Shown here one piece after another: positions 1 through 64,000 of a stretch of 64,000 bases of DNA. The stretch spans positions 1,024,001-1,088,000 of the forward strand of contig CAWGTN010000002.1 in assembly GCA_963825525.1 (NCBI GenBank), read 5' to 3'. Within the stretch, counting starts at the first letter, position 1. The number at the start of each line of letters is the position of its first letter. Made by a program: the position numbers and the translations under genes. This DNA comes from an uncultured Chloroflexia bacterium (GTDB taxonomy: Bacteria; Chloroflexota; Limnocylindria; QHBO01). Under the pieces are notes generated by a model, which worked only from the letters and a program-made list of their open reading frames with translations, was not told the DNA's origin and searched no databases.

Positions 1-835
1 GCTTGCGGCTGAACACCGGGAGGATCTCGCTTACCACGCCCATCGCCGGAAGGATGACGATGTAGACCTCGGGGTGGCCGAAGAACCAGAAGATGTGCTG
101 CCACAGGACCGGGTTGCCGCCGACGCTGGGATCGAAGAACGAGCCGCCGTAGTTGCGGTCGATGAACAGCGCGATGAGGCCCGCGGTCAGGACCGGGGTG
201 GCGAGCAGGATGAGGACCGCTGTCACGAGCACCGTCCATACGAAGATCGGCATCCGGAACAGGGTCATGCCCGGCGCGCGCATCTTGAAGATCGTGGCGA
301 TGAAGTTCACCGCGCCCAGGATCGAGGCGGTGCCGACCAGGGTCAGGCCGATGACCCACAGGTCCGTGCCGACACCGGGCGAGTACTGGTCACTCGTGAG
401 CGGCGAGTAGGCCGTCCAACCCTCGGCCGCCGCCCCACCGAACAGGTACCCGCTGAAGATGAGTCCGCCGCCGAGCGGCAGCAGCCAGAAGCTCAGGGCG
501 TTGATGCGCGGGAAGGCCATATCCGGAGCGCCGAGCTGGAGCGGAACGATGTAGTTTCCGAAGCCCGACAGCGCGGGGATGATGAACAGGAACAGCATGA
601 TCGTGCCGTGCATCGTGAACGCCTGGTTGTAGGTGTTCTGATCCAGGAACTGCATGCCAGGGACGGCGAGCTCGGTCCGGATGACGAGGGCAAGGATGCC
701 GGCCGCGAAGAAGAACAGGAAGCTGTTCAGGATGTACAGGATCCCGATCTTCTTGTGGTCGACGGTCGTCAGCCAGTCGATGACCCAGGAGCGTCGAATG
801 GAACCGGCGCGGGGGTCAAGAGTCGTGGTTGCCAT
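1..835 (-). CDS. ctaD: Cytochrome c oxidase subunit I (5' part; runs off the window edge)
   Basis: Manual translation from ATG at 835 gives MATTTLDPRAGSIRRSWVIDWLTTVDHKKIGILY, and FWFFGHPEVY lies near 60-92 (CuB/His-Tyr motif). Absent from the ORF track because it has no stop in the window. Confidence 0.96.
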   Translation of the reverse strand, partial: MATTTLDPRAGSIRRSWVIDWLTTVDHKKIGILYILNSFLFFFAAGILALVIRTELAVPGMQFLDQNTYNQAFTMHGTIMLFLFIIPALSGFGNYIVPLQLGAPDMAFPRINALSFWLLPLGGGLIFSGYLFGGAAAEGWTAYSPLTSDQYSPGVGTDLWVIGLTLVGTASILGAVNFIATIFKMRAPGMTLFRMPIFVWTVLVTAVLILLATPVLTAGLIALFIDRNYGGSFFDPSVGGNPVLWQHIFWFFGHPEVYIVILPAMGVVSEILPVFSRK

Positions 836-855
836 GGATCTGTGCTCGCGCTCCG

Positions 856-1917
856 CTATTCGGTGACCGTCACGTCGCCCACCATCGCCTGTGGGTGGAC
901 GTCGCAGATGAACCTGAAATCGCCGGCGGGTAGTGCGGGGACGTTGTACACGATCTCGCCCGCCGTGTTCAGGATCTCGCCGTTGAAGAGCGCCTCGCCG
1001 CCGTCATAGATCGCGACGTTGTGCGGGACGTCCTCCTGGTTCTCGAAGGCGATGCAGAACGCCGTGTCGGCCGGAACCTCGAACTCGCTGATGTCGAAGG
1101 CAATGTCATTGGCCTTGATCTCGATGGTCGTCGCGCAGTCTCCACCGCCGCCCGGTGGTGGCGGAGGCGGCGAGCCACTGGCCAGTGCGGCCATGTACGC
1201 GTCGTAGTCCGCCCGGGTCATGGCGTTGACCACGAACTTCATGTCCGCGTGGGAGGTCCCGCAGAACTCGGCGCACTGGCCGGCGTAGGTCCCGGCCTCG
1301 GTGATGGTGAACTCGAGCTCGTTGTCGCGTCCGTTGTTGCCCAGGTCGATGAGGTCGCGCTTGATGAGGAACTGCGGCACGTAGAAGGCGTGGTTGACGT
1401 CCACCGAGTTCAGCACCAGGCGCACCGGCTCGTTGATCGGCACCGCCAGCACGGGCGGCTCGCCGCCCCGCGGCCCGACCTTGGTGCCATCCTCGTAGAC
1501 GAACGTCCAGTTCCACTGGAAGCCGTCGACCTGGATCGTGACGCCGGGATTGTCGCTCCGGGCCTCGACGTCACCGAGAGTGCTCATGCTGAACCCGAAG
1601 AGAACGAGCACGATCACGGTCGGGATGATCGTCCAGATGATCTCGACCAGCGTGTTGCCGTGGTGCTGCTCGGGCAACGTCTCGTCGCCCGGCTGCCGCC
1701 GGTAGCGAACGATCGCGTAGATGATGAAGCCCTCGACGCCCACGAACACGATCCCGGCCAGTACGAGCACGATGACGTACAGGTTGAAGACCTCGCGCCC
1801 GGTCTCGGTCACCGGCTGCGGCGGGAGCATGCACCCGGCGAGCAGGGCGATCAGCAGGGAGGGGGCTGCGGTACGAATGATCGTCCGCAGCCGAGATCGG
1901 GCCACCGTTCGTTGCAT
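856..1917 (-). CDS. ctaC: Cytochrome c oxidase subunit II with an extra C-terminal cupredoxin domain
   Basis: Lipobox-like LLAGC, two TM helices (EIIWTIIP), CuA motif DVNHAF...CAEFCGTSHADM, Pro/Gly linker, then PHNV...CDVHPQAM. Start chosen at MQRTV. Confidence 0.93.
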   Translation of the reverse strand: MQRTVARSRLRTIIRTAAPSLLIALLAGCMLPPQPVTETGREVFNLYVIVLVLAGIVFVGVEGFIIYAIVRYRRQPGDETLPEQHHGNTLVEIIWTIIPTVIVLVLFGFSMSTLGDVEARSDNPGVTIQVDGFQWNWTFVYEDGTKVGPRGGEPPVLAVPINEPVRLVLNSVDVNHAFYVPQFLIKRDLIDLGNNGRDNELEFTITEAGTYAGQCAEFCGTSHADMKFVVNAMTRADYDAYMAALASGSPPPPPPGGGGDCATTIEIKANDIAFDISEFEVPADTAFCIAFENQEDVPHNVAIYDGGEALFNGEILNTAGEIVYNVPALPAGDFRFICDVHPQAMVGDVTVTE

Positions 1918-2064
1918 CAGATGGTCTCGAGGCTCCTGGTTCAACCGACACGTCGCTGGCGCGGAGGTTTTCAGGCACGCACGCTCAGGCGGGCTGACGG
2001 CGGCACGGAGCACATTGTAGCGAAGGCCGTGGCCGCGGTGCGACCCGCAACGACGGCCCGTGGG

Positions 2065-3030
2065 TCAGGCGGCTCCGTCCAGGTCAGGGCAGGCCGGATC
2101 CTCGTTCGGCAGCAGCGGCCGCGGCAGGACGACGAAGCGCCGATCGCCATCGTCCGTCCAGCGCGTCATCTGGTTCGAGGCGGCGAGCTCGGCCAGCCAC
2201 GCAGCGCCCAGCTCGCCATCCACGACGCCACAGCGCGTCCCGTTGCCGAAGAACGAGACCTCGTCGCCGAATGCCGCCGGATCGTCGTCGGTGGGCCACT
2301 CTCGAACCTGTTCCGGGAGATCGCCGCCCTCGACCTGGTCGCCGGTCGCGTCGCGGACGTAGAGGCGGAATGACTCAGGCTCATACGGCTGCCAGCCCTC
2401 GGCCTCCCACGAGCCGTCGGGCAGCCACGTGTCCAGGGTCATGAGTCCGTCATTCAGCAGCCCCAGGATCCGATGCGCCTCGAGCTCGCCCGAGGTGATG
2501 CCCGGCGCCGGCTCCATCCCGGGGATGAGAGCGCCAAGTCCGTAGATGCTGACGGTGACGTCCTGGCCGCCGGCATTGAGGATGAAGAGGGTGTCGGCCG
2601 CATCGGCCACCATGCTCTGCGCGCCGCGAAGGTCGAGGTCGCTGGTGAACAGGTTCGTCTCCTCGACCGATCTCAGGACCGCCTGGATGCCATCCTCGGT
2701 AAGCGTGCGCTCGATGAGCGCGGGATATGCCGGTCCCGGGAACTCGAGCGTCTGCGGCCCCTGCATGATCACGCGTCCGTCGCCGAGCAGCACGAACATC
2801 GGGAGCCGCGTGGCAAGGAACTCGACCGGCACGAACCCGCCGGCCGAGTCAAGGATCAGGATGGCTTCGCTCCCGCCCGGATGCTCGATCCCGCCGGTCC
2901 CGCCAGACCCACCGGTTGGGTCAGGGCCGGGAGACTCCCCGGTGGGAGACGGATCCGGCGAGCTGCCGGGTGCCGCACACGCCGAAATTGTCAGGAGCAC
3001 CACGAAAAGGCCGGGCATCGTTCGTTTCAT
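2065..3030 (-). CDS. Hypothetical lipoprotein
   Basis: MKRTMPGLFVVLLTISAC signal/lipobox, Pro/Ser/Gly linker, acidic globular domain. Confidence 0.75.
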   Translation of the reverse strand: MKRTMPGLFVVLLTISACAAPGSSPDPSPTGESPGPDPTGGSGGTGGIEHPGGSEAILILDSAGGFVPVEFLATRLPMFVLLGDGRVIMQGPQTLEFPGPAYPALIERTLTEDGIQAVLRSVEETNLFTSDLDLRGAQSMVADAADTLFILNAGGQDVTVSIYGLGALIPGMEPAPGITSGELEAHRILGLLNDGLMTLDTWLPDGSWEAEGWQPYEPESFRLYVRDATGDQVEGGDLPEQVREWPTDDDPAAFGDEVSFFGNGTRCGVVDGELGAAWLAELAASNQMTRWTDDGDRRFVVLPRPLLPNEDPACPDLDGAA

Positions 3031-3090
3031 GGCCGCTCTGACGCCGGCGGGGGCCGGGCGGTTCCAACGAATTGCGGCGAGAATGAGCCG

Positions 3091-4050
3091 ATGCGTCGCG
3101 CGCTCCCGTTTCCGGTCCTCGGTGTCCTGCTCGCCCTGCCCGGAGCGGCGCTGGCCCACGGGCTGGCGACGCCGGCGCCCACGCTGCCCGGCGTGCTGCT
3201 GGAATGGAGCTTCGACCCCCTCGCCGTCATCGCCCTGGTTGCTGCGGGGGCGGCCTACCGCTGGGCCACGGTCCGGGTTCGCCGGAGTCACCCTGGGAAT
3301 CCGCACCCTGCCCACCGATCGTGGCTGTTCGGGGCCGGCCTCCTGACCATCGGCCTTGCCCTCCTCTCACCCATCGAGGCGTACGAGGGCACGCTGTTCA
3401 GCGTGCACATGGTCCAGCACATGCTCCTCGAGCTGGTGGCGGCCCCACTGTTGCTGGCCGGGGCGCCGATCACGCTGACCCTGCGCGTCGCCAGCCCGGG
3501 CGTCCGGCGCCGGTTGCTGGCCGTGCTCCGGAGTCGCGCGGTGCACGTGATCTCGTTCCCGGTGGTCGCCTGGCTCCTGTTCGCCGCCGTGAACTGGGGC
3601 TGGCACTTCAGCTCGCTCTACAACGACGCGCTCGAGAACGTGGCGCTCCACTACGTCCAGCACGCCACCTTCCTGGGTGCCGCCCTGCTCTTCTGGTGGC
3701 CGGCCATCGGCGCCGATCCGTCACCCTGGCGGCTTCCCCACCCCGTCCGGCTGCTCTACCTCTTCCTTGCGATGCCGCAGAACTCGTTCCTCGGCGTCGC
3801 GCTCATGTCGGCCTCCACCGTGCTCTACCCGCATTACGTGACCAACGTCCGAGACTGGGGCATGACGCCGCTCGAGGACCAGGCATTGGGCGGCGTCCTC
3901 ATGTGGGTGGTCGGCGACCTGGCGTTCCTTGCGGCGATGATGCTGGTCGTCGTCGGGTGGATGCGGCACGAGGATCGGCGAACCGCACGGATGGACGCGC
4001 GCCTTGCCGCCGAGCGGAGGAGCGTGCCGGGCACTCGGTATACCGAGTAG
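3091..4050 (+). CDS. ctaG: Cytochrome c oxidase assembly factor, caa3-type CtaG family
   Basis: FSVHMVQHMLLELVAAPLL, WGWH, HYVQHATF and DQALGGVLMW motifs; located in the cox locus. Confidence 0.9.
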   Translation: MRRALPFPVLGVLLALPGAALAHGLATPAPTLPGVLLEWSFDPLAVIALVAAGAAYRWATVRVRRSHPGNPHPAHRSWLFGAGLLTIGLALLSPIEAYEGTLFSVHMVQHMLLELVAAPLLLAGAPITLTLRVASPGVRRRLLAVLRSRAVHVISFPVVAWLLFAAVNWGWHFSSLYNDALENVALHYVQHATFLGAALLFWWPAIGADPSPWRLPHPVRLLYLFLAMPQNSFLGVALMSASTVLYPHYVTNVRDWGMTPLEDQALGGVLMWVVGDLAFLAAMMLVVVGWMRHEDRRTARMDARLAAERRSVPGTRYTE

Positions 4051-4086
4051 AACTCGCGCGAGTGGGAAGCCCCGAGGCGGGGGCGC

Positions 4087-5919
4087 TCAGGCCAGCGGCA
4101 GACGCACCAGTGCATCGGCCGCGACCGCGGCGAACAGCAGGGTCAGGTACGTGATCGAGTAGCGGAACAGGCCGATGGCTGCCCGCCCGCTCCCGGCATC
4201 GGCGCGAAGCCGGAGCGCCTGCACCAGGAAGAGGCCACCGAGCACGACCGCCGCCACCAGGTAGACCCAGCCCATGCCGGCGGCCGGCAGCAGGAGCAGG
4301 CTGACGCCGATGAGCAGCACGGTGTACAGCACGATCTGGCGCGCCGTCTCGGCCTCCCCACGGACAACGGGCAGCATCGGGACATTCGCCGCGGCGTAGT
4401 CGCCGCGGTAGCGCAGCGCAAGCGCCCAGAAGTGCGGCGGTGTCCAGTAGAAGACGATGGCGAACAGCACGAACGCCGGCAATCCGACCTCGCCGGTCAC
4501 GGCGGCCCAGGCCACCAGCACCGGAACACAGCCCGCCGCACCGCCGATCACGATGTTCTGTGGAGTCGTCCGCTTCAGCCACATCGTGTAGACGAAGACG
4601 TAGAAGGCGGTGGCGCTCATCGCCAGCAGGGCGCTCAGCAGGTTGACGGTGAGCAGCAGGAAGACGAATGCCAGCACGCTCAGGCCGATGCCGAACCAGA
4701 GCGCGGCCGATGGATTCACGGCGTGCCGCGGCAAAGGCCGGTGCCGGGTCCGGCGCATGACGTCGTCGATATCGCGGTCCACGTACATGTTGATGGCGTT
4801 CGCTCCGCCGGCGGCCAGCGTCCCGCCGATCACCACGGCCGCCATCAGCCACAGCGAGGGGATGCCGCCCTGGGCGAGGACCATGGTCGGGACGGTCGTC
4901 ACCAGCAACAGCTCGATGATCCGCGGCTTGGTCAGGGCCACGTAGCTGCGGACGGTGTCCATCGGCCCTGATTGACGCTCGTCCTCGCGCGCGCCGTGCG
5001 GGGCCTCGGCCGGTCGCAGGCGTCGGGTCGAGAGCAGCAGCCAGACGGCGATCCCCCACATCGCGGCGCCGACCGCGAGGTGCGGGACCACGAAGACGGC
5101 CGAGAGCCGAGAGATGACGTTCAGTCCGCCCAGGGCAACCTGGACGACGATGAGTACCGCCAGCCAGCGGCTCAGGCTGCGCGGGCCGGGCGCGGCGGTC
5201 GCTGCCCAGACCGCAAGCGCCGTCCACGCCACGAGCGCCGCGACCACCACGCTGATCGCCCGATGCACGAGCTGAATTGCCTGGCGCGGGTCGCCGATCG
5301 CCGGTGCCAGCGAACCGTTCATGAGCGGGAAGTCGGAGAAGGCCAGCCCCGCGGCGTGGCCGGTGACCCAGGATCCGACGAGCATCTGGACGAAGATCGC
5401 GAGGGCGGTGACTGCCACGAGCCGCGTCAGCCCCGGTCGTGCATGGGCCCTCGGCATCGGTCCGTGGACCGCACGCTCGGCAATGAAGATCGTGGCCGCC
5501 AGGACGGTGAGGGCCATGGCGAGGTGCGCGGTGACGAGCTCGGCGGCGAGGCCCTGGAGCACGACGGCGGCGCCGAGCAGCGACTGTACGATGACCAGCA
5601 CCCCCGCCACGATGGCGGCGCCGAGGAGTGGACGATCTCGTCGGCGACGGGTGAAGACGGTGATGAGGCCGACCGCGCCGACCAATGGACCCACGAACAC
5701 CGCGGCCGTGAGTCGGTGCGAATGCTCGATCCAGGCGTTGAGGTCGGCCGGGGGCAGCCAGTCACCGAAGCACAGCGGCCAGTCGGGGCACCCGAGACCC
5801 GAGTCCGTGGCACGCACCAGCCCACCGACGGCGATCAGGACGAATGTTGCGGCAGCAGCCGCCACCGCCAATTTGGCGAATCGGGTCAATTCGGGTACCT
5901 CTCGCCGCTCGCGGGGCAT
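4087..5919 (-). CDS. ctaA-ctaB: Fused heme A synthase (CtaA/COX15) and heme O synthase (CtaB/COX10)
   Basis: N-half GLGCPDWPLC, EHSHRL, TAHL, VHR; C-half LTKPRII, NMYVDRDIDDVMRRTRHRPLP, YTMWLKR, WTPPHFWAL. Start may instead be TTG at 5889 after GAGG. Confidence 0.92.
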   Translation of the reverse strand: MPRERREVPELTRFAKLAVAAAAATFVLIAVGGLVRATDSGLGCPDWPLCFGDWLPPADLNAWIEHSHRLTAAVFVGPLVGAVGLITVFTRRRRDRPLLGAAIVAGVLVIVQSLLGAAVVLQGLAAELVTAHLAMALTVLAATIFIAERAVHGPMPRAHARPGLTRLVAVTALAIFVQMLVGSWVTGHAAGLAFSDFPLMNGSLAPAIGDPRQAIQLVHRAISVVVAALVAWTALAVWAATAAPGPRSLSRWLAVLIVVQVALGGLNVISRLSAVFVVPHLAVGAAMWGIAVWLLLSTRRLRPAEAPHGAREDERQSGPMDTVRSYVALTKPRIIELLLVTTVPTMVLAQGGIPSLWLMAAVVIGGTLAAGGANAINMYVDRDIDDVMRRTRHRPLPRHAVNPSAALWFGIGLSVLAFVFLLLTVNLLSALLAMSATAFYVFVYTMWLKRTTPQNIVIGGAAGCVPVLVAWAAVTGEVGLPAFVLFAIVFYWTPPHFWALALRYRGDYAAANVPMLPVVRGEAETARQIVLYTVLLIGVSLLLLPAAGMGWVYLVAAVVLGGLFLVQALRLRADAGSGRAAIGLFRYSITYLTLLFAAVAADALVRLPLA

Positions 5920-6008
5920 CGCCGAGCGGGCGACGCCATGATAGCCGCCGCGGTCGGGGGTCACCATCGGCGCGGCGTGGCGCGATGCAGGACCGCTACG
6001 ATGCCGCC

Positions 6009-7260
6009 ATGAGTGACGCGCGCGTGGTCCAGGTCAACGTCTCGGGCGGTGGCGTCCCGAAGCTTCCGGTCGCCGTCGGCCCGGGTGACGACATACGGCG
6101 TCGAGGGCGATCGGCAACAGGCCGACACGGTGCACGGCGGGCCGCATCGTGCCGTCACGGTGCTCGGGATCGAGGCCATCGAGCGATTGCGCGCGGAGGG
6201 CCACCCGATCGCTCCGGGGACCACGGGCGAGAATCTCACGACCTCGGGCTTCGACGTCTCGATGCTGCCGGTCGGCACCCGCCTGATGGTCGGTGCCGAG
6301 CTGGTCCTCGAGGTCTCGCAGCCGGCGAGCCCGTGCCGCACCATCCGGAATTCGTTCATCGGCGGCCGATTCGGGCGACTCTCGATCAAGACGAACCCGG
6401 GGGACAGCCGGATGTACGCGCGCGTGCTACGAGAGGGGACGGTGCAGCCAGGCGATCCCATCCGGATCGAGCGGCAGGCGCCCGGCCAGGCGACGTCCGC
6501 CGCCGCATTCGGGTTGGCCGATCGGCTCGACCAGGCTGAGCGGGAAGCGTCCGTGATCTTCTGGCAGTCCGCCATCGCTGCCGGCATCGACGTGGATCTG
6601 CTCGACGACGGCGAGATCGCAGTGGCCGCGACGCCGTCCCTTCCGGGCGCCATCTTCAACCAGGCGCTCGGGTTCGCCCATCTCCCGAACCTCGTTGATC
6701 GCGCGCGAGATCACTTCAGGCGGCGAGGGGTGGATGGCTGGCTGCTGGCCGATGATCCACCCTGGGACAACGCGCGAGCCGAGGCGACGCTGGCCCGCTA
6801 TGTCCTCACCTCCCCACTCGAGGCCCCAACGCCGGGCGGACTCACGATCCGCGAGCTCGCTCGTCGTGAGATCGGCCCTTGGGCCAACGTGATCGCGGAG
6901 GCGTCCGAGCTGCCGAGCGACGTCGCCGACGCGTGGCGCCGGCTCGAGAGCCACATCGCGGCGGCTGCCCACCATCATCGATTCGTGGCGGAGGTGGACG
7001 GGGTGGCTGTCGGCGCCGGCAGCCTCCACATCCACCATCAGCTTGGCTGGCTGCGCGCCGGATCGGTACTTCCCTCGCACCGCGGGCAGGGCGTGCAACG
7101 CGCGCTGATCGCCGGTCGGGCGGACCACGCGCGCCGGCTCGGCGCGGACGCCATCGGCGCATCGGCAGTCGAGGGCGGCGCATCGGCCGCCAACCTCGAG
7201 CGGCTCGGATTCGAGCGGATCGGGACCCGGCGCAGCTACATGGTGCCGGCGGGCGCCTGA
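6009..7260 (+). CDS. MOSC-domain protein fused to a C-terminal GNAT acetyltransferase (frameshift near 6075)
   Basis: MSDARVVQVNVSGGGVPKLPV in one frame continues as GVEGDRQ..HGGPHRAV..GENLT..PCRTI in another. C-terminus has the GNAT motif VLPSHRGQGVQRALI. Confidence 0.8.
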
Positions 7261-8060
7261 CGCACGCGCCGGTCGGCGGCGCGAGCCCGAGGGGCATGGC
7301 GCAGCACGGACGGAAGCAGCGGCAGCCCGCGCCGACTCACCGCCGCCAGGCGTTCCACGCCGCGCTCGCGCGCCTGCGACCATCGGATCCCGTACCCGCG
7401 GCGCAGCTCGGGTGGAAGTGTGGCCAGCGAGACGAGGTGCGCCACGTCATAGAGGCGACCGGGAACCACCGGGAACGGACGCAGGATCGTGCGCGCGATG
7501 GCGCGCGCCTCCGGCGTCACCCTGACCGTGCCGTCCGCCATTCGATCAGCCATCCAGGCTCGCAGACCAACGATCGTCGGCGGCAGCAGCTCCGCCGGGA
7601 CCCCGAGGAGGAGCGCAACGCGCCCGCTCTCCTCGTGATACGCCTGCTCGTCGGCGGCGCTGAGCCGCCCGACGAATCGATCGTGGACGCGGAGCGCGGT
7701 ATCGACCAGCGTGGCGTGGACCCAGAGCAGCGCATCGGGATCGGTGGCGCGGTAGGGCCGCCCGTCGGACATCTCGCCGCGCACCGCCCGGTGAATGGCA
7801 TTCACGCGGCGAATGGCGGCCTCGGCGGTCGAGCGGCTGCCGAACACGACGTCGAAGCTGCTCTCCAGCGTGCGCGTCAGCCGGCGGACCGGGTCGGACG
7901 CATATGAGGAATGCTCCGTCACCCCCGCCGCGACGACCGGGTGCGCGGCCTGCATCAGCAGTGCGCACGAGCCTCCGGCCAGCACGACGAGCTCACGGTC
8001 GATCCGCCACGAGGCCGAACCCGGGCCGAACAACCCGATCGCCTCGTCCAGCGCGCTCAT
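7236..8060 (-). CDS. MpaB/DUF2236 family oxygenase-like protein
   Basis: FGPGSASWRI, ALLMQAAHPVVAAGV, VNAIHRAVRG, YRATDPDALLWVHATL; ATGA overlap with the rhomboid gene. Confidence 0.85.
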   Translation of the reverse strand: MSALDEAIGLFGPGSASWRIDRELVVLAGGSCALLMQAAHPVVAAGVTEHSSYASDPVRRLTRTLESSFDVVFGSRSTAEAAIRRVNAIHRAVRGEMSDGRPYRATDPDALLWVHATLVDTALRVHDRFVGRLSAADEQAYHEESGRVALLLGVPAELLPPTIVGLRAWMADRMADGTVRVTPEARAIARTILRPFPVVPGRLYDVAHLVSLATLPPELRRGYGIRWSQARERGVERLAAVSRRGLPLLPSVLRHAPRARAADRRVRQAPAGTM

Positions 8061-8809
8061 CCGATGGCGGCATTGCGGGGCCGGCGCGGGTCGCGGAACA
8101 CGGTCCGGAACACCAATCCGGCCAGCACTCCGGCCGCAAATCCGCCGATATGGGCCATGTACGCGACCCCGCCGGCTGTCTCCTCGGTGACGGCGAACGC
8201 GCCGATCCCGTTGACGAACTGGAAGACGGCCCACAGCCCGATGGCCACCAGCGCCGGTACGCGCATCGGGAACCGCAGGAAGAGGACCGTGACGCGGTTG
8301 GTCGGGAACATGACCAGGTACGCACCCAGCACCCCGGAGATCGCGCCGGACGCACCCAGGGTCGGGATCACGGACCCGGGATCCACCAGGATCTGCGCGA
8401 AGCTGGCCACGATCCCGGCGACGAGGTAGAAGCCGATGAACAGCACGTGGCCGATGCGATGCTCGACGTTGTCGCCGAAGATCCAGAGGAACAGCATGTT
8501 GCCGGCGATGTGGAGCCAGCCCCCGTGCATGAACAGGCTCGTCAGGAGGGTGAGGAAGATCGGGGACGGGCCCGGCTCCTGCGGAATCTCGAGTGATTGG
8601 CCACCGACCGTGATCTCCTCCGGGCCGACGAGATCGACGCCATTGGTGATCTCGTAGGGCACGGCGCTGTAGCCGTACGTGAAGTCCTCGCCGCTCGCCC
8701 CACCGGCTCCCTGCAGAAGAAGGAAGACGGCCACGTTGAGCGCGATGAAAGCCAGGCTCACGACGGCCGGGCCGTGGCCGCGCTCGTTCTCGTCGCCGAT
8801 GGGGAACAT
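8057..8809 (-). CDS. Rhomboid family intramembrane serine protease
   Basis: FMHGGWLHIAGNMLFLWIFGDNVE, GASGAISG, AHIGGF. Confidence 0.93.
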   Translation of the reverse strand: MFPIGDENERGHGPAVVSLAFIALNVAVFLLLQGAGGASGEDFTYGYSAVPYEITNGVDLVGPEEITVGGQSLEIPQEPGPSPIFLTLLTSLFMHGGWLHIAGNMLFLWIFGDNVEHRIGHVLFIGFYLVAGIVASFAQILVDPGSVIPTLGASGAISGVLGAYLVMFPTNRVTVLFLRFPMRVPALVAIGLWAVFQFVNGIGAFAVTEETAGGVAYMAHIGGFAAGVLAGLVFRTVFRDPRRPRNAAIG

Positions 8810-8848
8810 CGCGGGATTCTAGAGCACGTCTCGCGCCATAATCGCGCG

Positions 8849-10066
8849 GTGCCCATTGACGTCAGACCCTACGACGGGACCGCCCGTGACTTCCTCGCCG
8901 CGGCTGAAACTGCCTTCGGTGAGCACCTGCGTGACGAGGACGCCGCCGTCTTCGAGCCGATCTTCGAGCCTGACCGAGCCATCGGAACGTGGGACGGCGA
9001 GCGACTGGTCGGTACCGCTGCCGCATTCAGCTTCGAGATGACGGTCCCCGGCGGGGTGCTGCCGACCGCCGGCATCACGATGGTCGGGGTGCAACCGACG
9101 CATCGACGGCGCGGAGCGCTGCGGCAGATGATGCGGATGCAGCTCGACGACATCCATGATCGCGGCGAGGCGCTCGCCATCCTGTGGGCCAGCGAGGGGA
9201 GCATCTACCAACGGTTCGGATATGGGATGTCGACCATGGCGGCACGAGTGGAGGTGGCGCGCGAGCGCTCCGCCTTCGGACGGCCGCATGCGCCGTCTGG
9301 CGAGATCCGATTCGTGGACGTGGACGAGGCACGGCGGCTGTTCCCTCCGATCTACGACGCGGTCCGTCCCGGACGACCCGGCTTCTTCGTTCGGACGCCC
9401 GCGTTCTGGGACGAGACACTCCACGATCCGGAGCATTGGCGTCGCGGGGCGGGAGCGGCGTTCCACGTCGTGCACGAGGTGAATGGCGTGGCCGATGGAT
9501 ACGCGCGTTACCGCATCAACCACAAGTGGGACGACGACGGTCCGAACTCTTCCCTCATCGTCAGCGAGCTGATGGCAACCAACTCGGCCGCTCACCTCGA
9601 CCTGTGGCGGTTCCTCCTCGACGTCGACCTCATCGGCAAGATCGAAGCGTGGAACATCGCACCCGACGATTCGCTGTTCCTCTCCGTCCTCGAGCCGCGC
9701 AGGCTGGAACTGGGATTCGGCGACGGCATCTGGCTGCGGGTGGTGGACGTGGGGGCGGCGCTGGCGGGGCGGCGGTACGGAACCGACGGACGCCTGGTCA
9801 TCGACGTCGTGGATCCGTTCTGCTCGTGGAACGAGGGCCGCTGGTCGCTCCTTGTCGAAGGAGGCGTGCCACGCGTGGAGCGCACGGACGACGCGCCCGA
9901 TCTGGCGGCTGAGATCAATGACCTGGGCGCTGCATACCTTGGCGGATTCTCGTTCCGTGCGCTCACCGACGCGATGCGCGTGACGGAGGCGGCACCTGGC
10001 GGAGTCGCGCGCGCCGATCTCCTGTTCCGCACGGAACGACCACCGTGGTGCCCGCGAGTCTTCTGA
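8849..10066 (+). CDS. Eis-family GNAT acetyltransferase
   Basis: VGVQPTHRRRGALR, LWASEGSIYQRFGYG, C-terminal SCP2-like region ending PWCPRVF. Confidence 0.9.
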   Translation: MPIDVRPYDGTARDFLAAAETAFGEHLRDEDAAVFEPIFEPDRAIGTWDGERLVGTAAAFSFEMTVPGGVLPTAGITMVGVQPTHRRRGALRQMMRMQLDDIHDRGEALAILWASEGSIYQRFGYGMSTMAARVEVARERSAFGRPHAPSGEIRFVDVDEARRLFPPIYDAVRPGRPGFFVRTPAFWDETLHDPEHWRRGAGAAFHVVHEVNGVADGYARYRINHKWDDDGPNSSLIVSELMATNSAAHLDLWRFLLDVDLIGKIEAWNIAPDDSLFLSVLEPRRLELGFGDGIWLRVVDVGAALAGRRYGTDGRLVIDVVDPFCSWNEGRWSLLVEGGVPRVERTDDAPDLAAEINDLGAAYLGGFSFRALTDAMRVTEAAPGGVARADLLFRTERPPWCPRVF

Positions 10067-10070
10067 CCGA

Positions 10071-11645
10071 CTAGCCCGCGACGGGCGCGGCCGCCGCGGA
10101 CGCCTCCGAGTCCTTGGCTGACGGGTTGCGAATTCCCACCGCGTTGATCGCCGCGCCCGCGAACAGGAGGAGCGCGGAGACGAACATCGCGAGATGGAAC
10201 GCGTCGGTGGACGCCTCCCGCACGGCTGCTGCCAGCGTCGCGTCGGTGCCGGGGGGAACGCTGGTCAAGGGCTGGATCTGCTGTGCGCGGGCGTCATCGG
10301 CGCTCAAGCCGGGGACCCGCTCGGCGAGGAGTGGGTAGAAGCTGGCCGTGATCGCGATGAACAGGACGGCGCTCATGAGGGGCGCCCCGACCCGCGACAC
10401 CGCGTTGTTGATGGCCGAGCCGAGTCCGGCACGCCGCACCGGCACCGAGCTCATGAGAGCCGTGGTGAGGGGCGCCACGAGGAGCGAGATGCCGATTCCG
10501 AAGACCAGCAGTGGCAGGATCACGTCAATGATGGCGTCGCCCGGTGGGACGAGGGAGGACGGGACGGTGAGATCCGCGGCCCACGCCTGGCTGTCTGCCG
10601 GGATGCGCGCCAGCCACAGCAGGCCGAGTCCCATGATGATGGGGCCGATGGTGAGGAACAGGCGCGGACCCAGGCGGCCGGCCAGCTGCCCGGCGGGCGT
10701 CGAGAGGAATGTGAGGCAGATCCCGACCGGCAGGCCGATCGCGCCGGCGGCGACCGGCGAGTAGGCCAGCGTGCCCTGCAGGAACAGGCTCTGGAAGATG
10801 AGCGTCACGTACAGCGCGCCGTAGATCACGAACGTGGACAGGTTGACCACCGTGAAGTTGCGCGACGAGAACAGGCTCATCGGCACCAGCGGGTTCGCGC
10901 GCATGCGCATGAGGAACGGAAAGGCGATGGTCGCCACCGCTCCGATGGCCAGGGATATCCACGCGATGACGTCCTGCCACTGGCGTTCCGCCCCGCGGGT
11001 GGCACCGAATGCCAGCCCGCCGACCCCGATCGCGATGACGATGGCCCCCAGCCAGTCGAACGAGCCATCGGCCTCCTCGTCGCGGCTCTCGGCGACGACC
11101 GACGTGGCGTACAGGGCAATGAGCACGAGCGGCACGTTGATGAGGAATGCGGCACGCCAGCTGATCGACTGGACCAGGAATCCGCCGAGGAACGGGCCGA
11201 GGATCATGGTGGCCGAGGTGCCGGCCGCCCACAGGCCGATCGCCCGTCCGCGGTCCTCGCCCTCGAACGTGGCGGTGATGATCGAGAGGCTGCCGGGTAC
11301 GAGCAGCGCTCCGAAGGCACCCTGCACCAGCCGGGCCAGGATGAGGAGCTCCATGTTCGGCGCCAGCCCGCAGGCTATCGACGCAGCACCGAATCCGACC
11401 AGGCCGATGCGGAACATGCGCCGCCGTCCATAGAAGTCGCTGATGCCGCCGGCCAGGATGAGCAGCGCGGCCAGGACCGCGAGGTAGCCGCTGTTGACGT
11501 ACGTGAGGCCCTCGACGCGGCCCACCAGGGTCGACGGAAGCTCGCGACCGATCGTTTCGAGGGCGACGTTCACGATCGTGCCGTCCAGGAAGACGATGGC
11601 CGATCCGAGAATGACCGCCAGCAGGGTGCCGAAACGGGTGCTCAC
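10071..11645 (-). CDS. MFS transporter, DHA2 (14-TM) family
   Basis: FLDGTIVNVAL, GGISDFYGRRR, WRAAFLINVP motifs. Confidence 0.92.
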   Translation of the reverse strand: MSTRFGTLLAVILGSAIVFLDGTIVNVALETIGRELPSTLVGRVEGLTYVNSGYLAVLAALLILAGGISDFYGRRRMFRIGLVGFGAASIACGLAPNMELLILARLVQGAFGALLVPGSLSIITATFEGEDRGRAIGLWAAGTSATMILGPFLGGFLVQSISWRAAFLINVPLVLIALYATSVVAESRDEEADGSFDWLGAIVIAIGVGGLAFGATRGAERQWQDVIAWISLAIGAVATIAFPFLMRMRANPLVPMSLFSSRNFTVVNLSTFVIYGALYVTLIFQSLFLQGTLAYSPVAAGAIGLPVGICLTFLSTPAGQLAGRLGPRLFLTIGPIIMGLGLLWLARIPADSQAWAADLTVPSSLVPPGDAIIDVILPLLVFGIGISLLVAPLTTALMSSVPVRRAGLGSAINNAVSRVGAPLMSAVLFIAITASFYPLLAERVPGLSADDARAQQIQPLTSVPPGTDATLAAAVREASTDAFHLAMFVSALLLFAGAAINAVGIRNPSAKDSEASAAAAPVAG

Positions 11646-11673
11646 GCCGTCATCCTACGCCCGCATTGCCCGG

Positions 11674-13053
11674 TCACGCGATCGGTTCGAAGCGGGCCGT
11701 GAAGTGCCGTAGCGCGGCAGGTTGTTCGACGATCCGGTAGCCGCGCAGCTCCGACGCGCGCTCGGCCACCCAGCAGATGACCTCGATGCAGTAGTCGACG
11801 TGCGACTGGGTGTACATCCGGCGCGGGATCGCGAGGCGGACCAGCTCCATGGGCGCCGGCGTCTCGGTGCCGTCGGGATGCATGCCGAACATGACGCTGC
11901 CGATCTCCACCGACCGGATCCCGCCTTCCCGATACAGGGCTGCGGACAGTGACTGGCCCGGATACTCGAGCGGCGGGATGTGCGGGAGGAGCGCCCGGGC
12001 GTCGATGTACACGGCATGCCCGCCGATCGGCTGGACGCAGGGGACGCCCGCGGCAACCAGCGCCTCACCGAGGTAGGCGGTCGAGCGGATCCTGTAGCGC
12101 AGGTAATCGTCCTCCACGACCTCGCGCAGTCCCTGCGCCATGGCTTCGAGATCACGGCCAGAGAGGCCGCCGTAGGTGGGGAATCCCTCGGTCAGGATGA
12201 GCAGGTTGCGGCACTGCTCGGCCCATGCGTCGTTGTTCATGGCCAGCCAGCCGCCGATGTTGGCGAGCGCGTCCTTCTTGCCGGACATCGTCATGCCATC
12301 GGCCAGGGCCGCGATCTCGCGCACGATGTCCGGGATCGCGGCGTCGGCGTAGCCGTCCTCGCGCTGCTTGATGAACCACGCGTTCTCGGCGAAGCGACAG
12401 GCATCCAGGAACAGGGGCAGGCCGTAGCGGTCGCAGACCTCGCGGACCGCCCGGAGATTTGCGAGCGACACGGGTTGACCCCCGCCCGAGTTGTTGGTGA
12501 TGGTCACGAACACCACGGGGATGGCATCGGGGCCGCGGTCGCGGATGAGCGCGTCGAGGGCATCGGTGTCCATGTTGCCTTTGAACGGGTGGATGGTTGC
12601 CGGCTCGCGACCCTCGGGGATCACGAGGTCGACGGCCTCGGCGCCGGTGAACTCGACATTGGCGCGGGTCGTGTCGAAGTGCGTGTTCGACGGGATGACC
12701 TTGCCCGGCCCGCCGATGACGCTGAACAGGATCTTCTCGGCCGCCCTGCCCTGGTGAGTCGGGATGACGTGGCGGAACGGCCAGAGCTCGGTGACCGACT
12801 CGAGGAATCGGAACCAGGAGGGGGAGCCGGCGTACGATTCGTCACCGCGCTGCACGCCCGCCCACTGCTCGCTGCTCATGGCGCCGGTCCCGGAGTCGGT
12901 GAGCAGGTCGATGAGCACGTCCGCGGCGTGAAGGTTGAACAGGTTATAGCCCGCCTCACGCAGCCTCTCATCGCGCTCCGCGACGCTGGTCAGGCGTATC
13001 GGCTCGACGCTCTTGATGCGGAAGGGCTCGATGATCGTGGTGAATCGGTCCAT
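11674..13053 (-). CDS. tnaA: Tryptophanase (PLP-dependent beta-eliminating lyase)
   Basis: IDLLTDSGT, HQGRAAE, SGKKD (PLP Lys), RLAIPRR. HFDTT and LRHFTARF residues favour tryptophanase over tyrosine phenol-lyase. Confidence 0.88.
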   Translation of the reverse strand: MDRFTTIIEPFRIKSVEPIRLTSVAERDERLREAGYNLFNLHAADVLIDLLTDSGTGAMSSEQWAGVQRGDESYAGSPSWFRFLESVTELWPFRHVIPTHQGRAAEKILFSVIGGPGKVIPSNTHFDTTRANVEFTGAEAVDLVIPEGREPATIHPFKGNMDTDALDALIRDRGPDAIPVVFVTITNNSGGGQPVSLANLRAVREVCDRYGLPLFLDACRFAENAWFIKQREDGYADAAIPDIVREIAALADGMTMSGKKDALANIGGWLAMNNDAWAEQCRNLLILTEGFPTYGGLSGRDLEAMAQGLREVVEDDYLRYRIRSTAYLGEALVAAGVPCVQPIGGHAVYIDARALLPHIPPLEYPGQSLSAALYREGGIRSVEIGSVMFGMHPDGTETPAPMELVRLAIPRRMYTQSHVDYCIEVICWVAERASELRGYRIVEQPAALRHFTARFEPIA

Positions 13054-13133
13054 CGGCGCCGATGGTAGTCCGTTGCACGTGCTCGCCGATGATCCGGGTG
13101 GCGTCCGACGATCCGGCCATCCATGATGGCCAC

Positions 13134-14081
13134 ATGGGTCGAGCATTGGCGATCTGCGGTTGGCTTGCGTGGCAGACGCGCCGCCGCGTGGGCGGGTTCG
13201 TGGGTCAGGCCATTGCGCCGGCGCTTGCCCTCGTCCTCGTCATCGTCGGCCTGCTGCCGGCCGTGCTCCCCCTCCTCGACCCTCAGCCCCAGGACGCAAC
13301 CGTCGAGGACGTGATCGGCGGCGACGTGAGCCAGCCCGACGGCTGGGTGCGGCTCGTCGGACGGACGATCCCGCTCGAGATGTCTCCGACCGGGGCTCCG
13401 GGACGCTATGCCCTGCTCATCGACGCCGCCAACCAGCTACGCGCAATCGTGATCCGGGCCCCGACGCTGGTTGCCCGCGACGAGATCGCGGTCACGGGCC
13501 ATCTGACCGATGCCACCGTCCTCGTGACGGAGGACCTGCCGATCGAGGCGACCGTGGCCGGCACCCCACCGGTCATCGTGAGCGACCAGCTGTTGACCCT
13601 CGACGCGACACCGAAACCGGTCCGGGCCGTGATGTGGCCACTGGGCATTCCCGCCCTGATGATGGCCGCGGTCCTGCTCGTCGGCGCAAGGGTCGGCTAT
13701 CCGATCTTCCGACCTACCGTGTCGGTCGACGTCCTGGCCCGCCCGCTGGCGGTCGGCGAGCGGATCCCGACCGCCTTCGGCGGTCGAGTCGGGCCTCTCG
13801 CCGCCGACCTGGCTGACCCTGCCGGCGCGCTGCTGCTCATGCGTCGCGACGAGCGCGCCAATCTGCTGACCGTGCAGCCGCTGGCATCGGAGCACGGTCC
13901 AGCGCCGAAGCCGGTGCTCATCGGCGGCGGCTGGACGGCCGGCCGCATCGGCTCGGTCCACACCATCTCCGAGACGATCGCCGCCCTTGAGGTCCGCTCC
14001 GAGCTGGTCGAAGCCACCTTCCTGTTTGCCCGAGACGCGGAGCGCGACCGAGTCGCGGCCCACATCAGCATCGACCGATGA
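13134..14081 (+). CDS. Hypothetical membrane protein (two TM segments)
   Basis: Long ORF with coding-like bias and two hydrophobic stretches; CATGAT lies 6 nt before the ATG. Confidence 0.7.
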   Translation: MGRALAICGWLAWQTRRRVGGFVGQAIAPALALVLVIVGLLPAVLPLLDPQPQDATVEDVIGGDVSQPDGWVRLVGRTIPLEMSPTGAPGRYALLIDAANQLRAIVIRAPTLVARDEIAVTGHLTDATVLVTEDLPIEATVAGTPPVIVSDQLLTLDATPKPVRAVMWPLGIPALMMAAVLLVGARVGYPIFRPTVSVDVLARPLAVGERIPTAFGGRVGPLAADLADPAGALLLMRRDERANLLTVQPLASEHGPAPKPVLIGGGWTAGRIGSVHTISETIAALEVRSELVEATFLFARDAERDRVAAHISIDR

Positions 14082-14144
14082 GCCCAGGGCTTGCCCTGGC
14101 GCGAGAAGATACGTCGTCACACACCGCATTCGGAGGACACGCCG

Positions 14145-14561
14145 ATGGCCTGGGAGTCACTCGGTGGCGAGCTCGCTTCTGCACCCGCGGTGACCAGCTG
14201 GGCGGCCAACGAGATGCAGGTCTTCGCGATCCAACCTGACGGCGCCCTGTGGAACCGCTACTGGGACGGACGCCGCTGGCATGACTGGGAGTCGCTCGGC
14301 GGCGAGCTGGTGGGCAACCCGTCGGCCTGCAGCTGGGGCGCCGACCGCATCGATCTCTTTGCCCGCGGAGCCGATGGCTCGCTGCAGCACTGCTGGTATC
14401 AGCCCGGTGGCTGGACGGGCTGGGAATCGCTCGGCGGCGACCTGACCTCCGATCCGGCGGCAGCAAGCTGGGGGCCGAATCGGCTCGACGTGTTCGGGCG
14501 CGGTCCGGCGGGCGATCTTCAGCACGCGTGGTGGGACGGGTCTTCCTGGTCCTGGGACTGA
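14145..14561 (+). CDS. Small tandem-repeat beta-propeller/lectin-like protein (3 x WESLGG repeats)
   Basis: Three ~46-aa repeats WESLGG-L-S-P---SW--NR-DVFARG-DG-L-H-WW; GGAGG RBS upstream. Confidence 0.85.
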   Translation: MAWESLGGELASAPAVTSWAANEMQVFAIQPDGALWNRYWDGRRWHDWESLGGELVGNPSACSWGADRIDLFARGADGSLQHCWYQPGGWTGWESLGGDLTSDPAAASWGPNRLDVFGRGPAGDLQHAWWDGSSWSWD

Positions 14562-14593
14562 TCCAGGCGGAGGGCATCGACCGTATCGGTGAC

Positions 14594-15097
14594 ATGACCA
14601 CCCATCGCGTCCCGCATCCGTCGTCCGACACCCGCGAATCCGCCTGGGACTACCCACGGCCACCGGCGATCAGCCCGTCGGATCGGCTCGTCCGAATCGT
14701 GCATGGCGGGGAGCTGATCGCCGAATCCCGACGCGCCCTGCGCGTGCTCGAGACCGCCGGCGCACCGGTCTGGTACCTGCCGTCCGCCGACGTGCGGCTC
14801 GACCTGCTGCGCCCCGCCATCGGCCATCAGACCCTTTGCGAGTGGAAGGGGGTGGCCGTGTACCTGGACATCGTGGTCGGCGGGCTGATCAGTGCCCGGG
14901 CCGCGTGGTCGTATCCGCATCCCATGGCCGGATACGAGCCGATTGCCGGCCATCTCGCGTTCTACGCGTCGCGCGTGGACGCCGCGACCGTGGATGGCGA
15001 GCTCGTCCGACCGCAGCCGGGTGGCTTCTACGGCGGCTGGGTCACCGATGACGTCGTCGGTCCGTTCAAGGGCGAGCCCGGCACCGAGGGCTGGTAG
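14594..15097 (+). CDS. DUF427 family protein
   Basis: ESAWDYPRPP, RVLET, CEWKG, AAWSYP, QPGGFYGGW, GPFKGEPGT. Confidence 0.88.
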   Translation: MTTHRVPHPSSDTRESAWDYPRPPAISPSDRLVRIVHGGELIAESRRALRVLETAGAPVWYLPSADVRLDLLRPAIGHQTLCEWKGVAVYLDIVVGGLISARAAWSYPHPMAGYEPIAGHLAFYASRVDAATVDGELVRPQPGGFYGGWVTDDVVGPFKGEPGTEGW

Positions 15098-15120
15098 CTC
15101 CCGCTGCAGCCGGTCCGGGC

Positions 15121-16497
15121 TCAGGCCAGCAGCATCACCACGATGGTCACCACGTAGGCGACGAGCAGCAACCCTCCCACCGCGAGGTTGAGGTTCACGT
15201 TGGTGCCCATCACCGCCATGAGCGTGTACGGGCTGTCGTAGTGGACCTTGATTCCCCGGTGGACGCGGAACACGATCGGCAGCGCAGCCAGCGCGATGAG
15301 GGTGGGCCAGGGAAGCACGCCCGCGGCCGCGCCGATGACGACCACGCCGAAGGCCGCCAGGGCCGCCACCAGGTAGGCCGCCTGGATGATCCGTGGCGAG
15401 AACCGGACCGGCAAGGTGCGCTTTCCGGCCTCGGCATCGCTGCGCCGATCGGGTATCTCGTTCACGAACAGGATGAGGGAGATGAGAATGCCCGGCACGA
15501 ACGACAGCACCAGCGGCTCCACGGCGATTTCGCCGGTCTGGACCACGTAGGCGCCCAGCAGCATGATCGGGCCGAAGCCGATGGCGACCGCGAACTCGCC
15601 GAGCCCCCGATAGACGAGCTTCAGCGGGGGCGCCGTATAGGCGATGCCGACCACGATCCCGGCCACGCCGATCCACAGCAGCGTCATCGAACCGGTGACT
15701 GCCACGAGGAGGAGGCCGATGAGCGCTGCAACACCGAACAGGCCAACGCTGAGCTGGGTCAGGCCACGGATCGTCACGAGATCGTACACCGCCACCCGCG
15801 AGCCTCCCGAGAACTGGGTGGGGGTTGTGTTGGCGTCATCGGCCCCTGAGAGCGTGTCGAAGATGTCGTTCGAAACGTTGATGGCAAGGTGCGCGAATGA
15901 ACCGCCGATGAGGGTCAGCAGCGCCGTCCACCAGGTGAACGCCCCGTGGCTGGCGGCCACCGCGATCCCCAGCAGCACCGGGACTGCGGTCGCCGAAAGG
16001 AACGGCAGGCGCGTCGTGCGCAGGGCGAGCCAGAACGGGCTCAGTTTGGGCCGGATGGTCCGGCCCTTCTCGATCGAGAGCTGACCCAGGTAGCGCCGGG
16101 ACTGCGGGACGGATCGCTCGGAATACTCGAAGAACGGGACCTCGGTCTCGTCCCATCCCCAGGCCCGGGTCGGCGTGAAGGTGACTCCGTCGGTGGTCCG
16201 ACCCCAGAGCTGGATATAGCGACGCTCGTCGTAGCCGATCCCCTCCTGTGGGTGAATGTGGCTGCCCATCACGCTGACCTCGCGATCGGCCGGAATCGGC
16301 ATGGCGGCCGGGACGCTCAGGGTCACGCGCCCGGCGGGCGCGTCCACCGCGAACGATGTGGCCACGCTGGTCGGATACCCCGCATCATCGATCCAGCTCA
16401 CGATCACGTGCGGGTACGCGGCGAGTCGCTCGAGGTCGGCCGGGGTCGGATCGTGGGCCGGGATGGAGCCGGACCGCATCGGGGTGGCGGTGGTCAT
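15121..16497 (-). CDS. MenA/UbiA-family prenyltransferase with an N-terminal PNPOx-like (split-barrel) domain
   Basis: C-terminal RLPFL, NVSNDIFD...GAD, YTAPPLKLVYRGLGE, NEIPDRRSDAEAGKRTLPVR; ~150-aa soluble N-domain (SWIDDAGYP...YIQLWG...FTPTRAWGW); GGAGG RBS. Confidence 0.82.
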   Translation of the reverse strand: MTTATPMRSGSIPAHDPTPADLERLAAYPHVIVSWIDDAGYPTSVATSFAVDAPAGRVTLSVPAAMPIPADREVSVMGSHIHPQEGIGYDERRYIQLWGRTTDGVTFTPTRAWGWDETEVPFFEYSERSVPQSRRYLGQLSIEKGRTIRPKLSPFWLALRTTRLPFLSATAVPVLLGIAVAASHGAFTWWTALLTLIGGSFAHLAINVSNDIFDTLSGADDANTTPTQFSGGSRVAVYDLVTIRGLTQLSVGLFGVAALIGLLLVAVTGSMTLLWIGVAGIVVGIAYTAPPLKLVYRGLGEFAVAIGFGPIMLLGAYVVQTGEIAVEPLVLSFVPGILISLILFVNEIPDRRSDAEAGKRTLPVRFSPRIIQAAYLVAALAAFGVVVIGAAAGVLPWPTLIALAALPIVFRVHRGIKVHYDSPYTLMAVMGTNVNLNLAVGGLLLVAYVVTIVVMLLA

Positions 16498-16985
16498 CAC
16501 GCGACCTCCTGGCGCGGGGCGAGGCTCTCGATCGGAGGCCGGTCCGTTCGACCGTCGGGCCAGTACAGCGCGCGCTCCGGGGTGATCTCGATCACGGCAC
16601 GCTCGAAGAACAGCGGCAGCGCGACGCGTGCCTTGAGGAAGTCGTTGATGGCCGGCTCCTTCGCCCGCCACAGATCGAGAATCAGGCGCTCCCAGTCGGC
16701 GTGCGGGTCGTCGTCGATGACCCGGGCCGTTCCCTGGATCGTGGCGCGGTCGAGATTGCCCTTCATGGCGACCGGATCGGTCAGCGCCAGGCTGACTCGC
16801 GGATCGCGCTTGATGTGCTCGAGCTTCTTGCTGAACAGCGTGGACGAGTGAAGGTAGATCTTGTCGCCGTCATAGAGCGGGATGAGCGGGTGGCTGACCG
16901 GTCGCCCGTTGCGCCCGATGACGGTGAGCTCACCGACCAGCGCGACCTCAAGCAGGCGCTCGATCGGTTCTGCCAGCCATCCCAT
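16497..16985 (-). CDS. Pyridoxamine 5'-phosphate oxidase-like flavin-binding split-barrel protein
   Basis: ELTVIGRNGRPVSHP, SKKLEHIKRDPRVSL, IEITPER; GGAG RBS before MGWL; stop overlaps the next start. Confidence 0.85.
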   Translation of the reverse strand: MGWLAEPIERLLEVALVGELTVIGRNGRPVSHPLIPLYDGDKIYLHSSTLFSKKLEHIKRDPRVSLALTDPVAMKGNLDRATIQGTARVIDDDPHADWERLILDLWRAKEPAINDFLKARVALPLFFERAVIEITPERALYWPDGRTDRPPIESLAPRQEVA

Positions 16986-17098
16986 CGGGGTCTCCATCTG
17001 ATGCAAATAACGTGGTACCTGATCCTAGCATGATTACGTCTCAGGGTCCGCCGACGCATCAGTCAGCGGGTGGCACGCGGGCTGCATCTCGCGATGGC

Positions 17099-17251
17099 AT
17101 GACGATCCAGCAACCGCCGCCCGACCACGTTCCGGACACGCCTGACGAAGACCCGGCCCGCGACGGGGCCCCGGAGCCCGAACAGCAAGCACCCGGTGCC
17201 GATGAGACACCCGTCGGGGCACCGCGGGACGAGCCCGACCCGGTGGAATGA
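17099..17251 (+). CDS. Small acidic Pro-rich hypothetical protein (50 aa)
   Basis: Fills the intergenic gap and is followed immediately by a hairpin; low complexity. Confidence 0.4.
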   Translation: MTIQQPPPDHVPDTPDEDPARDGAPEPEQQAPGADETPVGAPRDEPDPVE

Positions 17252-17253
17252 CC

Positions 17254-17288
17254 GTGAGCGACCCGGCCCGTCCGGCCGGATCGCTCAC
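17254..17288. terminator. Hairpin between convergent genes
   Basis: GTGAGCGACCCGGCC-CGTCC-GGCCGGATCGCTCAC, 15-bp stem with one mismatch; no U-tract. Confidence 0.55.
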
Positions 17289-17298
17289 ACGGAGCCGA

Positions 17299-20200
17299 TC
17301 AGCGGTGGATCTTGATCTGGCCGTTGCGGATCGCCGCCGGCGCCCCGGTGTCGATGACGACGTCGCCCGTCGCCAGCTCCCAGATTCGGATCGCGAGGCG
17401 GTCCGGGCCATCGGTCACCGACACGCGGTAGGCGTAGCCCGAGGCACCGTTCACGGTACCGGTCCCGGCGTAGCGGGCGGCCGAGCCGTCCGGCTCCGCC
17501 ACCAGCCACTCCACGTTGGACGACACGAATGACATCCCGGGCAGGGTGAACGTCGTGTCGCCGCTCGGCACCAGGGACTGGTTCTGGTACTTCGCCGACA
17601 GCTCGAACGATGCGATCCCGGAGCCGGTCGTGATTCGTCCTCCGCCGGTCACCTTGCTGTGCAGGGCGGGGTTGAGACCCACGAGCACCGGATCGTGATC
17701 GGACGATCGGAACGGGTCAGGCGCATACAGGGTCGTCCGGTGGTTGGCCGACTTGAACTCCACGTTGTAGTCGAGGACGGGAGGCTCGTCGGTGTTGATG
17801 TGCCACGGGGCGGCATCGATGACCTGCGCCTGGAACGACGCCGTTGCCTGGGCATGATCCAGGTAGCCCGATGCCCCCTGGAACACGTAGGTGTACGCGG
17901 CGGGACCCTCGAATTCCCACAGCAGGTCGTGGAAGCCGGCATCGGCGAGGGCGTCGATCGGCGTCTCCATGGCGTAGCTGTTGAGGTCGCCGATGATCAC
18001 CGCATCGGGATCGCCGGACGCCGTCGGATCGGCCAGCAGCCAGTCCGCGAGGGCCTCAGCCGCCGAGGTGCGTGTCTCGTTGCAGTTGCCGCCCAGATGG
18101 TCCGGCTGGTCGTCACCGATCCCACAGCCCGAACCCTTCGACTTCAGGTGGTTGACGGCCACGGTGAAGACGGCGCCGGTCGCCGTCTCGGTGAACGACT
18201 GCGCGAGAGCCGGGCGGCTGCGCGTGTCGTCGAACCGCGGATCCACGCTCGAGTCGAGGATCGCAAAGGCTCCCGTCGGGCTCACCTCGGCCGGCTGATA
18301 GATGATCGCGACCGCGATCTCGTCGGTGCCGACGACGCCGGTGCGGACATAGTCGTACGTCCCCGCCCCGACGCTGGCGTTGAGGCCGGCCACCAGGGTC
18401 GCGATGGCCGGGGTCGCATCGGCCCCGTCATTCTCGATCTCCATGAGGCCGACCACCTCCGCATCCATGGCGGCTATGGCGGAGACGATCTTGGCGTGCT
18501 GCCGATCAAACTCGGCGGGGGTGTTCGCCCCACGGGCGGTGGGGAAGCCACCACCGGCACCATCACCGTTGAAGTAGTTCAGGACGTTGAAGGCGGCGAC
18601 CTGGATGCGCCCACCAACGGCCGGCGGAGCGGTCGGGCGGCTTGCCGCGCCGTCGAACGTGATCTCACCCAGCGGCTGGAGCCGATACGAGCCGAATCCC
18701 TCGTGCACGATGGCGGTCAGGCCCGAGACGGATGCCCCGGTTCGCAGGGTGTTGGTGGCGGACAGACCCCCGGTCGGATATCGGGTCGGATCCGCGTTCT
18801 GACTGGTGTTGGCGTCGTCCAGGATGATCCTGGTTCGCGCGTTGAGATCGGAGACCGCCAGCGCGTCCGCACCCGGCTCGGCCTGGTGGGTGCCCTGGTA
18901 CTGGCGACCGAGCGAGCTGAGCACGACTTCACCGAATCGGCCGAGGCTGAAGTTCTCGGTCACCGTCATGGTCTGGGTGAAGCTGGCCAGCATCCCCTCC
19001 CAGCGCTCCCAGTCCCCCGTCGCGCTGACGGGAAGCGTGATCTGGGCCGGCGACGCCGAGTATCCCGTGTCGCAGACGGTGACCCGGGTGCCGACCTGGT
19101 CGATCTGGGTCAGTCCGCTGAACTCCGTCGCGCGTCCCGTCACGCTGACGAGATCGCCGGGCGCGACCGGCACGCTGTTGGTGCCATCGAAGACGAAGAT
19201 GGCCTCCGAGGTCATCGGGTCCGCATCGGCGTCCGCATCCTCCTCCTGGACGAAGAAGCCACGGAGCGTCGGGGATGACCCCTGGTAGTCACCGACCACG
19301 ACACCCTGGACCGTCACCGTGGTCCCGGAGATCGGAGTGCTGGTGCCTGATCCCTGGACGTCGTGGATCAGGTGGGTTGCCGGCGCACAGAATGTGCCGA
19401 CACTGAAGGAGAACACGTGATCCGCGGCCATCGCGTCCGGAGGATCCTCGACGTCCTGGTCGCTCACGTTGGCGGCGACCACGGTGACCGTGCAGGTGTC
19501 CCCGTTCACGAAATTGGCGTCCGGGTCGAGCGAGAAGGTGCTCGGGCCGCCGGATGCGACCGCGGTGTGCGCCCCGCTCGTGCAACCGATGCTGAACCAC
19601 GCCCCGCTGACGTTGACGGGCTCGCTGAAGGTGATGTCGACGTTGGCATCGACCGTGACCCCGGTCGCACCGCTGGCAGGGGACGTGACACTCACCACGG
19701 GGGCCGCGTCGCCCTGGGTCACGGTGTGGGCTCCGAGGCCGTTGAACGTGTCGGTGGCGTAGCCGTCCCACTCAACCGACGGGTCGAACGCATCGGCGCC
19801 GTTGGTGTCGCCGGCGGCAATCGCCACCTTGCGTCGCAGGGTGTTGTCGGCGGTGCTGGTGAGGCCGGTGCCCCACTCCGTTCCCGGGTCGAAGCCGATC
19901 TGGCCGACGACGTCGAGGATGGTCGTCCCGTGGCGGAGGACGACGGCATCGTCGCCGTTGTACCAACTGGCTCCGTTCGTCTGGTCTGCCTGTGCAAGGA
20001 TCGCCGCGCTGGCAGCCGACTGGGCCAAAACGTACACATCACCGTTCGCCACGGATCCGGTCAGGTTGACCGTGGTACCGACGGTCACACCGCCGTTGAA
20101 GTACATCTGGACGCTGTAGGCCTCGGCGGCAAGGTCGATGGTCGCGCCGGTCCCGTTGTAGATCTCGAGCGCCTTGTTGTTGCTCGACCCCTCGATGTAC

Positions 20201-20337
20201 TCGCTGAAGAAGAGCTCGGACGAAGCGGCGCGGGTCGTCGCAGGGGCGACGAAGGGCACCAGCGCGGCGAGCACCAGCGCGAGCGTCGTGAGGAGCGCGA
20301 AGCCGCGCTGCATGGGCATCGAGACGGTCGTGGACAC
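17299..20337 (-). CDS. Secreted ExeM/NucH family endonuclease (lamin-tail, Ig-like, OB-fold, EEP and C-terminal beta domains)
   Basis: Signal peptide, LFFSEYIEGSSNNKALEIYN (LTD), IHDVQG, ERWEGM, AFNVLNYF, NHLKSKG, GDLNSY, LDH, SSDHDP. Confidence 0.93.
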   Translation of the reverse strand: MSTTVSMPMQRGFALLTTLALVLAALVPFVAPATTRAASSELFFSEYIEGSSNNKALEIYNGTGATIDLAAEAYSVQMYFNGGVTVGTTVNLTGSVANGDVYVLAQSAASAAILAQADQTNGASWYNGDDAVVLRHGTTILDVVGQIGFDPGTEWGTGLTSTADNTLRRKVAIAAGDTNGADAFDPSVEWDGYATDTFNGLGAHTVTQGDAAPVVSVTSPASGATGVTVDANVDITFSEPVNVSGAWFSIGCTSGAHTAVASGGPSTFSLDPDANFVNGDTCTVTVVAANVSDQDVEDPPDAMAADHVFSFSVGTFCAPATHLIHDVQGSGTSTPISGTTVTVQGVVVGDYQGSSPTLRGFFVQEEDADADADPMTSEAIFVFDGTNSVPVAPGDLVSVTGRATEFSGLTQIDQVGTRVTVCDTGYSASPAQITLPVSATGDWERWEGMLASFTQTMTVTENFSLGRFGEVVLSSLGRQYQGTHQAEPGADALAVSDLNARTRIILDDANTSQNADPTRYPTGGLSATNTLRTGASVSGLTAIVHEGFGSYRLQPLGEITFDGAASRPTAPPAVGGRIQVAAFNVLNYFNGDGAGGGFPTARGANTPAEFDRQHAKIVSAIAAMDAEVVGLMEIENDGADATPAIATLVAGLNASVGAGTYDYVRTGVVGTDEIAVAIIYQPAEVSPTGAFAILDSSVDPRFDDTRSRPALAQSFTETATGAVFTVAVNHLKSKGSGCGIGDDQPDHLGGNCNETRTSAAEALADWLLADPTASGDPDAVIIGDLNSYAMETPIDALADAGFHDLLWEFEGPAAYTYVFQGASGYLDHAQATASFQAQVIDAAPWHINTDEPPVLDYNVEFKSANHRTTLYAPDPFRSSDHDPVLVGLNPALHSKVTGGGRITTGSGIASFELSAKYQNQSLVPSGDTTFTLPGMSFVSSNVEWLVAEPDGSAARYAGTGTVNGASGYAYRVSVTDGPDRLAIRIWELATGDVVIDTGAPAAIRNGQIKIHR

Positions 20338-20426
20338 GGGTCAGAGGCCTCCGGCGAGCATGATGGGGTGGTGCTCAACCTTATCGCGGATCGAACCGGT
20401 CACAATGGGATTTCGGTCATTGCCAC

Positions 20427-20654
20427 ATGAAACGATCAGTGCCTCCACCATCCGTCGCAGACTGGCCCGGACTGTGCAGAACCTGTGCACATGCCCACCG
20501 AATCGTCACCGCACGGGGCAGCGAGTTCTGGCGGTGTCGCCTGTCCGATGCCGACGCACGCTTCGCGCGTTACCCCCAGCTGCCGGTCGTTCGCTGCATC
20601 GGACATGCTGCGCCGGAACTTCCCACCGAACGAGGTCGTCTGAACACACCGTGA
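20427..20654 (+). CDS. Small Cys-rich hypothetical protein (putative metal binding)
   Basis: GLCRTC...FWRC...RYPQLPVVRC four-Cys pattern; GTGA overlap with the next gene. Confidence 0.7.
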   Translation: MKRSVPPPSVADWPGLCRTCAHAHRIVTARGSEFWRCRLSDADARFARYPQLPVVRCIGHAAPELPTERGRLNTP

Positions 20655-21100
20655 ACCATCGAAGCTCCACCCCCGTGCTGACGGGCATCGTGGCGGTGTT
20701 CCTCGCAGCGTGCGCCGCGCCCGGCGTCACCATCGATCCGTCATCCCTCGAGTCATTCCCGGCGGCTTCTACGCCCGCCAGCGCCAGCCACGGTGCCAGC
20801 CCGTCAGGAGCCGAGGCTGCCGATGCGCCGACGGGGATCCCGAACGAGGTGTGGACAGCGGTCCTCGACGATCTCAGCCGCCGTCTCCAGCGGCCGGTCA
20901 CCGACCCGGTGGTCACCTCGGCGGAACCCATGACCTGGAATGACGGATCCCTTGGCTGCCCGAAGCCAGGCCAGGTGTACACGCAGGCGCTGGTGGATGG
21001 CTTCCAGGTCGTGGTGGAGGTGGACGGCGAGCAGTTCGACTATCGATCCTCCGGCGGCGACAGCGTTCGCCTGTGCGAGGGCATGATCGAGGGCGGCTGA
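20651..21100 (+). CDS. Hypothetical lipoprotein
   Basis: Lipobox FLAAC; motif TWNDGSLGCPKPGQVYTQALVDGF. Confidence 0.8.
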   Translation: MNHRSSTPVLTGIVAVFLAACAAPGVTIDPSSLESFPAASTPASASHGASPSGAEAADAPTGIPNEVWTAVLDDLSRRLQRPVTDPVVTSAEPMTWNDGSLGCPKPGQVYTQALVDGFQVVVEVDGEQFDYRSSGGDSVRLCEGMIEGG

Positions 21101-21112
21101 CCGGACACAGAA

Positions 21113-21144
21113 AATGCCCCCGCCGGCGGACCGGCGGGGGCATT
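21113..21144 (-). terminator. Intrinsic terminator (possibly bidirectional)
   Basis: Perfect 14-bp stem AATGCCCCCGCCGG-CGGA-CCGGCGGGGGCATT with a U-run on the minus strand. Confidence 0.8.
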
Positions 21145-21173
21145 CCATTTGGACTCCCAGGGGCGTCGGACCG

Positions 21174-24100
21174 CTACTGGCCCGTTCTTGTTCCCCGGAA
21201 CATTGATGAGCTGGACCTCGGCCCCTGCCGCGTCATCGGGTGACACGATCATGACGCCGAGCGGCTTCTGCTTCGCGTAGGCGGTGGCGCTCATCGCCAG
21301 GTCGAAGCTATCGGTGCCACCGGGTGCGACCACCCGGAACGGGAACTCCTCGTCAGAGACCAGGGCCGGGTTCCACGGATCGAAGCGAGCCGTGCCGGAC
21401 ATGGCGTCCGAACCGGCGCCCTCGAGCGAGAAGCTCTGAACGCTATACGAGAAGCCGTTGTTCGCCGCAGTCAGGCCGAGATCGCTCGACAGCACGGGCA
21501 GCAGGTACGTGCTGCTGTCTGTCGGCGCCGACGCCCCGAACCCGGTGAACGACAGACCTCCCGTTGCCAGGTCGAGCACGAACGACGCCGGGATGCCGTT
21601 GAAGCTTCCCGTCGTGAGCGCGCCCAGGTCGAAGCCGATCACGACGTAGTCGGGCTGGCCATCTCCGTTGACGTCCACGATGACGTCGTACTCGTTGACG
21701 GCCGCGTTCGACCAACGGTCATGGGTGCTCAGCGCGAATACGATGAGCTCCTCGCCACCACCCAGGTCGAATGACTGGACGCCGGCCGCCTGCAGGTCGT
21801 AGCCCGAGCCTCCGAGCACTGCCTCGTTGACGTCGTTCTTGTCCTGCAGACCCCACTGGTACACGTCTGCCGAGCCGGCGATCACGCCGTTCGGATTCGT
21901 CACCGTGAACGTGGAGGCCTTGCCGTTCGCCGTGAGCTTGCCGGTCGTCTCGATGGTCGACAGTGCTCGCGGAACGAGCAGGTACGGAACACGCAGGGTG
22001 ACCGCGTCATTCGAGAGCACCACGTTGCCGCTCACCTGCCGGAAACCGGCAGAGTTGCCCGCCGAGGCGGCCGGGACATTGAGGGTCACCGCCAGGGTGA
22101 CCTCGCCGCCCGCCGGGACGAGCACGCTGCCCGACCCCGGGACCACCGAGTGCGTCCGGCTCCCCGGGCCGGCGACTGACGACGTGTTCAACGTGACGTC
22201 GGCGTCGCTGACGTTGCGCACGGTGATCTCGCGAGTCTCGCTGTGGTTCGCTCCCAGCTCATCGAACCCGAAGCTCAGGTTCGAATTGTGGAAGTCAGCA
22301 AGGCCGAGGTCCGGATTGCCGGCGACCATGTCGCCCAGTGCCACGACGGGCGTCGAGATCGCCGATGCCGGCGATACCAGCCCGGTTCCGGCTCGGGTAA
22401 CGAGGTATCCGGCCATTGCGTTCGGATCTCCCGTATTCGAGATGGCCGCCTTGACCTCCTCGACCGTCCAATCCGGATGTGCCTGGCGGACGAGGGCCGC
22501 GACACCCGCCACGTGCGGCGAGGCCATGGACGTGCCCGACAGGATGTGGCCCTTGGTACCGGTGCCGGCGGCCGTGGACATCGTGCTCACACCCGGAGCT
22601 GAAATGTCCGGCTTGAGCGCGCTGTCCCCGTTGCGGGGGCCGCCGGAGCTGAAGCTGGCGAACCCGCGGAAGCCGGGGTTCGGAAGGTCGACGATCGTCG
22701 TGGTCGCCGTTGCCGCGGCACGCAGGGCCGTTGCATCGGCGCTGTTGAGCGGACCCTGGACGCCGAGGAACGGAATCGTCACCTCGAACGTCTCGCCGGT
22801 GTCCGGGTTGCCGGCGATCGGCCCCTCGTACGGCGGGTAGCCGGCGCTCGAGTTGATCATGGCGACCGCATCGGCCCCGGCCTGCTGGCCGAACACCGCG
22901 CGGGCGACGCGGGCGCACGTTCCGCGCTCGGTCACCGCCAGGACGTTGTCGTCGCCCTCGCTGATCCCGTTACTGGTGAATGCCTCGACCGAGCAGCCGA
23001 GACGCTCGTTCTCCGCGGTTCCCGCAACATCCTGCAGCACCACGATGTCGTACACCGTGCCGTCCGCCGGAGCGACACCGTTGGCCGCGAGGGCCACGAT
23101 GCTGGTGCCGGTATTCAGCGCCAGCTGGACGCCGGTGAAGTTCTCGGTGCTATCGACCGCCGCGGTGGAAATGGCACCGGTGCCGGTTCCGGGCGAGCCG
23201 GTGATGTACTGCGACGAGCCGCTGTTGCCGGCCGACGTCACCACGATGACACCGCTGGCCGCGGCATTCGTCGAGGCAACGGCCGACGGGTCGTCGCCGC
23301 GCCCGAACGAGGACCCGAGCGACATGTTGATGACGTCCATGTCGTGATCAACGGCCCATTCGATGGCCTCGACGGTCACGTCCGTCGAACCATCGCAGCC
23401 GAAGACCCGAAGGCCGTAGAGCTCGGCCTGCGGCGCGACGCCGGGACCGATCTCGAAATCGTTGTCGTGAGTCGTGCTGTCGTACGGCCCGGCATACGTC
23501 GATCCGTCATCGAGCACGCCGAAGCCGGTCGCCGTCCCTGAGACGTGGGATCCGTGGCCGCTGCTGCCATCGGTGTAGACGCAGTCGAGCGGATCTGGGT
23601 CGGGATGCGGGATCAGCTGTGGCGATCCCTCGTCAGCGGCGGCGTCGTAGTCGTCGCCGACGAAGTCGTATCCGCCCTTGACCTTCGGAGCCGCGGCGCC
23701 GAACCAGGCGGCATCCTCCGCTCCGAGCGTCGTGTCGGCCGCATTGGCGGCCTCGTAGGCCTCGACCGTGCCCGGGCCACCGAAGTTGGCGTGGGTGTAG
23801 TCGACGCCGGTGTCGATGACGGCGATCTTGACGCCGGTCCCGGTGTAGCCGAGATCCTCCCAGACTCCGGCCGGAACGCCGAGGAAGGGAACGCTGGATT
23901 CGTTGCCGGGAGTCTGCAGCTGCAGTCCGCGCACGGCGATCACGTTTGGAAGGCCGGCCAGCGCCGCGACGTCCTTGCGCGCGACCTGGACCTTGATGCC
24001 GTTATAGGCGGACTGAAGCTGAGCGAGGACGCGGCCACCGTTGGCATTGATCTGGCCCTTGATGGCGTCCTGTCGGCCCTTCAGCTCGGCCTTGATCCGG

Positions 24101-24354
24101 GCGCGCTCGGCCTTGGAGAGCTCGCGATTCTTTGCGCGAGACTCGACGACCGCGACCGGGTCGCCACGGAGCTCGAGCATCACGTTGATGATGCGAGCGT
24201 CATCGACGGCGTTCGGAAGGATGTCGGGATCGATGGGGCCGGCGCCCGGCAGGGTGGGGAAGAATCGGTCGATCTGGGATGGGTCACGCGCCAGGGTGGT
24301 GCTCGGAATGAGGAGCGCCAACAGGGTCACGATGACCGTCAATCGTCGTAACAC
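21174..24354 (-). CDS. Secreted S8 subtilase (I9 propeptide, PA domain, Fn3-like C-terminal region)
   Basis: GGAGG RBS plus GTG at 24354, signal peptide, IAVIDTGVD, GHGSHVSG, SGTSMASPHVAG. The true stop is probably TAG at 21174-21176 (1-nt slip), otherwise the frame reads through the terminator to 21040. Confidence 0.9.
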
Positions 24355-24569
24355 GAATTCGGAAACCTCCGCTCGGGCAGGGAACAATTGCTCGACCGCA
24401 GGGCGGTCGATTGCGGAACAGGTCGATCCGAAACTGGGTCGATAGGCGACGTCCCCCGTGCAGGCTCGACCGAGCCAGGGCGTAGGCAAGGGTGAGGCGG
24501 TCGATGCTAGTCCCGCCGCTTCCGGCGCGTCAAATCTATGACGACCGTGGACGATCCACCGCGTTGACC

Positions 24570-25469
24570 CTATGCACCACCAAGCAGGCAACCGATCAAG
24601 CGAGTCACGGTCAGCGCCGAGAGCTGGTTGACGTCCCGATCGGGGACGAGCTCGGTGAACACGGCCCCGACCACGCGGTCGCGAACGCCGGCAAGGAGGT
24701 CCCACGCCTCGGGGTAGGTCAGGCCACCCGGCGTCAGTGCCGAAACAGCCGGTATGACCGAGGGGTCCATCCCGTCGCAGTCGAAGCTCACGAAGACCGA
24801 TGCGTCCGGCGGGCACATGCTCGAGCACCCAGGCGATGCCCCGCTCGCGAACATCCCGCGCGGTGATCAGCAGGTTGCCGGCGGCACGCGCCGCCTCGAC
24901 GTCCTCGCCGCGCGCCGACCCGACGCCCCGCAGGCCGACCTGGATGATGCGGGCCACGTGGTCCATCTCGGACGCGCGACGCATCGGCGACGAGTAGCCC
25001 TCGCGCACCCCGTCAACTTCGTCCCGGAAGTCGAGGTGGGCGTCGACCTGCAGGATCGTCAGCGGTCCGCGGTTCGCGAACGCGCGGAGGATCGGGATCG
25101 GGACGGAGTCGTCACCGCCCAGGCAGATCGGCATCGCGCCGCGGTCGAGGATGGCGGCCACGGCCTCGGTGATCCGCGCGCTGTTTCCCGGGCCGTCATC
25201 GGCGGCACCGGGGACGTCGCCGGCATCGGTGAACGGGCGCGGGCGCACGGCGCATCGGCGTCGAAGTCCCAGTGATCGAGGAAGCGGGCAAGGCCCGCAG
25301 CGCGGTCGCGGATCGCGGCGGGGGCATCGGCGCATCCGACGGTCGCGCCCGGGCTCGGGTAGGGCCATCCGAAGGGAACGCCGAGCACCGCGATCCCCGG
25401 CTCGAGGCGATCGAGGTCGGTCTCGATGGGCGCACCGAGGAATCCCACGTCGGGGCGGTTCGTTCTCAC
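24570..25469 (-). CDS. Agmatinase/arginase-family ureohydrolase (two frameshifts, about 25250 and 24810)
   Basis: Motifs split over three frames: LGVPFG..P.AIR; LGGDDS, VDAHLD, QVGLRG; SFDCDGMDP..TPGGL..ELVP. Confidence 0.82.
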
Positions 25470-25481
25470 GGAGGCAGCCTA

Positions 25482-25931
25482 TCAGCCGGCGGTGGCGCAC
25501 TCGCGACAGCGGCCGACCAGCGTGACGTGGCCGATGTCGATCTCGAACCCATCGTCCGCACGCAGGGCGTTCGCCACGGCATCGCCGCGTTCAGCGTCGA
25601 TCTCCCAGCTCCGCCCGCACTCGGCGCAGTGCAGGTGTCCGTGCTCGTCGAGCGGCCGGACGTGGAACTCCTCGTGGCCATCGGGTCCATGGCCGTGGCG
25701 GAGCAGCCCAAGCTCCTCGAGGACATCAAGCGTCCGATACACGGTCGAGGCGATCGTCTTCGCGTCGCGAGCCCGACAGCGTTCGAGCAGCTCCGCGCCG
25801 GAGATGTGGCCGTCGGCGCGTGCCAGCACCTCGATCACGGTTCGGCGCTGCGGCGTCCAGCGCAGGCCCCGAGCTCGCAGTCGTTCACCGACGGAATCCC
25901 ACGGTGCGGGGAGTGATTCGGTCGCGTCCAT
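25482..25931 (-). CDS. Fur-family metalloregulator (Nur/Zur-like)
   Basis: GLRWTPQRR, STVYRTL, HGHLHCAEC, GRCREC; divergent from a Ni/Co transporter. Confidence 0.9.
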   Translation of the reverse strand: MDATESLPAPWDSVGERLRARGLRWTPQRRTVIEVLARADGHISGAELLERCRARDAKTIASTVYRTLDVLEELGLLRHGHGPDGHEEFHVRPLDEHGHLHCAECGRSWEIDAERGDAVANALRADDGFEIDIGHVTLVGRCRECATAG

Positions 25932-25955
25932 TGCCCGTAGTCTATGCTGATCGCC

Positions 25956-25979
25956 GTTGTTGCAAGCCGTTGCAATAGC
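25956..25979. promoter_or_regulatory. Candidate Fur-family operator TTGCAA-N4-TTGCAA
   Basis: GTTGTTGCAAGCCGTTGCAATAGC imperfect palindrome, AT-rich, between the divergent fur and transporter genes. Confidence 0.65.
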
Positions 25980-26014
25980 CTTGTCCCCCACCGATCGACT
26001 CGACGGGAGTGCCG

Positions 26015-26818
26015 ATGTCTCAGCTCCTCGCCCTGGCCGGATTCGGATTTCTGCTCGGCATGCGCCACGCGACCGATGCCGATCACGTCATCGCCGTGAC
26101 CACGATCCTCAACCGCAGCCGACGGTTCGCGCACACGACGCTCATCGGCGCTCTGTGGGGATTGGGCCACACGATCACCGTCGTCATCGTGGGCGTGCTG
26201 ATCATCGCGTTCAACGTCGTCATCCCGCCGCCGGTCGGGCTGGCCATGGAGTTTGCCGTGGCGCTCATGCTCATCGGGCTCGGCATCCTGAACCTCACCG
26301 GCGGGATGCGGGCATTCACCGAGCGCCTCACGCCGCCGGCCCCGATCCATGGCCATGAGCATGAGCACGTCCATGCCCACGATGACGAGCCATCAGACCA
26401 CGCCCACGGGCATGCCCACCTCCATGGACACGGCACCGATCCGCACCTCGGTGGGCCGGCAGGCATCGTCGCCACCTTCGGCTGGTATCAGCTGCTGCGG
26501 CCCGTGGTCGTTGGCCTGGTGCACGGTCTGGCGGGCAGCGCGGCCGTGGCGCTCCTGGTGCTTGCCACCATCGAGGACACCGGCACCGCGATCGGCTACC
26601 TCGTGATCTTCTGCATTGGCGTGGCCGCCGGGATGGCCGCACTGACCACCGTCATCGGCCTTCCGTTCTGGGTGGCGCGCGCGCGGTCCCAGCAGATCAA
26701 CCGATGGCTGACCCTCGGCTCCGGAATCCTGTCACTGGCGTTCGGGATCTACCTGGGCTACCAGATCGGGATCGTCGACGGCCTGTTCACCGGCAACTTC
26801 CAGTGGGATCCCGCCTGA
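26015..26818 (+). CDS. High-affinity nickel/cobalt transporter (HoxN/UreH-like)
   Basis: GMRHATDADH, WGLGH, His-rich loop, GLVHGLAGSAA. Confidence 0.88.
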   Translation: MSQLLALAGFGFLLGMRHATDADHVIAVTTILNRSRRFAHTTLIGALWGLGHTITVVIVGVLIIAFNVVIPPPVGLAMEFAVALMLIGLGILNLTGGMRAFTERLTPPAPIHGHEHEHVHAHDDEPSDHAHGHAHLHGHGTDPHLGGPAGIVATFGWYQLLRPVVVGLVHGLAGSAAVALLVLATIEDTGTAIGYLVIFCIGVAAGMAALTTVIGLPFWVARARSQQINRWLTLGSGILSLAFGIYLGYQIGIVDGLFTGNFQWDPA

Positions 26819-26837
26819 GCCCTGGTGCCTGGGGCGG

Positions 26838-27332
26838 TCAACCCGGACTGCGGGTGAACCAGCTGCCGGAGACCGCGAGCACGTAGATCACGAACGCGTT
26901 GGCCGCGACGAGCGCAAGGTTGAGGACGGCACCGTCCGAGCTCCCGAGGCCCCCGAGGGCCAGGAGACCGGCGATGGCCGCAACGACGATCCCGGTGATC
27001 CGCGCCCAGCTCGCGCCGGAGAGCACCTTGATGCCGGACACGAGCTGCAGTGCGCCGAAGCCCACCACGATGATCACGACCACGAAGATCGCCCCGGCAA
27101 ACGCGCCGAAGGCGGAGCCGAGGCCCGGCAGGTCCGTCTGAGACGCCGCGCCACCGGCGGCCCCGGCAAAGATCGCGACCCCGAGCAGAAGGATGACTCC
27201 GATGAGCAGCGTGATCGCCCCGAGCACGATGAGCGTCACGCCCGCTGCGGTGACCAGTCCTGGCCGGCCTCCGGTGGCCGGCATGGCGTTGGAAACGGGT
27301 GATGGCGTCGGCGGGGGCATGGACTCGGTCAC
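26838..27332 (-). CDS. Hypothetical 4-TM membrane protein
   Basis: GGAGGA RBS plus GTG; Pro-rich N-terminus, RPGLVTAA and WARITG, four hydrophobic segments. Confidence 0.75.
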   Translation of the reverse strand: MTESMPPPTPSPVSNAMPATGGRPGLVTAAGVTLIVLGAITLLIGVILLLGVAIFAGAAGGAASQTDLPGLGSAFGAFAGAIFVVVIIVVGFGALQLVSGIKVLSGASWARITGIVVAAIAGLLALGGLGSSDGAVLNLALVAANAFVIYVLAVSGSWFTRSPG

Positions 27333-27468
27333 GGATCTGGTCCTCCACACGTGATCGGGCGGTCTCGGTGCCGCCCGTTCGGTTGAGTCTACCGGGCGCT
27401 TGTCCGCCACACGGCCATGCCGCTGCGAGCACGACCCGGGGCGTCGTCTGGCGCCCCGGGCCGGTCCC

Positions 27469-28242
27469 TCAGTCGCGAACGCCCTCCGCCACCGGATAGC
27501 TGATCTCGAGCGGCTTTCCGGTCTCGAGCAGCGTCTTCATGCTCGACAGGATCGGCACCCAGCCGTGGGCAACCGACTTGTACGTCTCGGTCTCGGACTC
27601 GAAACCATCGTGGACGAGGGTCAGCAGCGAGGTCTCGCCACGAGCCTCGATCGACCAGGTGCATCGGCTTGACTCGTCGCTGCCGGGGAAGCCGAAGGTG
27701 TGGACGAGCTTGTTCGGCGGATCGGCCTCCATCACCTCGCACGAGATGGCGACGCTGCCGTCCGGGTTGCGATAGGTCAGCGGTGAGCCGGGTTTCCAAT
27801 CGGACTCGACGCTGTTGCTGTAGTAGTACTGCTTCGTGAACTCGGACTCGGTCAGCGCCTGCCACACCTGCTCGGGCTTGGCGGCGATGTAGACCTCGAA
27901 GACGTGCTTGAGATCGGTCATGGGTCGTTTCTCCACGCTGTACTTGATGTCCGCCATCGTGTTGACCAGGGGCTCCGCGTAGCGGCTGATCCAGCGGTCG
28001 GCGATGAGGCGGATGGGAACCGGGTTGAGGAAGTGGAGCTTTCGGCGGCCGTCGCGGCGGGTCGTGACGAGGTGCGCATCCTCGAGCACCCGCAGGTGCT
28101 TCATGACGCCGAAGCGGGTCATCTGGGGCAGCGCTTCCTCCAGGTCACCCAGCGTCAATCCGTCCTGCTCGCGAAGCCGATCCAGGAGCCTGCGCCGATG
28201 CGGATCGGCGAGCGCCCGGAATGCAGCCTCCAGCTCTTCCAT
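27469..28242 (-). CDS. ArsR-family HTH regulator fused to an SRPBCC (AHA1-like) domain
   Basis: AFRALADPHRRRLLDRL..MTRFGVMKHLRVLE..LNPVPI; then VYIAAKPEQVWQALT..GWVPILSSMKTLLETG. Confidence 0.92.
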   Translation of the reverse strand: MEELEAAFRALADPHRRRLLDRLREQDGLTLGDLEEALPQMTRFGVMKHLRVLEDAHLVTTRRDGRRKLHFLNPVPIRLIADRWISRYAEPLVNTMADIKYSVEKRPMTDLKHVFEVYIAAKPEQVWQALTESEFTKQYYYSNSVESDWKPGSPLTYRNPDGSVAISCEVMEADPPNKLVHTFGFPGSDESSRCTWSIEARGETSLLTLVHDGFESETETYKSVAHGWVPILSSMKTLLETGKPLEISYPVAEGVRD

Positions 28243-28249
28243 GCCGGCG

Positions 28250-28279
28250 ACTATAGGTGACCGTGTGGTCACGTGTCAA
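28250..28279 (-). promoter_or_regulatory. Sigma70-type promoter with a palindromic operator in the spacer
   Basis: TTGACA-18nt-TATAGT, 7 nt before the ATG; the spacer holds GTGACC-N4-GGTCAC (28257-28272). Confidence 0.8.
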
Positions 28280-28316
28280 TCCAGCCGGTGGGCCGCCTCG
28301 CGCGCCTCGCATGCCT

Positions 28317-28546
28317 GCCAAATTCATCCCACATGCACACGCCACGACCAACGTGGGCGAATCTTCGCCACCCTGCAGCCCGAACGCTGCAGGTGGCAAG
28401 GTCTGGCCAGCTCCCCGCGCCGCATGCGCGGGCCACATGAATCTGGCGAAATCCGGCCGGTACCCGGGCCCGTTCGACGAACCTCAGCTCGTCGGGATCG
28501 GCGCTCCACGGGCAATCACCTTGACCGGGCGCTATCCGGGACCGAC
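28317..28546. other. Highly structured intergenic element (nested palindromes plus a three-way junction); candidate ncRNA or REP-like element
   Basis: Several stems found by eye, e.g. GCCAAATTCAT/ATGAATCTGGC, CCTGCAGC/GCTGCAGG, CCCGCGC/GCGCGGG, TTCGACGA/TCGTCGGG. Confidence 0.4.
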
Positions 28547-28589
28547 GATGTGACGAGCGGCTCCAGCCAGCCGCAGTGGAGGGACGACA

Positions 28590-29051
28590 ATGGAGCGAGA
28601 AGCCTCAGCTCAATCTCGCCGCAATCCGACCTCGGTGAAGGCTTGGTGGATCGTAGCGGCCATCGTCGCAGCGATCCTCCTCCTCGGCGTGTTGCCGTGG
28701 CGCCTGACGGGCCAGCACGTCAATCTCGTGGTGGTGAACGAGTCCGGCCGGCCGGTGCAGTTCCAATGGCAGCCGGGCCTGTTCCTCGAGAAGGCGTCCG
28801 TGACCCGGAATGGCTGCGAGTCCAGTTCGATGGATCTTCAGGCGGGACTGGAATGGAGCCTGACCGCGGACGACGGCGCGACGGTTCTCGACTCTGCGGC
28901 AGTCGAGGTTCCGCTCTTCACCGAGCGAGTCCTCGTCGAGGTTCGGCTCAGTGAGCAGGGCGATGTCAGCATCGGCCCGCCGCGATCCGTCGACACGCCG
29001 ATCGACGCACCCGATTTGGACTGCGTGGGCAACACTGCAGCGGAGGGCTGA
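28590..29051 (+). CDS. Hypothetical membrane-anchored protein
   Basis: GGAGG RBS, N-terminal TM segment, beta-rich C-terminal domain. Confidence 0.65.
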   Translation: MEREASAQSRRNPTSVKAWWIVAAIVAAILLLGVLPWRLTGQHVNLVVVNESGRPVQFQWQPGLFLEKASVTRNGCESSSMDLQAGLEWSLTADDGATVLDSAAVEVPLFTERVLVEVRLSEQGDVSIGPPRSVDTPIDAPDLDCVGNTAAEG

Positions 29052-29100
29052 TGAGGCGGCCGTGCCACCGGTCTCGCCGCCACTCCCCGCGACGAGTCGA

Positions 29101-29487
29101 CTACTCCTGATTCGTCCTGCCGAACCCGATGTCCACCACTTCCCGGGTGCCATCTGCGAAGTGGGCGATCACCTGGCCGACCCCTTCGCCGGCGTCGCAA
29201 TGCTCCGCGTCGCACGTCACAACGACTTGAACGACGGCGGGATGCTCAGGGGAGAGGCTGAGCAGGCCGACTCTGGCGCGCGACAGGCAGTGCTCCGGAG
29301 CCATCTCATCAGCGCAGGCGACGGGCACTCCGTCGACCGTCAGAGCCGGAGCGGTCGGGGCGGGGGCAGTCGGGAGCGGAGTCGGCGACGTATCGAACGG
29401 ACCGCAGGCGCCGATGAGGGTCAGCGCCGCCAGGACCGCGGCGGTTCTCGCAGCAGATCGCACCAGATCCTCGAACGTGCCGGTCAC
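29101..29487 (-). CDS. Hypothetical lipoprotein with four further Cys
   Basis: LTLIGAC lipobox, Pro/Thr linker. Confidence 0.6.
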   Translation of the reverse strand: MTGTFEDLVRSAARTAAVLAALTLIGACGPFDTSPTPLPTAPAPTAPALTVDGVPVACADEMAPEHCLSRARVGLLSLSPEHPAVVQVVVTCDAEHCDAGEGVGQVIAHFADGTREVVDIGFGRTNQE

Positions 29488-29576
29488 GATGATCCTCGCT
29501 GTTTCTCACTATCGGGCAGGTCGCGCAACATCTTGACAGCGCCGTCCGATGACTGACCACAGGCTACACTTGGCGA

Positions 29577-29765
29577 ATGTCAGAGCCGATGGTCTGCGAT
29601 TCGTGCGGCAAGAGCGTCGCACCGGGCACCCCGGCATTCGGCGACCGACGGCGGATCGACGAGGGGCGATTCCTGTGCGGCGAGTGCGCCAGGGCCGACA
29701 AGGCTGCTGAACCGCCCGGCGCCCCGGTATCGATGCCGAATACGAACTTCCCGAACACGCACTGA
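29577..29765 (+). CDS. Small zinc-finger-like protein (62 aa)
   Basis: CDSC...CGEC; TACACT -10 element 6 nt before the ATG. Confidence 0.65.
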   Translation: MSEPMVCDSCGKSVAPGTPAFGDRRRIDEGRFLCGECARADKAAEPPGAPVSMPNTNFPNTH

Positions 29766-29794
29766 CGGCGCCACCGCGCCGGAGAACCGACCGC

Positions 29795-30211
29795 TCAGAG
29801 GAAGCGCAGCTCGTCGGCCTCGGGGCGATCCACGGCGCGGGCGCAGGTCGGGCACCACAGCCGCGCCTCGACGGGCGTGCCGCACAGGGCGTGACGCATC
29901 GGCTCCGCGTGGGCCGAACCGCGAGACCCCCAGTCGGCAAGCAAGCGCAGGACGCCGGCCAGCTCCAAACCTTCGTCAGTGAGCGCATAGGTGAAACGTG
30001 GCGGCCGCTCCGAGTAGGGAGTGGCGCGCAGGATCTTCTCCCCCTCCAGGCGCTTCAGGCGATCGGACAGGATGTTCGGCGCAATCCCATCCACGGTCTC
30101 CGATAGCTCACCGAATCGGCGCGGGCCGTCGAGCAGCGCCTCGATGAGCAGGAGGCTCCATCGATCTCCGACGCGTTCGAGCGCCGCGGCAAGGGGTGTC
30201 TGGGAGGCCAT
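29795..30211 (-). CDS. HxlR-family winged-helix regulator
   Basis: ALERVGDRWSLLLI, GPRRF, ILSDRLKRL, YALTDEG, C-terminal HxxC..CxxC. Confidence 0.92.
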   Translation of the reverse strand: MASQTPLAAALERVGDRWSLLLIEALLDGPRRFGELSETVDGIAPNILSDRLKRLEGEKILRATPYSERPPRFTYALTDEGLELAGVLRLLADWGSRGSAHAEPMRHALCGTPVEARLWCPTCARAVDRPEADELRFL

Positions 30212-30234
30212 CGGCTGATCGTAGGGCATCGGCC

Positions 30235-30275
30235 TTGACACCGGCTGTCGAAGGAGTAACTTGCGCATTGCAAGT
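30235..30275 (+). promoter_or_regulatory. Promoter and palindromic operator for the protease operon
   Basis: TTGACA-16nt-TAACTT overlapped by ACTTGC-GCATT-GCAAGT (30259-30275). Confidence 0.7.
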
Positions 30276-30299
30276 CACATGCTACTGACGGAGATGGGA

Positions 30300-31174
30300 A
30301 TGACAAGCCTGGCTGAGCTGGGACAGGAAATCGGCGGAATCGCGGAGCGCGTCGGACCATCGGTGGTCGGGATCGGCAACCGATGGCGTGGCGGCTCCGG
30401 CGTGGTCATCGGCGAGAACCGGATCCTGACGAATGCGCACAACCTCCACGGCGACGAGGTGACGATCACCTTCGCCGATGGACGAACCGCCGAGGCGAAG
30501 GCACTCGGCGTCGACACCGACGGCGACCTCGCCGTCCTCGAGGCATCGACAGAAGGCGCCGCGGCGCTGGAGCTGGGCGCCGATGCACCCGGCGTCGGCG
30601 CAGCCGTGGTGGCCCTCGGCAACCCGAACGGCCACGGGCCGCGGGTCACGTTCGGCTTCGTGTCGGGCACCGGCCGGTCCTTCCGTGGGCCGCGCGGCCG
30701 CCGTGTTGCCGGAGCCATCGAGCACACCGCGCCGCTCATGCCGGGCTCGTCCGGCGGACCGGTCGTCGACCTCGACGGCAGGCTGCTCGGCATCAACACC
30801 AACCGGCTCGGCAACGGCTTCTACCTGGCGATCGCCGCCGATGCGACCCTGCGCGACCGAGTCACCGCCCTGGGCCGGGGCGAGTCGCCGACCCGTCGCC
30901 GTCTTGGCGTTGGCCTGGCCCCATCCCACGTTGCGCGACAGCTGCGTCGCGCCGTCGGACTTCCCGAGCGCGATGGGCTCCTCGTCCGCGAGGTGGAGGA
31001 CGACTCCCCCGCCGCGAAGGCCGGGATCGCCGAGGGCGACCTCATCGTGGCGGTCGGTGGCAACGGAGATCACCAGCGCCGACGACCTGTTCGAGGCGCT
31101 GGGCGGCATCGACCCGCTCGAGATCACGCGTCGTGCGCGGCGCGGACGAGAAGCAGGTGACGGTGAGCGAGTGA
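30300..31174 (+). CDS. HtrA/S1C trypsin-like protease with PDZ domain, no signal peptide (frameshifts near 31060-31130)
   Basis: GSGVV, TNAH, DLAVL, PGSSGGP, GINT, PDZ (SPAAKAGIAEGDLI); the tail ITSADDLFEAL...VVRGADEK lies in other frames. Confidence 0.85.
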
Positions 31175-31546
31175 TCGGTTTGGGCCCGACGCATTGCCGC
31201 GGCCCTCAAGCGCGGCCAGGTGATCGACATCACGACCACCGGCCGCAAGTCCGGCGAACCGCGGCGCATCGAGCTCGTGTACCACAACGTGGATGGCAAG
31301 GGATCTGATCAGCGGCCAGCCGGGCTACCCGCGCGGCTGGATCGCCAACCTGGCGCCGACCCGGCATGACCTTCCACCTGAAGCGCGACGTGGTTGCCGA
31401 CCTGCCGGCTACGCGGGCGGGTCGATCACGGATCGAGCCGAACGAGAGCGCGTTCTCGAGCCGATCGCCCGCGCTATGGGAAGGTCGACCTGGGCGTGAT
31501 GGTCGCCTCCGCGCCACTGGTCGAGGTGACCTTCCCGGAGGGGTAG
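31165..31546 (+). CDS. Deazaflavin-dependent nitroreductase-like split-barrel protein, multiply frameshifted
   Basis: Fragments IDITTTGRKSGEPRRIE, RGWIANL, TFHLKRDVVADLPA and PLVEVTF across frames; boundaries approximate. Confidence 0.6.
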
Positions 31547-31580
31547 CCGAGCCACCTGGCCGGCGGCGTAGGCTGCGCGA

Positions 31581-32063
31581 ATGTACGAGTACATCGTGCT
31601 TCTCCACGTCATCGGCGCCTTCACCTTCGCCCTGGCCCACGGAGTCTCGATGGCAGTGGCGCTGCGGTTGCGGGGCGTCCAATCTCGGGAGCAGGTGGCG
31701 GCGCTCCTCGACCTCTCGGGGCTCTCGATCATGGCGCTCTACATCGGCCTGCTCCTCCTCCTGGTCGGTGGCGTGTGGGCCGGCTTCGCCGGCGACCACT
31801 GGGGCCAGCCGTGGATCTGGGCGTCGGTCGGCGTCCTCGTCGTCGTCATCGTGGCGATGTACGCGATCGCGACGCCGTTCTACGGTCGAATGCGTGCGGC
31901 GGCCGGCGTGCTCACCGATCCGAAGCAGGTCGCGAAGTTCGGCGAGTTCGCGCCCGATGACCTCGACCGCATGCGCCGATCGTCGCGCCCGATCTGGCTG
32001 ACGATCATCGGCTCGGTGGGGTTCCTGGCGCTCCTGTGGCTCATGGTGGTCAAGCCGTTCTGA
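31581..32063 (+). CDS. DUF2269-like 4-TM membrane protein
   Basis: LLHVIGA N-terminus, PWIWAS, C-terminal WLMVVKPF. Confidence 0.75.
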   Translation: MYEYIVLLHVIGAFTFALAHGVSMAVALRLRGVQSREQVAALLDLSGLSIMALYIGLLLLLVGGVWAGFAGDHWGQPWIWASVGVLVVVIVAMYAIATPFYGRMRAAAGVLTDPKQVAKFGEFAPDDLDRMRRSSRPIWLTIIGSVGFLALLWLMVVKPF

Positions 32064-32103
32064 CCGACGCGGTCGGTGCGTCGTCCCCTCTAGACTTCGC
32101 GCC

Positions 32104-32780
32104 ATGTTCCAGGCCATCCACATCATCGGCACCGGCCGCGCCGGGGGCGCGATTCGCGCCCGCCTGGTCGGGAGCATGGCCTGGCGGTCACCGATGGCCG
32201 CGACGTGGAGCCCGACGCGGAGCTCGTGGTCATCTGCGTTCCCGACTCCGCGATCCCCGAGGTTGCGGCGACGGTGGAGATCGGACCGTGGGTGGCGCAC
32301 GTCAGCGGAGCTACCCGGCTCGCCGCTCTCACACCGCACGAGCGTAGGTTCAGCATCCATCCCCTTCAGACGCTGAGCACGAGCCGCGGACCGGAGCAGC
32401 TCGACGGTGCCTGGGCGGCGGTCAGCGGCGAGAACCCCGAGGCGCTGAAGCGGGCGCGATGGCTCGCCGAGACGCTCGGCCTCCGACCATTCGAGATCGC
32501 CGAGGCCGACCGGGCGCTCTACCACGCGGCGGCGGTGATGGGTGGAAACTTCCTCGTCACCCTGCACCGGGCGGCCAGCCGTCTGCTCGACGAGGTGGGA
32601 GTCCCGCCGGAGGCCATCGTCCCGCTCATGCGGCGCACGATCGAGAACGAGTTCGAACTCACCGGGCCCATCGCGCGGGGGGACTGGGCGACCGTCGAGG
32701 CGCACCTCGCGGCGCTCGAGGAGCGGGCACCTGACCTGGTGCCGCTCTACCGGGTCATGGCCGAGGCCACACGCGAATGA
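32104..32780 (+). CDS. Rossmann-like plus DUF2520 protein (PanG-type ketopantoate reductase candidate; frameshift about 32170-32200)
   Basis: IIGTGRAG, then VPDSAI, HVSGA, SIHPLQT, YHAAAV, LTGPIARGD; overlaps panC. Confidence 0.8.
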
Positions 32781-33579
32781 GGATCGTCCGAACGGTCGCC
32801 GATGTCCGAGAGGCGCTGGCGCCGGCCCGCGAGCGCGGCGATCGGATCGGGCTGGTGCCGACCATGGGCGCCTTCCATGCGGGCCACCTCGCGCTCATGC
32901 GAGCCGCCCGGGCTTCCGTCGGACCTCGTGGTCGTCAGCCTGTTCGTCAACCCCGCGCAGTTCACCGCGGCGGAAGACCTCGCCCGCTACCCGCGCGACG
33001 AGGAGCGCGATGCCCGGGACGCCGGGGCGGAAGGGGTCGATCTGCTCTTCGCTCCGAACGTCGAGGAGCTGTATCCCGCCGGCTTCGAGACCCGGATTGA
33101 TCCAGGCTCCCTGGCGACCGTTCTCGAGGGAGCGGCTCGCCCCGGCCACTTCGCCGCGGTGGCCACCATCTGCACGAAGCTGTTCGCGATCGTCCAGCCC
33201 CACGCCGCGTGGTTCGGGCAGAAGGACGCTCAGCAGATCGCCGTCGTGCGGCGGGTGGTGGCGGACCTGGACCTGCCGCTCGAGATCACCGCGCTGCCAA
33301 CGGTGCGAGCGGATGACGGCCTGGCGCTCTCGTCACGCAACGTCTTCCTGTCCGCGAACGAGCGAGCGGCGGCATTGAGCCTGCCGCGGGCACTCGAGGC
33401 CGGCCTGGCGGCGCACGCCGAAGGGCGCGACGCGGTCGAGGCGGCAGCCAGCATCCTGCGCACCGCACCGGGACCTGACCGTCGAGTACGTCGAGGTCGC
33501 CGACTTCGACGGTCCCACGCTGGTCGCCGCAATCCGCGTCGGGTCGACGCGGCTGATCGACAACGTCCGGCTCGGATGA
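32777..33579 (+). CDS. panC: Pantoate-beta-alanine ligase (frameshifts about 32915 and 33470)
   Basis: LVPTMGAFHAGH, VSLFVNPAQF, YPRD, RPGHF, FGQKDAQQ, DGLALSSRN, RLIDN. Confidence 0.92.
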
Positions 33580-33599
33580 CGGCCCGGGCCCGGCGCAAA

Positions 33600-33628
33600 T
33601 TGACAACCGATCGGCGCGGGTGGACGCT
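33600..33628 (+). promoter_or_regulatory. Internal leaderless promoter for panB
   Basis: TTGACA-17nt-GACGCT, 6 nt before ATG 33635. Confidence 0.55.
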
Positions 33629-33634
33629 AGCCCG

Positions 33635-34498
33635 ATGATGAAGGCCCACGCGCCAATCGGCCTGCCCGAGATCGCCGCCATGAAACGCGACGGCACGAAG
33701 ATCGTGATGGTGACGGCCTACGACCACCCATCGGCTCGACTGGCGTCCGAGGCCGGAATCGACATGATCCTGGTGGGTGATTCGGCGGGCAACAACGTCC
33801 TCGGATACGACTCCACCGTTCCGGTGACCATGGACGAGGCCGTCATGCTCACCGCGGCCGTGGCCCGCGCTCGGCCGCACTCGCTGGTCGTTGGCGACAT
33901 GCCGTTCGGGTCCTTCCAGGCATCGGATCGTGACGCGATCGGCAACGCGGTCCGCCTGGTCAAGGCCGGTGCCGATGCCGTGAAGCTCGAAGGGGCGGGG
34001 CCGATGGTGTCGCGCGTTCGCGCGATCGTCGACGGCGGGGTGCCGGTCATGGGCCACGTGGGCCTGACTCCGCAATCGGCGACGATGCTGGGCGGCATGA
34101 AAGCACAGGGACGGACGGCAGCCACGGCGCGCCGTCTGCTTCGCGACGCTCGAGAGCTCGAGGCGGCCGGCGCCTTCGCCCTGGTGCTCGAGTCGGTGCC
34201 GGCCCGGATTGCGGCACATGTGACGGAGACCCTCACCATCCCGACCATCGGGATCGGGGCCGGACCCGGTTGCGATGGACAGGTGCTCGTCTGGCACGAC
34301 CTGCTGGGCATCAACGAGGGAGAGGCCCCGCGCTTCGTGAAGCGCTACGCGGACCTCGCCAACCAGACGCGAGTCGGGCTGGCCGGCTTCGCAGCCGACG
34401 TCCGCGCGGGCGCTTACCCGGCCGACGAACACGAGTACAAGATCGCGAGCGAGGAGCTGAAGGCCTTCGAGGCCGATCTCGAGCGCACCAAGACCTAG
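33635..34498 (+). CDS. panB: 3-methyl-2-oxobutanoate hydroxymethyltransferase
   Basis: MVTAYD, LVGDS, GDMPFGS, AVKLEG, GHVGLTPQ, IGIGAG..DGQVLV. Confidence 0.96.
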   Translation: MMKAHAPIGLPEIAAMKRDGTKIVMVTAYDHPSARLASEAGIDMILVGDSAGNNVLGYDSTVPVTMDEAVMLTAAVARARPHSLVVGDMPFGSFQASDRDAIGNAVRLVKAGADAVKLEGAGPMVSRVRAIVDGGVPVMGHVGLTPQSATMLGGMKAQGRTAATARRLLRDARELEAAGAFALVLESVPARIAAHVTETLTIPTIGIGAGPGCDGQVLVWHDLLGINEGEAPRFVKRYADLANQTRVGLAGFAADVRAGAYPADEHEYKIASEELKAFEADLERTKT

Positions 34499-35388
34499 GC
34501 GTCGAGCCGAACGCTCCGTTCGATCGCTTCGCCGAGCGCGTCGTCCAACGCCGACGAGAGGGCGAACACCGTCTCAATGGTTGCGCGGCTGCCGTCGCCG
34601 CTGCTGACGGCAAAGACGACGTCCCCGTCCCACATCGTGTGGGCCGGCCGGATCAATCGGGCCAGGGTGTCATGAGCCAGCCCCGCCAGCGCCTGGCATT
34701 GCGCCCGATCCAGTGCGGCATCCGTTGCCACGACCACGAGGACGGTGTTGCCGGCCACGGGCGACGGTGCCGCTGGATCCGCCGCGGCAAGGACGCGACC
34801 GTCGCGGGCCGTGACGTTGCCAAGGCAGTTGTTGGCGACCAGCGCACCCACCAGGTGGCCATCGGTCATCCGTCGCGCAGCGCTGCCGATGCCCGCCGGC
34901 ACGCCCGCCCCGCCGAGCTTTGCGACGGTGGCGCCGGTGCCTGCGCCCACCCGGCCCTCGAGCGGTCCCTCGTTCGCCTCGGCAGCCAGCGTGGCGAGAT
35001 GGCCGGCATCCGGGCCGGGGAACGCCGTCGGATCGCCGATCCCGAGGTCGTAGAGGATGGCGGCCGGCACGATCGGCACCGGTCGGACCGGCGTGACGAA
35101 GCCGACGCCGCGTTCCGCCAGGCGGCGCATGACCCCGTCCGCCGCACCGAGCCCGAACGCAGACCCGCCGGCAAGGCAGATGGCGTTCACCCGCTCGACG
35201 AGTGCCGTCGGACGAAGCAGGTCCGTTTCGCGGGTGCCCGGCGCGGAGCCGCGCACGTCGACCCCGGCGACCATCCCGTCGTCATCGGCAAGGATCACGG
35301 TGCAGCCGGTTGCCGCGGCGGTATCGGTCCAGTGGCCAACCCGGATGCCGGGCACGTCGCGGATGGTGAGGCGCGGCACGGTGCTCAT
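34495..35388 (-). CDS. P1/S58 (DmpA-like) peptidase
   Basis: IRDVPGIRVGH, DVRGSAPGTRETDLL, GGSAFGL, GNTVLVVVATDA, HTMWDGD. Confidence 0.88.
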   Translation of the reverse strand: MSTVPRLTIRDVPGIRVGHWTDTAAATGCTVILADDDGMVAGVDVRGSAPGTRETDLLRPTALVERVNAICLAGGSAFGLGAADGVMRRLAERGVGFVTPVRPVPIVPAAILYDLGIGDPTAFPGPDAGHLATLAAEANEGPLEGRVGAGTGATVAKLGGAGVPAGIGSAARRMTDGHLVGALVANNCLGNVTARDGRVLAAADPAAPSPVAGNTVLVVVATDAALDRAQCQALAGLAHDTLARLIRPAHTMWDGDVVFAVSSGDGSRATIETVFALSSALDDALGEAIERSVRLDA

Positions 35389-36170
35389 CGGCGCAACCAG
35401 TCGAGGACGAGCCGCAGGTAGTCGTCGAAACGGTCGCGGTGGACCGTGTGACCGGAGTCCGCGACGTGGATGCGGGAGTGCGGCGGCAGGGTGGACTCGA
35501 GCTGCCGTCGCGCGGCACCCCACAGGACGGATCGGTCCTCGGCGGCAAGGACGTAGAGCGCAGGCGGCGCGAGCTGTGGAGCGACCTCGAGCACGCGGGC
35601 GCCGGTGTGACGCCGGAACGACGCCATGAGCCCCGGCCGATCCGCCAGCTGCTTGCCCTCCACGTCCTGGCGCGCATCCTCCTCGAGCCAGGATGGATTC
35701 TCCGCGAGCTCGCGGGCGACCTCACCCTCCGGGTCATCGACCGCGGCGAGCAGCTCGCGCTCGAGATTCTCCTGCCAGTCGACGTCGTCGGCGCGGACCA
35801 CCGACGGCGGGTCCTCGAGGACGAGGCGTCCGATCAGCTCCGGCCGGAGGAAGGCGAGCTCCGCCGCCACCGCTCCCCCCAGGGAGTGCCCGATGAGGGC
35901 ATCGACGTGCCCACCCATGCCCTCGATGAGCGATCCGACATCGGCCGCCAACTGGCCGACGGTCGCGTAGCCGTCAATCCGTGGGCTGTGGCCATGCCCG
36001 CGCAGGTCGACCGCAACGACGTGCCAGCCCGCGCTGGCGAGGGCCGGACCCACTCGCCACCAGGTGCGCCACCACCCCGTCACGCCATGGACGAGCACCA
36101 CGGTCGGCGCCGATCCGTCGGCATCTTCCGCCGGCCATTCGTGGGTGGCGAGGGCAAGCGGCTCGTTCAT
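35385..36170 (-). CDS. Alpha/beta hydrolase
   Basis: LVHG, DLRGHGHS, GHSLGG, GHTVH. Confidence 0.9.
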   Translation of the reverse strand: MNEPLALATHEWPAEDADGSAPTVVLVHGVTGWWRTWWRVGPALASAGWHVVAVDLRGHGHSPRIDGYATVGQLAADVGSLIEGMGGHVDALIGHSLGGAVAAELAFLRPELIGRLVLEDPPSVVRADDVDWQENLERELLAAVDDPEGEVARELAENPSWLEEDARQDVEGKQLADRPGLMASFRRHTGARVLEVAPQLAPPALYVLAAEDRSVLWGAARRQLESTLPPHSRIHVADSGHTVHRDRFDDYLRLVLDWLRR

Positions 36171-36219
36171 CAGCCGATGCTACGGCACCCGCGGTACGTG
36201 GCGTGCAAGGGCTGGCGAC

Positions 36220-37878
36220 ATGAGCCTCGAAGCGACCAGCGACCTGTGGTGGAAGAACGCGATCATCTACTGCGTCGACACCCAGGCCTTTCTCGACACG
36301 AACGGCGACGGCGTCGGCGACCTCGACGGGCTGACCCAGCGCATCGACTACCTGGCCGGCCTGGGCGTGACCTGCCTGTGGCTGATGCCGATCTACCCGT
36401 CCCCTGAACGCGACTACGGCTACGACGTGGCCGACTACTACGGCGTGGCCGACAAGTACGGCAGCCTGGGCGACCTCGTCGAGCTGGTGCGAACCGCGAA
36501 GGAGCGCGGCATCCGGGTCATCGCCGACCTCGTGGTCAACCACACCTCGGTCGACCATCCCTGGTTCCAGATGGCGCGCCAGGGCCACCCGATCTACCGC
36601 GACTTCTACGTCTGGGCCGATGAGAAGCCGCCGAACGCCGAGGAAGGAATCATCTTCCCGGGCAAGCAGGAGAGCATCTGGTCCTACGACCGAGCGGCGA
36701 AGCGCTGGTACATGCACCGCTTCTATCCGTTCCAGCCGGACCTCAACATCAACAACCCGCTCGTGCGCAACGAGATCCACAAGGTCATCGGCTTCTGGCT
36801 CGAGCTCGGGCTGTCGGGATTCCGCGTGGATGCCGTGCCGTTCCTCATCGAGCAGGTCAGCCCGGGCAACCCCGCCGTCACCGACCCGCACGACTACCTC
36901 CGCGACCTCGGCGACTTCATGGTTCGGCGCCGCGGCGACGCCATGCTGCTGGCCGAGGCGAACGAACCGGCTGACAAGCTCGCGACCTACTTCGGTGAGC
37001 GCGGCAACCAGATGGACATGCTGTTCAGCTTCATCACCAACCAGGCGCTCTACCTGTCGTTCGTGCGCGGCGACGCCACGCCGGTCGCCGATGCGCTGCG
37101 CTCGCTGCCGCCCATCCCGTCGCAGGCCCAGTGGGCGAACTTCATCAAGAACCACGACGAGGCGTCGCTCGACAAGCTGTCCGACTCGGAGCGCGAGGAG
37201 GTCTTCGCGGCCTTCGCCCCGAAGAAGTCGATGCGCCTGTTCGACCGTGGCATCCGGCGGCGCTTCCCACCGATGGTCGACGGCGACCGGCGTCGCATGG
37301 AGCTCGCGTACAGCCTGCTGTTCAGCCTGCCGGGCACGCCTGTCCTGTTCTACGGCGAGGAGATCGGCCTGGGTGACAACCTGGCCATGACCGACCGCGA
37401 GGCGGTGCGCCTGCCGATGCAATGGTCGGATCGGCCCGGCGGCGGGTTCACGACCGCGGACGAGGGCGACCTGCCGCGACCGATGCTCAAGGACGGACCG
37501 TTCGGCTATCCCAAGCTCAACGTCGAGGAGCAGCGCCGCGACCCGGGCTCGTTCCTGAACTGGACCGAGCGCGCGATCCGGACGCGCAAGGAATGGCCGG
37601 AGTTCGGCTGGGGCACCTGGCAGGTCGTCGGAACGCGCAATCCCGCGGTGCTGGCCCACGTCGCCACCTGGGACGGTGCGTCCGTGCTGGCGGTCCACAA
37701 CTTCTCCGACGCGCCGGCCAAGCTGACAGTGCAGATCCCACCGGACGCGCGTGGTGAACGCTGGCGGCACATCTTCGGGGCCGGCGACGAAGAGGCACCC
37801 GAGATCTCGGGCGATCGGCTCACCTGCGAGATGGCGCCCTACGGCTATCACTGGTACGGACGAAAGGAGGGCGTCTGA
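36220..37878 (+). CDS. GH13 alpha-amylase family, trehalose synthase (TreS)-like
   Basis: WWKNAIIY, DGVGDLDGL, DLVVNHTS, QPDLN, GFRVDAVP, LAEAN, NHDE, YGEEIG. Confidence 0.88.
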   Translation: MSLEATSDLWWKNAIIYCVDTQAFLDTNGDGVGDLDGLTQRIDYLAGLGVTCLWLMPIYPSPERDYGYDVADYYGVADKYGSLGDLVELVRTAKERGIRVIADLVVNHTSVDHPWFQMARQGHPIYRDFYVWADEKPPNAEEGIIFPGKQESIWSYDRAAKRWYMHRFYPFQPDLNINNPLVRNEIHKVIGFWLELGLSGFRVDAVPFLIEQVSPGNPAVTDPHDYLRDLGDFMVRRRGDAMLLAEANEPADKLATYFGERGNQMDMLFSFITNQALYLSFVRGDATPVADALRSLPPIPSQAQWANFIKNHDEASLDKLSDSEREEVFAAFAPKKSMRLFDRGIRRRFPPMVDGDRRRMELAYSLLFSLPGTPVLFYGEEIGLGDNLAMTDREAVRLPMQWSDRPGGGFTTADEGDLPRPMLKDGPFGYPKLNVEEQRRDPGSFLNWTERAIRTRKEWPEFGWGTWQVVGTRNPAVLAHVATWDGASVLAVHNFSDAPAKLTVQIPPDARGERWRHIFGAGDEEAPEISGDRLTCEMAPYGYHWYGRKEGV

Positions 37879-38840
37879 TGGCCCCGATCATCGGCTTCCA
37901 CGCCAGCCACGAGCAGTTCCGGCCGGATCGGCTGCTGCGCCTGGTGCAGTCGGCGGAGGCGGCGGGCTTCGGGGCCGCGATGTGCTCGGATCACTGGGCG
38001 CCGTGGAGCGAGGCCCAGGGCGAGTCTGGCTTCGCATGGTCGTGGCTGGGGGCGGCGCTCCAGGCCACCTCGCTCCAGTTCGGCGTGGTGAACGCTCCCG
38101 GCCAGCGCTACCACCCGGCGATCATCGCCCAGGCCGCCGCAACCCTGAACGTCATGTTCCCCGAGCGCTTCTGGATCGCGGTCGGATCCGGCCAGCTGCT
38201 GAACGAGCACATCACCGGCGAGCGCTGGCCGGCGAAGCCGGAGCGCAACGAGCGGCTGCGCGAAAGCGCTGACATCATGCGTCGTCTGTGGGACGGTGAG
38301 ACGGTCTCACATGACGGCCACGTCACGGTCTCCGAGGCAACGCTCTGGACGCGTCCCGAGCGGCCGACGATGCTCGTCGGCGCGGCCGTGACCCCGGAGA
38401 CCGCGGGCTGGGTCGCCGAATGGGCCGATGCACTGATCACCGTGGTCCAGGCCGATGACCAGCTGGATCGCATCGTCGACGCGTTCCGGTCCAACGGTGG
38501 CGAGGGCAAGCCGATGTACCTCCAGGTGCATCTTGCCTACGCCCCCACCGAATCCGAGGCGCGCGACGCAGCCTTCGCCCAGTGGGGCCAGAACTGCCTG
38601 CCGAACTCGGTCATGACCGACCTGTCCCACCCGTCGCAGATCAAGGATGCGTCGCAGCACGTGGCCCCACAGGACCTCGATGACGCGGTGCGCATCTCGT
38701 CGGACACTGGGCAGCACGTCGAGTGGCTGCAGCGCGAGCTTGCGCGCGGGTTCGATCGGCTCTACCTCCACGAGGTCGGCCCTGAGCAGGAACGGTTCGT
38801 CGAGACCTTCGGCCGGGATGTGCTCCCCCGCCTTCGCTGA
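37878..38840 (+). CDS. LLM-class flavin-dependent oxidoreductase (TIGR03885-like)
   Basis: IGFHASHEQF, MCSDH, QGESGFAWSWLGAA, QRYHPAIIAQA, NEHITG. Confidence 0.88.
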   Translation: MAPIIGFHASHEQFRPDRLLRLVQSAEAAGFGAAMCSDHWAPWSEAQGESGFAWSWLGAALQATSLQFGVVNAPGQRYHPAIIAQAAATLNVMFPERFWIAVGSGQLLNEHITGERWPAKPERNERLRESADIMRRLWDGETVSHDGHVTVSEATLWTRPERPTMLVGAAVTPETAGWVAEWADALITVVQADDQLDRIVDAFRSNGGEGKPMYLQVHLAYAPTESEARDAAFAQWGQNCLPNSVMTDLSHPSQIKDASQHVAPQDLDDAVRISSDTGQHVEWLQRELARGFDRLYLHEVGPEQERFVETFGRDVLPRLR

Positions 38841-38857
38841 AGGTCTGCGATCATGGC

Positions 38858-39658
38858 ATGACCATGGCCGCACTCGGAGCGAAGGAACGGGCGAAGCTCC
38901 CGGATTCCGCCTTCGCCTACATCGACGCCGACAAGCGTCGCCTGCTCCCGATTCACGACGAGCCGCACGTCCGCAATGCGCTGGCGCGATTCAACCGAGT
39001 CGTCTTCGAGGACGAGGAGGCGCGCGATCGTGCCCGTTCGCGGCTGCTCAAGGCGGCAAAGCGTCACGGCCTGGTCCCGGTCGGGTTCATCGAGGGCCAG
39101 CTCCGACCCAAGCTGCCGACCGGTCAGCTCACGCTTCTGTTCGCCGATGTCGAGAACTCGAGTCGCCTGACCTCGGAGCTCGGAGAGCGATACGGCTCCC
39201 TCCTCAATGCGGTTCGGCGCATCGAGCGCACGGCCATTCGCCGCACCGGCGGCTTCGAGGTGGATGCCAGGGCCGATGAATTCTTTGCCGTGTTCGAGCG
39301 GGCCGCCGATGCCCTGGAAGCATCGATCGCCATGCAGCGCGCATTCGGGTCGCACGCATGGCCCGACGAGGCCTCGGTCCGCGTCAGGATCGGGCTGCAC
39401 ACCGGACGCCCGACCCGCACGCCGGGCGGCTACCAGGGGATCGCGGTCAATGCCGGCGCCCGGCTGTGCTCGTGCGGCCACGGGGGCCAGATCCTCGTCT
39501 CGCGTACCGCCCGGGCGGCGCTGGGCGAGGACACTACGGTCGAGCTGCGACATCTCGGGACGTATCGGCTGCGCGGCATCCCCGACGAGCACGAGATCTA
39601 CCAGGTCGTGGCTAAGGATCTCCTCGACGGATTCCCGGCACTGCGCATCGAGGCTTAG
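38858..39658 (+). CDS. Class III adenylate/guanylate cyclase with an N-terminal DUF6582-like domain
   Basis: N-terminal LPDSAFAY..LPIHDEPHVRNALARFN; cyclase motifs TLLFADVENSS, ADEFFAVF, VRIGLHTG, VNAGARL, HGGQILVS. Confidence 0.85.
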   Translation: MTMAALGAKERAKLPDSAFAYIDADKRRLLPIHDEPHVRNALARFNRVVFEDEEARDRARSRLLKAAKRHGLVPVGFIEGQLRPKLPTGQLTLLFADVENSSRLTSELGERYGSLLNAVRRIERTAIRRTGGFEVDARADEFFAVFERAADALEASIAMQRAFGSHAWPDEASVRVRIGLHTGRPTRTPGGYQGIAVNAGARLCSCGHGGQILVSRTARAALGEDTTVELRHLGTYRLRGIPDEHEIYQVVAKDLLDGFPALRIEA

Positions 39659-40520
39659 CCTCCGGCCGGTCCGAGCTCACGGATTGGCACGCCGTTCACC
39701 TCGCTGAGCGAGTGGACACCGAATGCTCCGTCGAGCGAGCAGGCTGGATCGGGCTCGTTCGCCCAATTTGCACCTTCCCCGAGACCATACTCACCGCCGC
39801 CGAATCTCACATGGTCTCCGTGACGGAGCTCGATGGCCACGTCGCCGACTGGATCCCAGAACGTGATCGACTCGCGATCGACATTCCAGCGCACCTGGGC
39901 GCTGCGGAAGATCATGGTCGCGCCGCTCACGCTGACGCACTCGGCGTCGACCCGCAGCAAACCGCCGAATGCCGCCAAGTCCCCGCTGTCGGCCTCCGCC
40001 TCGACGACGGCAAGCGGACCCCACGGGCCATCTCCGAACTCCGGCACCGGGCGGACAGGGACCGGTGGCAAACGCTCGACGCGCTCCTCGATCTCCATCG
40101 CCGACATGAGGAGTGACAACCGCTCGAACATCGGGTAGCCAGAGGTCTCGATCGCGGCGAGCAAATCGCCCGAGAGCATCGGGCTCAGTGTTTCGGCGAA
40201 GTCGGCATACAGGCATTCGCCACCCAGGCCGGCAGTGAACACGTGGTCAACGGTGATCCCCGCGAGTGACTCGGTCGATCGTTCGATGAGGTCATGAGCT
40301 GCGCCCGCGGAGCCCGCGGTCGCAATCCGAGGAATCCAGGCGTCCGATGAGCTCGCGCGAGAATTCCGCCGCAACTTCGTCGCATGTCGTTCCCACAAAG
40401 CCCGGCGCGATGGCTGATCATCGGGGCTTCAGTCCCCACCGTGGAGGGCGTCGGGGCATCGGCGGCGCAGGCGCTCACGAGGAGCACGATTCCCAAGATT
40501 CCCCAGCTAGCGCGCCGCAC
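39655..40520 (-). CDS. Hypothetical lipoprotein (frameshift about 40380-40410)
   Basis: GTG start 6 nt after TACACT, LLVSAC lipobox; the body lies in a second frame (39655-40398). Confidence 0.55.
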
Positions 40521-40552
40521 GGCAGCAGTGTACTGGCGCTGATGAGGGGAGC

Positions 40553-40628
40553 TGGTCGGGGCGAGAGGACTCGAACCTCCGACCTCGTCGTCCCGAACGA
40601 CGCGCGCTACCTACTGCGCCACGCCCCG
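40553..40628 (-). tRNA. tRNA-Pro (anticodon CGG)
   Basis: CGGGGCG acceptor stem, anticodon arm CGTCG-TTCGGGA-CGACG, GGTTCGAGTCC T-arm, encoded CCA. Confidence 0.97.
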
Positions 40629-40700
40629 ACCGAAGAGTCGCATCCTAGCAGGCGGGCCGTGGGGGGTCCAACGTACCCACTGGCCGGCGGACACGGAAAT

Positions 40701-40762
40701 GTCCCGAAGGAACCGTGGCGACCGTTGATGTGATCTCGGACCGCCGACTGCCCCTTCGGGAC
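40701..40762 (-). ncRNA. Candidate small hairpin RNA with its own promoter
   Basis: TTGATC-18nt-CATGAT ends 6 nt before a 62-nt hairpin closed by perfect GTCCCGAAGG/CCTTCGGGAC. Confidence 0.4.
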
Positions 40763-40849
40763 GACATCATCATGGCGCCCGACCTGGCGCGTGATCAATC
40801 CCCTTTGTCCACGAGATCGAGCGGCCGATCAGGACTTATCCACACCCCA

Positions 40850-42463
40850 TCAAGATCCGCCTGACGTCGGCAGCTCGACCAGGCGAGCGTCCAGGATGCC
40901 GTCGATGTCGCGAATCTGCCGGAGGACGGCATCGGTGACCGGATCGTCGACCGAGACGAACATCATCGCCTCGCCGCGCTCGGACATGCGTGACAGCTCG
41001 AGCGAGCTGATGTTGATCTCCGCATCGGCCAGGAGGGTGCCCACCGATCCGACGATGCCGGGCTTGTCGCGGTGCCGGGTCATGAGCATGAGGCCGATGA
41101 GCTCGGCATCGATGGCGAAGCCGTCGAGTCCCGCGAGGTGTGGCCGGCCGTGGGCGGTGGACCCGGCGAGGGTGAGGATCGGCTCGCCGTCCGCCGGCCC
41201 GATCGAGAGCGCGACGAGCGATGCCCACGGCTCCGACGCGGCGGTTCGCTCCTCGCGGATCGTCATCCCTCGCTCGTGGGCCACCAGGTCGGCATTCACC
41301 GCGTTCACGCGCTGATCGGTGACGGCCTCCAGGATGCCGGCAATCGCCGCCGTCCGGATCGGGGCGCAGTCGCCCGCGGCGATCTCGCCGGCATACGAAA
41401 GGGACAGCGTGTCGAATGCGCCCGGGGCGAGCTGGCGCGCCAGGAGCGCGAGCCGCCGGCCGAGCTCGACGTACGGGCGCAGCTTCTGCCCCGACTCCGG
41501 GGCCAGGGCCGGAGCGTTCACCGCGTGCGGTGGCGTCACGCCGGCCAGTGCCATGAGCACCTGCTCGGCCATCTCGGTGCCGACCCGGTCCTGTGCCTCG
41601 GCCGTCGACGCGCCGAGGTGGGGCGTCAGGATGACGTTGGGAGCCGAGCGCAGCGGGTTGTCCTGGGCCATCGGCTCCGAGGTGAAGACGTCCACGGCAG
41701 CCCCGGCCAGGTGTCCGGACGCCAGCGCGTCGGCCAGGGCCGCCTCGTCGATGATCCCGCCGCGCGCCACGTTGAGCACGAATGCCCCCGGCTTGGTGGC
41801 CTCCAGCTGCGCCCTCCCCAGCAGCCCCCGGGTGTGGGTCGACAGCGGCGTGTGGACGGTGATGACGTCCGAGCGATGCAGCAGCTCGGCCATCCCGACC
41901 AGTCGTGCGCCGGCCTCGCCGACCTGGTCCTCGGTCAGGTACGGGTCGCTGGCGATCACCTTCATCTCGAACCCGAGCGCACGCCGCGCAACCGCCTTGC
42001 CGATCTTCCCGAGCCCCACGATGCCGAGCGTCTTGCCGCGCAGCTCGCGCCCGGTATGCGCGCCACGCTCCCACTCCCCGCGTCGCAGTGACGCATCCGC
42101 GGCCGGGATGCGCCGCAGGAGCGCGAGCATCAGCGCCATGGTGTGCTCGGCGGCCGCGACCGTGTTGCCGGTGGGCGCGTTGACCACCATGACGCCGGCC
42201 CGCGTCGCCGCGTCCACGTCGATGCGGTCGATGCCGACGCTGGCCACGCCGACCACGCTCAATCGCGGCGCCGCCGCCGCCAGGAGCTCCGCGTCGACGC
42301 GGGTCTGCGACCGCACGATGAGCGCGTCCCAGCCGCCGCCCTCCGACAGCGCGCTCAGCAGGGCGTCGCGCTCGAGGCCGGGACGCAGCACGGTCTCGTG
42401 GGCGGCCCGGATCAGCTCGATTCCGGGGTCCGCCACCGGCTCGACGACGAGGATGCGTGCCAT
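40850..42463 (-). CDS. serA: D-3-phosphoglycerate dehydrogenase (long form with ACT domain)
   Basis: LIVRSQT, NAPTGNTVAAAEH, GLGKIG, NVARGG, TPHLGAST.EAQ, HRDKPGIVG. Confidence 0.95.
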   Translation of the reverse strand: MARILVVEPVADPGIELIRAAHETVLRPGLERDALLSALSEGGGWDALIVRSQTRVDAELLAAAAPRLSVVGVASVGIDRIDVDAATRAGVMVVNAPTGNTVAAAEHTMALMLALLRRIPAADASLRRGEWERGAHTGRELRGKTLGIVGLGKIGKAVARRALGFEMKVIASDPYLTEDQVGEAGARLVGMAELLHRSDVITVHTPLSTHTRGLLGRAQLEATKPGAFVLNVARGGIIDEAALADALASGHLAGAAVDVFTSEPMAQDNPLRSAPNVILTPHLGASTAEAQDRVGTEMAEQVLMALAGVTPPHAVNAPALAPESGQKLRPYVELGRRLALLARQLAPGAFDTLSLSYAGEIAAGDCAPIRTAAIAGILEAVTDQRVNAVNADLVAHERGMTIREERTAASEPWASLVALSIGPADGEPILTLAGSTAHGRPHLAGLDGFAIDAELIGLMLMTRHRDKPGIVGSVGTLLADAEINISSLELSRMSERGEAMMFVSVDDPVTDAVLRQIRDIDGILDARLVELPTSGGS

Positions 42464-42472
42464 GCCGCGAGT

Positions 42473-43381
42473 CTAGCGGGGGTCGGAGTGGTGACTCCGA
42501 CCAGCGAGCTTCGCGAGTCCCGCGGAGAGACTCACGGACGGCTCCCAGCCGAGATCACGGCGAATCGCGTCCACGCGCAGGACGGACGACCGAACGTCGC
42601 CCGGCCGGCGTGCGGTGCGTGCGACGTCGAGCGTGACTCCGTACGCCGCCTCCACCGCGGTTACCAGCTGGTTGATCGTGGTGGCGACGCCGCTCGCGAC
42701 GTTCCACGTTCCGGAGTCAGACGAGAGAAGCATCGCTTCCAGCGCGCCCACAACGTCGTCGACGTGAACGAAGTCGCGAACCTGCTCCCCGTCGCCGTGC
42801 ACGGTGATCGGTGCTCCCTGGCTGGCGGCGCGGCAGAAGATCGCGATGACCCCGCCCTCGAGATCTGCGCGTTGCCCGGCACCGAACGCATTGGAGAGCC
42901 GCGCGACGGCGTGCGACATGCCGCTCAGGCGCACATATCCCTCGGCCGCGAGCTTGTGGATTCCGTAGTAGCTCTCCGGCGCTGAAGTCGTGCTCTCGTC
43001 AGCGCCAGTCGTGTCCCCGTAGATGGCGCCGCCGCTGGAGATGAACACGAGCCGTTGTGCCTTGGCCCGCCGAGCACCCTCGATGACGTGCGCGGTTCCG
43101 ATGAGGTTCACCGCACGGTCGGCCGCAGGATCTTCCATCGACCTGTGGACACTGACCTGGGCCGCCGCATGGACGATGTGCGTCGGCCGGAGCTCGGCGA
43201 TCGCCGTGACCGTATCGGCGGAGGTGATGTCCTGGCGCACGAGCCGCACCTCCGACGGGAGCCGTTCTCCTTCGCCGGAGCTCAGGTCATCGATGACGAC
43301 AACCTCGGTGCCCTGCTCACACAGCCGATGCACGAGGTGCGACCCGATGAACCCGGCACCGCCGGTCACGAGGACCTTCAT
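42473..43381 (-). CDS. NAD-dependent epimerase (UDP-glucose 4-epimerase-like)
   Basis: VTGGAGFIGSH, SSGGAIYG, YGIHK, GDGEQVRDFVHV. Confidence 0.9.
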   Translation of the reverse strand: MKVLVTGGAGFIGSHLVHRLCEQGTEVVVIDDLSSGEGERLPSEVRLVRQDITSADTVTAIAELRPTHIVHAAAQVSVHRSMEDPAADRAVNLIGTAHVIEGARRAKAQRLVFISSGGAIYGDTTGADESTTSAPESYYGIHKLAAEGYVRLSGMSHAVARLSNAFGAGQRADLEGGVIAIFCRAASQGAPITVHGDGEQVRDFVHVDDVVGALEAMLLSSDSGTWNVASGVATTINQLVTAVEAAYGVTLDVARTARRPGDVRSSVLRVDAIRRDLGWEPSVSLSAGLAKLAGRSHHSDPR

Positions 43382-43554
43382 CGCGCCGCCCGCGATCGGT
43401 GACGCGGCGCGCAGCGCGTTTGGATCGGCGAGGAGGGGAGGTGCATGGCCGAAGTCTAACGCGTGCCCACGCGCGGTCGGAGGTGTCACAATCGGTCAAT
43501 GCATGGATCCACGCGGGCACTCGTGGACGTCGCACAACAAGGGTGGGCTCGGAT

Positions 43555-44964
43555 TTGATCCGACGGCACATGATGGCCCTGCGCCTCGGGCTGATGGTCG
43601 GTGACGCGGCAAGCGCGATTCTCGTGTTCCTGGCCGTCTCAGCTCTTCGCTTCCGTGACGGGGACTCCGGCCAGCTGTGGCAGGCGCTGGGCATCGACAT
43701 CCGATTCGCTGCGGCCAGCTTCGCACTGACCTGGGTCGCGGTGCTGTGGATGTCCGGCCTGTACCGTCTCAGCGTTCGCTGGCGCCTGTGGACCGAGGTG
43801 CGCGACATCGCTCGCGCGACACTGCTGGTCATCGCATTGACCCTGTCGTTCCTGTTCCTGGTCAAGCAGGACGACGTCAGCCGCCTCTTCCTCGCATTTT
43901 TGTTCATCGCGCAGCCGTCGGTCACCCTGCTGGGTCGGATCGCCCTCCGCGGCGTCTTCGAGGCACTCCGCAGCCAAGGCCGTGACCCCCGCTACATGCT
44001 CATCGCCGGGACCGGGACGTTCGCCCAGGAGTTTGCCGATCGGGTCGAGAGCCACCCGGGGCTCGGGTTGAACGTCATCGGGCATCTCGTCGCCCCCGAG
44101 GAACGCGAGTGGGCGGTCACCCGCCCGATCCTGGGTTCCGTCGAGGACATCGAGGACATCCTCCACTCGCGCGTGGTTGACGAGGTCGCCGTCTGTCTGC
44201 CACCCGTGGCGGCTCACTTCCTGGAGCCGATCACGGGCGTGGCTGCCGGTGAGGGCAAGACCGTCCGCGTCGCGGTCGACCCCGTCGAAGAGGTCCTCCC
44301 CGGTGCGGTCCAGGAGGAGTTCGACGGCTTCCTGGTGCGGTCGCTCATCCACGATGGTCAACGCGAAGTCGGGCTCGTCGTCAAGCGGGTCATCGACATC
44401 GTGGGTGCCGCAGTGGGACTCGTCGTGCTGAGCCCGGTCCTTGTCGCGACCGCGCTGGCCGTTCGCATCTCCGATGGCTCGCCCATCATGTTCCGGCAGA
44501 CGCGCGTCGGGCTCCAGGGTCGGCCGTTCACCATCTATAAGTTCCGCACCATGGTGGTCGGCGCGGAGGATCGGCTGGGGGAGGTTCGCCACCTGAACGA
44601 GCGGAGCGGGGCGGCGTTCAAGGCAGCCGACGACCCGCGCATGACCAGCATCGGGCGATGGTTGCGCAAGACGTCCGTCGACGAGCTACCGCAGCTGTGG
44701 AACGTGCTCACCGGCTCGATGAGCCTCGTGGGTCCGCGGCCGCCGCTGCCGGACGAGGTCGCCGAGTACGACGTGTGGCATCGGCGCCGGCTCAGCATGA
44801 AGCCCGGCATCACCGGCCTGTGGCAGGTCGAAGCCCGCCACGAGCCCGACTTTGACCGCTGGGTCGAGCACGACCTGATCTACATCGATGGCTGGTCCAT
44901 CTGGCTCGACCTGAAGATCCTGGCGAAGACCATCCCCGCACTCGTGATGCACGGCGGCCACTGA
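43555..44964 (+). CDS. Priming polyprenyl-phosphate sugar-1-phosphate transferase (WcaJ/WbaP family)
   Basis: N-terminal TMs, KRVIDI, YKFRTM, DDPRMT, DELPQLWNV, MSLVGPRP, KPGITGLWQV; start approximate. Confidence 0.93.
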   Translation: MIRRHMMALRLGLMVGDAASAILVFLAVSALRFRDGDSGQLWQALGIDIRFAAASFALTWVAVLWMSGLYRLSVRWRLWTEVRDIARATLLVIALTLSFLFLVKQDDVSRLFLAFLFIAQPSVTLLGRIALRGVFEALRSQGRDPRYMLIAGTGTFAQEFADRVESHPGLGLNVIGHLVAPEEREWAVTRPILGSVEDIEDILHSRVVDEVAVCLPPVAAHFLEPITGVAAGEGKTVRVAVDPVEEVLPGAVQEEFDGFLVRSLIHDGQREVGLVVKRVIDIVGAAVGLVVLSPVLVATALAVRISDGSPIMFRQTRVGLQGRPFTIYKFRTMVVGAEDRLGEVRHLNERSGAAFKAADDPRMTSIGRWLRKTSVDELPQLWNVLTGSMSLVGPRPPLPDEVAEYDVWHRRRLSMKPGITGLWQVEARHEPDFDRWVEHDLIYIDGWSIWLDLKILAKTIPALVMHGGH

Positions 44965-44967
44965 GGG

Positions 44968-46272
44968 TCACTCACCACCGGCGCTCGGCGCCGCCCCACC
45001 CGTCGGATCGTACCGGTATGCCGTGCGACTCAGGAGGAGCCCGTACACCAGGTGGCTCCCCGCCATGCCGAGCGCAATGCCGGTGATACCGAGCAGCGAG
45101 CCCCCGACCACCATCAGGAGAACCGAGACTGCGGCGGCTGCCAGCTGGGCTGCCAGATACCGCCACTGACCGCCCATCACGTTCAGGTAGTTGCCGTACC
45201 CGGTGAGGAGAGCGAGGAGCACGTAGCCGATGCTCAGGATCACGACGGCCGCCCGCGCCGCCTCGTAGTCGGGCAGGAGGATAGGGATCGCCATGACCGA
45301 GAACAGCACGAGCCCCAGCGCGATCGGGGCCACGACTGCCGCGGCCACGAGGCCCTGCCGCCTCGCCATGGACAGGAGCTCCGCGCGGCCAGCTCCGTGC
45401 CCGAGCGCCATCGCCATGCGCGGGTACGTCTGCTGTGACACGACGCCGGGGATCACGAGCATCGCCGTCGCGATGAGACTCGCCAGCGCATACGGCGCGG
45501 CGTCCACCAGGCCCAGGAGGGTGATCGCCATCCAGCGGTCGAGCGTCACGAAAATGCTGAACACGAGTCCGGCAACCATGATCGGGAAGCCGATGGACGC
45601 GAGTCGAGTCAGGTCCTGGGTCGTCCATCCGCCCCACTGGCGCGGAGCCGTCCCGAACATGCCCGCGCCCATCGCGATCACCGTCGGCGCGGCGTAGAGC
45701 AATGCTGCGCCCACGAGATCGTCCGCGATCCCGACCCACAGGATCAGCGTGGAGACGGCCATGAGGACGCCGAAGAGCGCCTGCTGAGCCGCAGCTGCGC
45801 CGAACCGGAGCGTGGAACGGAGGATGAACTGCTGGATGCCGACAACGATCGTGGCCGGCACCAGGAGCGCCATTGCCACCCCGAGCGATGCCGCGGACGG
45901 CGCCAGAAGGACCACCATGAGCGCCGCGAACAGCACGGCGGCTACTGCGGCAAGCGTCGCAAACCACGTCGCGGCGATCCCTCGATCCGCATCGCTGCTG
46001 CGGCCGCTGGCGATGAGAATGGGCAGCTCGCGGCTGAGCCCATTGCTCACGCCGAGGAGGAGTGAGGGCGCGTACACGAGCACCGAGATCACCAGCACCC
46101 ACGACGTGAAGTCCGCCGGCTCGAGAGCTCGTGCCGCGGCGAGCGAGAAGGCGAAGCGGGCACCCTGGTAGATGACGGTCGACGTCGTGAGCATCGCGAA
46201 TTCGCGTGGCCTGAAGGACCGGAGATCTGGTCGCGGTGATTCGCGGACGACTTCGGGTCGCGCGGACCTCAT
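44968..46272 (-). CDS. Polysaccharide flippase (Wzx-like)
   Basis: About 12 TM segments, LDRWM..LLG..YALA pattern; overlaps the pseI stop. Confidence 0.75.
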   Translation of the reverse strand: MRSARPEVVRESPRPDLRSFRPREFAMLTTSTVIYQGARFAFSLAAARALEPADFTSWVLVISVLVYAPSLLLGVSNGLSRELPILIASGRSSDADRGIAATWFATLAAVAAVLFAALMVVLLAPSAASLGVAMALLVPATIVVGIQQFILRSTLRFGAAAAQQALFGVLMAVSTLILWVGIADDLVGAALLYAAPTVIAMGAGMFGTAPRQWGGWTTQDLTRLASIGFPIMVAGLVFSIFVTLDRWMAITLLGLVDAAPYALASLIATAMLVIPGVVSQQTYPRMAMALGHGAGRAELLSMARRQGLVAAAVVAPIALGLVLFSVMAIPILLPDYEAARAAVVILSIGYVLLALLTGYGNYLNVMGGQWRYLAAQLAAAAVSVLLMVVGGSLLGITGIALGMAGSHLVYGLLLSRTAYRYDPTGGAAPSAGGE

Positions 46273-47333
46273 TCGGGCTCGATCATGTCCCAGGTCAGCG
46301 GCGTCCCGCGCGATACGTCGCGCTCAGCCGTGCGTCCGATCACCTCGTCGAGGTGGCGTGTGTGGAGGCCATGCCCCGGGCGGATGCTGCGGACATTCTC
46401 AGGGGTGAAGCTTTCGCCTGCGGCAACGTCCTCAACGATGAACAGAGAACGTCGCAGCGCTCGGTTACCGAGCTCGCGCTCCGTGGGCGTGTAACTCACC
46501 TCGCCCAGGGCCTGCTCAGCGACGCGGATCTGGCTGACCATCTCGGCGAACTCATGGGGTTCAAGTGAGAATCCGCTGTCCGGTCCGCCATCGCTGCGGC
46601 GCAGGGTGAAGTGCTTCTCCACGATGGCTGCCCCCCTCGCCACGGCGGCCACCGGAACGGCGATTCCCATGGTGTGGTCGGAAAGGCCAACCGGAACGTC
46701 GAACGCGTCGGCCATGTGCGGAATGGTGTTGAGGTTGACCTCGCTCGGGGGCGCCGGGTAGGCACTGGTGCACTTGAGAAGTGCAATCTCGGCGGCTCCC
46801 GCCTCCCGAGCCGCACTGAGCGCTTCCGCGATCTCTTCGAAGCTCGCCATGCCGGTCGAGATGATCACCGGCTTCCCGGTGGACGCGACCCGCTTGATGA
46901 GGCCCATGTCGACGATCTCGTTGGATGCAATCTTGTATGCCGGGACGTCGAGCGTCTCGAGGAGGGCGACTGCGCTGTCGTCGAACGGGGACGAGAAGAA
47001 CTGGATCTCGCTGATCGCAGCCTGGCGTGCGAGCTCGGGGAACCAATCCCACGGCGTGAATGCTTCCCGGTAGAGGTCGTAGAGCATGCGGCCATCCCAG
47101 ACGGTGCCGGCGGCAATCCGAAACTCCGGCCGGTCGGAGTCGATCGTGATCGTGTCGGCCGTGTAGGTCTGAAACTTCACCGCGTCCGCGCCCGCGCGCG
47201 CCGCCTCGTGAATCATCGCCACCGCGCGCTCGAGCTCCTGGTTGTGGTTGGCAGAGATCTCGGCGATGACGTAGGTCGGTGAACCGGGCCCGATGAGCCG
47301 GTTTCCGATGCGAATGTGGCGAGAATTGCCCAT
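46269..47333 (-). CDS. pseI: Pseudaminic acid synthase (NeuB family)
   Basis: IAEISANHN, AVKFQTYTADTIT, FSSPFD, YKIAS, LKCTSAYP, GLSDHT, EKHFTL, RSIRPG.GL. Confidence 0.9.
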   Translation of the reverse strand: MGNSRHIRIGNRLIGPGSPTYVIAEISANHNQELERAVAMIHEAARAGADAVKFQTYTADTITIDSDRPEFRIAAGTVWDGRMLYDLYREAFTPWDWFPELARQAAISEIQFFSSPFDDSAVALLETLDVPAYKIASNEIVDMGLIKRVASTGKPVIISTGMASFEEIAEALSAAREAGAAEIALLKCTSAYPAPPSEVNLNTIPHMADAFDVPVGLSDHTMGIAVPVAAVARGAAIVEKHFTLRRSDGGPDSGFSLEPHEFAEMVSQIRVAEQALGEVSYTPTERELGNRALRRSLFIVEDVAAGESFTPENVRSIRPGHGLHTRHLDEVIGRTAERDVSRGTPLTWDMIEPE

Positions 47334-47378
47334 GCCTGCGACCATACCACCGTGCCATCTCGCACCGCAGACCCGACC

Positions 47379-48128
47379 GTGACGACGAGACCGTCACCTC
47401 CGCTGGCAGTGATCGTCCAGGCTCGGATGGGCTCCACTCGACTGCCCGGCAAGGTCCTGCGCGAGGTTGACGGTCGGCCCCTGCTCGATGTCCTTCTTGA
47501 ACGGCTCGAGCGTGTCGCAACGCCGCACGTGACGGTTGTCGCCACCACCACCCTCGCCGAGGACGACCCGATCGAGCGCCTCTGCACGAAGCGTGGAGTC
47601 CTGACCTACCGAGGAAGCTCCGATGACGTGCTGGATCGGTACCAGCGAGCGGCGGCGGAAGTCGGCGCACAGGTCATCGTCCGCGTCACCGGGGACTGCC
47701 CGATCATCGACCCCGACATCATCGACAGGGTGATCAATCTCTTCGCTGCTGATGACTGCGACTACGCGTCGAATACGCTGGAGCGGACATTTCCTCGTGG
47801 GCTGGATGTCGAGGTCTGCTCGCGCAGCGCACTCGACGAGGCGGCGGCCGAAGCGCGCGCGCCCTTCGAGCGGGAACACGTCACGCCCTTTCTCTACGGC
47901 CACCCCGAACGGTTCCGGCTCTGCAACCTTGCGAACGATCGTGATGAGGGCAACGAGCGTTGGACGGTCGACACGGCCGAGGACTTCGACCTGATTGCTC
48001 GGATCATTCGAGCGCTTCCCCCGGCTCCCCTCGAGTCGGGCCTCGACACCGTCCGGGCGCTCCTCGACGCGCACCCGGAGTGGCGGCAGATCAACGCTCA
48101 CGTCGGCCAGAAGAGGCTGGGAGATTGA
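47379..48128 (+). CDS. Nonulosonate cytidylyltransferase (SpsF/PseF-like)
   Basis: IVQARMGSTRLPGKVL, GSSDDVLDRY, RVTGDCP, REHVTPF, RWTVDT. Confidence 0.85.
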   Translation: MTTRPSPPLAVIVQARMGSTRLPGKVLREVDGRPLLDVLLERLERVATPHVTVVATTTLAEDDPIERLCTKRGVLTYRGSSDDVLDRYQRAAAEVGAQVIVRVTGDCPIIDPDIIDRVINLFAADDCDYASNTLERTFPRGLDVEVCSRSALDEAAAEARAPFEREHVTPFLYGHPERFRLCNLANDRDEGNERWTVDTAEDFDLIARIIRALPPAPLESGLDTVRALLDAHPEWRQINAHVGQKRLGD

Positions 48129-48816
48129 TCAGGAGCTGAGCAACAGCTCCGCGATGGTCGAGAACGGATCGGCGTACCGATCGGCCTCGACCTCGATGCT
48201 GTCGGGAAGAATCGGAAACGTCGCCGAAGGCGCACGGACTCGAATCGTTGCCATGCCGGCGGTCCGGGCGCCACCGAAGTCCTTGTACGGATCGTTCCCG
48301 ACGTAGGTGATGTGCGAGGGGGCGATCCCCAGCAGCTCCGCCGCCACGCGATAGGGCGCGGGGGACGGCTTTGCCATCTCGATCGGCAGCTCCCCCACGA
48401 TCACGATGGCGTCAAAGTCCAGCCCGAGAGCCGGAGCCAGGGCCGCGAGCTTCCGACGCTGCACGCTGGGCGATCCGTCGGTGAGGACTCCCATGCGGAA
48501 CTCGGCCGCAGCGAGTTCCTGCAGGATGGCCGGCACATCGGGATACGGCGTCGAGGGTCGGAACATGCGACCGGTAGAGGTAGAGCATGGTCGGCAACGT
48601 CTCGGGCCCGGCCGCCAGGTTCAGCTCCTCGAGCAGGAGGTCAAACACCCTGCCCCGGCCTTGCTCATGCAGAAGGGTCCACATCCGGGACGCTGCAGCC
48701 GTTCCGTCGACGCCGTGGCGGCGCTCGAGATACTCGGCAACTGCGGCAAATCCTCCTCGGACGAAGTCCAGCTCCGGATAGAGCGTGTCGTCGAGGTCGA
48801 AGACGACGGCCCTCAT
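48129..48816 (-). CDS. HAD-superfamily hydrolase (frameshift about 48550)
   Basis: VFDLDDTLYPE in one frame; LTDG, KPSP and YVGNDPYKDF in another. Confidence 0.82.
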
Positions 48817-49775
48817 CGCTGCTTCACCAGCTGATCCGAGGGCAGGAACACGTCGTCGGTATGGCGGAGCATGACCAATCCATCCGTGATCGTCCGCGCG
48901 TCGTGCAGCACGTCGTGGCCGCGGACAAGGCGGACGAGGTACTCCGGGGTCGGTGCGCCCGCGGCCCAGCCGAGCGCTGCCGCACCACCGAACCGTGGGT
49001 TGACCTCGATCGCGAGAACTCCCGCATCCGAGACGAAGGCCTGGATCGTGACGTGGCCGCGGAACGACAGGACCTCGGCCATGCGTCGTGAGACCGACAG
49101 GAGGTCCTCTCGCATCTCCACGCGGCCAACCCAACTCTCGCCGCTCACCGTGCGGATCCTCTGACGGGAAACGACAGAGACCACATCCCCGTCGAAGTCG
49201 GCGAGCAGGTCGATCGTGTACTCGGGCGCCTCGATGAGGTCCTGCACGACGAACTGATCCCAGGCGCCGCCCGTGGCACGATCGAGCTCTGCACGGTCGC
49301 GCACGGCCGCGACACCGATCCCCCCCTTCCCCGACCTCGGGCGCACGAATGCGGGGAACCTCACGTCGCCAGGGTTGGCATATCGACCCGCCACCCCGAT
49401 ATCGTTCTCGACACAGAAGCCGTGGAAGGCGAGCTTATCCTGGCAGGTCTCCACGGTGTGAAGGTCCGACACCGCGACGCGGACGCCGAGCCCCTCGAGC
49501 CGATTCCGCGCGGCCGCAAATACCGGCAGCTCCTCGTCACGGGTCGGAACGATGAGATCGATCTGGTGGCGTTCGCAGATCTCGACCATGGCGTCGACGA
49601 ACGCGGGCGCATCACTTCGGGGCACGATCTCGATCATGTCAGCCACGTAGAGGGCGGCCGAAAGGGGATCCACGTCGGCAGCAACGACCTCGCCACCGCC
49701 CGTCCGTTCGAGCGCCGCCCTGAATGCACGCACCAGGGAAACCTTGTTCGATGCGCTGGTGATGAGAACCCTCAC
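48813..49775 (-). CDS. ATP-grasp domain protein
   Basis: VLITSAS, VPTRDEEL, CQDKLAF, EYTID, IEVNPRFGG. Confidence 0.87.
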   Translation of the reverse strand: MRVLITSASNKVSLVRAFRAALERTGGGEVVAADVDPLSAALYVADMIEIVPRSDAPAFVDAMVEICERHQIDLIVPTRDEELPVFAAARNRLEGLGVRVAVSDLHTVETCQDKLAFHGFCVENDIGVAGRYANPGDVRFPAFVRPRSGKGGIGVAAVRDRAELDRATGGAWDQFVVQDLIEAPEYTIDLLADFDGDVVSVVSRQRIRTVSGESWVGRVEMREDLLSVSRRMAEVLSFRGHVTIQAFVSDAGVLAIEVNPRFGGAAALGWAAGAPTPEYLVRLVRGHDVLHDARTITDGLVMLRHTDDVFLPSDQLVKQR

Positions 49776-50680
49776 CGCGCGCGCCTCCCGACGATCATCG
49801 AGTTCCGGCCCATGCCCACGCTGACCATGGCACGACCGAACTCTCGACGGGCGTCGGCGCCCATTGCCAGATCGGCCTCGCGCCGACGCAGATGGCATTC
49901 TCGGCCGACCTCGGGGTCGTCCAGATAGTTCGATCCCATCAGGAGGAACAGCTCCATCGGAAAGTCGGTCTGGGTGCTCAGGACCTCGAACCCACGATCC
50001 TCCAGGAGCTGGCCCAGGCTTTCATGGTCGAAGTAGTTGATGTGGTCCGGGGCAACGATCCACCACGGGGCCCGTCCCAGCTTCGTCTGAGCAGCCAGCT
50101 GGAGCGGATTGAAATCGTTCGGGACCCGCACCACGACCAGGCCGCCCACGGGCAGCAGGTCGCGTACGCGGTCGCAGAAGGCGACCGGGTCCGGCAGATG
50201 CTCGAGCACGTTGAGTGCGGAGACGACGCCAAACGTCGTATCTCGCGGGTGAGTGACCAGGTATTCCTCGAGCATCAGGGGCAGGACACGGCGACCGTGC
50301 GATTGGGCGAAGGCCGCAGCACCCTCGGATGGCTCGAGTCCGAGCGGCTGGTCCCACCCCGCGGTCGCCAGCTCCTCGAGCCACTCGCCAGTTCCTGCGC
50401 CGATATCCAGCGCCGAGCGGGGCAGGTTTGGGTCGCGATGCTGCTCGAGCGTGGAGAGGATGTCCGCGAAGAGCGTTTGACGGAGCCAGTCGCGTTCTGC
50501 GTCCGCTTCCGGGCCTCCGGCGAGGAGACGCCGCAGATCGGGTGCGCGCCGCTGTCGCGATGCGAGATCGGCGTAGGCGCTCTGGTAGAACCGCTGAAGA
50601 TCGTCGGCGCTTGGGATCGGGTCGAGGCGGCGGTAGCCCCATGGCAGCACCTCGACGGTGTTCGGCTCGTGCGAACTCAC
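49772..50680 (-). CDS. Class I SAM-dependent methyltransferase
   Basis: LDIGAGTG, GLEPS, NVLEHLPDP, VPN, HINYF. Confidence 0.87.
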   Translation of the reverse strand: MSSHEPNTVEVLPWGYRRLDPIPSADDLQRFYQSAYADLASRQRRAPDLRRLLAGGPEADAERDWLRQTLFADILSTLEQHRDPNLPRSALDIGAGTGEWLEELATAGWDQPLGLEPSEGAAAFAQSHGRRVLPLMLEEYLVTHPRDTTFGVVSALNVLEHLPDPVAFCDRVRDLLPVGGLVVVRVPNDFNPLQLAAQTKLGRAPWWIVAPDHINYFDHESLGQLLEDRGFEVLSTQTDFPMELFLLMGSNYLDDPEVGRECHLRRREADLAMGADARREFGRAMVSVGMGRNSMIVGRRAR

Positions 50681-51621
50681 CGCTGAGCGCGCTCCCAATC
50701 GATGACCTTGCGGATCCCATCCGCGAGGTCCGTCGGCGGAGTCCAACCCACGACCTCGCGCAGCCGGCTCGTATCCGCCGCACTCGCCTCGAACGGTGCG
50801 TCGCGTGACTCCTGGATCGTTCGTGTGCCCGGCAGCTCGGTTTGCAGCAGGCTGATGACCTCGCTCACCGGGCGACTTCGGCCCGTGCCAAGGTTGACCA
50901 CCCCTTCGGCATCCGGGGCGGTCGCCAGGCGCAGGAGGCCCTCCGCAACGTCGCCCGCGTAGATGTAGTCAAACCGGTTCTCCGACTGGAACACGGTCAG
51001 CGGCTCACCCGCCAGTGCTGCTCGGATCCAGCGCGATATCACGTCACGCGAGCCCCTGCCGAACACGCGAAAGATGCGTGCGCATGAGATCTGCGCAGGC
51101 CCGCCCAGGAGCTCGCGAGCGAACGCGTACTCCTTCTCGGCATACAGCTTCGCGGCGCCACACAGATTGCGAGGATCCTGCCGCATGTCCTCGCGGAGGC
51201 TCACGCCATCCGACCGTGGCTCGGCCGATAGGTACAGCCGGGGATCGTAGATGAGGTAGCTCGACGCGAACACGAGGGCCCTGACTCCCCGATCGAGACG
51301 TGCGCCCTCCGCCAGGCGGTGGCTCACAACGACATTGTCCTGCCAATTCGGGAGCCAGAAATCGGGGCTCTCCTCGGAGCGCTCGAACGTGGCAGCCAGG
51401 TGGAAGATGAGCTCGGGGCGAAACTGCCACAGCGGCTCCAGGTCGTCCGTTGCAAGGTCGGTCTCGACGTGCGTCACGCCACGCGGCGGGGGCCCGGGGA
51501 GTGGCAGCCGATCGGCACTCAGGACGTCCGCGCCGCTGGCTCCCAGCAGTTCGAGCAGCTCTCGGCCAATGACTCCCGAGCCGCCGGTGACAAGGGCTCG
51601 CGCACCAGAGAGATCGATCAA
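50677..51621 (-). CDS. NAD-dependent epimerase/dehydratase with an atypical catalytic motif
   Basis: VTGGSGVIG, FHLAA, FASSYLIY, CGAAK in place of YxxxK; TTG start overlapping the pseG stop. Confidence 0.82.
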   Translation of the reverse strand: MIDLSGARALVTGGSGVIGRELLELLGASGADVLSADRLPLPGPPPRGVTHVETDLATDDLEPLWQFRPELIFHLAATFERSEESPDFWLPNWQDNVVVSHRLAEGARLDRGVRALVFASSYLIYDPRLYLSAEPRSDGVSLREDMRQDPRNLCGAAKLYAEKEYAFARELLGGPAQISCARIFRVFGRGSRDVISRWIRAALAGEPLTVFQSENRFDYIYAGDVAEGLLRLATAPDAEGVVNLGTGRSRPVSEVISLLQTELPGTRTIQESRDAPFEASAADTSRLREVVGWTPPTDLADGIRKVIDWERAQR

Positions 51622-52664
51622 TGCGTGGCTCCCATGGTCAGGTCGATGATTCGGTCGATCCCCCGCCCGTCGACCGTCTGCATCCCGCGCTGCGACATCG
51701 CCGTCCTCCACTCGGTGTCGTCCATCCGCTCCTCCAAGGCCGACGCCACCGCGCGCGAGTCGAGCGCTTCGGCCCGTCCGATAGCCTCGAACAGGTCGAT
51801 GCTCGCGAGGCCGGCGAGCATCAGCTTCTCCGCCTCACCCGCTTCGATGAGCAGGGACGGTACGCCCAGATACGCTAGCTCCCACACCGTGGTCCCTGCC
51901 GTCGAAATTGCGATGTCCGCTGCAGCGATGTGCTCGCGCATTTCACTGGCCGCGTGAACGACCTGCACGTTGAGCCCGACTTCAGCGACCAGGCCGGCAA
52001 TCTGTTCGTGGCGAGGGTTGGATCCACCAACAACAACGGTCCCCGTGACCGAGGGCCTCCCCGACATGACCAATCCCAGGGCCTTCACCACGACCTCGGT
52101 GGCGCGATGGGGATCGGCTCCTCCCAGTGTCACCAGGATGTGGCCGACGGTTGGCGGGGTGCGGGGATCAGGGGCGGAGTCGCGAAACTCGGCCCGCAGG
52201 ACGGCGTAACGAGGACCGCACAGCACCTTCGTGTCGGGTGATGTCCGATACCTCAAGAGGCCGGCGTGGGCGTTCTGATTCACCACCACGTCCACCGGAT
52301 ACTCGGCGAGGTGGGCCATGTCATCGAAGACGATCACCCTGGTCCCCGCCGACCGAGTGTCCCGAAGGTAGCCGCTGTCAAAGTCGTATCCGTCCACCAC
52401 CACCCAATCCGGACGCGACGCCTGGATCAGCTCGGCCATCCGTCGTGCGTCTGCGGGGTCCGGGCATGCGGCATCAAGCCCGTGAACGATCACGCCCAGT
52501 TCCCGGAAGGGATCGAGGAGCTGCGGCTCGACGCAGGCGGTCAACAGACTCAGTCGCGCCCCACGTCGTCGGTACTCCTCGGCCATGGTGCGCATGCGCA
52601 TCAGGTGGCCGGTCCCGATCGCTTCGCCGGCATCCGCGCGCAGGAGCACATGCATTTCGGTCAC
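51618..52664 (-). CDS. pseG: UDP-2,4-diacetamido-2,4,6-trideoxy-beta-L-altropyranose hydrolase
   Basis: RADAG..IGTGHLMR, VVDGY, FDD, VNQN, TLGGAD, AGTTVWELAYLGVP. Confidence 0.85.
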   Translation of the reverse strand: MTEMHVLLRADAGEAIGTGHLMRMRTMAEEYRRRGARLSLLTACVEPQLLDPFRELGVIVHGLDAACPDPADARRMAELIQASRPDWVVVDGYDFDSGYLRDTRSAGTRVIVFDDMAHLAEYPVDVVVNQNAHAGLLRYRTSPDTKVLCGPRYAVLRAEFRDSAPDPRTPPTVGHILVTLGGADPHRATEVVVKALGLVMSGRPSVTGTVVVGGSNPRHEQIAGLVAEVGLNVQVVHAASEMREHIAAADIAISTAGTTVWELAYLGVPSLLIEAGEAEKLMLAGLASIDLFEAIGRAEALDSRAVASALEERMDDTEWRTAMSQRGMQTVDGRGIDRIIDLTMGATH

Positions 52665-53803
52665 AGAGTCTCAGCCGCGGCCTGCCGCGCGACGGCGATG
52701 ACCTGGTCGACCTCGTCATCGGTCATCCGCGGAAAGATCGGCAGCGATACCGCGCGGGCAGAGAAGTCCTCGGCAACAGGGCAGATGCCGCGTTCAAAGC
52801 CGAGCCGCTGATAGAACGGGTGGTGGTGCACCGGAATGTAGTGCACCTGCACGCCGATCCCGAGTTCACGGAGCCTGTCGAAGAACCGGCGCCTGCGGCT
52901 TGACTCCGACACGCGCACGACGAAGAGGTGCCATCCCGGTTCGACGCCCTCGCGAATGTGCGGCAACGTGAGGCCGCCGACATCAGCGAGCGCCTCGAGG
53001 TACCTGGCCGCGATGGCACGACGCCGTGCGACGAACATGTCGAGGCGCCGAAGCTGGCTGAGGCCCAGGGCGGCATGGATGTCCGTCATTCGATAGTTGA
53101 ATCCCAGGTCGTGCTGCTCGTAGTGCCACGCGCCATGAGCACGCATCGCGTCCGGGTTTCGCTCGATCCCATGAGTTCGGAATCGGGCCGCCAGGTCGGC
53201 GATCCCCTCGTCATCGGACACAATGGCTCCACCCTCGCCGGTGGTGATGGGCTTGACGGGGTGGAAGCTGAGTTCGCTGGCGGCAGCCAGCGTTCCCACG
53301 GGGCGGCCGTGGTACGTCGCGCCGAACGAGTGCGCCGCGTCGGCGACCAGCGTCACACCGCGCGCTGCGCAGACCGCCGACAGGTCGTCGTAGTCAGCCG
53401 GATGGCCGGTGTAGTCCACCGCCACCACAAGGCGGGTACGTGATCCGATCGCGGCCTCGACAGCAGCGGGATCGATGTTGCCCGTATCGGCCTGGACGTC
53501 CACGAAGCGGACTGACGCTCCGAGATACAGCGCCGCGTTGGCGGTGGCGGCGAACGTCAGGGGGGTGGTGACGATCTCGTCCCCCGCGCTGAGCCCGGCC
53601 GCAAAGTACATGGCATGTAGGGCGGATGTGCCCGAGTTCACCGCCACCGCCCGAGCAACACCGGCGGCTGCCGCGACGGCGCGCTCGAATGCCTCCACCG
53701 TCGGACCGGTCGTCAGATAGTCGGATCGCAGGACCTCGACGACAGCCGCGATGTCCTCTTCGTCCAGCCATTGGCGGCCGTAGGGAAGGGGAGGCTCAGA
53801 CAT
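52661..53803 (-). CDS. pseC: DegT-family aminotransferase PseC
   Basis: LPYGRQ, LTTGP, DAAHS, SFHPVKPITTGEGG, LGFNYRMTD, QVHYIP. Confidence 0.9.
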   Translation of the reverse strand: MSEPPLPYGRQWLDEEDIAAVVEVLRSDYLTTGPTVEAFERAVAAAAGVARAVAVNSGTSALHAMYFAAGLSAGDEIVTTPLTFAATANAALYLGASVRFVDVQADTGNIDPAAVEAAIGSRTRLVVAVDYTGHPADYDDLSAVCAARGVTLVADAAHSFGATYHGRPVGTLAAASELSFHPVKPITTGEGGAIVSDDEGIADLAARFRTHGIERNPDAMRAHGAWHYEQHDLGFNYRMTDIHAALGLSQLRRLDMFVARRRAIAARYLEALADVGGLTLPHIREGVEPGWHLFVVRVSESSRRRRFFDRLRELGIGVQVHYIPVHHHPFYQRLGFERGICPVAEDFSARAVSLPIFPRMTDDEVDQVIAVARQAAAETL

Positions 53804-54770
53804 CCGCCACCATGGTCCGGAGTTGGTCGAGCGTGAGCCACTGGGTGTTCGTGTCGCTCGCGTAGCTGAAGCCATCTTCAACTGGCGAGCCATCCAGCTC
53901 GTGGGCCGGCCACCAGTCCATCTCGGGCTGGATGACGTAATAGGCGCCCATGTCGATCGTCCGTCGCGAGTCGGCCGCGCTGATCATCTCCTCGTGGAGC
54001 TTCTCTCCGGGCCTGATGCCGACAACGTTGAGGCGAGCGTCCGGCGCAAATGCCTTCGCGAGATCCGTGACCTTCATGCTCGGGATCTTGGGCACGAAGA
54101 GCTCTCCCCCGTGCATCCGGTCGAGGGACTCCATCACGAAGTCCACCCCCTGCTGAAGCGTGATCCAGAACCGCGTCATGCGCTCGTCGGTGATCGGAAG
54201 CTCACCCGTCTCGGCCAGCCGTTTGAACAGCGGGACCACGCTTCCGCGACTCCCGACGACGTTGCCGTACCGGACGACCGCGAAACGGGTCGGCGTGCCC
54301 GCCGCGTAAGCGTTGCCGTTGATGAACAGCTTGTCGCTGACCAGCTTGGTCGCGCCGTACAGGTTCACGGGGCTGCATGCCTTATCGGTGCTCAGGGCGA
54401 TCACATGCTTCACGCCCCGTTCGATCGACGCTTCGATCACGTTCTGGGCACCGTGGACGTTGGTCTTCACCGCCTCGAATGGGTTGTATTCCGCAGCTGG
54501 CACCTGCTTCAACGCGGCCGCGTGGACGACGACATCGACGCCGTGGAGCGCGCGGTACAACCGTTGGTAGTCACGAACGTCGCCGATGAAGAAGCGGATC
54601 CGCTTCTCGTCCGGATAGTCCTGCTGCATCTCGGATTGCTTCAGCTCGTCACGGCTGAAGACGATGACCTTGCTCACGTCGGTCGTCGTCAGCAGGACCT
54701 TCGTGAAGAGCTTGCCAAAGGATCCGGTTCCGCCGGTCACCAGCACCGTCTGGCCATCGAAGAACGACAT
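53796..54770 (-). CDS. pseB: UDP-N-acetylglucosamine 4,6-dehydratase (inverting)
   Basis: TGGTGSFG, FSRDELKQ, HAAALKQVPAAEYNP, STDKA, VRYGNVVGSRGSV, GIRPGEKLHE. Confidence 0.94.
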   Translation of the reverse strand: MSFFDGQTVLVTGGTGSFGKLFTKVLLTTTDVSKVIVFSRDELKQSEMQQDYPDEKRIRFFIGDVRDYQRLYRALHGVDVVVHAAALKQVPAAEYNPFEAVKTNVHGAQNVIEASIERGVKHVIALSTDKACSPVNLYGATKLVSDKLFINGNAYAAGTPTRFAVVRYGNVVGSRGSVVPLFKRLAETGELPITDERMTRFWITLQQGVDFVMESLDRMHGGELFVPKIPSMKVTDLAKAFAPDARLNVVGIRPGEKLHEEMISAADSRRTIDMGAYYVIQPEMDWWPAHELDGSPVEDGFSYASDTNTQWLTLDQLRTMVADV

Positions 54771-54910
54771 CAGCACCCCATGTTCCGCTTGCCCGGATCA
54801 GCTGCCTCGGGCGTCTCCCCAACGCGACCCCGACCGCATGATATGCCGTCGCTCGGGGCCAGACCCCTCCGGATGCGCCCGCTCATGCGCCCGTCGCGTC
54901 GCTCATCGTC

Positions 54911-55810
54911 CTAGGCTCGCGTCGCATTGGACTGCCCCAGGACGCTTGCCACGTAGTCGTCAGCGGCCGCGCTCCATGCCGGCAGCGCTGCGCCCAGTGC
55001 CGGGTCCTGTGATGCGAGCACTCCCCACGGCGGCGGCACCGAACGCCGATCGAGTGATTCGCCGCGAACCGGTTCGATGAGCTTGGCAGGCCGTGCCCGT
55101 CTCAGCACGTCCTCGGCCCACGCAAACCGCGAGAGGCTCTCGGGACCAACGAGGTGTCGAGTGCCCGCGTGACCACTCATCGCGAGGTCGACGACGACTC
55201 GCGCCAGGTGCGGGGTCGAGGTCGGCGAACCGATCTCATCGTCGACGACCTTGAGCGGCTCGTCCGGGGCCCGGTCGGCGGCGGTGACGATCTTGGAGGG
55301 GAAGTCTGCGCCGGCCGGACCGAACAGCCACGCGGTTCGAACGATGGTCAACAACGGGCGACCGCCAAATGCCTCGAGCGCGGCGTGCTCGCCAGCCAGT
55401 TTGGACGCGCCGTACGCGTTCCCGGGACGTGGGTCGTCGGTCTCGAGGTATCCGCGGCCATCGGTCCGCCGCCCATCGAACACCTCGTTCGTACTGATCA
55501 GAACGAGCGCTCCGTCGCGTTCGGCAAGGGCGCTGGCGAGCTCGGACGTGGCAACCGCGTTCCGGCGCTCCGCCACCGCGGGCTCCCGCGCGCAACCCTC
55601 GACGTCCACCCAGGCCGCGCAATGGATGACGATGTCGGGGCGATCTCGCTCGGCCAGGCGCCGTGCGGCGGCCGGATCGTCGAGATCGTAGTCGGGACGT
55701 CTCCATGGGAGCGGTGTCATCCCGCGCCTGGCGAGCTCCGCGAGCATCGCAACACCGAGGCGTCCGCCGGGGCCGGTGACGGCAATACGGGGCGACTGGT
55801 CGACTGTCAT
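54911..55810 (-). CDS. rmlD: dTDP-4-dehydrorhamnose reductase family
   Basis: VTGPGGRLG, HCAAWVDVE, ISTNEVFDG, YGASKLAGE, RTAWLF, VDDEIGSPT. Confidence 0.85.
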   Translation of the reverse strand: MTVDQSPRIAVTGPGGRLGVAMLAELARRGMTPLPWRRPDYDLDDPAAARRLAERDRPDIVIHCAAWVDVEGCAREPAVAERRNAVATSELASALAERDGALVLISTNEVFDGRRTDGRGYLETDDPRPGNAYGASKLAGEHAALEAFGGRPLLTIVRTAWLFGPAGADFPSKIVTAADRAPDEPLKVVDDEIGSPTSTPHLARVVVDLAMSGHAGTRHLVGPESLSRFAWAEDVLRRARPAKLIEPVRGESLDRRSVPPPWGVLASQDPALGAALPAWSAAADDYVASVLGQSNATRA

Positions 55811-56781
55811 CGCTCCTCGAGCCACCACGGGTTCGCACGCGTCCAGGTGATGGTCCGTTCGATCCCGTCGCGCAACGACGTCGTTGCCTCCCAGCCGAGC
55901 ACCCGCCGAGCTTTCTCTACCCCGGGAACCCGCCGGCCGATGTCCTCGTAGGTGGCCCCGTACAGCTCGGTCGTGCTGAGGCGCTCCGGCTCGAGCGTGC
56001 TGCCGGCACCCTCGCTGGTGGCCGCGACCACCTCGGCCACGGTGGACTCGCGATTGCTGCCGAGATTGAAGGCCTCACCCACCGCCGCGTCGCTCTCGGC
56101 AGCCAGGATCGTGCCCGCCACTGCATCGGCCACGTAGGTGAAGCAGCGCGTCTGCTGGCCGTCGTCGTAGACGATCGGTGGCTTCCCGTTGAGAACCCGG
56201 TGGATGCTCTGCGAGACCACGTAGATCGGCGACTGTCGGGGGCCGTAGGCGTTGAAGTAGCGGACCACCGTGACCGGCAGCGCCCGATGCCGGTGCATGG
56301 CGAAGGCGAGGTGCTCGGACATCGCCTTGCTCGTGCTATAGCTCCACCGATCCACCGTCGTGCTCCCCAGCACGCGGTCGTCGTCCTCATCCCACGGCAC
56401 CTTTGGATTGCGGCCGAACACCTCGCTGGTCGAGGTCAGCACCGTCCGGGTGCCGTGACGCGACGCGTGCTCGAGGACGTTGCGCGTCCCGATGACGTTG
56501 ACGTCGAGCACGGACAGCGGATCGCTGATGTAGTTCGACACGCCGACGATGGCGGCCAGGTGGTAGATGACGTCGACGCTGCCGTCGATCACGTCGCCGA
56601 GGGCCGAGGCATCGCGGACGTCGCCCTCCACGAAGCGGAACCCCGGATGCGTCGCAGCCTCGTCGAGATTTCGGCCACGCTGGGCGTCGAAGCAGATCAC
56701 CTCGCTCCCGCGAGCCAGGAGCTGGTCGATGAGATGGCTCCCGATGAAGCCGCTGCCACCGGTCACGAGCGCGGTCGTCAC
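55807..56781 (-). CDS. NAD-dependent epimerase/dehydratase (NDP-uronate decarboxylase-like)
   Basis: VTGGSGFIGSH, HLAAIVGV, TSTSEVFG, RWSYSTSK, RYFNAYGPRQ. Confidence 0.85.
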   Translation of the reverse strand: MTTALVTGGSGFIGSHLIDQLLARGSEVICFDAQRGRNLDEAATHPGFRFVEGDVRDASALGDVIDGSVDVIYHLAAIVGVSNYISDPLSVLDVNVIGTRNVLEHASRHGTRTVLTSTSEVFGRNPKVPWDEDDDRVLGSTTVDRWSYSTSKAMSEHLAFAMHRHRALPVTVVRYFNAYGPRQSPIYVVSQSIHRVLNGKPPIVYDDGQQTRCFTYVADAVAGTILAAESDAAVGEAFNLGSNRESTVAEVVAATSEGAGSTLEPERLSTTELYGATYEDIGRRVPGVEKARRVLGWEATTSLRDGIERTITWTRANPWWLEER

Positions 56782-58115
56782 CGGCCGATGCCGCGATAGC
56801 GCAGGCCATGGGCCTCCATGTCCTGGATCTGCTCCCGGGTGAAGTACATCCGCCCATCCAGGATGAGAGCGCCGGGCGCCCGCTCGGCGATATCGGCGAT
56901 CCGAAGCCGTCGGAAGTCGTCGTGACCTGTGAAGAATGCGACGCAGTCGGCGCCCTCGATGGCCGCCCACACGTCGTCGGTGATGGGCGCCGCGGTGACC
57001 TCTCGCGCTTCGGCCGGGTTGACCCAGGGATCGCAGACGATCAGGTCGCAGCCGCTGGCCTCGAGCAGGTTGATCGCTTCCTTGGTCGGGGTGAAACGGA
57101 CGTCACCGGTGTTGTTCTTGAATGCCATGCCGAGGACGGCCACGCGCGAGTCCGGCAGCTGCTTGCCGAGCGCCTTCAGCTCCCGTTCGATGAGCCCGAA
57201 GGTGAACGCGGGCATCGCGTCGTTCACCGTCCGCGACGTGACCGGAGTCTGAAGCTCGATCCCCCGCTCGCGACCCATGTGGTGCACGAACCACGGGTCC
57301 TTGGTGAGGCAGTAGCCACCGACCCCGATCGACGGCGCCAGCACATTCACGAAGTGCTGGCCCTTCGGCAACGTGTTGGCTGCCTCGATGACCTCGAGCA
57401 CGTCGACCTCGATCGCGTCGCTCAGGATCGCCAGCTCATTGGCGAGCGCCACGTTGAGGTCGATCCACAGGTTGCAGGCCAGCTTCACCATCTCGGCGGT
57501 GTGCGCGTTCTGAACCGGGATGGTCTCGATCTCGAGCGCCTCGTGGAAGAACGCGGCGGCCGCGGCCGTGCTACGCGGGTCGACGCCACCCACCACGACC
57601 GGGATCGTCTCGAACTCATGGAGCGCACGACCCTCGGCCAGCCGCTCCGGGCAGAAGGAGAGGAAGAAGTCCGTTCCGGCCACCAGGCCGCCACGCTCCA
57701 GGATGGGCTTCACGATGCGGTCCGTCGCGAACGGCGGGAGCGTGCTCTTGAGGATGACGTTGTGCCCCGGCCGCAGATTGGCGGCAATGCCCTCGGCGGC
57801 GGCCTCGATCTGGCTGACGTCCGGGTCGAAGTCCTGCCCGAGCGGCGTGCCGACCGTCACCACGATGACCTCGGCCTCGCTCACCGCGGCATAGTCGGTC
57901 GTTGCGCTGAGGCGGCCATGGTCCACCGCATCCTTGATCGCCGAGGCAAGACCCGGTTCGTTGATGCTGGTCTCGCCGCGGTTCGTCTCGTCAACCACGG
58001 CCTGCCGGTTGTCGATCCCGATGACGCGGTAGCGCTTCTCCGCGAGCACCGCGCCGATGCAGGCGCCGATGTATCCGAATCCGACGACGGCCACCGTCTT
58101 GGCGTGGGATCCCAT
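56778..58115 (-). CDS. Nucleotide sugar dehydrogenase (UDP-glucose/GDP-mannose dehydrogenase family)
   Basis: VGFGYIG, VGTP, KSTLPP, CPERLAEG, GGYCLTKD, GMAFK. Confidence 0.92.
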   Translation of the reverse strand: MGSHAKTVAVVGFGYIGACIGAVLAEKRYRVIGIDNRQAVVDETNRGETSINEPGLASAIKDAVDHGRLSATTDYAAVSEAEVIVVTVGTPLGQDFDPDVSQIEAAAEGIAANLRPGHNVILKSTLPPFATDRIVKPILERGGLVAGTDFFLSFCPERLAEGRALHEFETIPVVVGGVDPRSTAAAAAFFHEALEIETIPVQNAHTAEMVKLACNLWIDLNVALANELAILSDAIEVDVLEVIEAANTLPKGQHFVNVLAPSIGVGGYCLTKDPWFVHHMGRERGIELQTPVTSRTVNDAMPAFTFGLIERELKALGKQLPDSRVAVLGMAFKNNTGDVRFTPTKEAINLLEASGCDLIVCDPWVNPAEAREVTAAPITDDVWAAIEGADCVAFFTGHDDFRRLRIADIAERAPGALILDGRMYFTREQIQDMEAHGLRYRGIGR

Positions 58116-58167
58116 TCAACTCCTCTGCAACGCTGACCGCGCTATCGGCGGTCCGGGGAAATGCGCG

Positions 58168-58716
58168 CTACCACGCGGGCAGATCGGCTTCGATGTCACG
58201 CAGGACCGGGTTGGCTCGGTCACGATCGGTCACGATTGCCGGCGTCACCGGCCAGGGGATCGCCAGTGCGTCGTCGTCCCACCTGATGCCGACCTCGGCC
58301 GTGGGATCGTACAGGCTCCCGACCTTGTAGACAAAGTCCGTGTCGTCCTCGAGAGCCTGCAGACCATGGGCGAACCCCACCGGGATGTAGAGCTGCCGAT
58401 GGAGCTGGTCGTCGAGCTCGAATGCCTCCCATTCGCCGAACGTGGGCGAGCTGCGGCGGACGTCGATGACCACGTCGAAGACGCGGCCGCGTGCGCAGCG
58501 GACGAGCTTCGGCTGGCCTGGGGTCCGCTGGAAGTGCATGCCGCGGATCGCCCCGCTGCGGCTGCGGGAGTGGTTGTCCTGCACGAAGTCCGCATCGATG
58601 CCCGCTTCGGCGTAGCGCGAGCGGCTGAACGTCTCGAGAAAGTAGCCGCGCTCGTCCGAAAAGACCCGCGGCTGAATGAGACGCAGTCCGTCGAGACGGG
58701 TCGGCAGGATCTCCAT
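58168..58716 (-). CDS. rmlC: dTDP-4-dehydrorhamnose 3,5-epimerase
   Basis: DERGYF, VQDNHS, RGMHFQ, KLVRC, GFAHG. Confidence 0.93.
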   Translation of the reverse strand: MEILPTRLDGLRLIQPRVFSDERGYFLETFSRSRYAEAGIDADFVQDNHSRSRSGAIRGMHFQRTPGQPKLVRCARGRVFDVVIDVRRSSPTFGEWEAFELDDQLHRQLYIPVGFAHGLQALEDDTDFVYKVGSLYDPTAEVGIRWDDDALAIPWPVTPAIVTDRDRANPVLRDIEADLPAW

Positions 58717-59843
58717 CAGGCGGCTGCCGGTCGGCGGCCGTCCGGGCCATCCAGCAGCTCGCGGAACCAGGTCTCGTAGGCGTCGGTGACGGCGGCCCAG
58801 CCGTATCGCTCCTCCACGCGCCTCGCCGCCAGCTCGCGGTAGCGATCGACCTGCGCCGGATCGGCGATGAGAGATGACATGTGCCGCGCCAGGTCCGACG
58901 TGTCGCGATACCCGTAGTATGCGCCGGCATCGCCCAGCACCTCGCGGTGCTCCGGCACGTCGTGCGCCAGGACCGCGTTGCGATGGCCCATCGCCTCGAC
59001 CAGGGCGGGATGGGTTCCGCCCACCTCGGTGGCCTGGACGTGGAGGTAGGCGTTGGCGCCCAGGGCGTGGTAATCATCGCCGTACACGAAGCCCGGGAAC
59101 TTGACGCGCGGATCCGCGGCCCGCTTCACGCGTTCCACGTAATCACGAGCGTAGGGCGCGTCACCAACCATGACCAGCGGAAGGTCCGTTTCGACCTGGC
59201 GATACGCCTCCACCACCATCAACGCGTTGTTCTCCGGTTCCATGCGACTGACGTACAGGAGATAACGGTCCGGCTCCAGTCCGTAGGCCCCCAATCGCTC
59301 GGACAGCGAGCCTCGGTCCCATAGCTTCGTGCCGTAGACGAAGCAGCGTGTCTCGCGGCCGAGTCGCTCACGGTAGTAGTCCTGGATCACGTCGGCGTCG
59401 GTCACCACGTTGATCGGCATGCGAGCGGCCAGCTTCGCGGCCCAGCGGTAGTAGCGACGAGCGAAGCGGCCCCACTTTTTGCGACGCCATTCCAGCCCGT
59501 CGACGTTGAGGACGGTGGCCTGGCCGCGCAGCCAGGGGATGTAGCAGATCGGCGCGTTCGCGCTGTTGCAGACATAGACGATGTCGAAGTTCCGGAGCGC
59601 GGCGTGGAGCGCGGAGAGCAACGTGTGCGACAGGGTCTCGGCGTGCTTCTGCGGAATGGCCGGCAGCCGCACCAGGCTCATGCCCCGATACGTTCGCATG
59701 TCCGCCGGGACATACGCCGAGCGGCAGTAGACGGTGACCTCGTGACCTCGTGACGCAAGCTCGGCACCGAATTCGTCGGCGAACGTCTCGAAGCCACCAT
59801 AGGTGGCTGGCACGCCACGCGTGCCCAGGATGGCAATCCGCAA
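58716..59843 (-). CDS. Glycosyltransferase family 4 (DUF1972, rhamnosyltransferase-like)
   Basis: ILGTRGVPATYGGFETF, NVDGLEWRRKKW, SRMEPENN, VGGTHPALVEAM. Confidence 0.9.
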   Translation of the reverse strand: MRIAILGTRGVPATYGGFETFADEFGAELASRGHEVTVYCRSAYVPADMRTYRGMSLVRLPAIPQKHAETLSHTLLSALHAALRNFDIVYVCNSANAPICYIPWLRGQATVLNVDGLEWRRKKWGRFARRYYRWAAKLAARMPINVVTDADVIQDYYRERLGRETRCFVYGTKLWDRGSLSERLGAYGLEPDRYLLYVSRMEPENNALMVVEAYRQVETDLPLVMVGDAPYARDYVERVKRAADPRVKFPGFVYGDDYHALGANAYLHVQATEVGGTHPALVEAMGHRNAVLAHDVPEHREVLGDAGAYYGYRDTSDLARHMSSLIADPAQVDRYRELAARRVEERYGWAAVTDAYETWFRELLDGPDGRRPAAA

Positions 59844-59881
59844 GCTCGTACTCCCGTGCGGCGCAAGCGCAGAATTGCAGC

Positions 59882-60958
59882 TCAGCGCGCTGTCGCCACC
59901 GGTCGGGTCGGTCGCGATCCCAATTGCTCGTCGAGGATACCCGCTTCGCGGGCCAGTCGCAGTTGCTCCAGACGGGTCAGGCGCAGGTCCTGGACCGTCT
60001 TGGCCACGAGCCCCACCCGTCGATAGTGATCGACCAGCTCCTGGATGGATCCAGCCACTCGCCGCCGGATTCTTGCCTCGGGCAGGAGGCGCTCGACGAG
60101 CTCGAAACGCACCCGGTAGCTGCGACGATCGACCCAGGCGCCGGGGTCCGCGCGGACAACCGACTCCGGTACCGCATCGGCGGCGATCTCGGCCAGCTCC
60201 GCGATGGCGTGGTTGTTCTCGGCCGAGCCGACGTTGATCGGCCCCACTGATAGCAGCCGATAGTCGTCGTCCGACCGCCGCAGGATGGCCGCCGTCACAT
60301 CGACGAGATCGTCGATGTGCAGCTGCGGACGAAAGGCGTCGCCGGTACTGATGAGTCGGACGACGCCGGTGGTAAGCGCCCAGGCAGCCATGCCGTTGAC
60401 CAGCAGGTCGAGGCGCAGCGCCGGCGAGTAGCCGAAGACCGTCGCGTTTCGGAGGATCACCGGCTGGAAGCGCTCATCGGCCATGGCGGACAGCGCCTGC
60501 TCCATGCGGACCTTCGAATCGGCATACGGGGTCAGCACCCGGGGCGGCGTCTGCTCGTTCACAAAGCCGTCCGCATGGCCGTACACCGAGCACGAGCTGT
60601 AGAACACGAACCGCCCGATGCCCCGCGCCCGAGCCATCTCGGCCAGGCGCAGCGAGGCATCGACGTTGATCTCCCGCGTCACCGCCGGGTTGACATCGGC
60701 CATCGGGTCATTCGAGACCGCGGCGAGGTGACAGACCGCATCGACCCGGCCCAGCAACGCGTCGACCCAGGCCGGATCATCGCCGATGACCTGGCGCAGA
60801 TCGACCACGTGCTGTTCATCGACCGCGGGCCGCTCCTCCACGAGGTCGTCGGCGAACCACCCGGCGTCGAGACCGATGACGGTGTGCCCCTCCCTCCGCA
60901 GCCGCTGGCCGAGGACGGTGCCGATGTAACCGAGGTTGCCGGTGACGAGAACTCGCAC
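59882..60958 (-). CDS. NAD-dependent epimerase/dehydratase
   Basis: VTGNLGYIG, HLAAVSNDP, SSCSVYG, YADSK, RNATVFG. Confidence 0.88.
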   Translation of the reverse strand: MRVLVTGNLGYIGTVLGQRLRREGHTVIGLDAGWFADDLVEERPAVDEQHVVDLRQVIGDDPAWVDALLGRVDAVCHLAAVSNDPMADVNPAVTREINVDASLRLAEMARARGIGRFVFYSSCSVYGHADGFVNEQTPPRVLTPYADSKVRMEQALSAMADERFQPVILRNATVFGYSPALRLDLLVNGMAAWALTTGVVRLISTGDAFRPQLHIDDLVDVTAAILRRSDDDYRLLSVGPINVGSAENNHAIAELAEIAADAVPESVVRADPGAWVDRRSYRVRFELVERLLPEARIRRRVAGSIQELVDHYRRVGLVAKTVQDLRLTRLEQLRLAREAGILDEQLGSRPTRPVATAR

Positions 60959-61693
60959 CTACGGTGCCTTCGCCCTTGTGTCACGCACCGCGGCAGACGC
61001 CTCGAACAGCGCGTCGATGGTGCCGGCGTCGGCCCACCTCCCCACGTACTCGTGGTGCACGAGCGATCCCGCCGCGAGGTAGTGGTTGAGCAGGTCGGTG
61101 ATCTCGAATTCACCGCGCGCCGATGGGCGCAGCGAGTCGATGACGTCGAACACGTCCGGGCGGAAGAAGTAGACGCCGATCGGGATGAGGTTGCTGGCCG
61201 GCGCGTCCGGCTTCTCCTCGAAGCTGGCCAGCGTCCCGTCGGGGTTGAACGAGGCGACGCCGAAGCGCTCCGGATCCGGGACCGCGGTGAGGACGGCTCC
61301 GCCCATCGCTTCACCATCGACGAACGATCGGGAGGCATCGCTGATCGGGTCCAGCAGGATGTTGTCGCCAAGGACGATGCAGACCGGGTCGGACCCGGTG
61401 AACTCGCGGCCGAGCGCGATGGCGTGGGCGATGCCGCGAGCTGCCGGCTGATAGCGATACGTGATCCTGAGGCCAAGCTCCGACCCGTCCTGGAGGAGCT
61501 CCACGATCTCGCCCACCGATCGACCGCCCAGAACGACCAGCACGTCGGTGACGCCCATCTCGCGCAGCGTCTGCAGCGGGAAGTGGATCATGGGCCGATC
61601 CCAGACCGGGAGCAGGTGCTTGTTCGTGACGTTGGTCAGCGGGGCGAGGCGCGATCCGCTGCCTCCGGCGAGCACGATTCCCTTGAGCGGCAC
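60959..61693 (-). CDS. rmlA: Glucose-1-phosphate thymidylyltransferase-like NTP transferase
   Basis: GIVLAGGSGSRL.PLT, NKHLLPV, GDNI, FEEKP, SARGEFEITD; GGAGGG RBS plus GTG. Confidence 0.85.
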   Translation of the reverse strand: MPLKGIVLAGGSGSRLAPLTNVTNKHLLPVWDRPMIHFPLQTLREMGVTDVLVVLGGRSVGEIVELLQDGSELGLRITYRYQPAARGIAHAIALGREFTGSDPVCIVLGDNILLDPISDASRSFVDGEAMGGAVLTAVPDPERFGVASFNPDGTLASFEEKPDAPASNLIPIGVYFFRPDVFDVIDSLRPSARGEFEITDLLNHYLAAGSLVHHEYVGRWADAGTIDALFEASAAVRDTRAKAP

Positions 61694-61831
61694 GTTCCCT
61701 CCTGGGCGTTGTGGACCGCTCGAGGATAGACGACCGGAACGGACCCCGAGGCGATCGACGGGGCCGTCGCTGGTAGACTTGCCGCTGTTCCCTGCCGAGG
61801 AAGAACAACGCTGTCCGACATCATTCTCGCG

Positions 61832-63253
61832 GTGGGCGTGGGCATGGCCATCGCGCTCGGAATCGTCATGTGGCAGCCGGGGTGGAGACTGCCGGCGCTC
61901 GCGTTCGCACTGCTGGCGATCCCGGGCAACGTGGACAACCTCGGGCCCCAGATGCTGCTCGATCCGAATGCGCTGACGAACAACACGGCGCCCGTGATCT
62001 CGGTCATCGATCTCCTCATCGGCCTGGGCCTGGCGCTCTCCCTGCGGGAGCGAGGCCGGTCTGTTCTCGACGGCGCCGGACGGTGGGTGATCCCCGCGGC
62101 GCTGCTGGTCTTCGCGCTCGCCTCGATGGTCAGCCTCGTCAACCTGGCCCAGGGAGCTCCCCTGCCGTCCACGGTGCGCGCCATCCTTCTCTTCGGCCGA
62201 ATTCCGGCCCTGATCGTCATTGCGGTCGCCACCGCCAACCACCTGGGTGACGGACGCCGTTTGGCGGCCGGCATCGGCCTCGGGCTCATTCCACTGCTGG
62301 GCAACGGGCTGTACACCTCGACCCAGCTCGAGGCCACGCGCTTCACGGCGTCGACGTTCGGTCGCAACGGCTTCTCTCTTGCCCTCGTGCTCGGCGTGTT
62401 CGCCGCTGCGGGCGTGGCCATCGCCCTGCTGGCACGGGGAGGATCCACCCGACGGATGGTCGTGGGCATCGGCGCCACCATCCTCGCCTGCCTGGGGCTG
62501 TTCGCCGCAATCGCCACCGGGACCCGAATGTCGATCCTCGCCGCGGTTCCGGCAGCGGGGCTGGCCCTGCTCCTGAATCGTGGCTGGCATTCGCGGCGCG
62601 GCCTCGCGAGCCTCGCCATGGTCGGCGTCCTCGTGCTCATGACGGGAGCCGCGGCCGTGATGTGGACTCCCGAGGGACAGCGGGCCATCTCGGCGATCAT
62701 CGATCCCGGCGGGACGGTCGACATGGTGACGAACCCCGACGACGAGCCGTGGTATTCGCCGATGCGCACTCGCGCCCGCTGGTGGGCGCAGGCTCGGGCC
62801 ATGGTGGTGGCCGACCCCCTGACCGGCGTGGGCGCCTGGCAATGGAACCACGTGCGGTACGAATCCGATCCAGATGCGATCGTGGCGGTGGCGGACCCCC
62901 ATAACACCTTCCTCCAGCTGGCCGCCGAACTCGGGCTGCCCGTGCTCGTGGCCTACGCGGCGCTGCTCGTCGCGGTGATCGGGTCCGGCCTGGTGGGGGC
63001 GTGGCATCGCGCCTCCCTCGTCGCGACCGCCTGGCCCCTCACCCTGCTCGCCGTGGCCACGCTCATGATCCCGATCACCGAGATGACCAACTCGCACCTG
63101 TTCAACGTGCGGCTCGGCCCGCTGACGTGGCTGTTGCTCGGCGCGTTCCACGTCGCGACGGCACCGGGAGTTGCCCCGGGCTGGGCCGCAATCCGGCGTC
63201 GCTTTGGGCGAGGGTCGAGTGCCCCGGGTGGTCATGCCGCAGACCCTGCCTGA
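61832..63253 (+). CDS. O-antigen ligase/polymerase-like membrane protein (Wzy_C)
   Basis: Multi-TM, TGTRM, R..WW, PLTGVG, PHNTFLQLAAELG; start uncertain. Confidence 0.85.
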   Translation: MGVGMAIALGIVMWQPGWRLPALAFALLAIPGNVDNLGPQMLLDPNALTNNTAPVISVIDLLIGLGLALSLRERGRSVLDGAGRWVIPAALLVFALASMVSLVNLAQGAPLPSTVRAILLFGRIPALIVIAVATANHLGDGRRLAAGIGLGLIPLLGNGLYTSTQLEATRFTASTFGRNGFSLALVLGVFAAAGVAIALLARGGSTRRMVVGIGATILACLGLFAAIATGTRMSILAAVPAAGLALLLNRGWHSRRGLASLAMVGVLVLMTGAAAVMWTPEGQRAISAIIDPGGTVDMVTNPDDEPWYSPMRTRARWWAQARAMVVADPLTGVGAWQWNHVRYESDPDAIVAVADPHNTFLQLAAELGLPVLVAYAALLVAVIGSGLVGAWHRASLVATAWPLTLLAVATLMIPITEMTNSHLFNVRLGPLTWLLLGAFHVATAPGVAPGWAAIRRRFGRGSSAPGGHAADPA

Positions 63254-64000
63254 GGGAGCGGGCGCCGCGGACGTCGCCCTGCGCTGGGCACAACACTGGG
63301 CGCAGCGCTGGTTTCTCGACGACGACGGCCACGATCGCCTCCGCATCGGCTCCATCGAAGCGGGATGGGCCACCCACGTGGAGGCCTACTACCTGCTCCA
63401 CGCATTCGCACAGCGTCACCTGGGGCAGGACGCTGGACGGGCGAGTCTCGCCTCGCGCCTCAAGGCGTCCGGACACGACCGGCTGATTCGCGCCGTGGGA
63501 CTGCGCGCGATGTCGAGCACCTCGACGGCGCGAGTGGTGCCGGGCCGCATTGCCTGCATCCTCGAGATCCCCACCCCGTCGATGTCCGATGGTGTCATCG
63601 CCGTCGCCCGGGCAGCAGGGCCGGACACCGCTGTGCTCGCTGCCGACCATCGCGCCATGCGCCGGGCGGGTCGTGCCGGCCTGCGCCCAGCGGCCCTCCA
63701 ACTATCGCCAACTGATCAGGCCCGCCTCCTGCGCCGGGCGGCACGAGCCTCGGCCAGGGGCTATGGCGAGGTGGTCCGGCGTCCTCCGGTCATGGACCTC
63801 GATGGCGACGACGTCGCGGAGGCGGCGCTCCGAGCCCTCGCGCCACTCGTCCTGCGCTCGGTCCCCTGGCTCGTGCCAGAGGCTGCGGCGCTCGAGAAGG
63901 CTCTCGACTCCGTGCGTCCGGTGTCCGTCGTCCTAGCCACCGACCAGCACCGTATCGGCAGGCTGGCCGTGAGCATTGCGCGGCGGCGAGGGATCCAGTC
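63234..64000 (+). CDS. Hypothetical polysaccharide biosynthesis protein, partial
   Basis: Open frame from ATG 63234 to the window end (MPQTLPEG...RPVSVVLATDQHRIGRLAVSIARRRGIQ); overlaps the ligase gene stop. Confidence 0.6.
   Translation, partial: MPQTLPEGAGAADVALRWAQHWAQRWFLDDDGHDRLRIGSIEAGWATHVEAYYLLHAFAQRHLGQDAGRASLASRLKASGHDRLIRAVGLRAMSSTSTARVVPGRIACILEIPTPSMSDGVIAVARAAGPDTAVLAADHRAMRRAGRAGLRPAALQLSPTDQARLLRRAARASARGYGEVVRRPPVMDLDGDDVAEAALRALAPLVLRSVPWLVPEAAALEKALDSVRPVSVVLATDQHRIGRLAVSIARRRGIQ

Follow-up and report, generated by a model that had tools for sequence, protein, structure and literature searches.

A DUF6582-class III nucleotidyl cyclase fusion, a candidate soluble signalling enzyme, in an uncultured Chloroflexia bacterium

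The fusion gene and its neighbourhood

The window, i.e., the whole stretch of DNA that was analysed, comprises 64,000 nucleotides from the genome of an uncultured Chloroflexia bacterium from soil. An open reading frame on its + strand at positions 38858..39658, exactly where the first-pass annotation had placed it according to the ORF list, encodes 266 amino acids from the first ATG. The relatives of this protein start at the second in-frame ATG at 38864 with 'MAxL', and the family alignments begin at M3; the true start is therefore probably ATG 38864, which gives a protein of 264 amino acids. Two domains are joined in the frame, and an HMM check placed both above their Pfam cut-offs, as expected from the fusion originally described. 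The DUF6582 domain is located at 38894..39073 (+ strand, residues 13-72; PF20223, 30.4 bits, cut-off 27.3) and the class III nucleotidyl cyclase catalytic domain at 39119..39607 (+ strand, residues 88-250; PF00211 Guanylate_cyc, 45.1 bits, cut-off 21.9). The linker of the fused form at 39068..39127 (+ strand, residues 71-90) has the pattern 'G-l-V-P-V-G-F-I-x-G-Q-L-R-P...L-P-x-G'. Only DUF6582 and the cyclase were found by Pfam and NCBIfam, in line with the earlier remark that no known sensor domain is present. As regards the TM segment, which the first-pass annotation had held to be absent, the helices in the AF2 models of the fusion were short, of amphipathic length only. The cyclase is the part recognised as the output domain of the proposed one-component signalling protein.

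The two genes upstream correspond to the amylase/oxidoreductase pair reported before. A TreS-like gene of the alpha-amylase family at 36064..37878 (+ strand) matched TIGR02456 with 567.7 bits, below the cut-off of 678.35, and its stop codon overlaps the start of a gene for an LLM-class FMN-dependent oxidoreductase at 37878..38840 (+ strand; TIGR03885, 493.5 bits, above the cut-off of 398.7). Counted from the LLM stop codon TGA at 38838-38840, the gap to the fusion is 17 nt if the first ATG is used, the figure given originally, and 23 nt if the second is used. No terminator-like site was found on the + strand between the TreS-like, LLM and fusion genes. Since the LLM gene and the fusion are co-directional with a gap of 17-23 nt, they are probably co-transcribed at the source locus. 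Three soil metatranscriptome runs contained short pieces, about 90% identical, that fell on conserved stretches of the two upstream genes; the cyclase gene was nearly uncovered.

Three closely spaced, co-directional genes, two of them overlapping, without a terminator-like site between them would agree with a TreS-like/LLM operon in which the fusion is the last gene and regulates trehalose/alpha-glucan or redox metabolism. This explanation is nevertheless improbable, as among 80 related loci the TreS-like gene was adjacent to the fusion in 7 and the LLM gene in 8, all of them from close Limnocylindria relatives, and in other close relatives an alpha/beta-hydrolase directly abuts the fusion. 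The adjacency thus represents local synteny, and the trehalose/stress setting proposed earlier found no support. All-against-all clustering of the ORFs flanking the 80 loci yielded no cluster present at more than 15 of them, and large clusters occurred only among close relatives. The LLM is not a conserved partner of the fusion.

Phage sensing had been suggested as a second setting. The fusion would then be a sensor-cyclase of the Pycsar/Pucsar kind, whose N-terminal domain recognises a DUF6582-bearing head protein of a phage and whose effector is the LLM. DUF6582 does occur in phage head-protease proteins, a Pucsar preprint mentions luciferase-like monooxygenases as possible effectors at rare loci, and an LLM gene is located immediately upstream of the fusion. 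However, PADLOC assigned the fusion only 14.5 bits to PycC (E 0.0035) with no stretch passing by itself, which places it outside the PycC-type profile, and the neighbours gave no match besides a GlgB-type one for the amylase. The genes near the fusion are those for the LLM and the amylase-family enzyme, serA and one ORF without annotation; none encodes a CNBD-TIR or CNBD-TM effector, and the DNA of the window is of the housekeeping type. In addition, the fusion gene was present in 8 of 16 sampled genomes from the source organism's own family, within which it is vertically conserved. Considering also the lack of any conserved neighbour, an anti-phage function is very unlikely, and this setting gained no support either.

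Misassembly, named in the first-pass annotation as an outcome that would defeat its proposal, is ruled out because relatives of the fusion are encoded at no fewer than 424 confirmed loci in species-level genomes from five soil phyla. Both Pfam domains (precomputed) were carried by 115 of the 120 best relatives, and a DNA contig of 1483 nt from a related strain, with 24 differences, covers both junctions of the fusion gene. The DUF6582 module is common among Chloroflexota, Actinomycetota, Dormibacterota and Methylomirabilota of soils, and variants exist in which an extra domain of about 110 amino acids is inserted between the N-terminal domain and the cyclase. The joining of DUF6582 to the cyclase is genuine and ancient, and it is under selection. 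The catalogue of DUF6582 fusions was compiled from 50%-identity representatives, many rows of which are incomplete or frameshifted gene calls; fusions to pieces of Lon_C, CheB, Orn_DAP_Arg_deC, AMP-binding_C_3, Trans_reg_C, HTH_67 and Bax1-I were unreliable and were set aside.

The DUF6582 domain and its linker

The DUF6582 domain consists of a short helix, a beta-hairpin (residues 19-22 and 28-31) and helices at residues 35-47 and 53-69. Its invariant motif is LPI-H/N-D-x-x-H-V-R-N-A-L-x-R-F; D34, H37, R39, N40 and R44 were kept in all of the 59 fusions, from five phyla, on which the residue counts are based. This core (LPIHD..HVRNA..RF) aligns with the stand-alone and phage members of the family. 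When the domain was modelled alone by AF2 on an alignment of 61 sequences, the mean pLDDT was 83.8, with values of about 90 or more at residues 10-70, and it is thus predicted to be a compact, confidently folded domain. The full-length model gave a pLDDT of only 49-69 for the same part, and the contact between the two domains in it is unreliable.

Searches against solved structures gave no counterpart. With a sequence profile no match was obtained before residue ~84 besides spurious long spans; Foldseek against the PDB showed no look-alike of the N-terminal domain (best E 2.7), and VIA-align found none at Z>=5 among 48,161 chains, the best match (Z 4.3) being a generic helical one. Neither of the two structure searches revealed a ligand, a partner or a known sensor fold. 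A lack of solved look-alikes is no proof of a new fold. In the ESM Atlas the clusters nearest to residues 1-85 were DUF6582 (score 0.77), which counts as no more than a lead, and a full-text search of the literature outside subscription journals found no paper on 'DUF6582'. Two other ideas were discarded: a zincin-like metal site at HDxxH, since 20 of the 59 fusions have Asn in place of H33, and a suspected resemblance to ribbon-helix-helix or ChaB proteins, for which no Pfam match appeared even at E<=1.

The linker is conserved as well. Residues P74, G76, F77, P87 and G89 are invariant across the 59 fusions, and the conservation of the N-terminal core plus linker equals or exceeds that of the cyclase. 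The linker motif 'GIVPxGFxTGQL' also occurs in fusions of DUF6582 to PP2C phosphatases, whereas it is absent from the stand-alone and phage copies. These DUF6582-PP2C proteins are a real family; they form 27 clusters, 26 of which have both domains, with the linker as in the cyclase fusions. DUF6582 occupies in these RsbU-like phosphatases the slot held by GAF in the nearest paralogues, and the next-best PP2C relatives were GAF-SpoIIE proteins. Among the RsbU-type and GAF-SpoIIE phosphatases a sister family has the same input arrangement and a different output domain, a comparison that bears on the N-terminal module only. In a quick, midpoint-rooted tree of 85 columns including the linker, the N-terminal domains of 21 cyclase fusions and 13 PP2C fusions formed one clade (100% SH-aLRT), to which no stand-alone or phage copy belonged. 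Besides the linker, the fused lineage differs from the other members in being strongly basic, with a median pI of 10.8 versus 6.4 in the free forms. The core idea of the first-pass annotation, an N-terminal module that gates the cyclase, fits the sharing with PP2C in the GAF slot, the single fused clade and the conservation; on this comparative evidence the reading of DUF6582 as a putative input module gains support.

The same domain could instead be a constitutive dimerisation or stability tag that carries no signal, so that the cyclase would work at a basal, unregulated rate with its level set by transcription. Class III cyclases need dimerisation, the phage copies reside in self-assembling head-protease/scaffold proteins, where a plain assembly or interaction role would fit equally well, and the missing ligand pocket or known sensor fold in the Foldseek and VIA-align searches as well as the low confidence of the domain in the monomeric full-length model are compatible with such a tag. 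However, a hydrophobic zipper would not require so many invariant residues of a polar, surface type (D34, H37, R39, N40 and R44), and the domain folds confidently as a monomer when modelled alone. It also takes the place of a GAF sensor in the PP2C paralogues, and in the variants a domain of about 110 amino acids is inserted between it and the cyclase. A signal-free tag is accordingly considered unlikely.

Most DUF6582 members are free proteins of about 83 amino acids or modules of phage head-protease proteins, as the first-pass annotation had stated. The phage copies matched phrog_16160 in 22 of 37 carriers, and they are an accessory module of head-protease/scaffold proteins; Pfam DUF6582 (PF20223), to which the N-terminal domain of the fusion belongs, corresponds to PHROG 16160. 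The free DUF6582 copy of the source genome is translationally coupled to Ku. Out of 20 stand-alone loci taken, one (L170) offered no gene that could be called beside the match, and among the 19 others scanned Ku was found beside none, while cNMP genes adjoined the DUF6582 gene at 2 of the 19, a cyclase at L167 and a CRP-type regulator at L169. It is conceivable, at a low probability, that all forms of DUF6582 recognise a single shared target in the cell, linked to DNA ends or to phage DNA as it enters. Free copies would then work with Ku, the copies in phage heads (protease/scaffold) would be delivered with the DNA, and the basic fused lineage would turn the state of the target into a second messenger (cyclase) or a partner-switching signal (PP2C). 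If this were true, the fusion would be a cyclase that senses DNA damage or DNA entry and makes a non-canonical nucleotide.

The cyclase domain and its base-specifying pocket

The cyclase domains of Ma1120 from Mycobacterium avium (4wp3) and of Rv1900c/LipJ (1ybt) were the best matches to the fusion by both sequence and fold. The sequence match to Ma1120 had an E value of 1.7e-18. The cyclase domain was modelled with a pLDDT of about 90 or more in the full-length AF2 model, and Foldseek aligned it to Ma1120 with a TMt of 0.91-0.94 and an rmsd of 1.8-2.9 A (e.g., E 1.4e-15, TMt 0.92, 2.5 A) and to Rv1900c with a TMt of 0.89-0.93. With 206 PDB matches at E<=0.001, the domain has the homology fold of a class III cyclase. 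Rv1900c also carries an alpha/beta-hydrolase, and DUF6582 is present in neither Rv1900c nor Ma1120.

Alignment to Ma1120 located the catalytic residues on the + strand. The first metal-binding aspartate, D97 in FADVE, is encoded at 39146..39148, the second, D140 in ADEF, at 39275..39277, and the transition-state Asn/Arg motif N198-A-G-A-R202 at 39449..39463. Both metal aspartates and the N-x3-R motif in VNAGAR are thus where they had been proposed. The aspartate pair and the transition-state arginine are common to the fusion, Ma1120 and Rv1900c; all 59 fusions retain D97, D140 and R202, and at residue 198 there are 24 with Asn and 35 with His. The site that we take to be the phosphate-binding lysine is variable in the family (R29, Q10, H6, A6, P4, S2, E1, K1; n=59).

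The residues that specify the base are unusual. Site 1 is D136 (39263..39265, + strand), equivalent to Lys101 in Ma1120 and to Glu in guanylate cyclases, and site 2 is G191 (39428..39430, + strand), equivalent to Asp157 in Ma1120 and followed by Y192. Wild-type and triple-mutant Ma1120 chains differ (K/E) at exactly the D136 column, and K101 is named as base-specifying residue in the Ma1120 paper. Of the 59 fusions, 54 have Asp and 5 have Ser at site 1, none has Lys or Glu there, and all 59 have Gly at site 2 followed by Tyr. Adenylate cyclases have Lys at site 1 and Asp (or Thr) at site 2, and the Asp136/Gly191 pair differs from this at both sites. Guanylate cyclases have Glu at site 1 and Cys, Ser, Thr, His, Ala or Gly at site 2; here the glycine of the fusions agrees, but the Asp or Ser at site 1 does not. 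No documented adenylate or guanylate cyclase residue pair matching either base-specifying residue of the fusion was found, and a literature search outside subscription journals turned up no description of a class III cyclase with an Asp/Gly pocket.

Ma1120 uses Lys101/Asp157 for ATP where the fusion has Asp136/Gly191, and the guanylate cyclase Cya2 of Synechocystis (Glu-Gly) and the engineered 'KDA to EGY' mutant of Ma1120 (5d0g) resemble the fusion in combining Gly at site 2 with an acidic site 1. The Asp of the fusion (Ser in 5 of 59) is, however, one methylene shorter than the Glu of the documented guanylate cyclases, the Tyr position of Cya2 is Ala201 in the fusion, and Cya2 is distant by sequence (profile E 1.1e-4). 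Because the pocket is Asp/Gly instead of Lys/Asp, cAMP cannot be assumed as the product, and the unspecified 'cNMP' of the first-pass annotation was well chosen. No outcome is favoured by a clear margin: cAMP, made through a non-canonical pocket, is rated slightly ahead of cGMP or a mixed purine product, and something else, or very low activity, is the least probable.

The nearest cyclase paralogues in the phylum are STAND-NTPase/TPR proteins of ~880-1100 amino acids, matched over profile residues ~84-265 with E values of 1e-52 to 1e-67; one example in the source genome consists of cyclase, NB-ARC/AAA and TPR. They share with the fusion GHGGQIL-type motifs and a site 1 other than Lys; a base pocket other than Lys/Asp is common to the fusion family and to these paralogues. 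Their architecture is different, however, as the cyclase is N-terminal and followed by the NTPase and repeats, whereas in the fusion the small N-terminal domain comes first and nothing follows the cyclase.

The altered base pocket, the variable putative lysine site and the His at position 198 in 35 of 59 fusions leave weak or altered catalysis as a possibility. Taken further, the domain would be a feeble or dead pseudo-cyclase that serves for nucleotide binding or scaffolding and makes no second messenger, and the modest Pfam score of 45 bits could be read in the same way. Such a loss of function is nevertheless quite improbable, as both metal aspartates and the transition-state arginine are retained in every one of the 59 fusions across five phyla. 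In Rv0386 and Rv1900c, non-canonical residue pairs at the base-specifying sites do not preclude activity. Ma1120 is reported to be active with Ala at the position of the transition-state asparagine. Over cut-off, the genome of the source organism shows 13 matches to cyclase domains and 8 to cNMP-binding domains and, judging from the latter, contains predicted receivers for cNMP.

Proposed mechanism and significance

On balance we favour, with some reservation, the view that the fusion is a soluble one-component signalling enzyme in which DUF6582 and the linker regulate a class III cyclase producing a 3',5'-cNMP of uncertain base. The C-terminal part would be a cyclase of the Ma1120/Rv1900c type, the catalytic machinery of which (two metal Asp, Arg and Asn) appears intact by sequence. 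Like all class III cyclases it would act as a head-to-tail homodimer, and DUF6582 with its 'PVGF-x-x-GQL' linker would be the regulatory input that controls the formation or the geometry of the catalytic dimer. The N-terminal module most likely binds a macromolecular partner or self-associates, rather than binding a small ligand.

A comparable arrangement is found in Rv1264, in which a small, soluble, N-terminal domain with autoinhibitory and pH-sensing function precedes a class III cyclase that keeps the Lys/Asp pair. The logic, in which a compact domain at the N-terminus gates a soluble cyclase via a linker, is like that proposed for the fusion, and according to their titles there are holoenzyme structures of Rv1264 in the inhibited and active states. 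The N-terminal domains of the two proteins are unrelated.

Class III cyclases are the main bacterial makers of cAMP and cGMP, and accessory domains set what each of them senses. To these DUF6582 adds an undescribed candidate input module, which is reused on a second output, PP2C. The non-canonical base pocket in common with the STAND-linked cyclases marks a big uncharacterised subfamily, the product of which cannot be read from sequence. The fusion also offers a tractable way into the functionally uncharacterised DUF6582 family, whose members, small proteins and modules of phage heads, number in the thousands.

The fusion gene and its distribution

The first-pass annotation described a DUF6582 domain fused to a class III nucleotidyl cyclase at 38858..39658. 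The six-frame ORF list gave exactly this frame on the plus strand, 266 aa long and with the quoted sequence, and the HMM check it had proposed placed both domains above the curated Pfam cut-offs. PF20223 (DUF6582) matched residues 13-72 with 30.4 bits (cut-off 27.3), and PF00211 (Guanylate_cyc) matched residues 88-250 with 45.1 bits (cut-off 21.9). In NCBIfam only sub-threshold matches were obtained, to the cyclase-containing families LipJ, mod_pep_cyc and TOMM kinase/cyclase. The stop codon TGA of the upstream LLM gene (38838-38840) and the first ATG of the fusion (38858) are separated by 17 nt, as had been noted. All relatives start at the second in-frame ATG (38864, 'MAxL...'), suggesting that the real protein is probably 264 aa long, as in most relatives, with a gap of 23 nt to the LLM gene.

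The fusion is not an artefact; it is genuine, kept across phyla and intact in its catalytic core. A search of 5.8 billion proteins scored 6018 proteins at E<=0.001 among 8000 candidates. The best 120 of these 6018 were 70-95% identical to the fusion, and 118 of them were 258-298 aa long, the exceptions being P0034 (218 aa) and P0117 (466 aa). Both precomputed Pfam domains were present in 115 of the 120, and PF00211 alone was listed for five (P0006, P0009, P0034, P0049 and P0106). Contigs from one genome per species yielded at least 600 pattern matches, of which at least 424 were confirmed as relatives. The MAG labels of the best 80 of these at least 424 loci were Candidatus Limnocylindria or Chloroflexota more broadly, Actinomycetota (Thermoleophilia, Gaiellales, Solirubrobacterales, Acidimicrobiia), Candidatus Dormiibacterota, Methylomirabilota/Rokubacteria and, once, Acidobacteriota. 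A soil metagenome DNA contig from a related strain (record 7 of X1; 1483 nt, 24 differences) spanned 38100-39580 and included both the LLM-fusion and the N-domain/cyclase junctions. Of 301 evenly sampled genomes from the same phylum, 11 had a full-length match from residue 13 or earlier. DUF6582 and cyclase matches shared one open frame in about 15, four of which (G017, G070, G256 and G288) had extra sequence between the two domains.

The cyclase domain and its base pocket

The cyclase falls within a known superfamily. The solved structures closest to it in sequence were those of M. avium Ma1120 (E 1.7e-18; E 9e-33 with a profile), trypanosomal GRESAG 4.x and Rv1900c/LipJ. The AF2 model of the domain had a pLDDT of about 90 or more and could be superposed on Ma1120 (TMt 0.91-0.94, rmsd 1.8-2.9 A) and Rv1900c (TMt 0.89-0.93); all helices in the models of the fusion were short. 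Residue counts were taken from an alignment of 59 fusions from five phyla. The metal-binding residues D97 and D140 and the transition-state R202 were each present in 59/59. At the transition-state Asn position, 24 fusions, including that of the window, had Asn and 35 had His. Ma1120 has Ala at this position, yet is active, according to the paper on it (PMC4215837).

The base-specifying positions were fixed by HMMER alignments with Ma1120 both as wild type and as the 'KDA to EGY' triple mutant, between which exactly three columns differ. K101, D157 and A167 of Ma1120 correspond to D136, G191 and A201 of the fusion. According to PMC4215837, K101 and D157 specify ATP in Ma1120, guanylate cyclases have Glu at site 1 and C/S/T/H/A/G at site 2, and the pair of Cya2 is Glu-Gly. 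Among the 59 fusions site 1 was Asp in 54 and Ser in five, never Lys or Glu, and site 2 was always Gly followed by an invariant Tyr, so the fusion fits the definition of neither an adenylate cyclase nor a guanylate cyclase. Its base pocket, which the first-pass annotation had overlooked, is non-canonical and strictly conserved. The closest analogy is the Glu/Gly guanylate pocket, but the fusion has a shorter acid at site 1. Non-canonical pairs also occur in Rv0386 (Gln/Asn) and Rv1900c (Asn/Asp), which reportedly still make cAMP. One position in the last hairpin, which we take to be the phosphate-binding Lys site, was R in 29 fusions, Q in 10, H and A in six each, P in four, S in two, and E and K in one each. 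The residues by which Pycsar/Pucsar cyclases select pyrimidines or GTP (Y50/D94/R97 in BcPycC, F100/R142/Q144 in EaPycC, E118/K195 in PfPucC) are other than those of the fusion and offer no direct analogy.

Alignment of the 13 cyclase matches in the source genome (G000) showed that the Asp/Gly pocket is not confined to DUF6582 fusions. Site 1 was Lys in seven matches, His in one, Gly in one and Asp in three, with C1:2812 partial. The three with Asp were the fusion, C2:406459 and C3:74339. The last is a TPR-cyclase of 485 aa (G000:C3:73376-74830; L164:77-1531), which lies outside the window. It shares the Asp/Gly-Tyr pocket and has the same G-Y-Q-G and V-H-x-x-A-R motifs. In the 301-genome sample the nearest paralogues of the cyclase domain (E 1e-52 to 1e-67 over profile residues ~84-265) lay in open frames about 880-1100 aa long, and a genome often had several. 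The example in G000, also outside the window (C2:1899957-1902653; L163:358-3054; 899 aa), combines a cyclase with Gly/Thr at the two base sites, an NB-ARC/AAA-type STAND NTPase and TPR. As its nearest paralogues are large STAND/TPR proteins, the fusion cyclase belongs to a large, biochemically uncharacterised subfamily. Receivers of cyclic nucleotides were represented in G000 by nine cNMP_binding matches, eight of them over the cut-off.

The DUF6582 domain in fused, free and phage proteins

With the fusion-only alignment the AF2 pLDDT of the N-domain was 49-69. With an alignment of 61 sequences, to which stand-alone and phage copies had been added, the mean rose to 83.8, and to about 90 or more at residues 10-70. 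The predicted fold consists of a short helix (8-12), a beta-hairpin (19-22/28-31) and two helices (35-47 and 53-69). D34, H37, R39, N40 and R44 were present in 59/59 fusions, and position 33 was His in 39 and Asn in 20. By models and alignment, the N-domain is compact and folded; its polar motif is invariant, and the linker behind it is conserved as well. Sequence-profile and structure comparisons against solved structures gave no convincing relative. In a library of predicted viral structures the best matches (probability ~1.0, TMq 0.54-0.69, 22-33% identity) came from within large phage proteins, among them one with the name 'Prohead protease'. The median pI of the core (residues 8-72) was 10.8 in the fused lineage, which is strongly basic (net charge +6), 9.7 in the basic phage copies and 6.4 in the near-neutral free copies.

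The first-pass annotation was right that the domain usually occurs as a small stand-alone protein or in phage head-associated proteins: copies of both kinds, the free ones of about 83 aa, were found. G000 encodes one free protein of 83 aa (C2:398930-399148); a search with it gave at least 4000 matches at E<=0.001, the best 120 of which were 78-99% identical. PF20223 matched in 67/301 genomes of the phylum sample (66/300 without the unpublished G227), mostly in small open frames. Viral contigs gave 243 pattern matches, 144 of them confirmed. At 53 viral loci the domain lay inside open frames of 187-674 aa, longer than 300 aa in 48. When 37 phage carriers were scanned against PHROGs, 16 matched head maturation protease or major head protein families, 22 matched phrog_16160 (69 positions, function not known, equivalent to DUF6582) and three matched no family. 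The database protein P0239 has two tandem copies upstream of a Mu-like gpI domain.

A second fused form carries a PP2C phosphatase. It was represented by 27 clusters (P0140 and P0391-P0416; 322-344 aa), 26 of which had both PF20223 and PF07228; P0391-P0416 were 63-71% identical to P0140. P0140 is not a chimera; the 27 clusters came from a search with it. The next-best matches in the P0140 search were GAF-SpoIIE phosphatases; the same N-module serves a second signalling output, PP2C, in place of the GAF sensor. The post-domain linker 'KKYGIVPIGFMTGQL' of the PP2C fusions is that of the cyclase fusions, and is missing from free and phage copies. In four further cyclase proteins (P0187, P0188, P0169 and P0179) an additional domain of some 110 aa, without a Pfam match, separates linker and cyclase, and P0179 also has a C-terminal MDMPI_N domain. 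The fusions of G017, G070, G256 and G288 are counted among these variants.

An N-domain tree (74 rows, 85 columns; quick method, SH-aLRT support only, midpoint root) placed all 21 cyclase-fused and all 13 PP2C-fused N-domains in a single clade with 100% support, the PP2C-fused rows nested among the cyclase-fused ones. This clade was apart from the phage rows and from six true stand-alone rows (97% support clade). Two short calls, P0232 and P0237, also fell within it and are probably truncated gene calls; P0232 has the fusion-type linker. As the shared linker adds to the grouping, the tree is supportive evidence, short of proof, that the fused copies form a single lineage.

Gene context and proposed role

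The TreS-like and LLM genes described upstream (36064-37878 and 37878-38840) were both matched by NCBIfam on the same strand as the fusion. The former, an alpha-amylase-family protein, scored 567.7 bits with TIGR02456, below the cut-off of 678.35, and is therefore called TreS-like rather than TreS; the latter, an FMN-dependent LLM-class oxidoreductase, scored 493.5 bits with TIGR03885 (cut-off 398.7). The TreS-like stop overlaps the LLM start, and no terminator-like site was found on the plus strand between these two genes and the fusion. As annotated, the TreS-like ORF overlaps at its N-terminus a divergent alpha/beta-hydrolase gene (35385-36170); as the TIGR02456 match begins at residue 62, the true start is probably later.

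Neither the trehalose nor the phage-defence setting that had been suggested for the fusion finds support in conserved context. Among 80 related loci a TreS-like gene was nearby in seven, an LLM gene in eight and an alpha/beta-hydrolase in 11, all of them close Limnocylindria relatives. The TreS-like and LLM genes occurred together in 7/8 loci having LLM, and the hydrolase directly abutted the fusion in several close Limnocylindria loci. Unbiased clustering of flanking ORFs gave no neighbour conserved in more than 15 of the 80 loci and none across phyla beyond eight. The window is housekeeping DNA (panC, panB, an S58 peptidase, serA and a nonulosonic-acid/polysaccharide cluster). With PADLOC the fusion matched only PycC (14.5 bits, E 0.0035), and the free DUF6582 protein and P0140 had no matches.

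Downstream of the fusion lies a variable stretch (39655-40850). Its candidate genes are a 247-aa ORF on the minus strand (39655-40398; GC3 0.76, joint-lowest of the called ORFs), without a match in Pfam, NCBIfam or PADLOC or a homologue at any of the 80 related loci, and an overlapping 111-aa ORF with a lipoprotein-like N-terminus (40185-40520). Elsewhere in the window, a 1486-aa ORF on the minus strand (21043-25500) unusually pairs an arginase-family domain (residues 88-229) with a subtilase S8 domain (residues 554-1025). A 1012-aa ORF on the same strand (17302-20337), with lamin-tail, Big_5 Ig-like and endonuclease/exonuclease/phosphatase domains, is probably a secreted nuclease or phosphatase.

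The free DUF6582 gene of G000 is translationally coupled to Ku (G000:C2:398930-399750, outside the window): the stop codon of the DUF6582 ORF (L001:1498-1746) and the ATG with which the Ku ORF starts (L001:1746) overlap. Ku (PF02735; C2:399202-399750) scored 175.7 bits in the genome search and 172.8 bits as an ORF. To check generality, 20 other stand-alone loci were fetched from the phylum sample and the neighbours of 19 were scanned; Ku adjoined none of the 19, and neighbours varied. At L167:2980-5010 a stand-alone DUF6582-like gene adjoined a 460-aa alpha/beta-hydrolase-type class III cyclase, and at L169:2968-3939 another lay about 60 nt from a same-strand gene for a CRP-type cNMP-binding regulator. 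These cNMP genes at two of 19 loci point, anecdotally, in the same direction as the fusion. At a further locus (L176) the neighbour was a convergent LLM gene.

We propose that the N-module would serve as a regulatory input to the dimer that the cyclase must form. A macromolecule or self-association would be a more likely cue for it than a small ligand, given that phage copies sit in a scaffold setting, that the free form is coupled to Ku and that the fused form has a basic surface. Databases already list the architecture, both Pfam domains included, under the name 'adenylate/guanylate cyclase domain-containing protein'. No paper was returned by a full-text search for 'DUF6582', and the searchable literature, with subscription journals outside its scope, held no description of the domain, the fusion or the Asp/Gly pocket. 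The fusion offers a solid and testable way into both an unknown domain that is abundant and a cyclase subfamily that is uncharacterised.
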